Both the position numbers and the translations under genes were made by a program. This document shows positions 1 through 60,685 of a stretch of DNA of 60,685 nt, piece after piece. How positions within the stretch are numbered: position 1 is the stretch's first letter; the number at the start of each line of letters is the position of its first letter. Below the pieces are notes generated by a model. It saw only the letters and a list, made by a program, of their open reading frames with translations. It was not told where the DNA came from and searched no databases. Source of the stretch: Candidatus Babeliales bacterium (GTDB lineage: Bacteria > Babelota > Babeliae > Babelales > JABCYS01); NCBI GenBank assembly GCA_016929235.1, contig JAFGJD010000005.1, positions 156,168 through 216,852 of the forward strand, given 5' to 3'.

Positions 1-715
1 GACAGCAACACAAGAACGCGAAATGTTACATCAAGACCACTTCACCAAAAGTATCGATGCCTTCAAGCATAAGATCGTGGTACCAACAACCTATGATGTG
101 CCCATAGAAGAACAGCGCGTTATGTCAGCACACCTTGCAGGGCACGCGCTCACGCACATTCTTCTTGATACTGGCAACATTATCCACAAGGTAACAATGC
201 TTCCTATCCAAAAAGATATTAAAGAGCGACAAGTATGGATGGATAATGCAGGTTCAGTTGGCAAAAAGATTACTACATTCGGAGACATCTTCTTATTGCA
301 TAAAACAAACTCATCGGGCATAGATACTATGGAAGAAAAAGAGAACCAGGTAAAAGCCCTTCTTGCAGGACATGCTGCAGAAAAAGTACTGCTTGGCGCA
401 AGTTCCTATGACTACCACAGAGAAGATGTCGAACAGGCACAAAAAGTTCTCGAGCCACTGATTTATCGGGGTATGCACAAAGAAAATCTTTCTAAGTCAG
501 TACTTGATCAAAAATGCACAGAGTTACTACAGCTTATTGATCGGTATGCTGAAGAAGTAACGCATCTCCTTGAAGAGCATAAGGAAGACTTAGAACGGTT
601 GGCAAATGCGCTACAAAAACAAAAGACGTTGACGCTTGGCGATACGGTACAACTGTTACCGCATCTGTTCCAAGAGCTGCAATCTGCGAGCATGACGCCC
701 CCCAGCAAAGCGTGA
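1..715 (+). CDS. FtsH-like protein, C-terminal peptidase M41-like domain (5'-truncated by the window, probably proteolytically inactive)
   Basis: SAHLAGHA aligns with FtsH AYHEAGHA (Glu replaced by Leu). LLAGHAAEKVL matches the LLGGRAAEE motif, and the C-terminus resembles LxxLAxALxxxxTL. Confidence 0.75.
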   Translation, partial: TATQEREMLHQDHFTKSIDAFKHKIVVPTTYDVPIEEQRVMSAHLAGHALTHILLDTGNIIHKVTMLPIQKDIKERQVWMDNAGSVGKKITTFGDIFLLHKTNSSGIDTMEEKENQVKALLAGHAAEKVLLGASSYDYHREDVEQAQKVLEPLIYRGMHKENLSKSVLDQKCTELLQLIDRYAEEVTHLLEEHKEDLERLANALQKQKTLTLGDTVQLLPHLFQELQSASMTPPSKA

Positions 716-1096
716 AGTAATCCACGCCTCAAGAATTTCCTGAGCCCGTGAAGCTGATATATAATCAGCTGGCAGAACAATGACATTTGTATTGTCACGT
801 TCTTTACTTGCGGCGGCCACTGAAGGCTCCCATACAAGACCTGCATATATTCCCGAAAGCCTATTCGCAGCAATACACATACCAATACCACTCCCACACA
901 ACAGCACCCCGCCATCTGACTCTCTTTTGAGGATTGAATCACATACTGCTTTTGCATATATAGGATAATCAGATGGATCCGGCTCGTGAGCACCTTTGTC
1001 GTACCATTCAAGTGTCACATCACTTAACTGTGAAATCTGCTTAAGCAATTCCTTTAACTCGAACCCACGATGATCGGTACCGATTGCCAATTTCAT
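656..1096 (-). CDS. rpiB: Ribose-5-phosphate isomerase B
   Basis: Motifs GTDHRG, DYP, LLCGSGIGMCIAAN and FAGGRHARR; 146 aa. Confidence 0.95.
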   Translation of the reverse strand: MKLAIGTDHRGFELKELLKQISQLSDVTLEWYDKGAHEPDPSDYPIYAKAVCDSILKRESDGGVLLCGSGIGMCIAANRLSGIYAGLVWEPSVAAASKERDNTNVIVLPADYISASRAQEILEAWITSRFAGGRHARRLQLLEQMR

Positions 1097-1764
1097 GCTT
1101 CATCATCCTCTAGGGGAATGATTAATTTCCCCTGCTCATCTAATACCCATTCTGCTTCATCAAATCGATCAATTGTTTGCAGATGAAGAATGATATGTTT
1201 TGTATCTTCGGTAATGATCTCATTACCTTCAAGATCTTTACGCGGGAATTTCACGTGATACACGGTTCTAAACCGCGTCCAATGGTCTTTGAGAAGATAT
1301 TCGTACTCAGGGTTTAACTCAACGTCTTTAATATCTCGCGGTGCATACAATTGACCGTTGACGCGCAAGCGAATATTCCACGGAGACTGTTTATCTCCAA
1401 GCGGCGCAACGTTTTGCTGGACAACTGCAAGTACATAGAATGAAATAAAATTATCATTTTCAGCAAGTTGTCGACGCAAAAATGATTTATGAGCTTCTGT
1501 TGTTTTTCCATGAAATGATGCATTAAGATCTGCATAGACAGTTCGTACTTCATTGGAAAGCCATAGAATGTCAAACAATCCTGCAGTTCCAAATTCATTG
1601 TAGACATTGACTGTTCTGAAATGGTCATTGATAACAGTTCGCGACATTTCTCGTTTTTCGCCTTGGTTAAAGGTCTCAGTTCCCCAATCTATTAACCGAC
1701 CACATCCAGGTAGCAACAAAAGGATCAATGCAACATGCCAAATTCCGTATGGCAAAGACTTCAT
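1093..1764 (-). CDS. Hypothetical lipoprotein
   Basis: Hydrophobic leader ending in lipobox LLPG-C; 4-nt overlap with rpiB suggests translational coupling. Confidence 0.75.
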   Translation of the reverse strand: MKSLPYGIWHVALILLLLPGCGRLIDWGTETFNQGEKREMSRTVINDHFRTVNVYNEFGTAGLFDILWLSNEVRTVYADLNASFHGKTTEAHKSFLRRQLAENDNFISFYVLAVVQQNVAPLGDKQSPWNIRLRVNGQLYAPRDIKDVELNPEYEYLLKDHWTRFRTVYHVKFPRKDLEGNEIITEDTKHIILHLQTIDRFDEAEWVLDEQGKLIIPLEDDEA

Positions 1765-1854
1765 AAATGCGCCCCTTTTTTCTACGCTTACTATCCGTAA
1801 GACAATGATTCTACAACTTGACTCGTAGCCTAGAAAATTTTTTGAGGAAAATCT

Positions 1855-3075
1855 ATGAACTACCTATTCCGCTTACTTGCATGGCGTTACCTTGGAGGAA
1901 CTCGTTACGACAAGAACATCAGCACCATGGCGCACATTGCATTCTGGGGAATTGTCATTGGAACATTTTCGCTTGCACTCGTTGTTGCGATCATGAATGG
2001 ATTTGAGAAGGAAACACATGCAAAGCTGCAAAGCATTAACCCTCAGATCAGCATACGCGCGTTTGGCAATGAACTTGACGTTAAATCATTAACCGATGTT
2101 CTCAACAGAGAATATCCAGAAGTAATTGCAATCGCACCACATGATACAGAGCATGTCATGATTCAAGATCCCCATTCTGATTCCATCCAAACTATCATAG
2201 GGCTTCAGGGCATTATACCCGAACAAGAGCGTCTGGTAACATCGCTAGAAGCATCGCTACAACATTCAAAATCTCTTGAAGATATCATCCACGATAATGG
2301 CGTAGTCATTGGAACAAAACTTGCACAAGGATTGGGAGTACGCAACGGGGACACGGTAACACTCCTCTATGCACCAAGCCGTTCACAAGGATCAACAATC
2401 AAACTCAAACAACGTGAAGCAGTAATAACAGGTATGTTTAGTACCGGCATCGATGACCTGGATACTAGTATAGCATTCTGCCATCTTGATTTTCTTATGA
2501 ACGTTTTTCCCGATGCAGGTCCTACACAACTTGACCTCAAACTAAGACAGGGAATTACAGAAGAACCCATCATCAAATCATTACAGCACCGTCTTGGCAT
2601 AGATGTGTATTCGTGGAAGGATTTGTATCCTGCACTTGTTGCAGCACTCAAACTAGAAAAATATGCAATGTTCTTCATCCTTGCACTTATTACTTTAGTC
2701 GCAAGCATGAATATTATTTCTCTCTTATTCATGCAGATCACACAAAAACGCGGCGACATCGCAATCCTACAAAGCATGGGCGCCACCGCATATGACATTC
2801 GCATGATTTTCATAATGATGGGAATGCTTCTTTCGCTCATGGCAACTATCATCGGACTTATATTCGCATGTGGCGCAAGTTGGATTCTCAATCACTATCC
2901 ATTTATCGCCTTGCCTGATGTGTACTACGTAACCCATTTACCGTCACATATGGAATGGCCTATCATTGTTGCAGTATTTATTGCGGTAGCATTGTTAAGT
3001 CTCATTTCCATTGTTCTGCCAACACGGCGCATCGCAAGCATTTCTGTTTCAAACGTTTTACGCTTTGAAGCGTAA
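1855..3075 (+). CDS. LolC/LolE-family (MacB/FtsX) lipoprotein-releasing ABC permease
   Basis: N-terminal LAWRYL...IAFWGIVIG...VVAIMNGFE, periplasmic domain, then C-terminal TM helices with VASMNIISLL, DIAILQSMGA and DVYYVTHLP. Confidence 0.9.
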   Translation: MNYLFRLLAWRYLGGTRYDKNISTMAHIAFWGIVIGTFSLALVVAIMNGFEKETHAKLQSINPQISIRAFGNELDVKSLTDVLNREYPEVIAIAPHDTEHVMIQDPHSDSIQTIIGLQGIIPEQERLVTSLEASLQHSKSLEDIIHDNGVVIGTKLAQGLGVRNGDTVTLLYAPSRSQGSTIKLKQREAVITGMFSTGIDDLDTSIAFCHLDFLMNVFPDAGPTQLDLKLRQGITEEPIIKSLQHRLGIDVYSWKDLYPALVAALKLEKYAMFFILALITLVASMNIISLLFMQITQKRGDIAILQSMGATAYDIRMIFIMMGMLLSLMATIIGLIFACGASWILNHYPFIALPDVYYVTHLPSHMEWPIIVAVFIAVALLSLISIVLPTRRIASISVSNVLRFEA

Positions 3076-3087
3076 AAAGGAGCAATT

Positions 3088-4251
3088 ATGGATTCGTTCC
3101 GTTCACGGTTAACTGAACTTCCTCTTGATCATAAAAAAGTTTTGTTACGTTTTGATGGCAATGTTCCCATAGAATACGGAAAAATTGTTGACGACTACCG
3201 CCTTGAAGCCCTGAGGCCAACGCTCGATTATCTGAAAAGTAAGCATTGCACAATTATTCTTGCAACACATATTGGACGACCTGAGCATCCATCACCGCAA
3301 TTTTCCACACAACATCTTATGCCATGGTTCACCAAACATGGTTACCCAGTAACTCTTCATCCTAGTCTAGATATCGTTCCAGGTACTGGTGGAATGTTCT
3401 TGCTTGAAAATCTTAGATTTTTCCCAGGTGAGCTCACACAAGATCCAACATTTACAAAACAGCTTGCAAGACTTGCAGACTTTTATGTCACTGAAGCATT
3501 TGGCTCCCTGCACCGAAAGAATGCATCTGTCGTTAACGTTCCAATGTTATTTCCAAAATCACAACGCACCTTCGGATTCCTGGTTGAAAAGGAACTGAAC
3601 GAGCTCTCAAAATTAATCACTGGTCCAAAAAAACCATTCATCATCCTATGCGGCGGAGGAAAAGCACACGATAAAATACCACTCCTTCTGAACCTGATGC
3701 CATTTGCAGATACCATGCTCATCCTGCCAGCCATCGCCCATACATTTGCTCAAGAGCTCGGCAAGCAAATGGGAAAATCTATTAAGGAACCTACAGCCAC
3801 CGTCCGCCCTATACTCGAGAAGGCTCGTGAAACAGGCACGCGTATCCTTCTCCCACGGGACTACCAAATCGCCAACGACTCGTTCGAGGGGCCGCTGTCT
3901 TATACAACCTCTGATGAAATACCCAAAAATGGCGTTGGAATCAGCATTGGCCCCAAAACAATACAGGCCTTCGATAAGAAGATTGCCGAAGGCCAGACAA
4001 TTTTTTTTAACGGAATCCCTGGTTTACTTAAACGCCCTGAGACACTCGAAGGCGCCCGTGAGCTTCTAACGAGCATGGCACATGCTAGGGGATACACAGT
4101 AATTGGAGGAGGAGATACAGTTGCAGTCGCTCGACTATTTAACCTTGATCATCAGATTGATTTTTGCTCGACAGGAGGGGGTGCAACCCTGGCGTATTTA
4201 AGCGGGACACAACTGCCAGGCTTGGCACCCTTTATTGCTTCTTCCACTTAG
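3088..4251 (+). CDS. pgk: Phosphoglycerate kinase
   Basis: Motifs RxDxNVP, THIGRP, LLENLRF, GGGKAHDK, GGGDT and STGGGA; AGGAG RBS upstream. Confidence 0.97.
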   Translation: MDSFRSRLTELPLDHKKVLLRFDGNVPIEYGKIVDDYRLEALRPTLDYLKSKHCTIILATHIGRPEHPSPQFSTQHLMPWFTKHGYPVTLHPSLDIVPGTGGMFLLENLRFFPGELTQDPTFTKQLARLADFYVTEAFGSLHRKNASVVNVPMLFPKSQRTFGFLVEKELNELSKLITGPKKPFIILCGGGKAHDKIPLLLNLMPFADTMLILPAIAHTFAQELGKQMGKSIKEPTATVRPILEKARETGTRILLPRDYQIANDSFEGPLSYTTSDEIPKNGVGISIGPKTIQAFDKKIAEGQTIFFNGIPGLLKRPETLEGARELLTSMAHARGYTVIGGGDTVAVARLFNLDHQIDFCSTGGGATLAYLSGTQLPGLAPFIASST

Positions 4252-4369
4252 CAAGTCCACTACCAGAAGACTGGGTTCTTAAAGCCTTACATGGACGAGC
4301 CTTGGGCTGGTTAAGAGCTCTTTTGACCGCTTTCTTACATTTTTTATGTTTGGTTGCTTTTCCAGCCAT
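4232..4369 (-). CDS. Small highly basic protein, 45 aa (MAGKATKHKKCKKAVKRALNQPKARPCKALRTQSSGSGLAKWKKQ)
   Basis: Manually translated; AGGAAG precedes the ATG; starts 8 nt after the stop of the upstream small ORF. Below the ORF-track size cutoff. Confidence 0.55.
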   Translation of the reverse strand: MAGKATKHKKCKKAVKRALNQPKARPCKALRTQSSGSGLAKWKKQ

Positions 4370-4377
4370 AATTCTTC

Positions 4378-4518
4378 CTAACGGTTACGCATACCTTTTT
4401 TATCTACGAGTGTTTGCACTTGAGCAGCCCGACAACTTCGGGCATAGTGATCCGCCTTAACCACCACCCAGTCGAATAACATATACACGCCAATCAACAC
4501 CAACAACCTCATTTTCAT
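4378..4518 (-). CDS. Small protein with hydrophobic N-terminus, 46 aa (MKMRLLVLIGVYMLFDWVVVKADHYARSCRAAQVQTLVDKKGMRNR)
   Basis: Manually translated; purine-rich GGAGAGGGG upstream; signal/TM-like N-terminus. Confidence 0.5.
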   Translation of the reverse strand: MKMRLLVLIGVYMLFDWVVVKADHYARSCRAAQVQTLVDKKGMRNR

Positions 4519-4777
4519 CGCCCCTCTCCCACACTGTCATCAAATTGAGCACCCTCTTTATTATTAAGCATACCAGGGCCAAATTTCGAATTGCAATAAT
4601 CTGTCAACGTCAAGCATTGACCACATAAAATAACGCATATCAGCCGCCACATTGCCATAAACAATGTCGGCCGCTCAAACTCATTTCATATAGAATCTGT
4701 TAGAAATGAAAAATACCCCTGCCTCGGCGGAAAAGAGAATTGCTCCGACAGAAATAAGAGAATGTGGCTAGAAAGTT

Positions 4778-5329
4778 TTAAAAGAGAGGACAGAAGCTCA
4801 GGAGATAGAGGCTGCTTTGTAGCTGTTCGTTAAGTTCATCAAGGCGATGTTCATGCTCATAGACAAGGTATCCGTAATTGCCATGACGCATGACCCATAC
4901 GTGGAATGCTGGAGCATGAAAATCAAATTGTTGCGCAATTTCTGTTAACGAACGTTTTGTTTCGTCAATTTCTTCCGCAGCAATTGTATTATGTGCAAAG
5001 TCTTTCACTAACTGATTAAATGTCGATTGCTCCATATGCTGTGTAAATGCCGCATGGTCTTCCCAGATTGGTTCGAGATATGATTCGGCTTTGGAAAAGC
5101 CAACAACACCTTTAAGCATATTAAAATCGGGGCTATCTACAAAGAAAGCTGCCTTGGTAAGATTAAAACAGCTATCTTGACACAACTCATGAAGTACAAA
5201 TTCGGAAACATTATTATTATTCTGCAACGACATCATTCGCCGAGGCAAATCTGCCAAGCACTTTAATATATTGGCATGTTGATCGAATGTTTCACCGCTC
5301 GTTGTCGAGGTTATTTCAGACTTCTTCAT
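4778..5329 (-). CDS. Hypothetical protein, possibly a partial GAF-like fold
   Basis: 183-aa ORF with GAGGG RBS. The pattern AAFFVD...LKGVVG is reminiscent of the first GAF strands (weak). Confidence 0.6.
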   Translation of the reverse strand: MKKSEITSTTSGETFDQHANILKCLADLPRRMMSLQNNNNVSEFVLHELCQDSCFNLTKAAFFVDSPDFNMLKGVVGFSKAESYLEPIWEDHAAFTQHMEQSTFNQLVKDFAHNTIAAEEIDETKRSLTEIAQQFDFHAPAFHVWVMRHGNYGYLVYEHEHRLDELNEQLQSSLYLLSFCPLF

Positions 5330-5467
5330 AGCTCTACCCCTCAGTCACTCACCCTCATCTCCAGTATCTAGCAACAACCATACTCCACATATAAAACAAC
5401 ATCAACCCTCCCTTAATATTGAGTATATTTATAGCCATGGAACGCTTTTTTTTCTATACTCGCAACA

Positions 5468-6526
5468 ATGATACATGAAGAAGAAAGAAGGGAATATCGT
5501 TTGAAAGGACCTTTTTTTAAGTTTCTTGGCGTTGCGCTTGCGACGTTGTCTTTAGAATCTCGATCTCTTTTGCGACCGGCAGAGATACTACCAGAAATTA
5601 CAACCCGATGGAGTGAGGATTCTGTATCATTTACACTCAAAGATTCTCATCTTGAAGAGGGGCCGGTATTCCACACGTTTGATAAAAAATTTTTTTACAA
5701 ACATCTTCTACCATCTGGACCCATTAAGTATCGCCACCATCCAGAACAAATGGTCACTGGTAAAAAACTTAGCGAACTTATTGAACATCTTATCGTAGAA
5801 ATTAAACAACACAAACGGTTCTTTAGAGATTTCATTCCCATCAAAACACGAGAGTTTCAACAAAAAGATTTTTGTGGACTTCTTGTTCTAAAGTTTAAAA
5901 ACTATCCCTTCGTTCTGAAGCTCTTTGCAGAAAATCCCAAAAGTTTTGTTTCGCCTTACTCCAAAGGGTTTGAGTCCAGTCTCTTTTTTGTAATGGGACG
6001 AGGCATCATGCGCCACTTAACTGGATTTACACGCATTCAAAACCTAGAAGAGGTCAAAGTCATGATAGCCCAAGACCCTTACTGGTCCTCCATTATTGAT
6101 ATGCCACGCAAATGGTATTGGATGCCAAAAAAAAATGACTGGATAGAAGTCACGGGAAAACATATCAACGGCAAAGATGATCTTAAAATAGACATTCCAG
6201 CATTATATGGACTTGTGTGTGATGAAATACAGATTGATCATTCACCCAATCTGTTTCAGCGACATCACGCCCGACGCTGTATGCGGCTATGTCAATACGT
6301 TAATTTTCAACTCGATCCTCACATCAAGAACTTTTATATTGAAAAAGAAACAGGAAAGCTCGCACTTATCGATACAGAACATTTCCATATGCTTTGCGGA
6401 GTGGACGAAACATGGAAGGCTGACAATTACACTTCATGGTATCTAAAACTCACAGGAAAATATCTCAAAGACAAATTTTTTAGAACTAAAAGCGAACGCA
6501 TTCGCGCGCAACAACCACGAACTTAA
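5468..6526 (+). CDS. Putative exported atypical kinase-like protein (likely start TTG at 5501)
   Basis: Signal-like N-terminus (KGPFFKFLGVALATLSLES); FVLKLF (beta3 Lys), DPHIKN (catalytic-loop-like) and ALIDTE (DFG-like). Confidence 0.6.
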   Translation: MIHEEERREYRLKGPFFKFLGVALATLSLESRSLLRPAEILPEITTRWSEDSVSFTLKDSHLEEGPVFHTFDKKFFYKHLLPSGPIKYRHHPEQMVTGKKLSELIEHLIVEIKQHKRFFRDFIPIKTREFQQKDFCGLLVLKFKNYPFVLKLFAENPKSFVSPYSKGFESSLFFVMGRGIMRHLTGFTRIQNLEEVKVMIAQDPYWSSIIDMPRKWYWMPKKNDWIEVTGKHINGKDDLKIDIPALYGLVCDEIQIDHSPNLFQRHHARRCMRLCQYVNFQLDPHIKNFYIEKETGKLALIDTEHFHMLCGVDETWKADNYTSWYLKLTGKYLKDKFFRTKSERIRAQQPRT

Positions 6527-7905
6527 CCCAAGATCTTTTCTTCAAGTTTTTGAATCTGATCTTGAAAATCAGGATTACGTTTCATATATTTTTGCACTTT
6601 ACCTACTGCGTGAATCACCGTTGAGTGATCCTTGCGTCCAAGGAAAGAACCAATCTCACTCAAAGACTTATTCGTCATCTTTTTCATAAGAAACATTGCA
6701 ACCTGACGCGCAAGAGATATCTCTTTTGCTCGATTATTTGAGCGAAGATCTTGGACACTATACGCATAATAATCTGACACGTTACGCAAAACATGATCAA
6801 GATCTATAACAGCTGTATTGCGATTATGAGATGCTCGTGGACGCCATAATACTTTTTGTGCAAGTTCAACCGTAATTGGTTGTTGAGTAAGAGATGAGAA
6901 AGCAATAACACGAATCAATGATCCTTCAAGCTCTCGTACATTTGATCGTATTCTCTTGGCAAGAAACTCGGCTACATCTTCACGAAGTGTCATCCCATTC
7001 GAATGTGCTTTTCGTTTCAATATTGCCATCTTCGTTTCAAGACTTGGCGCTTGAACATCAACAACAAGTCCCCATGCCAACCGCGAACGCAAACGATCGG
7101 CAAGTCCTTTGATTTCTTGTGGATATGTATCACTCGAAAGCACAATCTGTTTATGCGAGTCGTGAAGAACATTAAAGATATGAAAGAATGCTTCTTGTGT
7201 CTGTTCTTTGTTAGCAATGAACTGAATATCATCAACTAACAATGCATCAACGTTTTTATATTTTGCATGGAAGCGATGAATTTTATCAAACCGAATTGCG
7301 TTGATAAACTCATTCACAAAGCGATCTGCAGGCTGATATAACACGGTAGCATGATGATTACGCTCTTTAATGCCATTACCTATCGCATGCAAAAGATGTG
7401 TTTTCCCAAGACCAGAATCACCATATATAAATAATGGATTATAAACATATCCAACATTCTCTTTAATCGCATGGGCAGCTGCATATGCAAGTTGATTACT
7501 TGGACCAACAACAAATGTATCAAAGGTATAACTACTACTAAGATGACTTACAGAACAGAATTCAGTGCGTCTTGCCGGAATAGTAAGAATTCCCTCTTTG
7601 CGTTGTTCTGAGAGAATCAAATGTGCCCCCTTGACTTGAGTCGGAGCGGAAGCTTTTTGTTCATCGGTAAAAACAAGCTTAAGAGAAGTAACATTAAGTA
7701 AACGACCAAGATGAAGTTCAAACAAATCTTCGTGATGCATACGCAAATAATCTTTCACAAACGAATTTGGTGCGCGAAGATACACAATCTTTTCTCGCGC
7801 ATCCCAACGCTCCAACGCAACGGCCTTGAGCCAGGTCTCGACCACCTGCGTACCAACTTCCTTTTGAACTATAGAAAGAAAATCTTGCCAGATTTGTTGT
7901 ATCAC
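6523..7905 (-). CDS. dnaA: Chromosomal replication initiator DnaA
   Basis: YTFDTFVVGPSN, YNPLFIYGDSGLGKTHL, LLVDDIQF, NVRELEG, RQVAMFL and GRKDHSTVIHA. Confidence 0.99.
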   Translation of the reverse strand: MIQQIWQDFLSIVQKEVGTQVVETWLKAVALERWDAREKIVYLRAPNSFVKDYLRMHHEDLFELHLGRLLNVTSLKLVFTDEQKASAPTQVKGAHLILSEQRKEGILTIPARRTEFCSVSHLSSSYTFDTFVVGPSNQLAYAAAHAIKENVGYVYNPLFIYGDSGLGKTHLLHAIGNGIKERNHHATVLYQPADRFVNEFINAIRFDKIHRFHAKYKNVDALLVDDIQFIANKEQTQEAFFHIFNVLHDSHKQIVLSSDTYPQEIKGLADRLRSRLAWGLVVDVQAPSLETKMAILKRKAHSNGMTLREDVAEFLAKRIRSNVRELEGSLIRVIAFSSLTQQPITVELAQKVLWRPRASHNRNTAVIDLDHVLRNVSDYYAYSVQDLRSNNRAKEISLARQVAMFLMKKMTNKSLSEIGSFLGRKDHSTVIHAVGKVQKYMKRNPDFQDQIQKLEEKILG

Positions 7906-8001
7906 GCCATCGCTCTATCAGTTTTAGTAAATTTGTGAGAAACTTGTGACCAGTTTACGGAAGAAACAGATGTTAGTGTATAACGCTCGAGAAAAAAATC
8001 T

Positions 8002-8685
8002 ATGAAAATCCGTACCCTCTTATTAGCCCTTTCATGCACAGCCTTTATCCCATCATGCGGCAAAAAAAAGAAAAGAAACACAGCCCAAGAACATTATCAT
8101 AATAGCATACGCGCGGCATCAACAGGTAACATCGAGCTTGCCATAACATGCATCGATAAAGCACTTGTACGCGACAAGCGGCCACAGCATCTGGCACTTA
8201 AAGCAACGCTGTGTTATCAAAACCACGACTTTGACACTAGCAAAAAATTGTTTGAACAATGCCTTAAGGATAAAACTATCACCGTAGAATATGCTGCGGA
8301 CGTTAGTAATAATTACGCATGCGTCCTAAATCAGATAGGAGATCGCACGTCAGCAGAACGTATCTGGAAATCATTAACCATGAATTCACACTATAGCTCA
8401 CCAGAGGTTGCATGGTTTAATCTGGGATTACGCGCTTGGAACGATTACATCATACTCAAGCCGACTCAACATAAACAACACGCGCAAGCAGCATTAAAGA
8501 TTGCACAACAACGATTTGAGAAAGCTCTTCTACTTGAGCCAAACTATATAGATGCATTATATTGCAAAGCACAGGCACAAATTGAGATGAAACAAAAAGC
8601 ACAGGCAAAAAAAAGCCTGTCAAATTTACTTGCTCTTACCCCTAATCATTCAGGAGCACGCAATCTTATTGCCGCCCTAAAGTAG
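8002..8685 (+). CDS. TPR-repeat lipoprotein (PilF/PilW-like)
   Basis: Lipobox FIPS-C; TPR patterns including NNYACVL, YSSPEVAWFNLG and FEKALLLEPNY. Confidence 0.75.
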   Translation: MKIRTLLLALSCTAFIPSCGKKKKRNTAQEHYHNSIRAASTGNIELAITCIDKALVRDKRPQHLALKATLCYQNHDFDTSKKLFEQCLKDKTITVEYAADVSNNYACVLNQIGDRTSAERIWKSLTMNSHYSSPEVAWFNLGLRAWNDYIILKPTQHKQHAQAALKIAQQRFEKALLLEPNYIDALYCKAQAQIEMKQKAQAKKSLSNLLALTPNHSGARNLIAALK

Positions 8686-8693
8686 CACCCACT

Positions 8694-9866
8694 TTAAAAA
8701 ATCCTATCTAACCGTTTGATATAGGATTCAATCCCGGCACAAATTCCTCGTGCTAGATGATTTTGGTAAGTTTGTGACGCAAGACGCTTGGCCTCTTGTT
8801 CGTTGGACAAAAATCCCATCTCAATAAGCGCAGAAGGCATATCCGTCCCAAGCAATACTTGAGACATAGCACGCTTCACCTGTCTATCTTTCACCTGCAA
8901 AGTATGTAATCGCGCTGATTGGATGACATGCTCATGCACAGACTGCGCAAGAAGCGCACTTTGTTTGTACCAGCAATTTCTTGCTTCAATACTTGGAGTA
9001 AAATCATCTATTTGCTCGACATGGGGCAAGCAAGAGTCTTGCACACAAAATGTTTCAATTCCCGAGGCTGTCTCTGGACCACTGTTTGAATGTAAAGAAA
9101 TAAACAAATCTGCTTGCGCCTTTGTATTAGCAAATGTTGTACGATCATCAAGCGAGACGAATTGATCATCACTACGCGTCATAGAAACAGAAAAGCCTTT
9201 TTTAGATAAGAGCTTTGCAACCTTAAAGCCAACGGCAAGATTAATGTCTTTTTCTTGGATATCGAACCATCCGACTTTTCCTCTATCAGCCCCACCGTGA
9301 CCAATGTCCAAAACTATATGAATTTTTTTTTTATCATTCCATGCAATATGATGAATTGCCGCAGTCTTTTTATTCAGCTCATATATGAATTGCCGTTTAT
9401 TTAATGCAATCAATAGCGCGCCCTTTTGTCCGATTGAAGTAAACGGCGCATATTCAACAGCAATCTCCTGAGGATTATATCGAATAGAGACCATAACCCC
9501 TTTTTTTGGCGCCTGGCACTCATAGCATGATACTTCGTAAAAACTATTTTTACCCCTATTCATTTGATATAGAGATTTTCTTACGTCATTCTTAGCAATA
9601 CTTGCCATAGGAAGATGCAAACGGACCTCTTTCCATCCATCCTTCTTTTTTCCAACCTCGTACGATGCAAGCGGAAGACATACACATTCAGGGGTCCCTG
9701 AAAAATAAAATGATAATTTATCGGACAGCCGACCTTTATGGCAATAGGCTTCATTCAAATAGACAGGATCGCCTCCATAAACCCGCACCCCTACGCTTAC
9801 ACAAAAAAGAACTGCTGCAAACAATCTAATACAAACAATCTTCATACTAATTCCCCACTGAAGCAT
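8694..9866 (-). CDS. N-acetylmuramoyl-L-alanine amidase (Amidase_3; likely start 9845)
   Basis: LDIGHGG, QEKDINL, LFISLHSN and SALIEMGFLSN zinc/catalytic motifs; signal peptide. Confidence 0.93.
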   Translation of the reverse strand: MLQWGISMKIVCIRLFAAVLFCVSVGVRVYGGDPVYLNEAYCHKGRLSDKLSFYFSGTPECVCLPLASYEVGKKKDGWKEVRLHLPMASIAKNDVRKSLYQMNRGKNSFYEVSCYECQAPKKGVMVSIRYNPQEIAVEYAPFTSIGQKGALLIALNKRQFIYELNKKTAAIHHIAWNDKKKIHIVLDIGHGGADRGKVGWFDIQEKDINLAVGFKVAKLLSKKGFSVSMTRSDDQFVSLDDRTTFANTKAQADLFISLHSNSGPETASGIETFCVQDSCLPHVEQIDDFTPSIEARNCWYKQSALLAQSVHEHVIQSARLHTLQVKDRQVKRAMSQVLLGTDMPSALIEMGFLSNEQEAKRLASQTYQNHLARGICAGIESYIKRLDRIF

Positions 9867-9971
9867 TTATATTTTGCTCATGCTTATCCTTCTTAAATCG
9901 TACCGATGTCAGTTTCTATTTGTCAACGAAATGGTCGCTTTTTGCAGAGAAACGCTATCTCTCGCACGCTC

Positions 9972-11003
9972 TTATGATGCTCGTAGTTCGGCGATGTAGG
10001 CAAGATGGCGAGATCGATTCCATGCAGTTAGAAAGTTCTGGATTTGGTATCGCACACAGGTTTGATCATTGGATGCAAATGCAGGATCATGACAAATAAC
10101 TTCCTGGCGTTGATTATCCCATCCAATAACTGTTAATAGATGTCCGTTATTATATTCCTTAGCTGCTCCCTCGAGTGTACCACGCACACTTACCACAACA
10201 GGAACTCCCCTTTTGAGTACAGCATAGAGCGCCTGAAAGGAAGATAGACGTGTCACGTAGACATGAGCGTTGCCTCTACAATGCTCATACGCGTGTGCGG
10301 TGTTAAATGGCCAGCTTCCATAGGCATCAAGTCCAGAATCATACGATTGTTCGGCAAATGGAACCGGATCAATATGCTGCCTAGTTAAATATCCGACGAG
10401 CATACTCATAGAGGTAGGAGAACATAGGCTATCTGCTCGTGGATGATCAAGGATCATCTGGGAGAGCTGCGGGACCTGGGTCAACTTTAATGATGGCAGC
10501 TGTGGTACTTCCTGTGATGAAGGAAAATGTGATAAATCTGATATACAAACATGAAGTCTGTGGAGTAATGCAAGATCAGCACCATTTTTACTCTCTACTT
10601 TAATACGGAATGCATCCGCATACGTCCCCCTGGGTATCTCGAGACGTACGTGATGAAAGTTCGTTTCACGATCCGTTGTACTGTTGTATGATTTTTGTAT
10701 GCTTTTACCCCAGTCACTCATATGATGCCACGGATACCATTTCTTGGTGGCTTGGTCTCGAGCTTGTACCATAAAACTAAAATGCCCCTGTGGCCTCATT
10801 GCATTCCATGAAAAAACAAGTTGGGTAAAGGGATGCGTACTTGATCGGCTAAAAACCACCACGCCACGCTTGCTACATGTAATCGCTTCGTGTGTTGTTA
10901 TTGTTTTCTTATAGGTCCATGTCCATTCAGCATCGTGTGACTCTACACATATGGCAATACTCCCCACCATAACTGCTGCGATTATTGCTCTCCAAATACT
11001 CAT
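9972..11003 (-). CDS. Exported C39-like cysteine peptidase
   Basis: VPQLSQM, CSPTSMSM, GHLLTVIG and HDP (Cys-His-Asp triad); signal peptide. Confidence 0.85.
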   Translation of the reverse strand: MSIWRAIIAAVMVGSIAICVESHDAEWTWTYKKTITTHEAITCSKRGVVVFSRSSTHPFTQLVFSWNAMRPQGHFSFMVQARDQATKKWYPWHHMSDWGKSIQKSYNSTTDRETNFHHVRLEIPRGTYADAFRIKVESKNGADLALLHRLHVCISDLSHFPSSQEVPQLPSLKLTQVPQLSQMILDHPRADSLCSPTSMSMLVGYLTRQHIDPVPFAEQSYDSGLDAYGSWPFNTAHAYEHCRGNAHVYVTRLSSFQALYAVLKRGVPVVVSVRGTLEGAAKEYNNGHLLTVIGWDNQRQEVICHDPAFASNDQTCVRYQIQNFLTAWNRSRHLAYIAELRAS

Positions 11004-11211
11004 GTTGCCTCTCTAGTACGCACCATATGTCGATACATCTATAAGATCCCCCGTATCTATAATGGTACTAAAAACTATCCTTCTTGCTCAAGGGTCGCAA
11101 TCAAGATAAGACTGGTACTATAGCGCAAAAACAGACATCATCACACATATTTTTTTGAAATTATACCGTCACGGCATGCACTTAGGCTACGATGGGAAAA
11201 AGGGGAAAACT

Positions 11212-12414
11212 ATGATACAAAGAATTTTCATCTGCATACTCTTGTGCACTCCACAAATAGGGTTAGGTTACAAAGCAGTTTGCAAGGTACCTGTCGCAGA
11301 TCTACTTGGTGAATCAATGATGGTGATCAAAAGCAAACCGGATGGCGTTCACCACTATTCCTCAATACCGTATGCAGAAAATGGATGTAGTTTTGGATGT
11401 CCGCGACTTCATCAATTATTGTTTAACGAGATCGTAGAAGTACACCAAGTCGCTGACAACGAAGCCCTTATTGAAATCCCTAACGTATATTATCATACTG
11501 CCACTAACATGACCCCGCAAACCACATACTGGACAAGCGTCCGTAATCTTATCGCGCTTTCTGAGCTAGAAAAAAAAGGAATCAATCTTACACACGCATT
11601 TCCACAGCCGATTTCATATCAAGCAACAAAAAATAGTGAGCCAATTATTGTACTTACACGACCACATTATGATCCAACAACACATACGGTGTATTCTGCA
11701 GGAACGCGATTCAAGCTCGCCCAAACACCAGAAAACAATAAGCCTTATACCGCATATGTCTTTAATCCACACACCGAAACCATTGTTACCGTTCCCATTA
11801 CACGATTACACGGCGCTATTCAACACGCATCTTCACCAGAACATGCACAAAATAATTTTGTACAACTAGTACGTTCATGGGCGCATGTAAAGGATGGCGT
11901 TGTTCCTTATGTATGGGGTGGCTGCAGTATCGGATTGCCTTGTAAAAATACTTTCGAAAAAAAGGAAAATAACGGAAAAACATATTTTACATGGCGAGGA
12001 ACACACGCACCAAAACAAGGGGTTGACTGCGCCGGCCTTGTTGCTCGTGCCGCACAAATTGCAGGCCTTCCCTATTTCTTTAAAAATACTACAACTCTCG
12101 CACATGGACTTCAGGAGCTACCATCAGAGGAATCTCCTGTAAATGGCGATCTGATATGGATACCGGGACATGTCATGGTCATCAGTGACGTCACCAAAAG
12201 TCTCCTTGTTGAAGCTCGTCATTACAATCATGGATACGGCATTGTGCACGAGATCACACTCAAAGAGCAGTTTCAGAATATAGAAACGTACAAAGATCTT
12301 GTGTATGCACACACACAGAAACGAGGATTACGTCGCTTAAATAAAGATGGTCGGGTTGTTCAAACAATACCAGAGTTTAAGATTTTGCGCCTTGCAAGCG
12401 TTTGGCGCTCCTAG
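11212..12414 (+). CDS. NlpC/P60 (C40) peptidase with N-terminal SH3-like region
   Basis: PYVWGG, VDCAGLV and GDLIWIPGHV; QLLFNE in the SH3-like part; signal peptide from the ATG at 11212. Confidence 0.85.
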   Translation: MIQRIFICILLCTPQIGLGYKAVCKVPVADLLGESMMVIKSKPDGVHHYSSIPYAENGCSFGCPRLHQLLFNEIVEVHQVADNEALIEIPNVYYHTATNMTPQTTYWTSVRNLIALSELEKKGINLTHAFPQPISYQATKNSEPIIVLTRPHYDPTTHTVYSAGTRFKLAQTPENNKPYTAYVFNPHTETIVTVPITRLHGAIQHASSPEHAQNNFVQLVRSWAHVKDGVVPYVWGGCSIGLPCKNTFEKKENNGKTYFTWRGTHAPKQGVDCAGLVARAAQIAGLPYFFKNTTTLAHGLQELPSEESPVNGDLIWIPGHVMVISDVTKSLLVEARHYNHGYGIVHEITLKEQFQNIETYKDLVYAHTQKRGLRRLNKDGRVVQTIPEFKILRLASVWRS

Positions 12415-13033
12415 AAGCTTGCTCTTTATTTGGGCGAGGCTTTGTTGGTCGCTTGTGCTCTAGCTCAGAATCAGTATAGTCATGCCACGCCTCATTTATG
12501 AGCATACCGAGGGCGGCTCCCAAAATGGCGCAAAGACTAATTGAATAGGCATCCGGTTCACGAATAATCCGCGGGCGTTGATACCCTGTGATCGCATCCT
12601 GCAGAAGTCTTCCTTCAGGACGCAGAACAGGAAAGTTTCGGTCCAATGTAGACTGTAATTCATCATCGTCAGGCATAGGATCTTTCCCCTTGCCCGTATA
12701 GGGAAGTGAACCTTCAAATCGATGCCGATACCAGTCAGGCAAGGCAGCTCGGTCAGGACCACACAATATCTCAACCGCACGGCGCCACGGCTCAATACCC
12801 CTAAATGCGTCTTGTTCCTTCCGCTGCATAGCAGCAATGCGACCTTCCGCAGGACCAGGATCACTAGGGCTAGAGACCCTGTGAGAACGCATGCGGCTAT
12901 CCCACAAACTATGATAGGTTGCGATTGCCCGATCTAAACCGCGCACAGCAGCGTCTTGCAGCTCTTGTGGCGGCCCATCCATTCCGGAAAGACCCATAGT
13001 CACCACGAACAACATTATGAAATATATTTTCAT
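12377..13033 (-). CDS. Hypothetical exported protein with C-terminal TM segment
   Basis: Signal peptide MKIYFIMLFVVTMGLSG; hydrophobic ISLCAILGAALGMLI followed by a basic tail. Confidence 0.65.
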   Translation of the reverse strand: MKIYFIMLFVVTMGLSGMDGPPQELQDAAVRGLDRAIATYHSLWDSRMRSHRVSSPSDPGPAEGRIAAMQRKEQDAFRGIEPWRRAVEILCGPDRAALPDWYRHRFEGSLPYTGKGKDPMPDDDELQSTLDRNFPVLRPEGRLLQDAITGYQRPRIIREPDAYSISLCAILGAALGMLINEAWHDYTDSELEHKRPTKPRPNKEQASRSAKRLQGAKS

Positions 13034-13071
13034 TGTAATAACCCTAAACAACCAATAAACCAGCCTTTAAC

Positions 13072-13115
13072 ACTACAGGCTCTTGCGTGCGATTGCAACG
13101 ACAAGAGCCTGTAGT
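13072..13115. terminator. Stem-loop, probable terminator of the 13151-14281 gene
   Basis: Perfect 14-bp inverted repeat ACTACAGGCTCTTG / CAAGAGCCTGTAGT; U-tract is weak. Confidence 0.6.
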
Positions 13116-13150
13116 TTGTCTCTGGTTAGCTTATAGCTAGGACTTGATGA

Positions 13151-14281
13151 TTACTCAAGTGCCTTTACAGATCCATTATTGTTTTTGTTAACCGAGAGTA
13201 AGATGTTGCGCTTGGTCCATGGATCACAACCCAATTCAGCGTCATCACATCCAATCTCAACACGAAGTTCCGTAAGGACGGCCTTAAGAGCATCCAGCCT
13301 ACGCATCATCTGGACCAAGTCGGCACTCGTTTCTATAGCCGAGTTCCAAGTAGGCCACAATAGAAAGCGTAACCAACTCGTGCTCTTCTTCACATCCTTA
13401 CAATGCAAGACATCACGTTCAAGCTGTAGTGACTTAAGACTTCTTTGATCTTCATAGATCAGAACCAACTCACGATCAATGGCTTGAATCAACTGTTTTG
13501 GAGTAGGCTCCTTAATAACAAGACCTGTTTCAGGATCTTTTAAGGAAAGTCGTCCATGATATTTGTCAGACTTAAGAACTGACATAACGGTTTCTTTGTT
13601 GAGGATAACCGCTTTATCGTCATTCCAGTGGAAACCATCCTTATAGTCGTCCCCCTGACGCCAACGAGCAAAAAGCGTATCATCTTGATTAATAAGTCCA
13701 CGGCGAGAGAAGTCACCCTTCTTGTCATAAACTTTGTACCTGTTGTTGATCATACGAATAGAAAGCCCATCGATAGCTGCAGTAGCTAAACCAGCAACAG
13801 CTGCCATTCCTACACCAACACCTAAAGCAGGAGCAAGCGACATTCCACCAAGGCCAAGTGCCGTAGCAGAAGCAAAAAGACCCAACCGCGGAATGGCATA
13901 GTACGGCATAAAATAGAGCGCGCGATACTTGAGACCCTTCCAAGTCTTAGCAGCTTTTCCCGTAAGCCCCTTCCAGTCGGTTACTGTTTTTACAATGCCT
14001 TTTGCAGCAAAGAACGCTGGTATAGCTGACAAAACTGCAATGCCTGCAGCACCGGGATTACGTCGAATTCCATGAATTGCTGGAGCAGCAACAACATGCC
14101 CCAAAGCCCTAAGACCAGCTACTTCAACACCGTTGGCTGCTTGAATAGCCCCAACTGCAGCGGCGGTCGCAGCAACACCAAAACGTGCTCTTAAATCTGC
14201 AAGGCGCTGTTGGCCAGGAAAGCTGAAGGCGGTTCCAGCCATCAGTACAGATAAAATCATAGTAGTTAAACGTCTCTTCAT
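13151..14281 (-). CDS. Hypothetical exported/membrane protein with Ala/Gly-rich hydrophobic helices
   Basis: GGAGG RBS; signal peptide; several Gly/Ala-rich hydrophobic segments followed by a helical C-terminal domain. Confidence 0.7.
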   Translation of the reverse strand: MKRRLTTMILSVLMAGTAFSFPGQQRLADLRARFGVAATAAAVGAIQAANGVEVAGLRALGHVVAAPAIHGIRRNPGAAGIAVLSAIPAFFAAKGIVKTVTDWKGLTGKAAKTWKGLKYRALYFMPYYAIPRLGLFASATALGLGGMSLAPALGVGVGMAAVAGLATAAIDGLSIRMINNRYKVYDKKGDFSRRGLINQDDTLFARWRQGDDYKDGFHWNDDKAVILNKETVMSVLKSDKYHGRLSLKDPETGLVIKEPTPKQLIQAIDRELVLIYEDQRSLKSLQLERDVLHCKDVKKSTSWLRFLLWPTWNSAIETSADLVQMMRRLDALKAVLTELRVEIGCDDAELGCDPWTKRNILLSVNKNNNGSVKALE

Positions 14282-14448
14282 AATTCCTCCATTTTTGGCA
14301 GAGACTGCATAAGAAAAATGCCTAAAGACACGCTTTAGACATAATCAAGTATACCTTATCGACAAAAACCACTCAAATGGCCTTCAATAAAGCATATTTA
14401 TAAACAAACAAACTAGACAATTATCAACCATATAAGAACGGGGTCAGC

Positions 14449-14525
14449 TGGTGCGCCCGACAGGGATCGAACCTGTGGCCTGCAGATTAGGAATCTGCCG
14501 CTCTATCCTACTGAGCTACGGGCGC
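14449..14525 (-). tRNA. tRNA-Arg (CCT)
   Basis: Cloverleaf GCGCCCG...GCAGA-TT-CCT-AA-TCTGC...GGTTCGAT...CGGGCGC-A-CCA. Confidence 0.97.
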
Positions 14526-14541
14526 AATGCCCTAAAAAAAT

Positions 14542-14618
14542 TGGTGCGCCTGGAAGGATTTGAACCCTCAACCTACGGATCCGAAGTCCGTTGCTCTATC
14601 CAATTGAGCTACAGGCGC
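14542..14618 (-). tRNA. tRNA-Arg (TCG)
   Basis: Cloverleaf GCGCCTG...ACGGA-CT-TCG-GA-TCCGT...GGTTCAAAT...CAGGCGC-A-CCA. Confidence 0.96.
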
Positions 14619-14655
14619 AGCCACTCTATGTTGTAACAGAAATCAGTATCCTTGC

Positions 14656-15405
14656 CTAGGCTTCCTCTGGGATACGATGAAAGTATGCCAAAAACTCTTT
14701 GTTGCCGCTGGAACCTTCAATTGGAGACTCAGTAACTCCAATAGCACTGAATCCTTCTCGTTGAATACCATTAACCACTGTTTTGACCACATTCTGGTGA
14801 ACGGCAGGATCCCTGATGATGCCTCCACGCTCAATCTGCTCACGACGCGCCTCAAATTGCGGCTTAATCAATACTACCAACTGAGCATCTGATTTCATAA
14901 TGGCCTTAATCGCCTCAATCACCTTAAGCACCGAAATGAAGGATAAATCAAGGGTTACTAAATCAACCAGCTCAGGGATCATATCAGGGGCTAGGTGCCT
15001 GAGATTAATCCGTTCCATGACCACAACTCTGTCATCATTCCGAATCTTTTCATGAACCTGTCCATAGCCAACGTCTATGCCATATACCTTCCTAGCACCA
15101 TGCTGAAGAAGACAATCAGTAAAGCCTCCCGTAGAAAGACCCGCATCCAAAACCACCTTATCGGCAACGGCAATGTCGAAGTAGTCTAAGGCTCGCTCCA
15201 ACTTAAGACCTGCACGGGATACGTATTTTGGTTCATCAACCACAAGTGAGACCTCTGCCCCTTCCGGAACCAATGCTCCGACTTTGGTCATCACTTGATC
15301 GTTGACGGTTACATGCCCCTGCATGATCCAACTTTGAATCTGCGTCCTGCTGTATGACGGATATAAGAGCTTAAGCAACTGATCAAGTCGTTGTTTTTTT
15401 GTCAT
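14656..15405 (-). CDS. tlyA: TlyA-family rRNA 2'-O-methyltransferase
   Basis: S4 domain (RLDQLL), YVSRAGLKL, STGGFTDCLLQHGA, DLSFIS, LIKPQFE and GNKEF. Confidence 0.96.
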   Translation of the reverse strand: MTKKQRLDQLLKLLYPSYSRTQIQSWIMQGHVTVNDQVMTKVGALVPEGAEVSLVVDEPKYVSRAGLKLERALDYFDIAVADKVVLDAGLSTGGFTDCLLQHGARKVYGIDVGYGQVHEKIRNDDRVVVMERINLRHLAPDMIPELVDLVTLDLSFISVLKVIEAIKAIMKSDAQLVVLIKPQFEARREQIERGGIIRDPAVHQNVVKTVVNGIQREGFSAIGVTESPIEGSSGNKEFLAYFHRIPEEA

Positions 15406-17056
15406 TGTTAAGAATCCTTACTAAATCCTGAACAAATGGTGAAATCGTATAATGATAATCACGCGCAAACTGATGCTCCTTAGTCAACAATTCACGGCAA
15501 GGGAATACTGCAATCCTATTTTCATGTGTCTTGATAATCAGATACTCATTCTTAATACCCTGACGCACTGCCGCACGGAATTCATCGAGAGTTGTAACAT
15601 GTTGTTCGTTCACTTCTGTAATGATCGATCCAAGCGGCAACGCACGAGAACGATGCACTAAAGAATTTGGGAAAATATGTGTCAAAATCAATGCCGGCTC
15701 ATCCTGCTCTTTCGCTTCAGCATATTTACGCAAATACGGAACAACACCCGAAAGAATCTGTACATGATTCAACGCCAACGGCATCACAACCATGCCACCC
15801 AAGACCTCATATTCCAATGGCTCATACAGCGGATGAACTATACGAATTGGTGTAGGCTGCGCTTGATCAAATGTCAGTGAAATCTGTTTGCGCCGCCCCT
15901 TGCGATAGACAACTAATGAGATCTTTTGACCAATCGTCAACTGCTCAACATAGTCTGCAATGGAAATTTTATCTTCACTCCAATCAACACTCATATCCCC
16001 ATACATATCAATTTTATAATCATTGATCTCATAGATCATATCACCAGGTTGAACCCCTGCTCTTTCTAACAAACTATTGTTATAGACATCGATAACGTAG
16101 GTCCCACTTGGCACGGGGTTTCCTAGATATCTAGCCAATGCTTCACTTCCACTGAGGTGTAAGACTCCAAGAAATGGCTTACGCAAGAATTTCACACGAC
16201 GCAGATCATGCGCAATCAATTTAAATTCATTAATCGGAATCACATATCCAACATTTTGTGCGCTTGGAATACCGCCTGCATTAATACCAATAACTTCGCC
16301 CATACGATTCACTGACGGCCCGCCAGAACTTCCCGGATTAATCGGCGCGCTCATTTGAATATATTTTTGGATACCGATACGCTCTCGACCACTAACAACA
16401 CCCGTTGTACTTTTCAATGACTGCTGCGCCAGCGGATATCCCAAAGCTAGAATCTCATCAGCTCGATACACTTTATCAGAATTGCCTAAAGGCAAGCACG
16501 GCATTTTACCCAATATCTGTACAATATATTTACGATCTTCTTCTTGAATTTTGAGTAATGCAATATCTCGCTCAGGGCACAGTCCCACAACATCAACATC
16601 AATTATTCGCTTGCCAAGCGATGGCATCTGAATCCACACCGAAACTGCATTCAACACCACGTGTGCATTGGTAATAATCTCACCCTGCTCACTTATAATG
16701 AAGCCAGAACCAAATCCCTGGCCCTGTGTTGGTGTTTTATACGGCTCCAACAAATCATACTCTACAATTTGTGCATTAATTTGTACCACTGTATCTTTTG
16801 CACCAGCCTGCGCTGCTGCCCACGGCTGCAGCACTTGTATTGGCTCAGGTTGATAGCTTTCAGGCCGCGCGAACAAAGGCATTTGCGTATCGGCAGCAAA
16901 ACCCTCAACCCGGCTCGCAAGATATCGTTGATTGCTGTAAATGATAATCATAAAACCAGCTAAAACACATAAAAATATAAAGGTTAAAAGCCGATACCAG
17001 AACCCATCAGATCGGTGATAAGAGTACATATAAACCCCTGTCTTACCATGATTCAT
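15383..17056 (-). CDS. HtrA/Deg-family trypsin-like serine protease with PDZ domains (likely start 17029)
   Basis: TNAHVV, DIALL and INPGSSGGP catalytic triad; N-terminal TM; PDZ-like C-terminal region. Confidence 0.93.
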   Translation of the reverse strand: MNHGKTGVYMYSYHRSDGFWYRLLTFIFLCVLAGFMIIIYSNQRYLASRVEGFAADTQMPLFARPESYQPEPIQVLQPWAAAQAGAKDTVVQINAQIVEYDLLEPYKTPTQGQGFGSGFIISEQGEIITNAHVVLNAVSVWIQMPSLGKRIIDVDVVGLCPERDIALLKIQEEDRKYIVQILGKMPCLPLGNSDKVYRADEILALGYPLAQQSLKSTTGVVSGRERIGIQKYIQMSAPINPGSSGGPSVNRMGEVIGINAGGIPSAQNVGYVIPINEFKLIAHDLRRVKFLRKPFLGVLHLSGSEALARYLGNPVPSGTYVIDVYNNSLLERAGVQPGDMIYEINDYKIDMYGDMSVDWSEDKISIADYVEQLTIGQKISLVVYRKGRRKQISLTFDQAQPTPIRIVHPLYEPLEYEVLGGMVVMPLALNHVQILSGVVPYLRKYAEAKEQDEPALILTHIFPNSLVHRSRALPLGSIITEVNEQHVTTLDEFRAAVRQGIKNEYLIIKTHENRIAVFPCRELLTKEHQFARDYHYTISPFVQDLVRILNNDKKTTT

Positions 17057-17123
17057 GTTTGATAGAAATGCAGTATAGTGTATTGTATTAGAATTAAAAC
17101 TCTAGGAAAGGTAGGGCATCGTT

Positions 17124-18458
17124 ATGGCAGCATCTGATAAGCGCTCCAGCGCGACATTAGACAAAATCACTGCTCTGTGCAAACGCAGGGGATTCGTATA
17201 TCAGTCGGCTGACATTTACGGGGGTCTGAACGGTGTCTACGATTTTGGGCCTCTCGGCACCTTACTTAAACAAAATATAAAACAAGCATGGACAGCATCA
17301 CTATTCAAAATAAGTGATGCAATCGTGTTACTCGATGGCGCAATTCTTGCGCCACATGCTGTGTGGGAAGCATCCGGCCATACAGAAAGTTTTCACGATC
17401 CTATGGTAGACTGCCTCAATTGCAAAAAAAGATTTCGCGCTGATGATATCGATCTTGATAAAGCATGCCCTTCATGCGGCATTAAAAAATGGACCGATAT
17501 TCGCCAGTTCCACATGATGTTCAAAACCAACTTGGGTGCACTTGCAGATCAAGCATCTGTCGCATACCTACGCCCAGAAACAGCACAAGCTATTTTCATT
17601 AATTTTAAGAATGTTCTTTCGACATCACGTGTAAAAGTTCCGTTTGGCATTGCACAAATTGGCAAAGCATTCCGTAACGAAATCACACCAAAACAGTTTT
17701 TATTCCGTATGCGTGAATTTGAACAAATGGAACTTGAATGGTTCTGCAAACCAAGTGACGCACAGAAGTTCTTCGACTTTTGGATCTCTGCGCGTGAAGC
17801 ATTTTATCAAACAATTGGTATAAAAAAACAAAATCTACGTGTGCGTAGTCACGAAAAAGAAGAACTATCTCACTACTCAACTAATACATCTGACATCGAA
17901 TATCATTTTCCATTTGGCTGGAAAGAACTTGAAGGCATCGCCTATCGAGGCAACTATGATCTCTCACAACACATGAAACACTCAGGAAAAGACCTTTCAA
18001 TCTATGATGATGCAACCAAAGAATCATATGTACCACATGTCGTCGAATGTTCTGTTGGTGTCGATCGACTCTTTCTCACTGCACTCTTTGACGCGTACAA
18101 TGAAGAAACAATCGACGGAGAACAGCGCATTGTTTTGCGTCTGCATCCATCGCTTGCACCGTACAAGGCAGCATTTTTTCCCCTCACAAAAAAACAATCA
18201 GAACCTATGTATACACTGTATAAAAATATTAAAGATGCAGAAATCCCTGTGCAGTTTGATGACTCTGGCTCAATCGGCAAACGCTATAGACGCCAGGACG
18301 AAATTGGAACACCAGTATGCTTCACGTATGATTTTGATTCTGAAATAGATCAATCAGTCACCGTACGTCATCGCGATAGCATGAAACAAGAACGCATCCC
18401 TCTGGACAAAGTGCTTGAGTATATGAAAAATCTTGAAAACATATTCACACAACAATAG
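17124..18458 (+). CDS. glyQS: Glycine--tRNA ligase, homodimeric alpha2 type
   Basis: LCKRRGF, YLRPETAQ, GKAFRNEITP, FRMREFEQME and GSIGKRYRRQDEIGTP. Confidence 0.97.
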   Translation: MAASDKRSSATLDKITALCKRRGFVYQSADIYGGLNGVYDFGPLGTLLKQNIKQAWTASLFKISDAIVLLDGAILAPHAVWEASGHTESFHDPMVDCLNCKKRFRADDIDLDKACPSCGIKKWTDIRQFHMMFKTNLGALADQASVAYLRPETAQAIFINFKNVLSTSRVKVPFGIAQIGKAFRNEITPKQFLFRMREFEQMELEWFCKPSDAQKFFDFWISAREAFYQTIGIKKQNLRVRSHEKEELSHYSTNTSDIEYHFPFGWKELEGIAYRGNYDLSQHMKHSGKDLSIYDDATKESYVPHVVECSVGVDRLFLTALFDAYNEETIDGEQRIVLRLHPSLAPYKAAFFPLTKKQSEPMYTLYKNIKDAEIPVQFDDSGSIGKRYRRQDEIGTPVCFTYDFDSEIDQSVTVRHRDSMKQERIPLDKVLEYMKNLENIFTQQ

Positions 18459-18469
18459 GTCAATACGAC

Positions 18470-19039
18470 ATGTTGAAACGAATCTATGATTGGATGGGAA
18501 GCAAGGTTCACTCAAAACATGCGGATGCTTTTTTGGCGACAATGTTTTTTATCGAAGCGATCTTCATGCTACCCGTCGATCCACTCTTGATCTTGTACTG
18601 TCTTGAAAATAAGCGAAAAGTATTTTATTACGCAGCACTAGCCACTATATCATCTGTTCTTGGCGGCATTGCTGCGTACACCATTGGCTTCGCTGTTTGG
18701 GAAGCAATTGGCCAACGAATTGTTGACGCATTTATTTCGCAAGACACGTTCAACTATCTGTGCACACAATACAAAACCTATGAATCAGCAGCAGTCCTAC
18801 TAGCATCGTTTACACCCATTCCCTACAAGGCAGTAACACTTACGGCTGGTTTTTGCAAACTTTCATTAATGCCATTTATTTTCTTTTCATGCATTGGACG
18901 CGGCGCGCGGTTTTTCCTTGTGGCAACCGTTCTTCATTTCTGGGGGCCGCAGGTCAAGGCGTATATTGACCGTTGGTTTAATATCCTTGTACTCTTATTT
19001 TTGGTCATACTTATATTCGGCATCTTGGCCTTTCGGTAA
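18470..19039 (+). CDS. YqaA/DedA (VTT)-family membrane protein
   Basis: FIEAIFMLPVD, SSVLGG, FTPIPYK and GRGARFF. Confidence 0.9.
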   Translation: MLKRIYDWMGSKVHSKHADAFLATMFFIEAIFMLPVDPLLILYCLENKRKVFYYAALATISSVLGGIAAYTIGFAVWEAIGQRIVDAFISQDTFNYLCTQYKTYESAAVLLASFTPIPYKAVTLTAGFCKLSLMPFIFFSCIGRGARFFLVATVLHFWGPQVKAYIDRWFNILVLLFLVILIFGILAFR

Positions 19040-19062
19040 TACCGTAAAAAAGGGGATCTGTT

Positions 19063-20889
19063 GTGAGTAGATCTTTATCTCTTATGGAACCGTTGAGTAG
19101 AATTATCAAAGCAATCGGTATTGTATTTGGTGATATTGGAACCAGTCCCATTTATACATTGAGCATTGTATTCGCCCTGATCGCACCAACCCGCGCAAAC
19201 ATCATGGGCGTTCTGTCGTTAATTATTTGGACATTGATTCTTTTGGTTACCGTGCAATATATATGGCTCGCTATGAGCCTCAGTCAAAAAGGCGAAGGTG
19301 GAACTATTGTTCTACGCAAGGTTCTCAAACCGCTACTTAACACCGCCAGCGCAAAATCATTTGTAACCATTCTTTCATTCATCGGCATTTCATTCTTGAT
19401 AGGTGATGGCGTAATTACACCCGCCATCAGCATCTTGAGTGCCGTAGAAGGCGTTAAATTAATTCCCGGCATGTTCGCTGTACAGCAAAACCTTCTCGTT
19501 TTGCTTGCCTGCCTTATTGCAATCGGACTGTTCTCATTTCAAAAACAAGGGGCTGAAATAGTCTCAGGAGCATTCGGACCCATTATGGTGCTGTGGTTTC
19601 TTATCCTGGGAGGCTCAGGTCTGTATTGGCTTGCACATGATCCTTCATTTTTAAGCGCATTCAATCCACTACATATCCCACAGTTCATGTACCATAATGG
19701 ATTCGTAGGATTTCTTGTACTTGCACGCGTTATCTTATGCGCAACTGGCGGTGAAGCCTTGTATGCCGGTATCGGCAACTTGGGCCGCAGGCCAATTATT
19801 AATGGATGGTATTTTGCATTCGTTATGCTGCTTCTACACTATTTGGGACAAGGCGTATTCATCATGAACTATCCTGGAAGCGTAGGCAGTATTTTTTACC
19901 AAATGATGTTTACCCAAATGCCACGGCTCTATATTCCATTCGTACTGCTTAGCGTTATCGCAACCGTAATTGCATCACAAGCCATGATCAGCGGTATTTC
20001 CGCTACAGTATATCAAGGAATAATGACAAATATTCTTCCTAGATTACGCGTTGAATACACATCACGTCGTCTCAGCAAACAAATCTACATTCCGGCTATT
20101 AACTGGTCGCTTATGATCATGGTTCTCATTGTGATTCTGCAATTTAAAAGCGCCTACCATATAGCTAATGCCTACGGCCTTGCCGCATTATGTACTATGA
20201 CTATAACCAGCGTCATGATGACCATGATCTTTTATCTTAGGAAAGAATATGTCATGGCCATTATCGCCAATATCATTGTTGGTATCGACATCACATACTT
20301 GGCAGCAAGCACATCAAAGGTCCCCTATGGGGGATACTTACCTATTTTCATTGCAAGTATTCCACTTTCTCTGATCCTGATTTATACAGGAGGCAAACGT
20401 CGCTTATTGAGAGCCGCACGGCCACGTGCATTGCCACAGTTTATTGAAGAATATGAGCAAGCCCGTAAGACCACAAATTGTATCGATGGAACTGCCCTCT
20501 TTTTCTCGCGCCGGGTTAAAATGATCCCTGACTATATTTCATATACCATGTTCAATAATGACATCATGTATGAAGAAAACATCATTCTCTCTGTTATCAC
20601 ACAAAACAAACCATTTGGAGTCGCCGCTGAGTTCGGAGAAAAGCTTGCTGAAGGCCTCTTTTTATTTGAAATCCGTGTCGGATACATGGAAGCCTTGAAT
20701 ATAAAAAAAGTCATCAAAAATGCTAAGATTGATCCTAAAGTAATTTTCTACGGTATGGAAGAAATTGAATCCAAAAATCTGATTTGGAAGATCTTTGCAT
20801 TCATAAAATCAATCACCCCATCATTTGTCCAATTCTATAAACTACCGACTGATCAACTCCACGGGGTTGTTCGCCGCGTTGAGATATAA
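19063..20889 (+). CDS. kup: KUP/HAK/KT potassium transporter
   Basis: GIVFGDIGTSPIY, GEGG, GDGVITPAISILSAVEG, TGGEALYA, ASQAMISG and QIYIPAINW. Confidence 0.96.
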   Translation: MSRSLSLMEPLSRIIKAIGIVFGDIGTSPIYTLSIVFALIAPTRANIMGVLSLIIWTLILLVTVQYIWLAMSLSQKGEGGTIVLRKVLKPLLNTASAKSFVTILSFIGISFLIGDGVITPAISILSAVEGVKLIPGMFAVQQNLLVLLACLIAIGLFSFQKQGAEIVSGAFGPIMVLWFLILGGSGLYWLAHDPSFLSAFNPLHIPQFMYHNGFVGFLVLARVILCATGGEALYAGIGNLGRRPIINGWYFAFVMLLLHYLGQGVFIMNYPGSVGSIFYQMMFTQMPRLYIPFVLLSVIATVIASQAMISGISATVYQGIMTNILPRLRVEYTSRRLSKQIYIPAINWSLMIMVLIVILQFKSAYHIANAYGLAALCTMTITSVMMTMIFYLRKEYVMAIIANIIVGIDITYLAASTSKVPYGGYLPIFIASIPLSLILIYTGGKRRLLRAARPRALPQFIEEYEQARKTTNCIDGTALFFSRRVKMIPDYISYTMFNNDIMYEENIILSVITQNKPFGVAAEFGEKLAEGLFLFEIRVGYMEALNIKKVIKNAKIDPKVIFYGMEEIESKNLIWKIFAFIKSITPSFVQFYKLPTDQLHGVVRRVEI

Positions 20890-20890
20890 C

Positions 20891-20918
20891 AAAAACGGCT
20901 CCGGATTTCCGGAGCCGC
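20891..20918. terminator. Intrinsic terminator between convergent kup and rplU
   Basis: AAAAA-CGGCTCCGGA-TT-TCCGGAGCCG hairpin; the U-tract reads on the minus (rplU) strand. Confidence 0.85.
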
Positions 20919-20937
20919 CTCTTGCTTGTTCAGATTC

Positions 20938-21267
20938 TTATATGGATTCAATCCTTACAACCGTACCAGGCTGACGATGGCCTTGTTTGACCCGTGACTT
21001 TTTACGGCGTTTGAACTTATATGCGATGACCTTAGGGCCCTTGATATGTTTGACAATAGAGGCCTTTACAGGGGTTCCGACGTATGGTTGGCCAATTTCT
21101 ACTTGGCCTTCACCAGTCTTACGAAGGAGAACTTCCGTAAATTCAACTGGGGTTCCCGCTTCACCTTCGAGCAACTCAACAGCAATGGTTTTGCCTGGAA
21201 TCGCTTGGTACTGCTTCCCACCAGTTTGAATAATGGCATATGTCTGAGCTACTGCTTGTGCATCCAT
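20938..21267 (-). CDS. rplU: 50S ribosomal protein L21
   Basis: YAIIQTGGKQY, IGQPYV and KFKRRK...GHRQ. Confidence 0.97.
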   Translation of the reverse strand: MDAQAVAQTYAIIQTGGKQYQAIPGKTIAVELLEGEAGTPVEFTEVLLRKTGEGQVEIGQPYVGTPVKASIVKHIKGPKVIAYKFKRRKKSRVKQGHRQPGTVVRIESI

Positions 21268-21368
21268 GCGAGCAATCCTTTATGGGAGACTTTTCGATTA
21301 GAACTACTGAATAATAAGGAGTATACCAGAACCAAGCGTTTGCTCAAGAATACCCCAATGAGTAATCC

Positions 21369-21398
21369 TTGACTTTCCCAAAACCCCCTGCATAGACT
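21369..21398 (+). promoter_or_regulatory. Putative sigma70 promoter for the 21435 gene
   Basis: TTGACT-18 nt-TAGACT, then AGGAG RBS. Confidence 0.45.
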
Positions 21399-21434
21399 CC
21401 TCATGGAATCTAACCCCCATTTAGGAGAAGATCT

Positions 21435-22346
21435 ATGAAACGAGTTATCTTTGTCCTGCTGGCATCTATGTCCGTAGCTATGGCAAAAAATGTAGTAAAT
21501 GTGCCACTCATGATAGAACCTCAACAACATGTTAATGATGCAGTTAAGGACATCATGGATGAAGTTACCAAGGAAAGAGAAAAACTCGGGACACAAGGAT
21601 CACTATCACTATCAAACAACCTTGCCGCACTCTTCAAGGGCATCTCACAGGATGTTATTCCAGAAATTAAAGCACTCCAGAACGACATGTCTCCGACTGA
21701 AGCCCGTAACATAGATGTCACCACACAAAGTAAGATCGAGAAGGCTATCCAGTCAATCTGCAAGAAAAATACCGTCCTTGAACAACAAGAATCTCGTATC
21801 GAGATGATGGCCAATAGATACCATCAAATCCGACTCGATGAGATACTTGGTGAAACACGGGAAGTCGAAACCTCATATGATACTATTTTTTATGGGGATA
21901 AACTTAAAAACCCTATCAATGATGAAAGCGCCTCAATAGCAGACATTCTTAACGAAGTACTTTCTGAGATGTGGCGATTATCAGCACAGGAAAATGAACA
22001 TTTTTTTGCGCAAATAACCACGAACGTGCAAGCTGGATACTGTCCAGGAGGAAAACGGGTAAAACGCCAAGCCAGAAATTACTGTCCCGGCGAAGCACAA
22101 CCACCTAAGGATGAACAAAAACGTATTAACAAATGGATCGATAAAATGAATTTCAATCAATGGGGTGACTGCAAGGGGACCATGTACACCGGAGGCTCTG
22201 CATCATTTGATGAAAGAACTGGGTGCTACCATACCCAATATTCGATCCTCATCAAGAAATATCCCGACAAGCCGTGGAACCAACCAGAAAATACATGGAC
22301 AGCATGGAAAACCACTTGGGGAACAAATCATAGAACGTGCAATTAA
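21435..22346 (+). CDS. Hypothetical exported protein
   Basis: AGGAG RBS; signal peptide MKRVIFVLLASMSVAMA; helical N-terminal part and an aromatic/Gly-rich C-terminal module. Confidence 0.75.
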   Translation: MKRVIFVLLASMSVAMAKNVVNVPLMIEPQQHVNDAVKDIMDEVTKEREKLGTQGSLSLSNNLAALFKGISQDVIPEIKALQNDMSPTEARNIDVTTQSKIEKAIQSICKKNTVLEQQESRIEMMANRYHQIRLDEILGETREVETSYDTIFYGDKLKNPINDESASIADILNEVLSEMWRLSAQENEHFFAQITTNVQAGYCPGGKRVKRQARNYCPGEAQPPKDEQKRINKWIDKMNFNQWGDCKGTMYTGGSASFDERTGCYHTQYSILIKKYPDKPWNQPENTWTAWKTTWGTNHRTCN

Positions 22347-22411
22347 AAACACGTTATATGCTCTTTAGATAGACGTAGAGTCCATATGTGACTCTGCGTC
22401 TATTTTTATAC

Positions 22412-25159
22412 TCAATGAAGCTGATAAACCTTACAGCGACGGCTCACCGACGAACGATTAACACCTATAAATTCAGCAATTTTATTTTGATTTTTGAACG
22501 TATCCCACAACAACTGCATCACGTGTTGATTCTTGAGGGCTTGCTTTCCAAGACGCGCAGCTGCTTGTAATTGTTCTTTATCAGGCATACTTGCATTGTC
22601 GAAAGCTACCTCAAACAAACCCGTCCTTTTTCTTGATTTAGCATGTATATATTCTTGAACCGTCTTTCGCAACTGCACAAACCCTATTGGTTTTTCAGCT
22701 ATGAACCTAATTTTTTCAGCTTCATTGAGAACTACCGATCGCTTATATGGCAACGCATGGGCTTCTTGCTGAATATATGCATCCATAATACTACTAAGCA
22801 CCGCGTGCTCTAACGAAAGAGGATCAGGGATATAAACTTGAGCACCCTTCAGTTCCTCATAGAGTGTCTTCGAGAAGTAGCCACTCAACACAAGTTTTTC
22901 GATATCTTTATCGGAAGCCACAACAATCTGTGCAAGGCCAATTCGCTTCTGCTCACTTTTATATAAACGATACCAACCATATTTGAGGTACTCAGCAAGC
23001 TGATTTTGCAAAGTCATACTCAATTTATGGACATCATGAATAATGATCGTGCCATCAGATCCCGCTCGCTCTAGAAGTGCCATTCTCGGCTTGCCTACCG
23101 TCACCACAGGATCGAGACCAAAAAGCTCTTCGGCAATCGAAGCCTCATCGCGATCTCCTGGATTTAGATAATACGCACAACCAGCAGAAGAAGCTGTATG
23201 CACAAGATCAGCAAGGACCTTACAATCATCTTGCGCTCCCAAAAGAAACAATGCCCTATGCTCAATCATTTTCCGCATAAAACTAACCTTGAATTTCAGG
23301 AGGGGTAACGAAAACAACGGAATAATCTCATTAAGTCGTTGCCCTGTCTTAGTACCATGAAGATGCAGAAGAGAAAGCCAATCATGACGATCCTGAAACT
23401 GCTCTGATTGAATGAGAACTTTCTGTCCAATTCCCTGCTCACGTAAGGTCAAAACTACTTCTTTGCGACTACTGTCAGGAAATCCAGTGATTTTAATTGA
23501 TTTTCCCTCTCCATTCTCCGCTTCTGCAAATGACATAGTCTTGTAAAGCTCAACAAATTGGACCACCTTTTTGCAGGCCACCGCAAGAGGATGAGCATCC
23601 TGGGTATTCAAGTTAATCGAAACTAACTGCTGTGCATCTGTATTTCCTAAAATGAATTTACCTTCACTATAAAATACTAGCCCTTCTTTTCTTCGCTTCG
23701 TCTCATGAAGCTTTGCCCTGAGGCTTTCATGACAAAACTCGAACCCACGCTCTTGAGCATAAAGAACTTCTTGAAGTTTGCGCTCTTGTACTTCGACTGC
23801 TTCTATACTTCTTGTTTGTAATAGATGTAAAATATTGCCTAAGTAACTTGCAAGGATCAACATCTCATCACGTTCAACATTATTGTAAAATGCCTGGCGA
23901 GGTCGTGCGCCACGCTCAATCACGATATAGGCCATAAGCGTATCATTGTAATAAATAGGTAGAAACACAGCTGCATTCAACGAATCAAGAAACTTTAAAA
24001 ATACTTGGTACAGATCTTCATCGGCATAGATTTGATCAAAGGCTAGCTCATCAGTAATCAAGATCTTTTTCGAAGAGAGATAATTAGATATAGCCTCTTT
24101 TGATTGCACTGCACGCAAAAAATGTTCAACAGTATACTTCATCTGCGATGATGGCTTGAGACGACCCTCCGCTTCATTCAGCGCACCATAAGGTCGCTCA
24201 ATAAAATGAACATATTGCGTGTCGATATCAAAGGCCTCATTCACAAACGTCCGAACAAGAGCCGATAAATCATGTAATGAGGTTATCTTTCCTAGCTGAT
24301 GCAAAAAAACTTTAAACTGATCAACAAAGATTACTTGTACAGGAGCTTCTACATGCTCACGCATATTTAAAAAGCGTAGACCTCGCATACGGCTAATAAC
24401 TACATAAAGAGCGATAACGACAGATAATGAAAGAAGATTATGGAGGGCTGGCATAGTAAAGCCCAATGTTTGCTGCAACATGATAAGCGGAAAAAACATC
24501 GTAGGATACGCACACGCAAATTCAAAAATTCCTGCCGGCAAAATAATGTATTTCAACAAAATACCAAGCTGCTGTTGCAACAAATATGGGATCTTGAGTT
24601 TTTTAAGCTGTGCAAGAAAGGGAAACACTATTAAGAACGTTGTGAAAAGGAAATACCAAATGGATATAACTCGCCAGTAATACACCCAATGTTGGCTCGG
24701 CCCAAAGTGATAAAAATTAAGAAATAAGTCATATACAAAAGGCAAACAAATTAGTGAAGTAACAACAACAATTCCTCTGTGAAGCCTTCGAACCTCAAAC
24801 CTCTTTCCCAGTAAATTTCCAACAAAAAACATCAAAAATACGTTAAGCAAGGAATTAAGGATCCATGCACATTTAACAATAATATCTGAGAACAAATTCA
24901 AGCTATCGGGAAATGGAGAGGACGCAAGATTTCGATATAAAGGCAATATCCATGAAATATCGATAAACATGGAACTTGCTAGGTATAGCATAGCATAGCG
25001 AATAGCCGTTCTAATATGGGTATTTGGCTCTCTGAAAAAAACAATCACTGCAAGTAGAAAAAGTTTCAAGGCCGCGGATGTAACCGCAAGTGCCAGCGCC
25101 ATGTTTTGACTAAAAATAAATGCTTCTAAATAAGAAAAAACAATATTCATAATCACCAC
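22412..25159 (-). CDS. Multi-pass membrane one-component regulator: ~7 TM + GAF-like + degenerate sigma54-activator AAA+ + Fis-type HTH
   Basis: About 7 hydrophobic helices in the first ~260 aa; GAF-like FLPIYY...AYIVIER; EELFG, GTIIIHDVHKL...LQ and IVVAS AAA remnants; C-terminal NQNKIAEFIGVNRSSVSRR HTH. Confidence 0.85.
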   Translation of the reverse strand: MVIMNIVFSYLEAFIFSQNMALALAVTSAALKLFLLAVIVFFREPNTHIRTAIRYAMLYLASSMFIDISWILPLYRNLASSPFPDSLNLFSDIIVKCAWILNSLLNVFLMFFVGNLLGKRFEVRRLHRGIVVVTSLICLPFVYDLFLNFYHFGPSQHWVYYWRVISIWYFLFTTFLIVFPFLAQLKKLKIPYLLQQQLGILLKYIILPAGIFEFACAYPTMFFPLIMLQQTLGFTMPALHNLLSLSVVIALYVVISRMRGLRFLNMREHVEAPVQVIFVDQFKVFLHQLGKITSLHDLSALVRTFVNEAFDIDTQYVHFIERPYGALNEAEGRLKPSSQMKYTVEHFLRAVQSKEAISNYLSSKKILITDELAFDQIYADEDLYQVFLKFLDSLNAAVFLPIYYNDTLMAYIVIERGARPRQAFYNNVERDEMLILASYLGNILHLLQTRSIEAVEVQERKLQEVLYAQERGFEFCHESLRAKLHETKRRKEGLVFYSEGKFILGNTDAQQLVSINLNTQDAHPLAVACKKVVQFVELYKTMSFAEAENGEGKSIKITGFPDSSRKEVVLTLREQGIGQKVLIQSEQFQDRHDWLSLLHLHGTKTGQRLNEIIPLFSLPLLKFKVSFMRKMIEHRALFLLGAQDDCKVLADLVHTASSAGCAYYLNPGDRDEASIAEELFGLDPVVTVGKPRMALLERAGSDGTIIIHDVHKLSMTLQNQLAEYLKYGWYRLYKSEQKRIGLAQIVVASDKDIEKLVLSGYFSKTLYEELKGAQVYIPDPLSLEHAVLSSIMDAYIQQEAHALPYKRSVVLNEAEKIRFIAEKPIGFVQLRKTVQEYIHAKSRKRTGLFEVAFDNASMPDKEQLQAAARLGKQALKNQHVMQLLWDTFKNQNKIAEFIGVNRSSVSRRCKVYQLH

Positions 25160-25179
25160 TCTTGTTTCGGCTGAAGTTG

Positions 25180-25188
25180 TGGTAAACT
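25180..25188 (+). promoter_or_regulatory. Putative extended -10 element for the small peptide gene
   Basis: TG-G-TAAACT, about 45 nt upstream of the ATG at 25232. Confidence 0.35.
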
Positions 25189-25231
25189 ACCTATGGAAGT
25201 ATTGTTGAACCCTATAGCGATGAGGTGTGTC

Positions 25232-25312
25232 ATGAAGTTCCTACAATTCGCAGCTAGTTTGTGTTTTTACGCACTGACCTTCTTTGAGGTCATGCCTCCA
25301 GGCGGCGGGTAA
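25232..25312 (+). CDS. Small peptide, 26 aa (MKFLQFAASLCFYALTFFEVMPPGGG); candidate signalling-peptide precursor
   Basis: GAGGT RBS 5 nt before the ATG; MK plus hydrophobic core; followed by hairpins and a terminator. In-frame upstream ATGs also exist at 25193 and 25220. Confidence 0.65.
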   Translation: MKFLQFAASLCFYALTFFEVMPPGGG

Positions 25313-25362
25313 CAGTCGCAGTTACGATTACCGACTGTTACATTCGGTAATCATAGCAAGAT

Positions 25363-25412
25363 AAAACCACCTCTGCAAAACCCTTTAATAGGTTTGAGAG
25401 GTGGTTTTCTTT
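25363..25412. terminator. Bidirectional intrinsic terminator
   Basis: AAAACCACCTCT (25363-25374) / AGAGGTGGTTTT (25397-25408) with inner AAACC/GGTTT pairing, followed by CTTT. Confidence 0.8.
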
Positions 25413-25949
25413 ATAAAAAATAACAAGGCCTCATCTTCGGTTTGTGATTATAGCTATTCTTGATCTCTGCGCCTGCGGCTTTTGACTTTACCAATTCATG
25501 CCATCTGTAAAACAATGTTACGTTTTCTGAACCCTGCTCAGCCGCTTGTTCTGCTAGAAACAGCTTCTGCAAAAAACATTCTCGGCGGCTGGTCACACAC
25601 CCAGACAATCTTCCCTACATCTTATTAAAAAAGTTCGTGATAAGCCCGCAAACATCTAATTCCTTCTCATAATAGGAATCAGGAGCACCTGCTTCGTCGC
25701 ATTTTGAATACCACCCATGAGGTATTTCGCCGCACTCGCTTCTGTAACGCTCACGAATACGACGCCCCGCTCCGGCTGATCGTGTTCATGAAGCAGTTCC
25801 TACTATGATAGATTGTTAGGAAGCCACGCCCCTGAGAGCAACAACAAAAAGATATGAACCTTCCCAACGTCTACCTAAGGAATCCAGCTTATAATGGCAA
25901 CGGTATAAACATATAAGCTGACACTAAAAAAATACATACGGACTTTCAC
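25411..25949 (-). pseudogene. Degraded paralog of the tandem-signal-peptide protein family
   Basis: Fragments in different frames with stops: MKVRMYF, PL*AGFLR*TL, FLLLLSGAW and GRRIRERYRSEC...ELDVC, compared with GRAAAAWYERAC...ELDPC of the neighbouring gene. The 3' boundary is approximate. Confidence 0.6.
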
Positions 25950-26013
25950 AATAAACCATTTGCCAAAAGCCCCAATTGCATTATCCTGCATTTCATCACA
26001 AAACTATACAAAC

Positions 26014-26847
26014 TTAGACCTCATCCTCTCTATCCGATCCTTGTGCTGCAACCCTCTTTCTCCAATAGGCAATCTCATATGGCATCAGCCCATCGTCATC
26101 TCGATGCCGCATTATGAGTTTTGCATACAGAGCCTCCCGACTTTCATCTAATGGCAAACCGTCTATTGCACGCCGAAGAGCTTCGTCTAGCCGAGCAATT
26201 CTTTTTCCAACAGGAAAAGCTGTCTTCGTCTCTTCATCAACATGAAACATGCCAAATTGCTCTAAAATCGGAATATCATCATGACCAATCCCGCTATAGT
26301 CCCATGTAGGGCTACGGTATCCGGTTAATACCTGCATCATGATAAGAGCCGTTCTTTCTTCCCCAATTGTTCGTATCAGATTTATGGTTCTACCGGCCCG
26401 ATTGAGCCACCGGCCATATGCCTGCGCATTTGCTTCCGGAACACCATCAGCAAACCGTTCTTGTCCACGAGAAATCTGACCTAATTCCGCGTGGAATGCA
26501 TTGCAAGGATCTAGCTCAGAAGCAGTATCCGTATCAGACACACATGCTCGCTCATACCAGGCTGCAGCGGCACGCCCTTGCTCCTCATCTTGCAAATCAA
26601 GCCCAACTAAGAATTGACTTCTCCCATAAGGCAACGCTGAATTCTCTTTCTCCGGATACAGCATCGCATAGTCTCCCCCAAGCGGAAAATAATGATTATC
26701 CTCTTCCCCTTTCTGTGAAATTGAACCAGCTGGTGATAGCAAAAGGAGAGAGACAAGCAGTTTACTCAGCCATCCCGCCTCTAAAGGAATTTTCCACAAA
26801 AGTAACACCAATATTACATATGCTTTAAAGTAGTTCTGAATCTTCAT
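26014..26847 (-). CDS. Exported protein, tandem-signal-peptide family member 1
   Basis: Two consecutive hydrophobic leaders; WYERAC and ELDPCNAFH; shares motifs with the 43666-46070 genes. Confidence 0.75.
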   Translation of the reverse strand: MKIQNYFKAYVILVLLLWKIPLEAGWLSKLLVSLLLLSPAGSISQKGEEDNHYFPLGGDYAMLYPEKENSALPYGRSQFLVGLDLQDEEQGRAAAAWYERACVSDTDTASELDPCNAFHAELGQISRGQERFADGVPEANAQAYGRWLNRAGRTINLIRTIGEERTALIMMQVLTGYRSPTWDYSGIGHDDIPILEQFGMFHVDEETKTAFPVGKRIARLDEALRRAIDGLPLDESREALYAKLIMRHRDDDGLMPYEIAYWRKRVAAQGSDREDEV

Positions 26848-27166
26848 AAGATACCTTTCATGAAACACCCTCCAAATCATTTACACCACGGAGTTAAGTA
26901 TGGAGAGATTTTAAAAAATTCCTAACCCCCATTTCATACCGTTCAGAAAACATTACCACTGGAGTTTTAAAAATCAGTATAAAGCCGAGAAATCACGTAG
27001 TGTAATTTGTTCTAGTAGCCTTGATACGCCAGAATACATGCGGAGACACGCTAGACTATCCCGCGTTTTGCATTGCGATTCAGCCAAAAATATTATAGAT
27101 TGTGTTCGCATTTAACACCGGTGATCGCAGAAACAAGAAGCTATAGACAAATACTAGGGAATAATA

Positions 27167-28201
27167 GTGGAACTGAAAGTTTTAATCGCTGGAATATCAG
27201 GGGCTTCCTTAGGTACAGAAATTTTGAAATGTCTAAAACTCGCACGGGACTACACCATCTATGGAGCAGACATATCACCATATGCGTACGGTCTTTATCA
27301 GAATGAATTCGAAAAAACATTTACCGTTTCTTCAGGATCCTATATTTCCGATATTCTTTCTATTGTTCAGTCTTATAATATTGCAGTGATTATACCGGGA
27401 GGAGAAGAGCCCCTGTCGCTCCTAATGGCAAACAAGCACATTTTTGATGAATACAACATTAGACTAGCCATAAATGATCCAGCCACCATTAGCGTCTGTC
27501 AAAACAAACTTAAGACATTTGAATTTCTCCAGAAACACCATATAGCAATTCCCCGGACCGAAAGGCTTGTTGGCACGGCGCAACTCGCATCATTTGATTA
27601 TCCCTGCATTATAAAACCTTCCACTGATTCAGGTGGTAGTGTTTTTGTTTCCTTTGCCGAGACAGAAGAAGAAGCAATATCACACTACAAACACCTAAAA
27701 AAAATAGGAATTTCAGAAATTATCATCCAGGAATATATCTCTCACCAAGATGGCGAATTTACCGTCGGAGTTCTATCATCACCAGAGGGAGAGATTATCG
27801 ATACCGTCGGACTCAAGAAAGTATTTGGTTGTAAAATGTCCTATAAAGAGAAATCCGAAAAAAGTATCATCTCTTCGGGATACAGCCAGGGACTCATCGA
27901 TAATTTCCCAGAAATACACAAACAGGCTGAAAAAATTTCCCAAACGTTACAAAGCAAGGGTCCTCTCAATATCCAGGGTCGAATTAAAAACTCCGTCTTT
28001 CATCCTTTTGAAATCAACTGCCGATTTTCAGCAAGTAGCTATTTGCGAGCAATGGCAGGAGTAAATGACATTGATATTTTCATCAAATCAATGCTCAATC
28101 TCCCCTATGAACCAAGTCCAAAAAAATATGGCTACTACTTCAGAACTCTGCATGAACAATTCGTACCAAAAAATAGGATCAAAGAATGGTCAAATGGATA
28201 A
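27167..28201 (+). CDS. ATP-grasp protein (CarB/PylC-like)
   Basis: IIPGGEE, IIKPSTDSGGS, IIQEYI and FEINCRFS. Confidence 0.88.
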   Translation: MELKVLIAGISGASLGTEILKCLKLARDYTIYGADISPYAYGLYQNEFEKTFTVSSGSYISDILSIVQSYNIAVIIPGGEEPLSLLMANKHIFDEYNIRLAINDPATISVCQNKLKTFEFLQKHHIAIPRTERLVGTAQLASFDYPCIIKPSTDSGGSVFVSFAETEEEAISHYKHLKKIGISEIIIQEYISHQDGEFTVGVLSSPEGEIIDTVGLKKVFGCKMSYKEKSEKSIISSGYSQGLIDNFPEIHKQAEKISQTLQSKGPLNIQGRIKNSVFHPFEINCRFSASSYLRAMAGVNDIDIFIKSMLNLPYEPSPKKYGYYFRTLHEQFVPKNRIKEWSNG

Positions 28202-29451
28202 CACCGTTCCTTGGAACAACAAATTACCAATCCATTCCTCAGGGAGATTATTTCCTTGTTGATGCTCGGGAACTTCTTGACGGTCCCAATAACGGTGTGG
28301 AACTGGTCCGGTCAAAAGTAGAGGCAGGAACAATGGCCCTAAAAGAAGGGCGGTCTGTCATTGTGTTTTGTCATTATGGCATCTCGCGTAGCAACGCTAT
28401 CGCTACTGGTATACTTGCACAATATAAACAATGGAACTTTAACCAAGCATTGGAAGTCGTTTTTAAGGAAATAGACGAATCCAATATCGATTTCAATATG
28501 CTTCAAACAGTTAGAGACTGCCTACAGCACAAACCATATAATCACAAAAACATTCTCATCACCGGAGCCCATGGATTTTTGGGAAAACGACTACACGCAA
28601 AGCTGCAAAAGGAAATGCTTGGTGCAGTAGAAGTTCATGGTATTGATGTTGATACAATAGACTTGTGTTCTGATCGCATGCGACTAAATCAGTTTGTTCA
28701 TGAAAAAGAAATTGAAAAGATTATACACCTAGCACACCCATTTCCACACAATGCACAATCTACGGGTAATGCCCTCTGTATGCTTCAGAACCTTCTTGAG
28801 GTTGTTCACACCAATGGTCTTAAAATGATATTTACTAGTAGTTGGGTTGTCTACGAAAATAGCTCCGAGAAAAATATCTGCGAAAAGACGGCACTCGCCC
28901 CGAAAACAATATATGGTATGTCCAAAGCGCTTTGTGAACACTTGATTTCATATTATAGAAAACTTTATAACGCCAATATAACGATCGCCAGGCTCTCACC
29001 AATTTACAGCACCACAAAAATGCCAGGATTTATGAGCACTTTTTTTGAATATGCAGCCCAAAATAAAACCATAAGAACACATTTGTACGAAAATGGCTCG
29101 CCTGCAATGCAGCTTCTTCACGTCGATGATGCCATCAATGCACTATTTCAAGCATCGCAGCACACTAATCTCCCGAATTCACTTAATGTATCAACTCATG
29201 AAAGGTATTCTGTTCATGAAATTGCGCACATGATCAAAGAGATCGGTTGTTCCAAGTCTGCCATACAAAGATGTTCCATGATGGGAAAAACCTTTACCGG
29301 AAAAATAGACCCATCAAATACAATGGGAATTCTAGACTGGAAACCCAACGTAAGGCTGCAAGATGGGCTCACATTGATAAATAAACAATTTCAAAAGGAA
29401 ACGACGTGGAGAAAAAGGCCTCCAACTACACAACAGAGCGCAAGCTTGTAG
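28186..29451 (+). CDS. Fusion of a dual-specificity phosphatase-like domain and an NAD-dependent epimerase/dehydratase
   Basis: N-terminal FCHYGISRS (CX5RS); then ITGAHGFLG and YGMSK (SDR). Confidence 0.85.
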   Translation: MVKWITPFLGTTNYQSIPQGDYFLVDARELLDGPNNGVELVRSKVEAGTMALKEGRSVIVFCHYGISRSNAIATGILAQYKQWNFNQALEVVFKEIDESNIDFNMLQTVRDCLQHKPYNHKNILITGAHGFLGKRLHAKLQKEMLGAVEVHGIDVDTIDLCSDRMRLNQFVHEKEIEKIIHLAHPFPHNAQSTGNALCMLQNLLEVVHTNGLKMIFTSSWVVYENSSEKNICEKTALAPKTIYGMSKALCEHLISYYRKLYNANITIARLSPIYSTTKMPGFMSTFFEYAAQNKTIRTHLYENGSPAMQLLHVDDAINALFQASQHTNLPNSLNVSTHERYSVHEIAHMIKEIGCSKSAIQRCSMMGKTFTGKIDPSNTMGILDWKPNVRLQDGLTLINKQFQKETTWRKRPPTTQQSASL

Positions 29452-30200
29452 CGAATTACGAGTGGAATAGAACTCACTATAAAACCTATAGCGGTATTCT
29501 CAGCTGCTTTTGCGCTCAATCCGTAATAGAAAATTCTTCTGGGGGAACGCTTCTCGATCTTGCATGTGGTGATGGAACCATTACAAGATTACTAAGCCCA
29601 CACTTTGACAAAATTGTTGGTGTTGACGGATCTCAAAAACATTTAAAACTTGCACAAGAAAAGCTTCCTCATGCCGAATTCCACGCAAGTTTAATAGAAG
29701 AATTTGAATACAACGAACAATTCGATGTTACAACCCTCCTTCTTATTCTAGAACATGTTATAGATCCAGTTACATTGTTACAACACGTAACCAAATTTCT
29801 TAAACCAAATGGAAAGATGATTATTCAGGTTCCCAATGCTTTGGCCTGCAATAGAAGGATAGCAAAAATAATGGGGACAATCACAAGCGAATACGAGCTG
29901 TCGCCATTTGATATCAACATTGCTGGCCACAGAAGGTCCTACGACAAGGCTCTCCTGGTAAAAGACATCACAGCGGCTGGCCTTACCGTACAATCCACCG
30001 GTGGAATCTTTTACAAAATGCTTTCACAATCGCAAATGGACTGGTTTTTAGAAAACGGCCGATGGAATAACGAGTTTGGATGGGGCCGAGTTGGAGGTGA
30101 ACAAAAAGATTGGAAATTTGAATTCTGCCGGGCATGTTATGAGTATGGCAAAACGCAGCCAGATCAATGCAATCTCATATACGCATGCGTAACAAAATAA
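29406..30200 (+). CDS. Class I SAM-dependent methyltransferase
   Basis: LLDLACGDG, GVDGS, LEHVIDP and LKPNG. Confidence 0.9.
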   Translation: MEKKASNYTTERKLVANYEWNRTHYKTYSGILSCFCAQSVIENSSGGTLLDLACGDGTITRLLSPHFDKIVGVDGSQKHLKLAQEKLPHAEFHASLIEEFEYNEQFDVTTLLLILEHVIDPVTLLQHVTKFLKPNGKMIIQVPNALACNRRIAKIMGTITSEYELSPFDINIAGHRRSYDKALLVKDITAAGLTVQSTGGIFYKMLSQSQMDWFLENGRWNNEFGWGRVGGEQKDWKFEFCRACYEYGKTQPDQCNLIYACVTK

Positions 30201-30229
30201 GCTCGGAGGCTTAAAAACGAGGATTAAGT

Positions 30230-31459
30230 GTGACTAATTGCCGCTTTTGCAATACCCCTCTCACCGTTACTTTTACTGATCTAGGAACATCACCTCTTTC
30301 CAACGCTTACGTCGCAAAAGAGAGCATCTCCTCAGAAAAGTACTACCCTCTTCATGCGTACGTATGCACCAACTGCCTCCTCGTCCAGGTTGCTTCATTT
30401 GAAGATCCCGATGTCATTTTCTCAAGTGATTATGCATATTATTCTTCATATTCAAGCTCCTGGCTCAAGCATTCTGAAGACTATGCAAAGATGATCGTCA
30501 AAAAGTTCAGTCTAGATAACAAAAGCTTTGTCGTAGAAGTAGCAAGCAACGACGGATACCTCCTCCAGTTTTTTCAAGCACAGCATATTCCGCACCTTGG
30601 AATAGAACCGACAAAAAACACAGCTGATGCCGCACTCAAAAAGGGCATCCCAACTCTACGCGAGTTTTTTGGAAAAGAATTAGCAAACAAACTACAAACC
30701 ACAGATAAATCTGCTGATTTGATCGTTGCAAACAATGTCCTTGCACATGTTCCCGATCTAAATGATTTTATCGCCGGTATGAAGATTCTCTTGAAGGCAT
30801 CAGGTATTATCACTATAGAGTTCCCACATCTTCTCAATCTGATACAACATAACCAATTTGATACGATATACCATGAACACTTTTCTTATTTCTCATTAGC
30901 TACAGCGCAAAAAATCTTTGCTCATCATAATCTGACCATCTTTGACGTAGACCAAATTCCGACTCATGGCGGATCACTGAGAATCTATGTAAGACATACA
31001 GATGATATCTGTAAAAAAGTTACTACGAACATAGATGCTATTCTTGCTGAAGAAGAAAAAGCTGGTCTTACAAAACTAGAAACGTATCAGCAGTTCCAAC
31101 TCAAAGTTGAGCAGCTGAGGGCGGAGTTTTTATCTTTTCTTAGTGACATTCAAAAGAAGAAAGGCACAATCGCTGGATACGGTGCTCCCGCAAAGGGGAA
31201 CACATTCTTAAATTATTGCCAGATTACTCCCAGTATGCTCCCTTTCACAGTTGACAAAAATCCCGCCAAACAAAACAAGTATTTACCCGGAACCCATATT
31301 CCCATTTTCCATCCCGGAGAAATAAAAAAGCAAAAACCTAACTATGTGCTCATTTTACCCTGGAACCTTCAAGAAGAAATCACCAAAGAGCTTGCATATA
31401 TTAAGAGCTGGGGTGGTAGATTTATTGTTACTTCTCCGAAACCAAAGATTTTGTCATGA
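30230..31459 (+). CDS. NDP-hexose C-methyltransferase family protein
   Basis: CRFC/CTNC zinc motif, EVASNDG, FDTIYHEHFSYF, HGGSLR and GYGAPAKG. Confidence 0.92.
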   Translation: MTNCRFCNTPLTVTFTDLGTSPLSNAYVAKESISSEKYYPLHAYVCTNCLLVQVASFEDPDVIFSSDYAYYSSYSSSWLKHSEDYAKMIVKKFSLDNKSFVVEVASNDGYLLQFFQAQHIPHLGIEPTKNTADAALKKGIPTLREFFGKELANKLQTTDKSADLIVANNVLAHVPDLNDFIAGMKILLKASGIITIEFPHLLNLIQHNQFDTIYHEHFSYFSLATAQKIFAHHNLTIFDVDQIPTHGGSLRIYVRHTDDICKKVTTNIDAILAEEEKAGLTKLETYQQFQLKVEQLRAEFLSFLSDIQKKKGTIAGYGAPAKGNTFLNYCQITPSMLPFTVDKNPAKQNKYLPGTHIPIFHPGEIKKQKPNYVLILPWNLQEEITKELAYIKSWGGRFIVTSPKPKILS

Positions 31460-32001
31460 AATTTATCACCCTCCCACTAAGTGGAGCATTCTTAATTGAG
31501 CTGGAGCCACATCGTGATCATCGTGGATATTTTGAAAGAACCTGGTGCAAAAAAGAATTTGAAACACAAGGTATTGTCAAACCGTTTGTCCAAACAGCTC
31601 TTTCTTATAATGAGCAAAGGGGGACTCTCCGAGGAATTCACTTTCAAAAAAAGCCTCACCAGGAGGCAAAACTCATTTCATGTATTCAAGGATCTGCCTA
31701 CGATGTCATTGTAGATCTGCGACCAACGTCTGTAACATTCCTCCAAACGTTTACAGCTATCCTTTCAGAGGAAAAACATAACGCTATTTATATTCCTGAA
31801 GGATTCGCTCACGGCTTTCAAACCCTCGAGGACAAGACAAAACTATCCTATGCTCTTACGGCCTATCATCATCCAGACAGTGCATCTGGGATCAGGTGGG
31901 ATGACCCTACGCTTTCAATTTCGTGGCCTATTGATACGATGATAATCTCTAAAAAAGACCAAGACTGGGATCATGTACCAAGGACAACGCAGTCCTCATG
32001 A
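31456..32001 (+). CDS. rfbC: dTDP-4-dehydrorhamnose 3,5-epimerase (RmlC family)
   Basis: DHRGYF, GTLRGIHFQ, DVIVDLR, IPEGFAHGFQTL and GIRWDDP. Confidence 0.93.
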   Translation: MKFITLPLSGAFLIELEPHRDHRGYFERTWCKKEFETQGIVKPFVQTALSYNEQRGTLRGIHFQKKPHQEAKLISCIQGSAYDVIVDLRPTSVTFLQTFTAILSEEKHNAIYIPEGFAHGFQTLEDKTKLSYALTAYHHPDSASGIRWDDPTLSISWPIDTMIISKKDQDWDHVPRTTQSS

Positions 32002-33152
32002 AAGATCTTATGGACACGATAAAAACAATACCAATCACTGGCCCTTCGATTACGCAAAAAGAAATCGACGCTGTATGTGAAGCCGTCACACATGGATGGT
32101 ACGAAAATGCCACACTCAACCATAGAGCATTCGAACAAGCATTTAAGGAGTATATAGGTGTAAAGCACGCCCTGTTTCTTTCATCATGCACTGCAGCTAC
32201 CCACTTAGCTTTAATTGCCTTGGGAGTGCAACCCGGAGACGAAATAATTCTTCCCGACAGTACTTGGACCGCATGTGCTGAACCGATCGTTTGGCTAGGC
32301 GCAACACCTGTCTTTGTTGATATAGATCCCCACACATGGTGCATATCCCCACAAGCAATTGAAGCCGCCATTACTTCAAAAACACGCGTTATCATGCCCG
32401 TTGACTTGTATGGTAATATCCCAGACATGGAAGCAATCAGGTCTATCGCCACACGGCACAATCTTCCTATTCTAGAAGACGCTGCCGAGGCTATCGGCTC
32501 AGAATTTAATGGGCAAAAAGCAGGATCGTTTGGAGACATAAGTGTTTTCAGCTTTCATCCAACAAAAACCATTACCACTGGCGAAGGTGGTATGCTCGTA
32601 ACCAATAGTGATCTCTATTATAATACCGCGGTAGAACTCCATGATCATGGAAGAGCTCCCACCGATAAATCGTTTCAGGCAAATCGTATCGGCTATAAAT
32701 ATAAAGCAACCGGGATGCAAGCAGCACTCGGACTAGCACAGCTCAAACGGATTGATGAACTCGTTAATAAAAAAAGACAAATTTTTTCTTGGTATGAAAC
32801 TGCATTACAGAACGTTCCAGGCATTCATCTTAATCCCTCATCTCCCGGGCTAAAAAACTCATATTGGCTAACAACTTTTATCTTGGATCCATCGCTTAAC
32901 ACATCAAAAGAAACTTTTATTCAAAAGATGAAGGATAAAAAAATCACGTGTCGCCCATTTTTTAATCCACTCAGCTCTATGCCTGCATATCAACGGTTTT
33001 TACCCTTCGGTGTTAATTTCAAGAAAAAAAATAAATATGCATATGCAATTGGAAGCTTAGGTATCAACCTTCCATCAGGAACAACCCTTACAAAGAGCGA
33101 TGTAAACTATGTATGCAATGCAATACAAGAATACTTGGGAGAACTTACTTGA
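31998..33152 (+). CDS. DegT/DnrJ/EryC1/StrS sugar aminotransferase (perosamine synthase-like)
   Basis: ILEDAAEAIG and FSFHPTKTITTGEGG (PLP lysine). Confidence 0.93.
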   Translation: MKDLMDTIKTIPITGPSITQKEIDAVCEAVTHGWYENATLNHRAFEQAFKEYIGVKHALFLSSCTAATHLALIALGVQPGDEIILPDSTWTACAEPIVWLGATPVFVDIDPHTWCISPQAIEAAITSKTRVIMPVDLYGNIPDMEAIRSIATRHNLPILEDAAEAIGSEFNGQKAGSFGDISVFSFHPTKTITTGEGGMLVTNSDLYYNTAVELHDHGRAPTDKSFQANRIGYKYKATGMQAALGLAQLKRIDELVNKKRQIFSWYETALQNVPGIHLNPSSPGLKNSYWLTTFILDPSLNTSKETFIQKMKDKKITCRPFFNPLSSMPAYQRFLPFGVNFKKKNKYAYAIGSLGINLPSGTTLTKSDVNYVCNAIQEYLGELT

Positions 33153-34158
33153 CTTGTTCCGATGCAAACTGCTCATGTGCATGTATATCAGAAGCTATTC
33201 CCAAAAAATCTTGATACCATGCAATGGTCTCAGCTAATCCCCTCTTGATTCCATACCGAGGCTTCCAACCAAGCATGCGATATGCCTTGCTTGAGTCCAA
33301 ATTTTGCGCGAGAATTTCATTATTATGCTGATTTTGAACAATAGGCTCCAGATATATACCGGCCTCTTGTCTAATCATATCGACAATCTCAAGAACACTG
33401 AGCGACTTATCTGTACTAAAATTAAACGAATGGCCAAGGATAGCAGAATCATCCATTTTGAGCGCTAGGGCTATATAGGCGTCTACAACATCTTTGACAT
33501 AGATATAATCCCTTATCAATGCGCCATTACTTCTAATCACTGGCCGCTGATTCAGTAATAACGCCCTGATCGTTCCCGGCACAATGCGATTAAAATGTAA
33601 GTCGCCTCCACCAAAAAAATTTCCACATCGGGTTATACATACAGGTAGCTTATAAGTGTGAAAATAAGACTGCGCCAACAAATCAGCACAGCTTTTTGAA
33701 ACATCATAGGGATATCGACCCCGCAAGGCATAGTCTTCTGAATATGGAAGATTAGTATGCTCTCCATATGCCTTGTCACTTGATGCAACAATGATTTTCT
33801 TCACCCATGGAGACAGGCGACATGCCTCCAAAAGATTCCAGGTCCCCTCTATATTCGACTTAAACGTACTAATCGGAGATCTATTTGCTCTACCAACAAT
33901 TGCCTGAGCTCCGAGGTGAAAGACAACATCAATATCAAACTCATTCAGAATTCTCACCAAGTCGTCAAGGTTAGACAAGTCACCATAAACAACTGAAACC
34001 CGACGATCCAGTCCTCGTTTGTATAAAAAAGAATCACATTTAATATCACGTTCAAATGCGATTACATTAGCTTTATTCTTCAATAATTCAGTTATAAGCT
34101 GCGGCCCTAGTAACCCCGCCGCTCCCGTAACAAGAATATTCTGTAGTTCAAAAGACAC
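33145..34158 (-). CDS. NDP-glucose 4,6-dehydratase (RfbG-like SDR)
   Basis: VTGAAGLLG, ASSDKAYG, YDVSK and RCGNFFGGGD; directly downstream of rfbF. Confidence 0.85.
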   Translation of the reverse strand: MSFELQNILVTGAAGLLGPQLITELLKNKANVIAFERDIKCDSFLYKRGLDRRVSVVYGDLSNLDDLVRILNEFDIDVVFHLGAQAIVGRANRSPISTFKSNIEGTWNLLEACRLSPWVKKIIVASSDKAYGEHTNLPYSEDYALRGRYPYDVSKSCADLLAQSYFHTYKLPVCITRCGNFFGGGDLHFNRIVPGTIRALLLNQRPVIRSNGALIRDYIYVKDVVDAYIALALKMDDSAILGHSFNFSTDKSLSVLEIVDMIRQEAGIYLEPIVQNQHNNEILAQNLDSSKAYRMLGWKPRYGIKRGLAETIAWYQDFLGIASDIHAHEQFASEQVK

Positions 34159-34169
34159 TGATCTCCTCT

Positions 34170-35018
34170 CTAGATGGGTATCTGCTCAGAATTTTTATCA
34201 AGTTTCTCTCGCACGGCAGGCTTAATCGCTGGAGGAGTCTCCCACTTTTTCCATGGGGCTCCCGTTAACCACAGTTGTTCTAATTTTTCATGGTCGCGTA
34301 TCGTATCCATACACTGCCAAAAACCATGGTGTTTATAAATTTTCAGTTGCCTATCTCGAACGACCTCGGGGAGAGCATGTTGTTCCAAAATACATGACGA
34401 TTCCGTAGATAGATATTTAAGAAATCCTCTGTTGAATACGAAAAATCCACCATTGATCCAGTCTTCAGCGGTGCCAGCTTTTTCCGAAAATTTTGCAACA
34501 ACATCTTTTGATATTTTTAAGTTCCCAAAACGAAACGGATTCCTTACACCAGTCAATGTAGCTAATTGCCCATGTTGCAAGTGAAAATCAACAAGTTTAT
34601 TAATATCCACATCTGCAACGCCATCTCCGTATGTGCACATAAAATAATCTGTATTCACATATCGTGCAGCGCGCGCAATTCTGCCACCCGTCAAGCATTC
34701 AGAACCAGTATCAACCAACGTAATCTCCCATCGATCATCATCCATTTGATGCTCGATGATACTTCCGGTTTGGGTATTGATTGTAAAATCAACGTTATGA
34801 TAACGATAATTTAAAAAATAATTGCGGATCACATCGCCTTTATAACCAAGGCAAACAATAAATCTACGAAAGCCATACGAAGAATAAATTTTCATAATGT
34901 GCCAGATAATGGGTTTACCACCTACCAACACCATTGGCTTAGGTTTAAACTCAGTTTCTTCTCTAAGCCTGGTCCCATAACCCCCTGCTAAAATCATAAC
35001 CGGTACATTATTTTTCAT
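34170..35018 (-). CDS. rfbF: Glucose-1-phosphate cytidylyltransferase
   Basis: ILAGGYGTRLREET, PKPMV, TYGDGVADVD, WINGGFF and GFWQCMDT. Confidence 0.93.
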   Translation of the reverse strand: MKNNVPVMILAGGYGTRLREETEFKPKPMVLVGGKPIIWHIMKIYSSYGFRRFIVCLGYKGDVIRNYFLNYRYHNVDFTINTQTGSIIEHQMDDDRWEITLVDTGSECLTGGRIARAARYVNTDYFMCTYGDGVADVDINKLVDFHLQHGQLATLTGVRNPFRFGNLKISKDVVAKFSEKAGTAEDWINGGFFVFNRGFLKYLSTESSCILEQHALPEVVRDRQLKIYKHHGFWQCMDTIRDHEKLEQLWLTGAPWKKWETPPAIKPAVREKLDKNSEQIPI

Positions 35019-35213
35019 AGTAACATCAGCCCCATGTCAAATTTTGTGAGAGCATACCATACTCCCCCCACTCTGTCTCTATTTTTGGACAAGCATCGCC
35101 ACGATATAATGCACAAACACAAGCGATCAAAATGCAAGAAATTCTGTGGACATTTACTGAGCAGGATGGTAGCTTCCTTTCGGCTATAGATATTGAATGA
35201 AAGATAGAAAAAA

Positions 35214-35900
35214 ATGAAACAACAGACAGATCTTAAAAAACTCTCCACTGATTGGTTGATAGCGAGCAATAGCGTCAGATACTCCTACAACTTCCAATGG
35301 ATGGGTATCCCCATTATACAGCTCCCCCAAGACATTGTTGCTATGCAAGAACTCATTTGGGAAGTTAAACCAGATTACATTGTAGAAACAGGCATCGCAC
35401 ACGGCGGCTCTGTTATCTTTTATGCATCTATGCTGAAACTAGTTGCTAATAATGGCAAAGTCATCGCTGTTGACATCGATATCAGGGAAACCAATAAAAA
35501 AGCCATTGAAAGTCACCCTCTCTTTAATAATGTCACCTTGCTCGAAGGTTCATCAACCGACCAAAGCATTGTTGAGAAGATTGCTTCATATATAAACCCA
35601 GAGAAAAAGGTACTTGTATGCCTAGACTCAAATCATACGCACGCTCACGTCCTTGAAGAGCTACAGCTCTACTCTCCACTTGTAACCAAAGATAGCTATC
35701 TCGTTGTTTTCGATACAACCATAGAGGATGTTCCGAGTGAACTATTCTCAAATAGACCATGGGACAGGAAAAATAATCCAAAAACAGCAATCGTTGAGTT
35801 TCTTAAAACTAATAACCGATTTGTAGTTGATCGGACAATCGATGAAAAACTATTAATCACGGCGAATCGTGACGGTTTTTTGAAATGTATTGCAAATTAA
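35214..35900 (+). CDS. CmcI/cephalosporin hydroxylase-family methyltransferase
   Basis: WMGIPIIQLPQD, ETGIAHGGS and LDSNHTHAHVLEEL. Confidence 0.92.
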   Translation: MKQQTDLKKLSTDWLIASNSVRYSYNFQWMGIPIIQLPQDIVAMQELIWEVKPDYIVETGIAHGGSVIFYASMLKLVANNGKVIAVDIDIRETNKKAIESHPLFNNVTLLEGSSTDQSIVEKIASYINPEKKVLVCLDSNHTHAHVLEELQLYSPLVTKDSYLVVFDTTIEDVPSELFSNRPWDRKNNPKTAIVEFLKTNNRFVVDRTIDEKLLITANRDGFLKCIAN

Positions 35901-35937
35901 CTTGCCACCAGCAAAAAAACAAGAGGAATCGCGATGT

Positions 35938-37101
35938 TCATAATTCTTTCCAACGATCTGTATTGATTGGCACCACTATATCAGATTTTATAACCAATTC
36001 CCGAATTTTCATAAATTGAATCGGGTACATGCCTAGCAATTTAGAATATTGCTTCACTAACAACTTGCGCTGTATTTTTTTTTCATATCGTTCTCGAATC
36101 CATGACCGTCTCTGATTGATCCAAGCAATACTTTTCGCAGGAAGCAAGTGTTTTATATAGCTTTTAAAACGCGATATCGGCACTGCAACCGGCGGAACAA
36201 CCGCCCAGTCAGGCTTCCAATTAACAAAGCGATTGGTGTAGAAATGGGCCAAAGTTTCTGCACGTTCTCGCTCGACCCCCCCATATTCACACAACCATCG
36301 CCCAATGACTTCGTGGACTAAACACATTTTTTGAAACAAATTTTTGTAGAGCAACTGAGAATGATCGAATCCCATACTATTAGAATCACTCGCACTCTGT
36401 CGTATGAAATATAGAACATCCAAAACCTTGGTTTTTCCTAAAATACCCGCTAACGCCCTATGTAACGCCTCAACAAAGATCACATCTAGAGGGCACCTCT
36501 GTATTTCTCCAAATATACGACGAAACGCATTTGTTCTATAAACAGCATAATATGCATCTTTATAGCGCTCCAGCATGTAGTGTAGGCGTTCAACTGGATC
36601 GTCCGATCTGGCCTCAGGTAATCTGAATGGCAGAAGCGGTTTCCATATAAAATCATTATTAGCCAATCTCCGTTTTAAAAAAAACTCAATCTGCCTTCCC
36701 TGACAGCATACATAATCGACATTTTCATCCAAAAACTGGATTGATTTCTCTATAGCATCCAAAATAAAAAAATCATCGTCCGGGGCAAGAAGAGTGTACG
36801 GTGTAGTCACAAGGTTCGCAGCATCAACAACCTTGATGGCGCAACTCAAAAAATGTGCAAGGGCATCAACCTCTTTATTAGCATCCTCTAAATGTCTGTA
36901 CTCAATATCAAGGCCGCAAGAGTTGAATTTTTCTACAAGAACTTTATTTTCCGCTGCATGCTTAGAACCACTGGAATCAGCAATAATAATCTTACATGCT
37001 GCGTTCATCTCGCTATAGTATGCAAGCGATCTTGCTAAAAAATGAGATCTATCGTGAGTGATCAAAATCATGGTCACATCTTTGAGGCGGCTATTGTTCA
37101 T
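35938..37101 (-). CDS. GT2-like glycosyltransferase (TIGR00180-like)
   Basis: ITHDR, IIIADSS, PDDDFF and YAVYRT. Confidence 0.8.
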   Translation of the reverse strand: MNNSRLKDVTMILITHDRSHFLARSLAYYSEMNAACKIIIADSSGSKHAAENKVLVEKFNSCGLDIEYRHLEDANKEVDALAHFLSCAIKVVDAANLVTTPYTLLAPDDDFFILDAIEKSIQFLDENVDYVCCQGRQIEFFLKRRLANNDFIWKPLLPFRLPEARSDDPVERLHYMLERYKDAYYAVYRTNAFRRIFGEIQRCPLDVIFVEALHRALAGILGKTKVLDVLYFIRQSASDSNSMGFDHSQLLYKNLFQKMCLVHEVIGRWLCEYGGVERERAETLAHFYTNRFVNWKPDWAVVPPVAVPISRFKSYIKHLLPAKSIAWINQRRSWIRERYEKKIQRKLLVKQYSKLLGMYPIQFMKIRELVIKSDIVVPINTDRWKEL

Positions 37102-38839
37102 ACATAATCTCCCCCACTAAACCATGATGTTGCCTCATTTTTTTCAACACACCATCTTTCCCAAACTCGTATACATAGTCACATCTTTGAATTGTAGATA
37201 AACGGTGCGCAACAATAATTAGCGTCCTCCCAACACTTTCTTGATAAACCTCCTCCATAATTGCACTCTCAGTCTCATAGTCCAAGGACGATGTTGCTTC
37301 ATCCAATATTAAGATTTCGGGGTCATTATATAAAGCTCTGGCAATTGCGATCCTTTGTCTTTGCCCGCCACTTAACATCGTACCAGCCTCACCAACTTCT
37401 GTATGAATTCCCCGACGCTGAGTAAGAAAATCAAATATGTGAGCCTTTTTGAGAGATTCACATATTCTTTGTTCATCATATTTTCGACCAAAGACAATAT
37501 TCTCGGCCACTGTGCCATCAAACAAATATACCGATTGTGGAACATACCCAATCTTACTTCTCCAAGAACGCATGGTATTCTTATCTAAGACTTGTCCATC
37601 GACAATAATATTTCCTAATAAAGGAGCACAAATCCCCGTAATCAAATCTATGAGAGTACTCTTACCAGAGCCACTCTCACCAACAAATGCCACTTTATCG
37701 CCTTTACGAATACTAAATGAAAGGCCTTCAAATATTGCGTTCTCGGGTTTGTAGTGAAATGATACATTCTGGAACTTAAGGGTCGATTGAAAGGGAATCT
37801 TACCATCTCCAAGATTATCCTCATCCCTCAAAAACGATACGTTAACAATATCTAGAGAACTAACGGCAAAAATCATCTGGTTGTATAATGTCATTACGCG
37901 GTTTAGTGATGTTAAAAATCGATAGAACGCTAAAGCATATGCAGATAAAATTGGAACAATATATACAGCCGTATCTGCTCGGTATACAACATATACCAAG
38001 ACCGCAATTATAGTTCCCAATCCTAAAACTTCAAAAAGCGGCCTGGGGACGCTTTGTAATGTCATATTAACGACATGCGCTCGAGCAACTCTTGCACCCG
38101 CATGATCAAAGAGTTCTTGTAAAAACTTTTCATTCCCAGCCAGTTTAGCGATTTTAAAATTCGCAAATGTCTCGTAAAAGGCCCTCGAAAGATCCGTTAG
38201 ACCCCGAGAAACTCTAACCCCAGACAATGCAACTTCTCGAGAAAAAAACCGCAAAAGTATGGCCCCAACCAACGAAAAAAATACAGTCAAAACAAGCGTC
38301 AACTTTAAATTAACCCATAGCAACGCCACATAAATGAAAACAAAAAGCATCATTTCTGAAAGAAGCTGTATTGCTGAATTCACTATAACCGCCAGGTGTG
38401 TCGAATCAGCCAGCACCATTTTGTTAATTTTTGCCGAATGATAACGCATTACTGACAAATAGTCTGCCCGTAAAAATTTTGCAAAAAATCGACTAGAAAA
38501 CCTATAAAAACAATCTTGAGAAAATAAAGTTACACCATATATAAACCAAAGACTCATGATATTCTTCACAGTGTAAAAGACGACCAATACACATCCTAAT
38601 ATCGTGATAAAAGACGCCGGTCCACTACATCCAAAATAGTGATACCAATACGATAAATAATAATTACTATGAATAACATCAAAATTGGTTGCCAGCGAAA
38701 TAAACGGAAGCATAAGAGTAATACCGGTAGTTTCAGTTAACGAAACGAGAACTGAAAATCCAAGCAATCCCAGAAGCCGCAACCTATCTTTCGGCATTAA
38801 CAAAGAATTGATTCGAAATAAGACATCTTTAAGGTACAC
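37091..38839 (-). CDS. ABC transporter, PglK/WlaB-like glycan flippase (TMD+NBD)
   Basis: TM domain; GESGSGKST, LSGGQRQRIAIARA, ILDEATS and AHRL. Confidence 0.9.
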   Translation of the reverse strand: MYLKDVLFRINSLLMPKDRLRLLGLLGFSVLVSLTETTGITLMLPFISLATNFDVIHSNYYLSYWYHYFGCSGPASFITILGCVLVVFYTVKNIMSLWFIYGVTLFSQDCFYRFSSRFFAKFLRADYLSVMRYHSAKINKMVLADSTHLAVIVNSAIQLLSEMMLFVFIYVALLWVNLKLTLVLTVFFSLVGAILLRFFSREVALSGVRVSRGLTDLSRAFYETFANFKIAKLAGNEKFLQELFDHAGARVARAHVVNMTLQSVPRPLFEVLGLGTIIAVLVYVVYRADTAVYIVPILSAYALAFYRFLTSLNRVMTLYNQMIFAVSSLDIVNVSFLRDEDNLGDGKIPFQSTLKFQNVSFHYKPENAIFEGLSFSIRKGDKVAFVGESGSGKSTLIDLITGICAPLLGNIIVDGQVLDKNTMRSWRSKIGYVPQSVYLFDGTVAENIVFGRKYDEQRICESLKKAHIFDFLTQRRGIHTEVGEAGTMLSGGQRQRIAIARALYNDPEILILDEATSSLDYETESAIMEEVYQESVGRTLIIVAHRLSTIQRCDYVYEFGKDGVLKKMRQHHGLVGEIMYEQ

Positions 38840-39033
38840 AAGCCCTCCATACTTCCCTTTTGCGGCATGAGCGTACTGTATTTATAAAATAAATCCAACC
38901 ACAATTTTATCTCATATTCAAAGGGACTAGAATCGCCAATAGTGCGTCTTGCGTATTCTGCCCTGTGCGCATAGCCCAAGAGCTATTTTCAAAAGATTCA
39001 GCCTGCTTGATTATATGATGGTCAAAATTGCAT

Positions 39034-40269
39034 TTATACATTTACCATATTATTAAATAGCTTCATTAAGACATCATTTTGAACTTCTAGATTATGAAAT
39101 GTATGAATACATTCTTTATTAGAAGTTGCAATACTTCTTGCCGTAGAAGAATCCTGTAGAAACCCCGATATCTTCTCCGCCAATGCATCAGAGTTCCTTT
39201 GCGGCACCAGGCACTCCGTATTTTCACGAACTAGCTCAGGAATCCCGCCCACCTGCGTACTCACAAGAGGTATTTCCATTGCCATCGCTTCCATAAGTGA
39301 AAGAGGTGTTCCCTCCTCATCCCCATTTGGAACAATGACACTAGGCAATAGAAAAAGATCAGCTTTACTTAAAAATTCAAAAACTTCCTGTTGTATTTTT
39401 GGCCCAACAAATGTTACATCATTCGAAAGATTTAACTCTCGCACACGCTGTTCCAATTTTTTTCTAAGTGGCCCATCGCCAACAAGATAATAATGTATGT
39501 GATGAAACTTCTTCAGCTTTTGCACCGCCTCAATCGCATATACATGGCCCTTTTCTTCAGATAATCTCCCAACCGAAACAAGCACTTTATGCTTCCCCCT
39601 GCTATCGTCCTGCTTGACTCGTTTTTGAAATACAGAAAGATCAATACCGAGATAGTGCACTATGATTTTTTGCTCATCGCAACCGATTGAGATTAATTTA
39701 TTTTTAAAGTGCTCACTCAGCGGTAGAAAAATATCACCATGCTCAAACAATGTATTGTAAAAAGTGTCTCCATATACCTTCAAACATTTTGTCATATCAT
39801 ATCCGAAGAACGTGGTTGCAATCTTACCTTTTAGAAGCCCCATACTTCTAAAAAGAACCGCCTTTTGCCCATTTGTCCCATACATACTATATAAAATGTC
39901 ATACTCACGCCTTCCATAAAATGCAGCAATCTCACTAAGCATCCATCCTACGGAATAATCTTGTATAGACAAAAATTTCACACCCAACTTCTTCGCATGA
40001 AGTGCGCGCAACGCGAGAACGGGATGCCGCAGAGAAACACGAATATAAAATGCAATCCGTTGCACAAATGAAGAAGGGATACTACAGCGAAAGAATGTTT
40101 TTTCAAGAAGCTTATACCGACCAACTGCTTCATGAATTACTACATCACTATTCCGCTGAAGCGCATAAATTTCCACATCATTGCCACGATCAATCATGCC
40201 TGTAATTTGGTCAAGAATAAAAGTTTCGCTCAATGATGGAAACTGGTTAACTATAAACAATATTTTCAT
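39034..40269 (-). CDS. GT4 glycosyltransferase (WcaL-like)
   Basis: FPSLSETFI, SVGRLSEEKG and EGTPLSLMEAMA. Confidence 0.9.
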   Translation of the reverse strand: MKILFIVNQFPSLSETFILDQITGMIDRGNDVEIYALQRNSDVVIHEAVGRYKLLEKTFFRCSIPSSFVQRIAFYIRVSLRHPVLALRALHAKKLGVKFLSIQDYSVGWMLSEIAAFYGRREYDILYSMYGTNGQKAVLFRSMGLLKGKIATTFFGYDMTKCLKVYGDTFYNTLFEHGDIFLPLSEHFKNKLISIGCDEQKIIVHYLGIDLSVFQKRVKQDDSRGKHKVLVSVGRLSEEKGHVYAIEAVQKLKKFHHIHYYLVGDGPLRKKLEQRVRELNLSNDVTFVGPKIQQEVFEFLSKADLFLLPSVIVPNGDEEGTPLSLMEAMAMEIPLVSTQVGGIPELVRENTECLVPQRNSDALAEKISGFLQDSSTARSIATSNKECIHTFHNLEVQNDVLMKLFNNMVNV

Positions 40270-40272
40270 ATC

Positions 40273-41313
40273 TTAAGGTTGAATTACTTTTAAGTCTCCG
40301 AATAAATCTGCGAAAATGGGCTCTTGTTTGATTCTACCCATGAGGTCCTGAAGCTGCTGTATTGAGAGCCATTCCATATTCTTGCTGCTTGTATATTCAA
40401 AATCACCGTCTACTTGCCGTCCTCCAATGTACACATAGGAAGCTAGATCAAGCTCGGCTGATGGCTTAATAAGAAAATAATCTTCAAATTCAAGAATCTG
40501 TTGTACCTCTTCTCCAACAATCATTGCTTCATCTATCCGCTCTCCTGGCCGCATACCTATTTCATAAAGTGATGCGTCCTCGCATATGGCATGTGCAAGA
40601 TCAATAATTCTCATAGATGGAGCTTTTTTCACAAAAAGCTCTCCTCCATGCATAATATCTATTGTCTTTAAAATCATCTTGATCGCCTCCGCCTCTTCCA
40701 AACAAAAGCGAGTCATTCGAACATCGGTGATTGGAAGTTTTTTTATTCCTTGATCGATAAGACCCCTAAAATAGGGAATCACTGAGCCTCGGCTACCTGC
40801 AATATTCCCAAAGCGCACAACAGAAAACGCCGTACCATACGCACACGAGTAACTATTTGCATTTATGAAAAGCTTATCTGAGCATAGTTTTGTAGCTCCG
40901 TATAAATTAATCGGCGCACAAGCTTTGTCAGTACTCAAGACAACAACTTTTTTCACATTCTGCTCGATTGAAGCTTGAATAAGATTTTGCGCTCCAAGAA
41001 CATTTGTTTTGATTGCTTCATATGGATTTAATTCGCATGTAGAAACATGTTTTAACGCCGCAGTATGAACAACAATATCCACACCACGAAGTGCATTCAT
41101 AAGAGTCGCCTGATCACGAACATCTCCGATCATAAATAAAAGCCGTTTATCTCCTTTGAAAGGCATTTGTTGCGACATAATAAACTGCTTATATTCATCT
41201 CGTGAAAATACGATTACCCGTTTAGGTTCATATCTCTTAAGAATTTCAGATGTTACAGCTTTTCCAAGCGTTCCAGTTCCACCTGTAATCAAAATCGTTT
41301 TATCTTTAATCAC
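40273..41313 (-). CDS. pseB: UDP-N-acetylglucosamine 4,6-dehydratase (PseB/FlaA1 family)
   Basis: ITGGTGTLG, FSRDEYKQ, LSTDKA, NLYGATK, GSRGSVIP and LPITDVRMTRF. Confidence 0.9.
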   Translation of the reverse strand: MIKDKTILITGGTGTLGKAVTSEILKRYEPKRVIVFSRDEYKQFIMSQQMPFKGDKRLLFMIGDVRDQATLMNALRGVDIVVHTAALKHVSTCELNPYEAIKTNVLGAQNLIQASIEQNVKKVVVLSTDKACAPINLYGATKLCSDKLFINANSYSCAYGTAFSVVRFGNIAGSRGSVIPYFRGLIDQGIKKLPITDVRMTRFCLEEAEAIKMILKTIDIMHGGELFVKKAPSMRIIDLAHAICEDASLYEIGMRPGERIDEAMIVGEEVQQILEFEDYFLIKPSAELDLASYVYIGGRQVDGDFEYTSSKNMEWLSIQQLQDLMGRIKQEPIFADLFGDLKVIQP

Positions 41314-41586
41314 ATTCTTCCTCTCTTTTTACATCTCGCGGTAGAGAATTTTCAGCTCTGATTGATCCGAGCGCTAATGCATAAACTATGTCACAACAAG
41401 AAAACACCGATAGCCACTGAACCCTAGAAGGGCACCCCACTTAACCGAACCAAAATACCGTTCTACAACGACACCTGCTAGCAACCATACGTATATCCAT
41501 GGACACGACCACTATTGCAAAGTATCATCTGGACAGAGGTAGTGTAATTCTTAAAATTTATAACTCAAATAAACGATCAATCTTTT

Positions 41587-42477
41587 ATGCAACCAAATCT
41601 CTTCCCAACGCCCCTTCTCAAACAGTTTTATGCCAACAAAATGATCCTTATCACCGGTGGGAAAGGACATATCGCCACTCATTTACACAATGCGTTAACT
41701 GCTCTTAATGCATACGTCACATTACTTGATATCGCAGAAGAGCCGTCACCAACTTCGGATAGGTATATTTCTGGTTCTATAACAGAATTACCCGTATGCC
41801 TAGACGCAACACAAGACATTGATATTGTATTTCATACAGCCGCAATTACTCGAGGGCCTTATAGTCATATTTACAAAACAAACGTAACGGGAACCATCAA
41901 TTTACTCGAGGCATGCAAAATAAATAAAGTAGGCACTCTTGTTTTCTCGTCATCGGCTGCTGTGTATGGAGAACAAAAAACCGCTTGCCGCGAAAATTTC
42001 GCATGCGAGCCTATTTCTTTATATGGAGCAAGCAAACTCGCAGCTGAAAATTATTGTCAATTGTATAGTACGATCTGCCAATTAAGGATCATATGTCTTC
42101 GCTACTTTAATGTATATCATGAAACGTTCGGGCTTTTACACACCCTTTCATCATATATGAAACAAAACCGTCCTATAGATATTTTCGGAAATGGAACTCA
42201 AGTTCGTGACTTTGTACATGTTGATCAGGTGGTACTTACTAGCCTTCTTCTCCTACTCGCAAATACGCCTAAGTGCGCCACATATAATGTTGGAAGTGGG
42301 CAAGCAACGCCCTTGCTTCAAATAGTCGATAAATTGAAATCAACGTTCCCCAATTCCAAATCCATAATACGCTTTCACCCAAAGCGAGAGTGCGACATTT
42401 ATCACTCAGTTGCTGATTGTTCCAAACTAGATCATACCTTGGATAGCTTACTTAATTCCGTTGTACAAAATCAATAA
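41587..42477 (+). CDS. NAD-dependent epimerase/dehydratase
   Basis: ITGGKGHIA, SSSAAVYG, YGASK, LRYFNVY and RDFVHV. Confidence 0.88.
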   Translation: MQPNLFPTPLLKQFYANKMILITGGKGHIATHLHNALTALNAYVTLLDIAEEPSPTSDRYISGSITELPVCLDATQDIDIVFHTAAITRGPYSHIYKTNVTGTINLLEACKINKVGTLVFSSSAAVYGEQKTACRENFACEPISLYGASKLAAENYCQLYSTICQLRIICLRYFNVYHETFGLLHTLSSYMKQNRPIDIFGNGTQVRDFVHVDQVVLTSLLLLLANTPKCATYNVGSGQATPLLQIVDKLKSTFPNSKSIIRFHPKRECDIYHSVADCSKLDHTLDSLLNSVVQNQ

Positions 42478-43654
42478 TCCGGCCTACATGACCTATCCAC
42501 GTATAGCCATTCACAACCCGATTTCGTGCACTTTTCCCCATTTGAACGTAGTCTGAAAATGCTACATCACTCAAGGCTCTAGCCGCTTTAACAAATTCAT
42601 CAGCCATATCATATCGCACAACAAATCCACAAGGCTGCGGCCCATCCACTACCTGTGCTATTTGCTCAAGATTGGAAACAATAACAGGCTTTTCCATACT
42701 CATGTATTCAAAAAGTTTTATAGGTGAACAATAATACTTTTTGCGCACATCTGACTGCGCAGGCAAAAGACACACATCACTGGCCGCAATATATGCTCTC
42801 ACATTAGGATATGTAACATTTCCGGTAAAAGTTACTGAACCACAAAGGCCACGGTCCGCCATCGTCCGTTCAAGATTTTGACGAAATTCCCCATCCCCTA
42901 TAAACAAAAAATGCGCTCGTTTATTTTCACGAACCACTTCAGGCACCATACGTTCCAGTATATTAATCCCATGCCATCGAGAAAATGATCCGACAAAACA
43001 AAAGACAAATTTCCCCTCAATATTAAGATTTCGTCGCATTTTATTGCGCATATCCTCACAATTTTTTGGATCAAATTCATCAGTATCAACGCCGTTTGGG
43101 TTCATAAGAATTTTGCATCCATCAATACCAACCTGAAGCAACTCATCCTTTAATACATCAGATACAACAATAATATGATCCGCAGATTTTAAGTTTATAC
43201 GCTCAACAAAACTTGCCAGCCATCCAAATTTGATCTCCCCTTTAGGTCGCAATTCTTTATCAATCCAAGCTTCTGAGCCGTTATACTCCATGATGATGGG
43301 GATATTAAATATCCACTTCAATACCACCGCCGTTAGATCCATAAATGCATACCGATAATAGATATAATCGAAGGCTTCTTTTTGAATCACTTTTCGTAAT
43401 TGCCATGGGTACCAAAGACTTCCCAAAAAACACGTAATTCTCCAGAGAAATCTGGGGAAAATCGGCGGACGCTTCAATCGTATCAGTTTAACCGAGGCAT
43501 CAAACGATAAATGCTTAAATGGGAATGGTAACGCTGCAGTAACAATAACGTCTCTCCGAGCTAATGCATTGATAACACCAGTCATATGCACCATTGATCC
43601 GCCGTAAAGTGGAACATCGGAATAATCTGATCTCAAATACAGGATTCTTTTCAT
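42452..43654 (-). CDS. GT4 glycosyltransferase
   Basis: NPNGVD, FVGSFSRWHG and SPIKLFEYMS. Confidence 0.9.
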   Translation of the reverse strand: MKRILYLRSDYSDVPLYGGSMVHMTGVINALARRDVIVTAALPFPFKHLSFDASVKLIRLKRPPIFPRFLWRITCFLGSLWYPWQLRKVIQKEAFDYIYYRYAFMDLTAVVLKWIFNIPIIMEYNGSEAWIDKELRPKGEIKFGWLASFVERINLKSADHIIVVSDVLKDELLQVGIDGCKILMNPNGVDTDEFDPKNCEDMRNKMRRNLNIEGKFVFCFVGSFSRWHGINILERMVPEVVRENKRAHFLFIGDGEFRQNLERTMADRGLCGSVTFTGNVTYPNVRAYIAASDVCLLPAQSDVRKKYYCSPIKLFEYMSMEKPVIVSNLEQIAQVVDGPQPCGFVVRYDMADEFVKAARALSDVAFSDYVQMGKSARNRVVNGYTWIGHVGRIIDFVQRN

Positions 43655-43665
43655 CTCAAAGTCTA

Positions 43666-44487
43666 CTATTTTCTCAGCGACATTTTGTCCTGGAATCCTT
43701 CATGATATCTGGCTAACCATGCCTGAAATCGAGCAGAATTGCCATCATTGTGTTCCACATTATTAACAACAAATTTTACGAATGGATCAAAAAAAGAATC
43801 CCTTAATATCTCGCCTTGCCCCACGTGCATGTACAATGATAGGGCAAGCCCAGCAAGCCGCTCACTGTTAGATGCTATTATTCGTTCTTCCCTGTTAATT
43901 CGCACAAAATCTAACCGCTCCAGTAATTCCATTTCGCGCATATTTAAGGGCCGCGACTGCCAACCTTCATCTTCTATCCCATGCAACAAGAGCTCCACAA
44001 GGCTATCCTTATCATGAACAGAAGCCAATGTCCTTATTGCTTTATCCATTATGTGCCTGTGCCGTCTAAAATTAGTTGCACCCTGCCTCATGGCTCTTGG
44101 AACACGCGACAAACTTGCCGATGAATCTGCCGCAACGTGCAGTGCTTCACAATAGGAAACATCACGCGCCGAACGAGGCAACTCATGTAATGCTAAAATG
44201 TATCTTATCTCATCTTGTCTCAATCTTCCCGGTTCAATATCAAGACACTCTGCACGATATACCTGTTCGAGCATATCACCCCATGCATCCAGCCTATTAT
44301 CATCTATCATTTGTTGGGCTACTGGATGATCTTGTTCTATCGCACCGGTTAGATTACGTTGCTCTGCGTGTACGCCGGATAATAACAACAACCAACCGAA
44401 ACAACACGCCGTCAACCACTTAGGGAGAGCATAGCTAGAACTAGAATAAACAATTGCCAACAAACCTATAGCCCACCTTTTCTTCAT
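43666..44487 (-). CDS. Exported protein, tandem-signal-peptide family member 2
   Basis: Two consecutive leaders (SSSYA / SGVHA); YRAEC, YCEALH and LLERLDFV. Confidence 0.75.
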   Translation of the reverse strand: MKKRWAIGLLAIVYSSSSYALPKWLTACCFGWLLLLSGVHAEQRNLTGAIEQDHPVAQQMIDDNRLDAWGDMLEQVYRAECLDIEPGRLRQDEIRYILALHELPRSARDVSYCEALHVAADSSASLSRVPRAMRQGATNFRRHRHIMDKAIRTLASVHDKDSLVELLLHGIEDEGWQSRPLNMREMELLERLDFVRINREERIIASNSERLAGLALSLYMHVGQGEILRDSFFDPFVKFVVNNVEHNDGNSARFQAWLARYHEGFQDKMSLRK

Positions 44488-44520
44488 ACAACGATCCTAT
44501 GAATTACAGTATTGTCACTT

Positions 44521-45219
44521 TCATAACTCCGCAAGCTGCCGCCCATACCCTTCATCCCATACTGCGCGCTCACGCATCATATCGACCAGCGCACCAATGA
44601 GCGTTGGATTTGATTGTTTACCTCGTAAGCATCGTACAAGATGCTCTCTCAAACCACCGAACCGACCATCATCGAATCGATCATTTCTTTCACTGATGAA
44701 GCCAGTTGCACGCAGTATACTGACATCTTCATCAGCTAGCTCCTTTGGATCTAATTTTCCCTGCATTCCCCGTAACAACAATAAAGCCACACGATCCTGA
44801 GGCAACCGTTCTAAAGCCTCACGGTACGCTATTTTTTTAACACAAGTCTCATGATGTTTAACCATCTGCACGACTCTTTCGATGTTTTCACTCCCCTCAT
44901 ACCATCCTGGCATGCCTTCATATGCAACATGAAGCGCTTCACAGACATCCATCTCAGCCCCTATTTCAGCAAGATCAAGCGCACGTATTGATGCTTGTAC
45001 TAATGCCGGAGAAACAGAGACATTTTCGGTCACAGGAAAACAATATCCGTGATACAGCGTCACGGCATGCTTTTCTAGCATAGCCTGCTGTGCCTGTGGA
45101 CTACCTATTGCTAATAATCCACATAATAATGCCGAAGCATATGCCCATAGGCCCGCTGAGGCGCTATGAGGACAACATGCCGCTATCACCACTACTATCC
45201 CATACAGTCGCTTCGTCAT
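44521..45219 (-). CDS. Exported protein, tandem-signal-peptide family member 3
   Basis: GGAGG RBS; two leaders (SASA / SPQA); YHGYC, EMDVCEALH and ILRATGFI. Confidence 0.75.
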   Translation of the reverse strand: MTKRLYGIVVVIAACCPHSASAGLWAYASALLCGLLAIGSPQAQQAMLEKHAVTLYHGYCFPVTENVSVSPALVQASIRALDLAEIGAEMDVCEALHVAYEGMPGWYEGSENIERVVQMVKHHETCVKKIAYREALERLPQDRVALLLLRGMQGKLDPKELADEDVSILRATGFISERNDRFDDGRFGGLREHLVRCLRGKQSNPTLIGALVDMMRERAVWDEGYGRQLAEL

Positions 45220-45236
45220 GGTTCAGTCCTCCAGTG

Positions 45237-46070
45237 TTATGAATGCGTTTTTTCCTCGCTCATTACATAATTCCTTAGAGCATCAAGCCTGTCACTATTT
45301 GCTCCAGATCGAGATTGTGTTAGTACCATCTCAATCAGCGGCGCCATACAACCCGTCTGCTCAGTTCGCTTACCACACAACACCTCTTTGAAGTTTTTCT
45401 TTAAAACTTCAAAACGTTCTGTAAATACAGGAACCCCATGCTCAGGAGTTCGCACAACTAAACCAAGACGCTCCAACGTTTGCTCATCTCTATCCGACCA
45501 GTCAGAAAATTTTCCTTCAACGTCATCCAAAAACAGGCGCAGAAGTACTCCAGAAATATGCTGAGAATCTCTATATGAAACCTCACTTCCGAACCCCTGA
45601 TAATCCGCTCTCTTAAGCAGCCATCTACGCAAAGTCCACGCATCAGTTGCAACCTTACCACTAAACTGCCTTTCTCGCATTACTGTAGATTTCGCCGTAT
45701 CAAGCCGCATCGCCTCACTAAGCTGCTGACAATACCATGCTCGCTCACCATAAGGGTTTTCGGGTTCTACAAGTGATACATCATACGCAGGGATCTCATT
45801 ACCTCTGCATAAGCGCATATACTCATCGTATGTTCTCTCGCCAATCTCAAGCGATGCCCTATCCATTTCCATCTCCCTTGCCATTATTCCTGAAATTTCG
45901 ACAGGAAATTTAGAAGGAAACATGGGGCGAGTTTTTGATAAACCCGCTCCACTACCAAGACTTAATAAGAGTACATGGAAACATGCCATGACCTTCGTCA
46001 AAAAATGGCCAGCTGATGCTGAGCGCACGACGAAAAGACCGGTCATCATAACGAGATATTTAATTTTCAT
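45237..46070 (-). CDS. Exported protein, tandem-signal-peptide family member 4
   Basis: Two leaders (SASA / GSGA); YMRLC, WYCQQL and TLERLGLV. Confidence 0.7.
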   Translation of the reverse strand: MKIKYLVMMTGLFVVRSASAGHFLTKVMACFHVLLLSLGSGAGLSKTRPMFPSKFPVEISGIMAREMEMDRASLEIGERTYDEYMRLCRGNEIPAYDVSLVEPENPYGERAWYCQQLSEAMRLDTAKSTVMRERQFSGKVATDAWTLRRWLLKRADYQGFGSEVSYRDSQHISGVLLRLFLDDVEGKFSDWSDRDEQTLERLGLVVRTPEHGVPVFTERFEVLKKNFKEVLCGKRTEQTGCMAPLIEMVLTQSRSGANSDRLDALRNYVMSEEKTHS

Positions 46071-46084
46071 TGAGACACCCTTTT

Positions 46085-48688
46085 TCATAACTTCAACGTA
46101 GATTTAAAATTCCATAACACATCGAACGCCTGCTTTGGCGACAGCTGATCATAATCTAATTGCTCCAATCGCGCGAGCAATTCTTTTTTATGCGAAAGCT
46201 CCTGCTGCAGAGAATGGACCAATATCTCTAAATGGCGAATCGTATCACTATGCACCTGCGCACCAGAACCAACATTCCCTTGCTTCATCGCATCAACTAA
46301 AACCGTTGCACGTATGATAACTTCGTCAGGCAACTGTGCAAGCTTGGCAACTTCAATACCAAAACTTCTATCAGCTACGCCCTGCAGCATCTTATAGAGA
46401 AACACAATACCAGAGTCTGAACGCTTACTTGCAGCATAATAACTGACAATACCAGGCAATTCATACTGCAACGAGGTAAGCTCATGATAATGGGTCGCAA
46501 ACAAACATCGCGCCTTAACCCGCTGTACGAGATACTCAACAATTGCATGCGCTAATGCCAGCCCATCAAACGTGCTTGTACCACGACCAACTTCATCTAA
46601 AATTACCAAACTGCGTTCTGTTGCCTGTGAACAAATAAGCGCCGTTTCTTCCATCTCAATTAAAAAGGTACTTTTACCTTCGGCTAAATTGTCTCCAGCA
46701 CCAATGCGCGTAAAAATGCGATCAAGCAACGGTAACGAAGCCTTACGTGCCGGTACAAACGCCCCACACTGTGCCATTAAACAAATCAATGCAACCTGAC
46801 GTAAATACGTAGACTTTCCACCCATGTTTGGACCGGTTATGATCCAAAATGATGACGTGTCAGTAAGTTGTGTATCATTCGTAATAAACTGATGGCCAAG
46901 CGACGAAGCAATAACCGGATGCTTACCATGCTCAATCTCTATATCATTGCCATCATGCATCTGGGGACGGGTATACCCATGCTCCTGAGCAACGCGCGCA
47001 AAACTCAAAATCGCATCACCGTGAGCTAAAGCATATGCCGCCTGACGCAACATAGTAATATGGCGACTCACTTCTTGTTTGACTGTCAAAAATACTTCTT
47101 GCTCTACTGATGAAAGCTCGTTATTGGCCGTCACAATCTCACCCTGTAATACACGAAGTTCTGGCGTCATGAACCGCTCCTTACCAACCAGCGTTTGCTG
47201 GCGAACATACCGCTCAGGAACTAAGTGTAGGTTTGGCTTGGTCACTTCGATATAATAACCATGCACCTGATTGTAACGAACCTTAAGCGATGCAATTCCG
47301 GTTAATGCTTGTTCACGTTTTTCTAGTTCAAGAATCTTAGTAGTACTGGACTGGGCAATCTCGCGCAATTGGTCTAAGCGCCCATTGAATCCTTGTTTGA
47401 TAACACAATCGAGTGATGTGTCATCATTAATTGCTGCATGCAAAAGATCATATAATGTTGTAGATGTATCGACCTGCGGCATGCGAATTTGTGATGAAAG
47501 CATCTGTAATAACACACTCTCCATACCAGATAATGATTGTTGAATCTCGGGGAAAAACTCCAGTGATTGCTTAAGCGCTAGATAATCATGTACAGTAGCG
47601 CGATTAAGAGCAATGCGACCAATCACCCGCTCTAGATCGCCAACAGACCGCAATGCCTTGGTCAATTGCGTTGATATGCCATAGTTGTGTATCAACGAGC
47701 TAACCGCATCATGCCGCTGCTCCAGTGACTGCTTGTGCAATAAAGGACGCACAAGCCATTTTTTTATCATACGCGAACCCATCGCCGTAATCGCACGATC
47801 AAGGTGCGCGCACAATGTATGAGCACGACCACCGTCTTGGTTATTTTGAAGCACTTCTAAATTGCGTAATGTAGCTGGATCTAGCAAAAGAAAATCTTCT
47901 GGTTTGTAGATATGTAATGCCTTGAGCTGTTCAAGCGTTTGATGATGGTGCTTTTTCAGGTACGCGTAGAGCAAGGACAATGAAGAACGAAGTGCTGCAT
48001 GTTCGTATAGTGTAGAGACTTTTTCTCGCGCAAACTGTCGCGATATCCATCCGCGAACCGTCTCGAACGGTTCACACTCAGCAGCAACGACAGCCGTTAC
48101 AAAGTACCCTGATTTTTGAAACCAGGTACGAAGTTCACGAGCATTCGTATCCTCCGAAACAATCACCTCATCAGGAAAGAACCGCGCAACTTCTGATTCT
48201 AATGTTTTACTATCACCATAAGACACGGTTGTCGCATACACTTGTGCCGTCAGTATCTCAACACAGATCAGCCCCCAGGTACCACCTTCAACTGTACATA
48301 CCATGAGATATGATGCGGATTTTTCATCAAGCATGCGGGTATCAGTCAACGTACCCGGCGTTAGGACGCGCGTAACACCACGTTTCACGACCTTGCCAGG
48401 AATGGCCTCTTCAAGCTGATCACATACCGCCACTTTGTATCCACCTTTAATAAGTTTCACAAGATAATGATCAAGCGCATGCACAGGAACACCGCATAGA
48501 GGAATAGGCTCCCCTTTATGCGTACCACGTTTTGTTAATGCAATTCCTAAAAAAGAAGATGCCTCTCTGGCATCTTCAAAAAAGAGTTCATAAAAATCAC
48601 CAACTTGAAAAAAGAGCAAACACCCCTGGTATTGATCTCTAAGCGAAAAATATTGCTGCATCAACGGGGTGTGGTTTTTCATGGTCAT
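46085..48688 (-). CDS. mutS: DNA mismatch repair protein MutS
   Basis: TPLMQQY, GDFYELF, GPNMGGKST, DEVGRGT, FATHYHEL and SFGIEVA. Confidence 0.98.
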   Translation of the reverse strand: MTMKNHTPLMQQYFSLRDQYQGCLLFFQVGDFYELFFEDAREASSFLGIALTKRGTHKGEPIPLCGVPVHALDHYLVKLIKGGYKVAVCDQLEEAIPGKVVKRGVTRVLTPGTLTDTRMLDEKSASYLMVCTVEGGTWGLICVEILTAQVYATTVSYGDSKTLESEVARFFPDEVIVSEDTNARELRTWFQKSGYFVTAVVAAECEPFETVRGWISRQFAREKVSTLYEHAALRSSLSLLYAYLKKHHHQTLEQLKALHIYKPEDFLLLDPATLRNLEVLQNNQDGGRAHTLCAHLDRAITAMGSRMIKKWLVRPLLHKQSLEQRHDAVSSLIHNYGISTQLTKALRSVGDLERVIGRIALNRATVHDYLALKQSLEFFPEIQQSLSGMESVLLQMLSSQIRMPQVDTSTTLYDLLHAAINDDTSLDCVIKQGFNGRLDQLREIAQSSTTKILELEKREQALTGIASLKVRYNQVHGYYIEVTKPNLHLVPERYVRQQTLVGKERFMTPELRVLQGEIVTANNELSSVEQEVFLTVKQEVSRHITMLRQAAYALAHGDAILSFARVAQEHGYTRPQMHDGNDIEIEHGKHPVIASSLGHQFITNDTQLTDTSSFWIITGPNMGGKSTYLRQVALICLMAQCGAFVPARKASLPLLDRIFTRIGAGDNLAEGKSTFLIEMEETALICSQATERSLVILDEVGRGTSTFDGLALAHAIVEYLVQRVKARCLFATHYHELTSLQYELPGIVSYYAASKRSDSGIVFLYKMLQGVADRSFGIEVAKLAQLPDEVIIRATVLVDAMKQGNVGSGAQVHSDTIRHLEILVHSLQQELSHKKELLARLEQLDYDQLSPKQAFDVLWNFKSTLKL

Positions 48689-49273
48689 CTACGCAGTAAT
48701 GTCACCTTGATCCTCAGTTGATCTGTTATTGCGAACTGTTTGCACAATATCATGTCCCGTAACGATGACTGTGCGCGCGAGATCATAGACGCCGTATACA
48801 AACACCAGTAACATGCTATAAAATGCACGATTTTCTTTATCACCCAGGAAACGATAAACGAAACTACCCCATAATGTTCGATGATCTGCACTTTGACAGC
48901 CACCGTTTACGTATCCCACCGGAGCAATTAATTTTATAACGGCTAAAGAGGATCTGGTCGGACCACAAATTGCACATCTAGTCTTCTCATCAGACAAGCA
49001 CACAGACTCGTAGTAACAATTTTTCCGCATATCTGTGTATAAGCGGGCAATGTCCTCAGTGACACCACCGCCCCATACCTTCACACTAGGAGCCACTAGC
49101 GCTAGGACACCCAAACTCACTAATCCCGGCAACCAGCGCTTGAAATCTTCTTGGACAATGCCTGGTTCAGTTACCATTTCAAGAGCAACTTCACCTTTTA
49201 CCTGATCAACTGCATCTACCTGCACAATAGTGAAGAAGACCGCAAGACTTACATAAAAAGAAATACGACGCAT
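48689..49273 (-). CDS. Hypothetical exported membrane protein
   Basis: GAGGAG RBS; signal peptide, two TM segments and a Cys-rich middle. Confidence 0.7.
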   Translation of the reverse strand: MRRISFYVSLAVFFTIVQVDAVDQVKGEVALEMVTEPGIVQEDFKRWLPGLVSLGVLALVAPSVKVWGGGVTEDIARLYTDMRKNCYYESVCLSDEKTRCAICGPTRSSLAVIKLIAPVGYVNGGCQSADHRTLWGSFVYRFLGDKENRAFYSMLLVFVYGVYDLARTVIVTGHDIVQTVRNNRSTEDQGDITA

Positions 49274-49298
49274 GAATAACTCCTCATATTCTTATAAT

Positions 49299-49775
49299 TT
49301 ACGCAACATTATCAACAAGGTTTGGTTTGAGCATTGAATGCCGTGATTGGTGCATGTACGTATCATATGCCTCGCGCCATGCATCATATGTGTACTTCAC
49401 AACAAATGGAAACCCAAAAAGAGCAAAAATAATACGAGCTGTGAGCGGGATTCGTCCCTCTAATGAAATTCCCTTGGCTAGTGTTATGCGTTTTACATCC
49501 TCTTGAATAATGCGCCAAGTTTGTGCAGAAAAGGTCTCATCATCGCTCGGTCCCGGTATCACAAATTGATCGCGTGCCCACCTACATTGAAATCGCGTGT
49601 ACATGTGAAAATCGCGCCCAATCAAACCCATGATAACCGCCCAGAGTATCGCCTTGCTGTAAACATGACGTTTATTCTGCTGGATTTCTTGCTGGGTTGG
49701 CGCATGCTCAATCTCGTCAGCAGACACGCATGGCGTAACACCTAATAATACTATACCTAACCACAAAACTTTCAT
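49299..49775 (-). CDS. Hypothetical exported membrane protein
   Basis: AGGAG RBS; signal peptide plus two TM segments. Confidence 0.7.
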   Translation of the reverse strand: MKVLWLGIVLLGVTPCVSADEIEHAPTQQEIQQNKRHVYSKAILWAVIMGLIGRDFHMYTRFQCRWARDQFVIPGPSDDETFSAQTWRIIQEDVKRITLAKGISLEGRIPLTARIIFALFGFPFVVKYTYDAWREAYDTYMHQSRHSMLKPNLVDNVA

Positions 49776-49841
49776 GGATTCTCCTTTGAAAAAGGATGAG
49801 AAGAACTTCTAGAAGATTGTAACTTATTTTATGATAAAGAC

Positions 49842-49874
49842 AAAAAATAAGACCGATTTCTCGGCCTTATTTTT
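49842..49874. terminator. Intrinsic terminator downstream of the 49888-54655 genes
   Basis: AAAAAATAAG-ACCGA-TTTC-TCGGC-CTTATTTTT hairpin flanked by A/T tracts. Confidence 0.75.
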
Positions 49875-49887
49875 GAGTACTTTTTGT

Positions 49888-50331
49888 CTATGAAACACTC
49901 TCATAATCTCGTCGATCATACCACCGACTAATCACAAGCCACTCATACCAGAATGAGTAGTGAAAATGTCCCGCGTGCGGTCTGAGATCACCTTTTTTAT
50001 AACATTTGCGCGGCAGCAAGGGACGCCACCAGACTCTTCCATCACATTTCTTATCATAACAATTTCTAGTCTTTGCTTCTCTAAATGCGTGAGCAATCGC
50101 CCATTTACGTGGTAGTAACAGCAAACCTATCAATGATCCTGCAACAGCTGCAACCAACCCTATTCTGCGTGTATTCTGTTTGGTATCTGCTACTTCATCG
50201 CTCACTAAATTGTTAGCAATCTTACTATCATGCGCACTGGTCATATCAATGCGATCATTCTCAATCTCATATGTAGCAGATGCAGCCACCACACCAAACC
50301 AAAATACAAGAATTATTCGCTTCATATCCAT
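49888..50331 (-). CDS. Hypothetical exported membrane protein
   Basis: Signal peptide plus TM; IAHAFREAKTRNCYDKKC resembles IARLYTDMRKNCYYESVC in 48689-49273. Confidence 0.65.
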   Translation of the reverse strand: MDMKRIILVFWFGVVAASATYEIENDRIDMTSAHDSKIANNLVSDEVADTKQNTRRIGLVAAVAGSLIGLLLLPRKWAIAHAFREAKTRNCYDKKCDGRVWWRPLLPRKCYKKGDLRPHAGHFHYSFWYEWLVISRWYDRRDYESVS

Positions 50332-50352
50332 CCTTAGCGCTGCGCTTTACCA

Positions 50353-51297
50353 TTATTGCTCAGTTAAACGAACACGAATCAATTCGCGGTTCAATACTTT
50401 AAAGAATTCATCAATCAACTCGTGGGCATCTCCATCACATCTGCCATTTAGTGTATCTTCGAGTGCCGTGATAAACGCAGGTACATGCTGCTTAACCAAA
50501 AACTTGTTGATGCGACACAACTCTAGGGCATTATCACCCTGACGTTTTAACTCACGTGAACGGAATGATAAAAATGCAGATATCTTTTCTACGTCATGGA
50601 CCACAGTCTTGATAGTATTGGTGATCGCATCAACCAAATACTCACGATCTATAGGCGCAATAAAACTTTCTCCAAGATACCTTGAATAGTCGCCTAATAG
50701 ACGTTCAGCCTCGTCAAGAGTGGTTTCGTGCTTAAGGAATAGCTCAATGCTTTCGTAAACGGCTTCACCATCAAACAACTGTTCCATCCAGCGGTGTAAA
50801 CGTGCCGAATAGATCATGGCAGCAACACCAAGTCCACCATAGGTAACCACGGTTGCTGTATTTGTTGCATAAGCCATGCCAGCATTAACCAAACGTTGGC
50901 CAAAACTCCATGGCTCGACATGGGCAAGATGCTCATTCATTCTTTGCACGTCGCCCCGCAATTCCTGCACCTGCGTCGCCAATACGAGATCTTGCAAACC
51001 GACAACGCGAACTACTCCTTCAGGCCCTATAACTGACTCTTGCTGTTGTTCAGCCGGTCGCACCCAACCTTTGACTGTTCTGTATACTCCTGGAACGGTC
51101 ATATAGATCAATGCACCTAGAACACCCGCATTGACGACACGACCAATCCAAAGTCCCTTGCTGTGTGCGCTCTCAATATGAGCACGTTCTTCTTTGATGC
51201 GTGCGACGCTTGGACGAGCAAAATGGAGTTCATTGCCGCACGCACCAAATGATTGGAGTACTATACATACAACCAATAGCTTTCTGAACAATTGCAT
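50353..51297 (-). CDS. Hypothetical exported membrane protein (probable paralog of 53648-54655)
   Basis: Signal peptide, two hydrophobic segments and a helical C-terminal domain. Confidence 0.7.
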   Translation of the reverse strand: MQLFRKLLVVCIVLQSFGACGNELHFARPSVARIKEERAHIESAHSKGLWIGRVVNAGVLGALIYMTVPGVYRTVKGWVRPAEQQQESVIGPEGVVRVVGLQDLVLATQVQELRGDVQRMNEHLAHVEPWSFGQRLVNAGMAYATNTATVVTYGGLGVAAMIYSARLHRWMEQLFDGEAVYESIELFLKHETTLDEAERLLGDYSRYLGESFIAPIDREYLVDAITNTIKTVVHDVEKISAFLSFRSRELKRQGDNALELCRINKFLVKQHVPAFITALEDTLNGRCDGDAHELIDEFFKVLNRELIRVRLTEQ

Positions 51298-51315
51298 ATC
51301 GAATAACCTTTCCGT

Positions 51316-53622
51316 TTACTGTACACCAATAAGTCCTTGCTCCTTGAGAATATCGGGAGCAATGTTATGGCGCGTCCACCCTGGTTCAAGAACATAGTGT
51401 CGCTCTAGTGAACCATCTGCATGTTTGGTAATTTCCACCTTATAATTTCTATACGATCCTTGCCCTTCAGATTCCAATGCAATCATGCCAGAATAGTGCG
51501 TTGCATGAATACACATACTCGATGGTAATTTACCAAGCTGCTGTGCATACCAATGTGAAAGCTCTTCAGCTTGATCAGGAGCTGTACCCCTGAACATTTC
51601 ATCGATAATACAGAAGGTAAATGCTTCGCGTGGCATCGACATAATTGCATGCAAAAGAATTTTTGCGCGATTTACTTCGGCAGCAAACAATGATAATCCA
51701 CGTTGTACATCATCAGACACATCCATATACGTAATGATTGTGCTGAATGGAGTTAACACTGCACGACGTGCCGGTGCTATACCAAGCGACTGTGCCATGA
51801 CTAATGCTAGCGCAGTTGCCTTGCTGATGGTTGATTTGCCACCTGTGTTAGGACCCGTAAGTATTACGTTGCGTGCTGCATCAGAGCCGCCCATGGTAAT
51901 GGTATTGGGAACAACTGTCTGTGCATTTACCAATGGACTCCAGAATTCTTCCAAATGAAGGTATGGCGTTGATGCATCGACAAACTCAGGGAAACAATAC
52001 GTTACACGTTCTGCTTCAAATTCTTTGACTAAACGAGCAGCAGACAAGTACGCGTCAAGCTTACCTAACGCCTGAAAGATCTTGACCCAGAAATAACGGG
52101 TTTCAAACATCAGACGGTTTGCAGCAAAGATACGTCCTGAGTTAGAGAAGAATGAACTTTCACCTTTAAATGTCCCGGTCTTAAGAAGCGAAACGAGTTC
52201 GCGGACATCTTCAGAAATTTTGTATTTTTTGTGATCGGCATTTGTATCTTTTTTGAGTGCAAATAAACGCATAATTAACTGTGTCTCAGGAACAGCACGA
52301 ACAATACCAGGCTGATCTTCCAATAGATCTGCAACGACTTCCATCTCATCAAGCGTACGTGCAAGCGTCATAAGATCTTCTTGTAAGCCCTTTTGGGTTG
52401 CAACGGTAGCTCTCCAGTTTTTAAAGAAGTTACCAATCGTCTTTGGGGTATCTTTGATATATTCGGTACCCTTACGCAAGCCTTCTACTTTCCTATGCAA
52501 CCAGATGGCACCAAAAAGGATACCTATGCCGCCTACGGCCGAAGTAGCCACAGCTCCAGGAAGATGAGCGCCCGCAAACTGAGCTATTGATCCAGGAACT
52601 AGGGCAGAAATATTACCAGGAGCCGCCCGTAGAGCTGCCAATCCAGAAACAAAACCTGCCGCTCCATAGCGCATCTGTTGTAGCGGCGAAGTCACAAGAC
52701 GTCGAGCCGCAGATCTACCCGCTCCCAACCCCTGACCAAGAGCTTTCCATGCCGGCCACGCAAAGGTCAGCCACGCAATCGTACTAAAAGGACTATTTAT
52801 ATTGTCCCACACATTAATCGCAAACAACGCGCCAGGACTCTTGTCTAAACGATCCGTTGCAGGCTTTGCTGCATGATAGAGCACTTCACCAAGTCCGGGA
52901 ATCTCACGATATGATTCTATTGTGGAACTTGTATAAAATTGACTTGCCATTTGTTGGCGTCCATAACGCGCATCTAAAAAGAATGGTAAGAAAGAATCTT
53001 CAGCAACTTTGACACTGTCCATAGTATGATCAAGCGCATCAAACAACGCCTGGTCATGGACAAGTTGCTTTACAACATTTTGACGTTTTTGAAGAACATC
53101 GATGGTATCACGAGATTCAACCAACATCCCTGCCAATGCGACCTCACCAAAGATAGACTTGGTTCTGTTAATTGCTTTAAAAAGATTACCTTTAACAAAG
53201 GTCTCAAGATCTGCACGGGTATCATCACCAACAATACGCCGCGTCCGACCGAGAGCTTGCTTCACATTTTTTTGCTCAGCTTCCCAGAAAAGCTGTAACA
53301 CTGTTGCTGTTTTTTGAGCATGCCCCAACTTGGGTTTCATTAAGGCTTTATAGTTGCCGGTTTCTGCCAAAAATTCTTGTTCCTTGAAGTTAGGTTGAAA
53401 CGCTTCAGCTGGAAGCATTTCATAGGCAAGAACCTCATATACAGAAGGCAATTTGGTTGGTGCTAATTCTTGAGCAAGAGCCTCATTTGATTCAAGCTCA
53501 AGATCACTGATACTCGCAATATCTGCAGCGGTTATAGCACTGTCCTGTGCAAGAGCAACCGGCATTTGCAATAGCATAATCCATACAAGAAACAAACTAG
53601 CTAGACGTTTGAACGTATTCAT
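51316..53622 (-). CDS. MutS-related ATPase (domain III/V) with signal peptide and internal hydrophobic segments
   Basis: Signal peptide ending VALA; NRTKSIFGE...KRQ; GPNTGGKST, SLFAAE, IIDEMFRGT and ATHY; no mismatch-binding domain I. Confidence 0.88.
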   Translation of the reverse strand: MNTFKRLASLFLVWIMLLQMPVALAQDSAITAADIASISDLELESNEALAQELAPTKLPSVYEVLAYEMLPAEAFQPNFKEQEFLAETGNYKALMKPKLGHAQKTATVLQLFWEAEQKNVKQALGRTRRIVGDDTRADLETFVKGNLFKAINRTKSIFGEVALAGMLVESRDTIDVLQKRQNVVKQLVHDQALFDALDHTMDSVKVAEDSFLPFFLDARYGRQQMASQFYTSSTIESYREIPGLGEVLYHAAKPATDRLDKSPGALFAINVWDNINSPFSTIAWLTFAWPAWKALGQGLGAGRSAARRLVTSPLQQMRYGAAGFVSGLAALRAAPGNISALVPGSIAQFAGAHLPGAVATSAVGGIGILFGAIWLHRKVEGLRKGTEYIKDTPKTIGNFFKNWRATVATQKGLQEDLMTLARTLDEMEVVADLLEDQPGIVRAVPETQLIMRLFALKKDTNADHKKYKISEDVRELVSLLKTGTFKGESSFFSNSGRIFAANRLMFETRYFWVKIFQALGKLDAYLSAARLVKEFEAERVTYCFPEFVDASTPYLHLEEFWSPLVNAQTVVPNTITMGGSDAARNVILTGPNTGGKSTISKATALALVMAQSLGIAPARRAVLTPFSTIITYMDVSDDVQRGLSLFAAEVNRAKILLHAIMSMPREAFTFCIIDEMFRGTAPDQAEELSHWYAQQLGKLPSSMCIHATHYSGMIALESEGQGSYRNYKVEITKHADGSLERHYVLEPGWTRHNIAPDILKEQGLIGVQ

Positions 53623-53647
53623 AATTGTCCGTCCTCATCAATTCTTA

Positions 53648-54655
53648 CTAAACCATTTTTTTGAAGAATGCATCCGACTCCCGTGCAATCGTAGCAACGA
53701 TTCTGTGGACTTCATTCATATCGATTGATCCATTATCAGCTTGAGCAAGAACCTTATTTAATTTCGGATACATACCATAGGCAATATAACGGTAAAAACA
53801 GTTATATTTTGGTTGTTTCACCATATCAGAATTTTTACCAATCGTATATTGGACAAAGCCTATAGAAGCCTCAAGCGCCTTGGTTGCCTTATTGATTTTG
53901 TCAATAAGCGTGTCAAATACCATAGGCGTAATTTCGCCAACTTCCATTAGGTCTTCAACATAGGCTTCAAGATCATCAAGAGCCTTTTTCGACTTCCTCA
54001 AGACAGACTCAGGATAAGCAATATCAGAGGCCCAGTTCTTAACATTTTTTGCAACCACATCTAAGCCAGATGCATATAAAGCAAATCCGGAAATTCCCGA
54101 CCAAAATAATTTCTGGGATGCCTTCATAAGGTTATTGGTCCAGGCAGTAGATGCACCTAAATGGTTCAAAAACGATGCTGGTCCAATCCATTTAATCGGC
54201 CCATGCTGAGATAAAGCACCTATGGCCGCAGCACCCACTGGTTGCGCTTGCAGCTGATTCCCTAACCATGGTTCGTGTCCAAAGTATCCTGGAAGATGGT
54301 GCCCATATGCGGCATAGACAAGCGCCGCAGCGCCGACAACCGTTACGGTACTACCAGTATAATACAACCAGGTCTTGTTACGTGCAGACGTAACCCCAGC
54401 CTGTACACCAGAGTGCATTAAGGGATTAATAACCCGTTTATGATTTATATTTTCCTGGTAGTCAAACTGATAAGCGCAGCTATCAGATACCTTAACCTTC
54501 GATACCTGACCAGAACTACCCTGAACCTCAGCTACACCCTGTCCTGCTACAGATGCGATGACAGAGACTGGACTCCAAGCCATCAAGAATATGAGGAGAA
54601 GCATTGAATATCTGTGTTTCATTATCATTACCTCCATTTCATGCTCTATATCCAT
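53648..54655 (-). CDS. Hypothetical exported membrane protein (likely start ~54622-54628)
   Basis: GGAGGT RBS before the internal ATGs; signal peptide; hydrophobic segments; helical C-terminal domain. Confidence 0.7.
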   Translation of the reverse strand: MDIEHEMEVMIMKHRYSMLLLIFLMAWSPVSVIASVAGQGVAEVQGSSGQVSKVKVSDSCAYQFDYQENINHKRVINPLMHSGVQAGVTSARNKTWLYYTGSTVTVVGAAALVYAAYGHHLPGYFGHEPWLGNQLQAQPVGAAAIGALSQHGPIKWIGPASFLNHLGASTAWTNNLMKASQKLFWSGISGFALYASGLDVVAKNVKNWASDIAYPESVLRKSKKALDDLEAYVEDLMEVGEITPMVFDTLIDKINKATKALEASIGFVQYTIGKNSDMVKQPKYNCFYRYIAYGMYPKLNKVLAQADNGSIDMNEVHRIVATIARESDAFFKKMV

Positions 54656-54745
54656 TCATTGATCAGTTTATCAAGCCCACATATGTCGTCAAAGGCATGC
54701 CTCAATTATGCCCTGTTGTAAGGCATTTCTCCCGAGTCATAAGTA

Positions 54746-54774
54746 TTGACAATAGGTAGGCATAAGCTTACGTT
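54746..54774 (+). promoter_or_regulatory. Putative sigma70 promoter for the 54810 gene
   Basis: TTGACA-17 nt-TACGTT. Confidence 0.45.
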
Positions 54775-54809
54775 ACTTCAATCTCCTGTATTCAGAAGAA
54801 AGGACCGCT

Positions 54810-55742
54810 ATGAATCTCCATATACGTCACCTACTCCTGATTTGCTCACTTCTTGTAGCATTCACAGGCACCACCTCTTGCGTACTTCATAGACGACAAC
54901 CACAAGAGCTTCGCCATTTTCACACGGCTTTCCAGGCGGCTATCACTGTTACTGCCGTCATTCTCATTAGTGCCCCTGTCTGGTACCGGATAGGACGCTG
55001 GATCAGGTTCCAGCTTAAAAGTACTGATACCCTCTTGCAAGAAGCCAACGAGCTACTCTCGCACTATCATTATAGGTATGAAAAAATGTTCAATCTTCTG
55101 GGAACTACGCTCGATACTACCCAACAGTCAGCAGCATTCAAACAGGCCGTTCTGGACGCCCATGCCCGCTATGAAGAACAAGAACATGATACACTGATGG
55201 AATTTCTCAGATCATTCGATTGGTGCTCTGCATATGGCAGCGTAACCAAATACCCATTCTTGCACTACGAAAATAGGCTCAAAAATGCCATGGGCTGGCT
55301 TTTATGGTACCAGCATCGCCTAACATCAAAAACAGAAGCCCAGATTTGCAACCGACGTAATATTCATCAAGTGCAAGAGCTCCTCAGCGATACTATCGGC
55401 CGCATGAGAGCCTCGCTCTCCCAACTACGAACGTCATATGAATATCTACAAGAAAAGAACCAAAAAGAACAGGATGAGCGTATCAAGCAGATCCAAGCGA
55501 GCCAAGCTGCCCAGCTTGCCCAACAACAACAGATCATTAACCAACTCCAACAGCAGCAACAACAAGCTCAATACCAAGCCCAGCTACCACCACAACCAAC
55601 AGCTCCACTTATGGAAGAAGACAATTCTCTGTACTATGTACCTGCATATGAGCCTCCGCCTGCCTACGATCGCGAAATCCCACCCCCGGCATATGATGGT
55701 CCTCCCGCATATAGCGTAGAAGATCCAAATAAGAGAAATTAA
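54810..55742 (+). CDS. Exported/membrane protein with Gln-rich coiled coil and C-terminal PPxY motifs
   Basis: AAGGA RBS; signal peptide, TM, poly-Q region and EPPPAYDREIPPPAYDGPPAY. Confidence 0.8.
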   Translation: MNLHIRHLLLICSLLVAFTGTTSCVLHRRQPQELRHFHTAFQAAITVTAVILISAPVWYRIGRWIRFQLKSTDTLLQEANELLSHYHYRYEKMFNLLGTTLDTTQQSAAFKQAVLDAHARYEEQEHDTLMEFLRSFDWCSAYGSVTKYPFLHYENRLKNAMGWLLWYQHRLTSKTEAQICNRRNIHQVQELLSDTIGRMRASLSQLRTSYEYLQEKNQKEQDERIKQIQASQAAQLAQQQQIINQLQQQQQQAQYQAQLPPQPTAPLMEEDNSLYYVPAYEPPPAYDREIPPPAYDGPPAYSVEDPNKRN

Positions 55743-58372
55743 CTAAGAACTGCCTTGAGATAAAGACCCGTGTGACTATGTGCAGAGAGAGCTACCTTAG
55801 TTGGTGAACCTTCCGCGACTACCATGCCGCCCTTGTCGCCACCTTCTGGGCCAAGATCGATTAGGTAATCAACAGTCTTGAGTACGTCGAGATTGTGCTC
55901 AATGATAATCATAGAATTGCCCTTGTCGACCAGGCGCTTAAGCACCATAAGCAACTTTTCGATGTCACTGTTATGGAGCCCGGTTGTTGGTTCATCGAGA
56001 ATGTAGAGAGTTTCATTGCCACGTTTTGCAAGCTCGTCAACCAGCTTAATACGCTGCGCCTCGCCACCAGAGAGAGTCGTTGACGGTTGCCCTAGTTGGA
56101 CATAGCCAAGACCAACATCACACATGAGCTGTAATCGTTTTGCGATATGTTTATGTGCCTCAAAGAACGGTAATGCCTCCGTAGCGGTCATGGCAAGGAT
56201 ATCGGCGATATTTTTACCCTTATATGTAATCGCCAGGGTCTCAGCATTGTACCGCTTACCCCTACAAATCTTACAGGTCATAACCACATCAGGCATAAAC
56301 TGCATAGATACTTTTTTAACTCCGTCACCATCACACTCAAAGCAGCGACCCGCCTTAACGTTGAAACTAAACCGTCCTGGCTTAAACCCTCGAGCTTTAC
56401 TTTCAGGAAGCTGCGAGAACAGTGTCCTAATCTGATCAAATACCCCAAGATACGTCGCTGGATTAGAGCGAGGCGTCCTCCCGATAGGGCTCTGATCTAT
56501 CACCACCATCGCCCCCAGCATATCAGCGCCCTCAAGGTCATTGGCTGATGTATCCACTGGCGAATGATCTGCATCCCGTCGCGGCCTCATCAATTCTCTA
56601 TGAAGTCTGGCTGCGAGCTCCTCCATAATTAGAGAACTTTTTCCTGAACCAGATACGCCGGATACCCCACAGATGACCCCGAGAGGAATCGAGACATCAA
56701 TATTTTTAAGGTTATTTCGCGAACAATCTCTCATGACAAGCCATCCCTTTGGTCTACGGCGCAAACGTGGAACAGGAATCGATTTTACCCCCGCCACATA
56801 AGAACCGGTGAGAGACAATGGATGTAATGCAATCTCATCCGGAGTCCCTGCAGCAATTACCTGCCCACCATGAACTCCCGCCGCTGGTCCCATATCAATC
56901 ACATAATCAGCCTGTCTAATCGTGTCCAGATCATGCTCCACCACAAGAACCGTATTTCCTTGATCACGCAGACGCTTAAGCATCTGAATCAGGCGGTCAT
57001 TATCTCGCTGATGCAAGCCAATACTTGGTTCATCAAGGATATATAATACTCCGCTGAGAGCAGAGCCTATCTGTGTAGCAAGCCGAATTCGTTGGCCTTC
57101 GCCACCAGAAAGTGTACGTGCCGTACGATTGATACTGAGATAGCCTAGACCTACCTCCTCCAGGAAGGTAAGCCGACGAATGATCTCGCGAACTGCACCT
57201 TCGGCAATCGTTGTTTCAGTAGATGAGAGCGAAAGATCGTTGAAAAAGACAAGCGCTTGTTCAATCGACAGGTCACCAAGCTCCATGATGTCTTTACCGC
57301 CGACTGTCACTGAGAGGGCATGCTTGTTGAGACGTTTGCCCATACATCCAGGACACGTATGCTCGGTTGCATATTTATCAAGAAAATACTCTGGATACTC
57401 CATACGCCAGGCCTCGGGATCGTTCTTATCCCACGGCCATTCATGGGTCACACCAAGCCCGTTACATGTATCACAGGCCCCAACGGGCGAGTTAAATGAG
57501 AAAAATCGCGGCTCAAGCTCTGGAAACGATTGTGCACAGTTGAGACACATGCGACTTGATGAGTACAGATATTCCTGATCACCAACTGTGATTTTGCACA
57601 TACCACGAGCAATCTCAAAAGACTTTTCTACAGCCTCGTTAATGCGCCCACGCTCTAGATCTTCAACAGCAACCGAATCAATCAAAAGATCAATGGTATG
57701 TTTATATGTTTTCTCGAGCTTTAATTTCTTAATCTCATCTACAACTTTAAATTTACAAAGCATGCCGTCTACACGGAAACGATAAAATCCTTTTTGAAAA
57801 AGGTCGACAAGCTGATGTACAAATTCGCCCTTTTTAGCGTGCACTATAGGAGCTGAGATCGTGATCACTAATCCCTTAAACTGGTCCATAATCATCGATG
57901 TGATCGCATCAGGAGATTCTGGCTGGATTGGCGTTTTACATTCTGGACAACGCGGTCTCCCTACTCGTGCAAAGAGAACACGTAAATAATCATAAATTTC
58001 TGTGATCGTACCAACGGTAGAACGAGGGTTAGAACCGACTGTTTTTTGCTCGATCGCAATCGACGGACAAAGCCCTTCGATAACGTCAACATCGGGACGT
58101 CGTGCAATGCCCAAAAACTGTCGAGCATAAGACGACAGTGATTCCATGTAGCGACGCTTACCTTCGGTAAACAGAATATCAAGCGTCAGAGAGCTTTTAC
58201 CTGATCCTGATGGCCCCGTAACCACGGTCAACGTTCCTTTAGGAACTCGAACGGTAATGTTTTTGAGATTATGCTCGCGAGCACCAACAATCGTGATCCA
58301 GTCCCTGAACTGGCGTTTGGACGATACGGATGCTGAAGCTATCTCATGAGCTGCGATCTTTGTTCGTTTCAT
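55739..58372 (-). CDS. uvrA: Excinuclease ABC subunit A
   Basis: GAREHNLK, GPSGSGKSS, LSGGEGQR, GVSGSGKSS, IGRTPRSNPATY and LSGGEAQRIKL. Confidence 0.98.
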   Translation of the reverse strand: MKRTKIAAHEIASASVSSKRQFRDWITIVGAREHNLKNITVRVPKGTLTVVTGPSGSGKSSLTLDILFTEGKRRYMESLSSYARQFLGIARRPDVDVIEGLCPSIAIEQKTVGSNPRSTVGTITEIYDYLRVLFARVGRPRCPECKTPIQPESPDAITSMIMDQFKGLVITISAPIVHAKKGEFVHQLVDLFQKGFYRFRVDGMLCKFKVVDEIKKLKLEKTYKHTIDLLIDSVAVEDLERGRINEAVEKSFEIARGMCKITVGDQEYLYSSSRMCLNCAQSFPELEPRFFSFNSPVGACDTCNGLGVTHEWPWDKNDPEAWRMEYPEYFLDKYATEHTCPGCMGKRLNKHALSVTVGGKDIMELGDLSIEQALVFFNDLSLSSTETTIAEGAVREIIRRLTFLEEVGLGYLSINRTARTLSGGEGQRIRLATQIGSALSGVLYILDEPSIGLHQRDNDRLIQMLKRLRDQGNTVLVVEHDLDTIRQADYVIDMGPAAGVHGGQVIAAGTPDEIALHPLSLTGSYVAGVKSIPVPRLRRRPKGWLVMRDCSRNNLKNIDVSIPLGVICGVSGVSGSGKSSLIMEELAARLHRELMRPRRDADHSPVDTSANDLEGADMLGAMVVIDQSPIGRTPRSNPATYLGVFDQIRTLFSQLPESKARGFKPGRFSFNVKAGRCFECDGDGVKKVSMQFMPDVVMTCKICRGKRYNAETLAITYKGKNIADILAMTATEALPFFEAHKHIAKRLQLMCDVGLGYVQLGQPSTTLSGGEAQRIKLVDELAKRGNETLYILDEPTTGLHNSDIEKLLMVLKRLVDKGNSMIIIEHNLDVLKTVDYLIDLGPEGGDKGGMVVAEGSPTKVALSAHSHTGLYLKAVLS

Positions 58373-58500
58373 AGTAAGGCTAAAAATGAGAGATTAATGA
58401 CTACGAATAGTCTATCAAACAGCCCTAAAAATGCTATAGTGGATAGGAAAATGAGAAGTTGATTTTTACCCTAAAGTACGTACACTTGTCCGCATTATAT

Positions 58501-58577
58501 GGTGAATGTAGCTCAGTTGGTAGAGCACCAGATTGTGGCTCTGGTGGTCGTGGGTTCGATTCCCACCATTCACCCCA
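58501..58577 (+). tRNA. tRNA-His (GTG)
   Basis: G-1, GTGAATG acceptor, CCAGA-TT-GTG-GC-TCTGG anticodon arm, discriminator C and encoded CCA. Confidence 0.97.
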
Positions 58578-58598
58578 AATTCCTTTCGGGACCCACGC

Positions 58599-58802
58599 AT
58601 GTACAAAACAAGTCAACAGATACTCGGCGTACTGCTTATCACATGCGGCCTGATCATTGCAGGCAGCATCCTCATCAGCTCATTACATCTTTGTTTTCTC
58701 ATACTCTTGATTGGCCTCAAACTGATCCCCGCAGCGTTAGCGTTCTATGTCGGTCTGCATCTGCTCAATCAAGCATCACATACTGAATGGTATCACGATT
58801 AA
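58599..58802 (+). CDS. Small hydrophobic membrane protein (67 aa)
   Basis: The ATG lies after the tRNA; 2-3 hydrophobic helices. Confidence 0.6.
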   Translation: MYKTSQQILGVLLITCGLIIAGSILISSLHLCFLILLIGLKLIPAALAFYVGLHLLNQASHTEWYHD

Positions 58803-58818
58803 TCAAAGGAGATGTTGC

Positions 58819-59031
58819 ATGAATCACGATAGCCTTGGTAAGTATTTCTTTGGATCGGCATTCATCCTTGTCGGCTTGGCCATGACCGCCAATGCGTTCT
58901 TGGGTACACAGATCGACATCTGGCCCCTGATCCGCACGTATATTGTACCCTTGTTTTTGATCTTCCTTGGCGTGCTCATGATCACAGGAAAATCGCATCA
59001 TCATGGTAACCGTCATTGTGATCCTAAGTAA
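58819..59031 (+). CDS. Small two-TM protein, LiaI/LiaF-TM-like
   Basis: AAGGAG RBS; FFGSAFILVG...WP...PLFLIFLGV pattern; His-rich tail. Confidence 0.6.
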   Translation: MNHDSLGKYFFGSAFILVGLAMTANAFLGTQIDIWPLIRTYIVPLFLIFLGVLMITGKSHHHGNRHCDPK

Positions 59032-59044
59032 CCAAATGTCGATA

Positions 59045-59073
59045 TTGCATTCGTCCAGCAAAACCGTTACAGT
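59045..59073 (+). promoter_or_regulatory. Putative sigma70 promoter for tRNA-Pro
   Basis: TTGCAT-17 nt-TACAGT. Confidence 0.4.
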
Positions 59074-59097
59074 ATGCAGTATCAATCACAGATTTGT

Positions 59098-59173
59098 CGG
59101 GGCGTGGCGCAATTGGTAGCGCACTCGCTTTGGGAGCGAGGGGTTGCCAGTTCGAGTCTGGCCGCCCCGACCA
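59098..59173 (+). tRNA. tRNA-Pro (TGG)
   Basis: CGGGGCG acceptor, CTCGC-TT-TGG-GA-GCGAG anticodon arm, TTCGAG T-loop and encoded CCA. Confidence 0.97.
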
Positions 59174-59270
59174 GTAGATTCCTCCTCCCTCTTTCCATCA
59201 AACCCTACACTCACTCTCTCCTTTTGTGCTAGACAATTACTATTGTATGCATGTAACAAAGGAGACACAT

Positions 59271-59750
59271 ATGACACCTCGTAATATCTGGCGCCTTATC
59301 ATTGCCTTGATACTCTGCCATGGCGCAGGCATCATGGGCGTACTGTTCACCAACCAACAAAGCACCTGGTATAACCTATTAAAAAAACCATCATTTACTC
59401 CGCCAAGCTGGATTTTTGGACCTGTCTGGTCCATTTTATATACCTGCATGGCCGTCGCACTATATATCATATGGAACGTCGGCTTTGACTCACCGGAGGG
59501 CAGATATGCTTTGATCGCATTTGGCATCCAACTTGCTGCAAACACTGTGTGGTCGTTTCTGTTTTTCAAATTTCATCTGATCTTTGTGGCACTACTTGAT
59601 TGTATCGTTTTATTCGTAGCCATCATCATAACAATGAACGCATTCGCTCAAATTGAACCAGTTGCCGCATACTTTTTGATTCCCTATTTCGTATGGGTCG
59701 GATTCGCGTGTGTCTTAAATATGGGATTATGGTTACTCAATAAAAAGTAA
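59271..59750 (+). CDS. tspO: TspO/MBR tryptophan-rich sensory protein
   Basis: WYNLLKKPSFTPPSWIFGPVWSILY, QLAANTVWSFLFF and LIPYFVWVGFA; AAGGAG RBS. Confidence 0.95.
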   Translation: MTPRNIWRLIIALILCHGAGIMGVLFTNQQSTWYNLLKKPSFTPPSWIFGPVWSILYTCMAVALYIIWNVGFDSPEGRYALIAFGIQLAANTVWSFLFFKFHLIFVALLDCIVLFVAIIITMNAFAQIEPVAAYFLIPYFVWVGFACVLNMGLWLLNKK

Positions 59751-59759
59751 GGTGGCTCT

Positions 59760-60596
59760 ATGGCAAAGTACATTGTGAAAGCATCAGGCGACAAAGAACT
59801 ATTTAGTGCGCAAAAATTTGAGCGATCATTGCGTCGTGCAGGCGCAGACAAAGCACTAATCAAGCAGCTAACCGCTAAGGTCCTGAAGCAACCAGACCTT
59901 AATACCACAAAAAAAATCTATTCATACGCATACAAAAAACTCAAACGAGACTACCCACCTATTGCGGCACGGTACAATCTTAAATCGGCAATCGTGGACC
60001 TGGGACCAACTGGATTTCCATTCGAGTATTTTGTCGCAGAAATATTTCGAGCGAAAGGCTATACAGCACATGTTGATCAGGTACTTACCGGCAAATGCGT
60101 TGATCATGAAGTTGATATTGTGCTCGAGAAGGATAACAAGCATTTCATGGTCGAATGCAAGTTCCACAAAGGTCGCATGAAATCTGACGTCAAAACTCCA
60201 CTATACATCAAGGCACGATTCGATGACGTCACCCAAGCCCAAGGTTCCAAAAATAACAAGCATAAGCTAGATCAAGCAATTGTTGTTACCAACACAAAGT
60301 TCACAAGTGTTGCTGATCGTTATGGAACATGCGCCGGCATGCAGATGATCAGTTGGTCACGACCAAAAGGCGCAACGCTCGCGCGCATGATCGACGAGGA
60401 GGGTTTACACCCCATCACGGCGCTTACATCACTTACTAATAAACAAAAGAAAGAGCTCATCGATCGTGGACTGATCTTGTGCAAAGACATTAAAACCAAC
60501 ACAAAACTACTTCATGCAGCACGACTCAGCACCACGAAAATTGAGCAAGTTATGAATGAAGCAACGTCAATCTGTGAACTTGGAGCGATTGACTAG
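59760..60596 (+). CDS. ATP-cone domain + Mrr-like PD-(D/E)xK restriction endonuclease domain protein
   Basis: IVKASGDKELFSAQK (ATP cone); GFPFE, HEVDIV, VECKFH and VTNTKFT. Confidence 0.85.
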   Translation: MAKYIVKASGDKELFSAQKFERSLRRAGADKALIKQLTAKVLKQPDLNTTKKIYSYAYKKLKRDYPPIAARYNLKSAIVDLGPTGFPFEYFVAEIFRAKGYTAHVDQVLTGKCVDHEVDIVLEKDNKHFMVECKFHKGRMKSDVKTPLYIKARFDDVTQAQGSKNNKHKLDQAIVVTNTKFTSVADRYGTCAGMQMISWSRPKGATLARMIDEEGLHPITALTSLTNKQKKELIDRGLILCKDIKTNTKLLHAARLSTTKIEQVMNEATSICELGAID

Positions 60597-60685
60597 GAGC
60601 TTCCAATCTATCCATTTACTGAAATTACAAATATGTGCTATGTGATATGCGGGCACGCATTGGGTATCGTGCGATAGGAAAGACA

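Follow-up and report, generated by a model that had tools for sequence, protein, structure and literature searches.

The window, which is the whole stretch of DNA analysed (60,685 nucleotides), contains a gene for a membrane-bound one-component regulator and, facing it on the other strand, a gene for a 26-aa peptide that is absent from the annotation (Table 1). This ORF is found exactly as the original prediction quoted it, its recurrence in the family shows that it is a real gene, and it forms the 3' portion of an in-frame 39-codon ORF starting at ATG 25193. The regulator has 915 aa when read from GTG 25159 and 912 aa in the record's own gene call, from ATG 25150; these two possible starts leave a gap to the peptide gene of 72 or 81 nt, where the original prediction gave about 70-80 nt. 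The predicted ribosome binding site is also present as a Shine-Dalgarno-like sequence, and an alignment of 130 loci shows G-rich columns 6-10 nt 5' of the peptide start. As for the terminator attributed to the peptide gene, a terminator-like hairpin lies at 25363-25408, but the consensus terminator scan found none and listed neither this hairpin nor the one at 25321-25357. The best promoter candidate is likewise not listed by the consensus promoter scan, is below the family consensus in strength and lies farther from the regulator start. The next gene beyond the peptide is convergent and 701 nt off. Three metatranscriptomes of the same study gave 0 contigs on 21000-27200, which is uninformative on expression.

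Table 1. Features of the regulator-peptide locus (positions in the window).
Feature	Position	Strand	Characteristics
Membrane-bound one-component regulator	22412..25159	-	7TM, GAF-like, coiled coil, PAS-like, degenerate enhancer-type AAA+, Fis-type HTH
Fis-type helix-turn-helix	22415..22500	-	most conserved part of the family
Enhancer-binding-protein-type AAA+ domain	22625..23338	-	residues about 608-845; Pfam Sigma54_activat; without Walker A and GAFTGA
Cytoplasmic GAF-like domain, coiled coil, PAS-like domain	23396..24346	-	secondary-structure order in the model
7TM sensor domain	24362..25150	-	N-terminal amphipathic helix and seven helices; predicted GPCR/rhodopsin fold
Best-scoring sigma70-type promoter candidate of the peptide gene	25177..25205	+	weak -35, 17-nt spacer, -10 TATTGT
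Shine-Dalgarno-like GAGGTG	25222..25227	+	4 nt upstream of peptide ATG 25232
Small peptide gene	25232..25312	+	26 aa; short basic N-end, hydrophobic core, C-terminal V-M-P-P-G-G-G
RNA hairpin directly 3' of the peptide stop	25321..25357	+	9-bp core; z -5.7, 0/200 shuffles
Terminator-like hairpin between A and U tracts	25363..25408	.	z -5.7, 0/200 shuffles

Domains of the regulator

Members of the regulator family are about 880-930 aa long, with seven TM helices. Sensor and HTH are in one chain and the fold model agrees with the one-component architecture proposed at first; the 7TM, GAF, AAA and HTH domains of that proposal hold, but a probable PAS-like domain has to be added and the AAA domain is degenerate. 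The AlphaFold model of the 7TM domain has a pLDDT of 89. It aligns with GPRC5D over 232 residues (VIA-align Z 16.8, rmsd 3.9), all of the 50 matches listed by VIA-align have a Z of at least 13.5, and Foldseek gives TM scores up to 0.60 with an E of only 3e-3. Microbial rhodopsins score nearly as high as GPCRs. In the model, the sensor domain is therefore of the seven-helix GPCR/rhodopsin fold, as a fold and not as a family: identity to solved GPCRs is 5-19%, so no homology to them is claimed, and a common fold by itself reveals no function. The retinal-binding Lys of microbial rhodopsins sits in helix 7; in 171 family sequences TM7 shows no conserved Lys, and the near-invariant Lys is located in TM1. 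Residues kept family-wide in TM1-3 are K32, D67, W70, R/K96 and W99 (915-aa numbering). A sequence search of the 7TM domain against the PDB gave no match, and no Pfam family was found in more than one of 109 TM domains. HisKA_7TM (PF16927) matched 0/109 of them and is not found in this genome either, although among the language-model neighbours of the domain is a cluster in which 21% of the members carry HisKA_7TM; a quick listing of the HisKA_7TM genes of another genome (G039) showed no comparable small ORFs.

In the middle region, Pfam GAF_2 matched 7/57 homologues (best E 6e-4) and not the copy in the window, a PAS-like domain is probable from topology and from a source's name, and nothing better than E 0.36 was found in the PDB. 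The AAA+ domain resembles those of DmpR and NtrX (VIA-align Z 21). Walker A and GAFTGA are each found in 0/171 homologous regulators, and sigma54 (PF04552) in 0/41 genomes, with the same profile positive in 4/14 controls; the domain is taken as catalytically dead. Pfam HTH_8 matched 2/21 members, and the recognition-helix columns of the HTH are 87-99% identical in the 171 sequences.

Small peptide genes facing the homologous regulators

The host phylum contains bacteria living inside protists, and Dependentiae genomes are near 1 Mb. Despite this size, 183 of 261 phylum genomes retain the regulator of about 900 residues, often in at least two copies with their own peptides. The family set contains 171 non-redundant homologous regulators of Dependentiae/Babeliae, ten of them in loci from records titled as Pseudomonadota, five of which showed no kinship in a search; a second protein search using the alignment gave no additional named records. 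A small ORF was counted when it was divergent and showed a ribosome site, a hydrophobic leader and a C-terminal x-x-Pro-Pro-x-x. Under the strict rule it is present in 122/171 loci, against 14/855 shuffles and 4/171 on the same strand; the peptide of the window narrowly misses it by hydropathy (1.75, below 1.8). The relaxed rule, defined after the misses of the strict rule had been seen, includes the window's peptide and gives 147/171 loci against 57/855 shuffles and 7/171 same-strand cases, and leaves 24/171 regulators without a detectable peptide. The predicted recurrence of small ORFs with a hydrophobic leader opposite the homologous regulators is thus borne out. Applied to 336 long genes of this genome, the relaxed rule selects 34, with the two regulators among them. 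The 809-kb genome contains only two intergenic ORFs of the peptide type, and these face its two regulators (2/2). Tandem regulator loci hold two peptides in 28/35 cases, a different one for each regulator. A sigma70 promoter of the peptide ORF is conserved in 143/147 loci. The operator search covered the 70 nt ahead of the -35 and the 75 nt beyond it; besides the -35 and -10 boxes no conserved column stood out, and no regulon emerged. A conserved TT after the -35 could belong to the promoter, to the ribosome site of the regulator or to an operator, and the 17 promoter-like sites that this genome offered for comparison are too thin a sample to choose between these.

The codon-level conservation that had been proposed as a check is found at the Pro-Pro codons, with 35 synonymous against 3 replacement changes. 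The remaining codons drift (431 replacement and 145 synonymous changes in 759 codons, second positions least changed); the conserved element is Pro-Pro and not the polar/Gly tail of the original prediction. That the ORF arose by chance or is a non-coding element is hardly credible: it is short, and the copy in the window misses the strict filter and has a weak promoter, but it recurs across loci with a ribosome site and a promoter, and its codons are under selection, all of which speaks for a gene. For the family, recurrence and codon-level selection effectively refute a chance ORF.

Peptide sequence and possible modes of action

The stop codon lies exactly two residues past Pro-Pro in 76/147 peptides and one to three residues past it in 120/147, which fits a reading of the free C-end. 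Such a tail also recalls arrest peptides, and ribosomes stalling at the C-terminal Pro-Pro might control either the shared promoter or the gene that follows, most often one for an HhH-GPD DNA glycosylase; the regulator would then lie nearby only through inherited gene order. A C-terminal Pro-Pro with a localisation signal is common to these peptides and to the RAPP/RGPP arrest peptides (PMC12992588), of which ApdA, ApdP and SecM are examples, and a co-directional HhH-GPD glycosylase gene lies 3' of the peptide in 91/147 loci. However, RAPP, RGPP, RAPG and RAGP occur in 0/147 peptides, with about four expected from Arg at -2 in 20 and Ala/Gly at -1 in 32 (kin are not independent). The spacer is also too short: Sec/YidC monitors are described with a spacer criterion of at least 30 residues (PMC10987492), and only 1/147 peptides reaches it. 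There is often no downstream gene, since the next gene is convergent in 48/147 loci (a tandem regulator in 35), as it is in the window, and the peptide gene duplicates and moves along with the regulator rather than with the glycosylase. Arrest is consequently considered very unlikely.

Two further readings differ in what becomes of the peptide in the membrane. In the first, a tethered modulator in the style of MgrB on PhoQ, the peptide would remain uncut as a single-pass microprotein with its N-end inside; its Pro-Pro tail would meet the 7TM domain within the same cell and either brake it by feedback or act on it as a tethered agonist, and the outside signal would be of another kind. MgrB is a membrane protein of 47 aa that takes part in negative feedback (PMC8404706), and in both cases a very small hydrophobic protein is expected to influence a sensor in the membrane. 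The motif starts less than 10 residues past the hydrophobic core in 135/147 peptides, mostly 2-4, many longer peptides carry an N-terminal extension ahead of the core, and the SPase I-type small residue is rare in Arg-type peptides (4/21), all of which suits tethering; the pairing and selection evidence suits it equally. The sensor fold differs from that of PhoQ. Against tethering, the hydrophobic core shows no conserved residue across peptides, although helix-helix docking is expected to fix some. The longest uncharged run has a median of 16 residues and reaches at least 18 in only 50/147 peptides (below 18 in 97/147), which seems short for a durable membrane anchor. In addition, 12/147 precursors have at least 10 residues between leader and motif, several long ones (L013, L030, L066 and L068) show ordinary signal peptides, and the motif is repeated in three precursors: three times in L014, five in L018 and twice in L036. 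Motifs so far from the signal peptide, and so repeated, imply released forms. Tethering is considered rather unlikely, though it is the rival to be taken most seriously.

The second reading, release of the peptide from the membrane, is favoured by these long, signal-peptide-bearing and multi-copy precursors and by the short uncharged runs. It is weakened by the 24 regulators without a peptide and by the SPase I-type site, which is rare in Arg-type peptides and only modestly enriched overall (the position preceding the presumed cleavage point has a small residue in 51/139, against 15-44 at other offsets); the peptide of the window shows no such site adjoining its Pro-Pro motif. This genome encodes two SPase I and one M50 protease.

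The co-variation of tail and TM domain, which the original prediction had suggested examining, is suggestive only. Tail similarity tracks that of the TM domain (rho 0.18; partial r 0.24), with no such relation to the cytoplasmic part (0.01), and mapping tail class onto a tree takes fewer changes for the TM domain than for the cytoplasmic part (30 against 36, 38 against 43 and 20 against 23), but phylogenetically independent pairs give 2 same and 0 opposite (p 0.5, not significant). The same pattern could arise because the peptide gene is physically linked to that end of the regulator gene which encodes the TM domain. Loop-charge complementarity is weak (rho about -0.2), with one cytoplasmic loop equally "significant", and a predicted complex between the 7TM domain and the peptide in its 39-codon form, run without controls, scored 0.01, 0.49 and 0.00, which counts neither for nor against binding. 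As another possibility, the peptide could be an output and not an input: a secreted product or small effector under the regulator's control, directed at the host or at some other protein. The 7TM domain would in that case respond to a molecule of the host, be it a lipid, a metabolite or a peptide. The divergent layout with overlapping promoters is that of a regulator and its target, and GAF/PAS-like domains are of a type that can bind small ligands. Nevertheless, each receptor paralogue has one distinct peptide, the fixed core with fast-changing flanks resembles signal families, and tail class suits the TM tree better, which makes an output improbable.

Relation to known systems and proposed signalling

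The regulator and its facing peptide are most likely, judging from sequence comparisons, a previously undescribed pair of receptor and signal, with the 26-aa peptide as candidate precursor of the ligand; a literature search, mainly outside subscription journals, found no description of a module of a peptide and a 7TM regulator. In AgrC/AgrD and ComD/ComC a multi-pass membrane sensor is encoded next to a small precursor with a variable tail, and here the layout is alike. In contrast to these systems, the receptor carries its own DNA-binding domain, and the motif that is conserved, Pro-Pro, sits close to the C-end. The regulator has no kinase domain and no adjoining gene encodes a histidine kinase or response regulator; AgrB (PF04647) is not found in this genome, which is 99% complete, and the ORFs at 15000-33000 include no ComAB-type double-glycine ABC exporter. 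RRNPP propeptides (PMC10075063) are adjacent to the receptor gene, 10-100 aa long, with a basic N-end, a hydrophobic core and an active C-terminal part, and their receptors are cytoplasmic TPR proteins of 250-500 aa that need peptide import. The small propeptide next to a regulator and the lack of a kinase recall this group and its Rgg/SHP members, but here the receptor is a 7TM membrane protein of about 900 aa in a lineage described as having two membranes (PMC6561590), Pfam and NCBIfam scans show no TPR in it, and 7TM, GAF/PAS-like, AAA+ and HTH account for the model. The module belongs to neither Agr/Com nor RRNPP; of the Gram-positive analogy first drawn only the layout stands, and the original interpretation is, overall, partly supported.

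The best NCBIfam matches of the regulator, far under cut-offs, are of the DhaR, TyrR and NtrX type. These sigma54-independent relatives share the output of GAF/PAS, AAA+ and Fis HTH; the N-terminal 7TM domain, the loss of both Walker A and GAFTGA in 171/171 and the peptide partner set the family apart. With sigma54-dependent enhancer-binding proteins it has in common the AAA+ fold and Fis HTH, but not GAFTGA, Walker A or sigma54. Bacterial and archaeal 7TM sensors of the GPCR fold have already been reported (PMC13581589). HisKA_7TM kinases, diguanylate cyclases and eukaryotic peptide GPCRs share the seven-helix topology, but here the transcription-factor output is in the same chain.

The preferred reading, for which the chances are about even, is a self-contained module for peptide signalling in Dependentiae/Babeliae, in which one polypeptide would serve both as peptide receptor and as transcription factor and its ligand would be self-made and released. 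Transcription of the small gene, whose promoter sequence is conserved, would start at a sigma70 promoter and run away from the adjoining regulator gene, and the hydrophobic leader would take the product into the inner membrane. There SPase I or an RseP-type intramembrane protease may cut it to a C-terminal peptide of 5-10 residues with a rigid Pro-Pro core, which would bind the outer face of the 7TM domain of the regulator encoded next to it; plausible contacts are conserved Trp residues with Pro-Pro and Lys/Arg with the carboxyl end. The signal would then pass from TM7 through the invariant R-F-L-N linker to the GAF domain and coiled coil, the dead AAA+ scaffold and the HTH, which would need neither ATP hydrolysis nor sigma54 nor phosphorylation to control transcription by sigma70. 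Speculatively, the circuit could gauge parasite accumulation, either in the periplasm or in the compartment of the host, and set the timing of one step in the intracellular cycle. A broader proposal, a third bacterial peptide-signalling architecture besides kinase-linked and RRNPP systems, in which GPCR-fold receptors that are transcription factors read self-made Pro-Pro "hormones" with paralogue-specific codes for self-counting inside the host and for timing when replication bodies give way to infectious cells, and which most of an obligately intracellular, two-membrane phylum would have retained, is possible but somewhat doubtful. For one Dependentiae isolate, PMC6561590 reports no quorum-sensing system.

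If the peptide is the ligand, peptide receptor and transcription factor are joined in a single chain; it would be, as far as the literature was searched, the first natural ligand class found for such a bacterial GPCR-fold sensor, and would give a handle on how protist parasites time their cycle. The family offers about 150 natural receptor-peptide pairs with short, inexpensive tails, which make the question testable in a laboratory host and could yield orthogonal one-gene peptide sensors.

Gene pair, small ORF recurrence and promoter

The 26-codon ORF that the original prediction placed head to head with the regulator gene is present with the coordinates and sequence quoted there, and an SD-like GAGGTG precedes it. 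The regulator start in the deposited annotation gives 912 aa, so that the intergenic gap is 72 or 81 nt. As to the terminator also claimed for this ORF, two hairpins follow the stop codon; a consensus terminator scan reports neither. The next gene is convergent and 701 nt distant. Neither flanking protein, both candidate targets of the regulator, matches a Pfam or NCBIfam family.

Features of the module in the window and of its second copy in the same genome (G000; C3, contig)
Feature	Position	Strand	Remarks
Flanking gene	21435-22346	+	signal-peptide-bearing protein
Regulator gene	22412-25159	-	915 codons
SD-like GAGGTG	4 nt 5' of peptide ATG	+	sequence reading
Peptide ORF	25232-25312	+	26 codons, head to head with regulator gene
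Hairpin 3' of peptide stop	25321-25357		z -5.7, 0/200 shuffles
Second hairpin 3' of peptide stop, terminator-like	25363-25408		z -5.7, 0/200 shuffles
Terminator-like hairpin to convergent gene	25410-26013		about 600 nt, without long ORF
Flanking gene	26014-26880	-	signal-peptide-bearing protein
Second module copy (locus L002)	G000:C3:33736-36604		regulator 34% identical to the window's
76-codon ORF downstream of glycosylase gene	L002:5121-5351	-	Lys/Arg-rich repeats, histone-like resemblance

Regulator homologues, which carry the name Dependentiae/Babeliales wherever the source gives one, come from three collections: 41 relatives contribute 30 loci, the 80 best-matching of 212 genome stretches 69 loci, and the 80 best-matching of 348 metagenome stretches 78 loci. 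This choice of stretches makes the set lean to closer relatives. From 240 matching frames, 193 are full length, 184 have at least 350 nt upstream and 171 remain after merging at 97% identity; the frames left out are 56 that were truncated or had short flanks and 13 that were duplicates. Under a strict rule set in advance (a hydrophobic stretch, then Pro-Pro inside the last 16 residues), 122 of the 171 loci show a divergent small ORF. Among the controls, the same strand gives 4/171, the downstream side 3/161, shuffles 14/855 and the opposite strand downstream 29/161, the last being attributed to peptides of tandem partners. The window's own peptide narrowly misses this rule (hydropathy 1.75). 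Under a relaxed rule, drawn up after inspection of the strict-rule misses, the small ORFs sought opposite homologous regulators recur at 147/171 loci, against 7/171 on the same strand, 57/855 in shuffles and 34/336 at long genes of the window's genome (both regulators among these). They show a median length of 32 aa (40 aa or less in 134/147) and a median distance of 88 nt; 135/147 contain Pro-Pro, and in 76 the stop lies two residues after it. A scan of the window's whole genome for ORFs with a ribosome site, hydrophobic core and terminal Pro-Pro gives four: two within long genes, and two facing the genome's two regulators. At five loci (L015, L022, L023, L031 and L074) the regulator's divergent neighbour encodes a longer protein that looks secreted and has no terminal Pro-Pro, possibly a different ligand or a lost pair.

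Selection acts on Pro-Pro: when related loci are compared as 42 disjoint pairs, its codons show 35 synonymous and 3 replacement changes, which is the codon-level conservation that a translated ORF was expected to show. The aligned peptide part overall drifts (145 synonymous and 431 replacement changes among 759 codons), and ORF differences by codon position are 351/252/413. That the small ORF is an artefact is scarcely credible. A sigma70-type promoter, TTG-(A/C)-T, 17 nt, TATACT, is directed at the peptide gene in 143/147 loci (shuffles 334/1710), with the -35 box 5-7 nt from the regulator start in 87/160; the window's copy is degenerate relative to the family consensus. Because a reverse -10 overlaps this promoter in 118/160 (counted without a formal null), a single divergent promoter probably serves both genes.

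Regulator architecture and distribution

The AlphaFold model shows an N-terminal amphipathic helix followed by seven TM helices, GAF-like, coiled coil, PAS-like, AAA+ and HTH parts, the last being the most conserved among the 171 sequences. GAF is weakly backed by Pfam (7/57 homologues, best E 6e-4), and the PAS-like assignment is inferred from model topology and the name given by a source. The AAA+ domain shows the enhancer-binding fold (Z 21) with dead ATPase motifs. As Walker A and GAFTGA are each found in 0/171 regulators, and sigma54 in 0/41 genomes, it cannot, judging from these motifs, be a working sigma54 activator, and the regulator is no member of that family.

No Pfam family and no PDB sequence matches the 7TM domain, and a profile search of 1.84 billion representatives brings up only 395 relatives. 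The modelled domain (pLDDT 89) can be aligned with both GPCRs and microbial rhodopsins: the best match is GPRC5D, with Z 16.8 and rmsd 3.9 across 232 residues, many others show Z 14-15, and Foldseek gives TM up to 0.60 with E only 3e-3. This modelled likeness is one of fold and says nothing on function; prokaryotic 7TM sensors of GPCR fold are already reported (PMC13581589). Residues K32, D67, W70, R96 (Lys in the window's regulator) and W99, conserved in 81-96% of the family, may form a putative pocket for a tail that carries Pro-Pro and a free carboxyl end. The receptor of the window sits on a long branch of the family and differs at several family-typical residues.

The domain is present in 183/261 genomes of the phylum and is nearly all-or-none by family: 14/21 families have it and seven families of the order show no detected copy. 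Examples are 0/35 and 0/12 genomes in some families and 79/80 elsewhere, a contrast that may reflect differing lifestyles. In G039, a genome from a family without the regulator, HisKA_7TM genes lie clustered at loci L209 and L210; three are about 320-335 aa long and one has a kinase-like C-end. They could be another set of sensors or else contamination, which is reported at 5%.

Tandem copies and pairing specificity

Tandem regulators occur at 35 loci (L033, L039 and L136 are examples); 28 have a peptide for both, with different tails every time, often Arg/Lys-aromatic-Pro-Pro for the downstream copy and acidic for the upstream one. Downstream copies mostly form one group on the TM tree and are scattered on the cytoplasmic tree, a mismatch that may reflect gene conversion between output halves.

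On the predicted co-variation of peptide and TM domain, tail similarity gives rho 0.18 with TM-domain identity and 0.01 with cytoplasmic identity, and partial r is 0.24, reached in 0/300 permutations under a null that ignores kinship. Mapping the tail classes also takes fewer changes with the TM tree than with the cytoplasmic one. A long second outer loop accompanies 19/21 basic-type peptides, but on independent pairs this association stands at 2 to 0 (p 0.5). Since the peptide gene physically adjoins the TM-coding end of the regulator gene, linkage alone could also give the pattern, and co-evolution is not demonstrated by these comparisons.

The second module of the window's genome encodes an 18-aa peptide ending T-S-P-P-G-W-P, has a consensus promoter and lies before an HhH-GPD glycosylase gene. 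As this is the usual family position, the copy in the window looks to be a duplicate that has moved and diverged.

Known systems and possible roles of the peptide

The module falls outside the Agr and Com systems: it has no kinase, and no AgrB was found in the window's genome. The regulator is no member of RRNPP either, differing in size and location and being without TPR (criteria as outlined in PMC10075063). The likeness to Gram-positive quorum sensing drawn originally thus holds for the adjacent receptor and small-peptide layout but not for kinase, AgrB or TPR. By layout, the module would work like peptide quorum sensing. Titles and abstract openings in the literature gave no description of it, and PMC6561590 says quorum-sensing mechanisms are absent from its isolate. 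At the sequence level, the predicted receptor-peptide pair is real, widespread and, by those titles and openings, undescribed, and a signalling function is likely; it would be a variant of peptide signalling whose receptor and peptide families fall outside known ones.

The peptide has about an even chance of being a released signal. The motif lies at least 10 residues past the leader in 12/147 precursors, three have two to five motif repeats, the stretch free of charged residues is short (median 16), and two SPase I and one M50 protease are encoded in the genome. A membrane-tethered modulator, as MgrB is (PMC8404706), has perhaps half that standing: the motif mostly starts 2-4 residues past the hydrophobic core, and small residues of the SPase I type show no more than modest enrichment (51/139; acidic peptides 37/53, basic 4/21). 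That the peptide is only an output is rather unlikely. A leader or arrest peptide is less probable again: at 91/147 loci a co-directional HhH-GPD glycosylase gene lies 3' of the peptide, but RAPP-type motifs occur in 0/147 (criterion as outlined in PMC12992588), a long spacer in 1/147 (as outlined in PMC10987492), and no such gene follows the peptide in the window or in tandem second copies. For this last reason, the glycosylase link is read as ancestral gene order, with one transcript possible.

As a released signal, the peptide would be exported, cleaved from its precursor and bound by the receptor, which would relay the signal to the HTH and act at the sigma70 level. The isolate of PMC6561590 has inner and outer membranes, and Babeliales outer-membrane machinery is described as degenerate (PMC4776705). 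That isolate replicates as bodies that split into cocci late in infection (PMC6561590); developmental timing by the module would be speculative. The repeat-bearing precursors (L014, L018 and L036) are long and combine a signal peptide with their Pro-Pro repeats, like multi-copy pheromone precursors.
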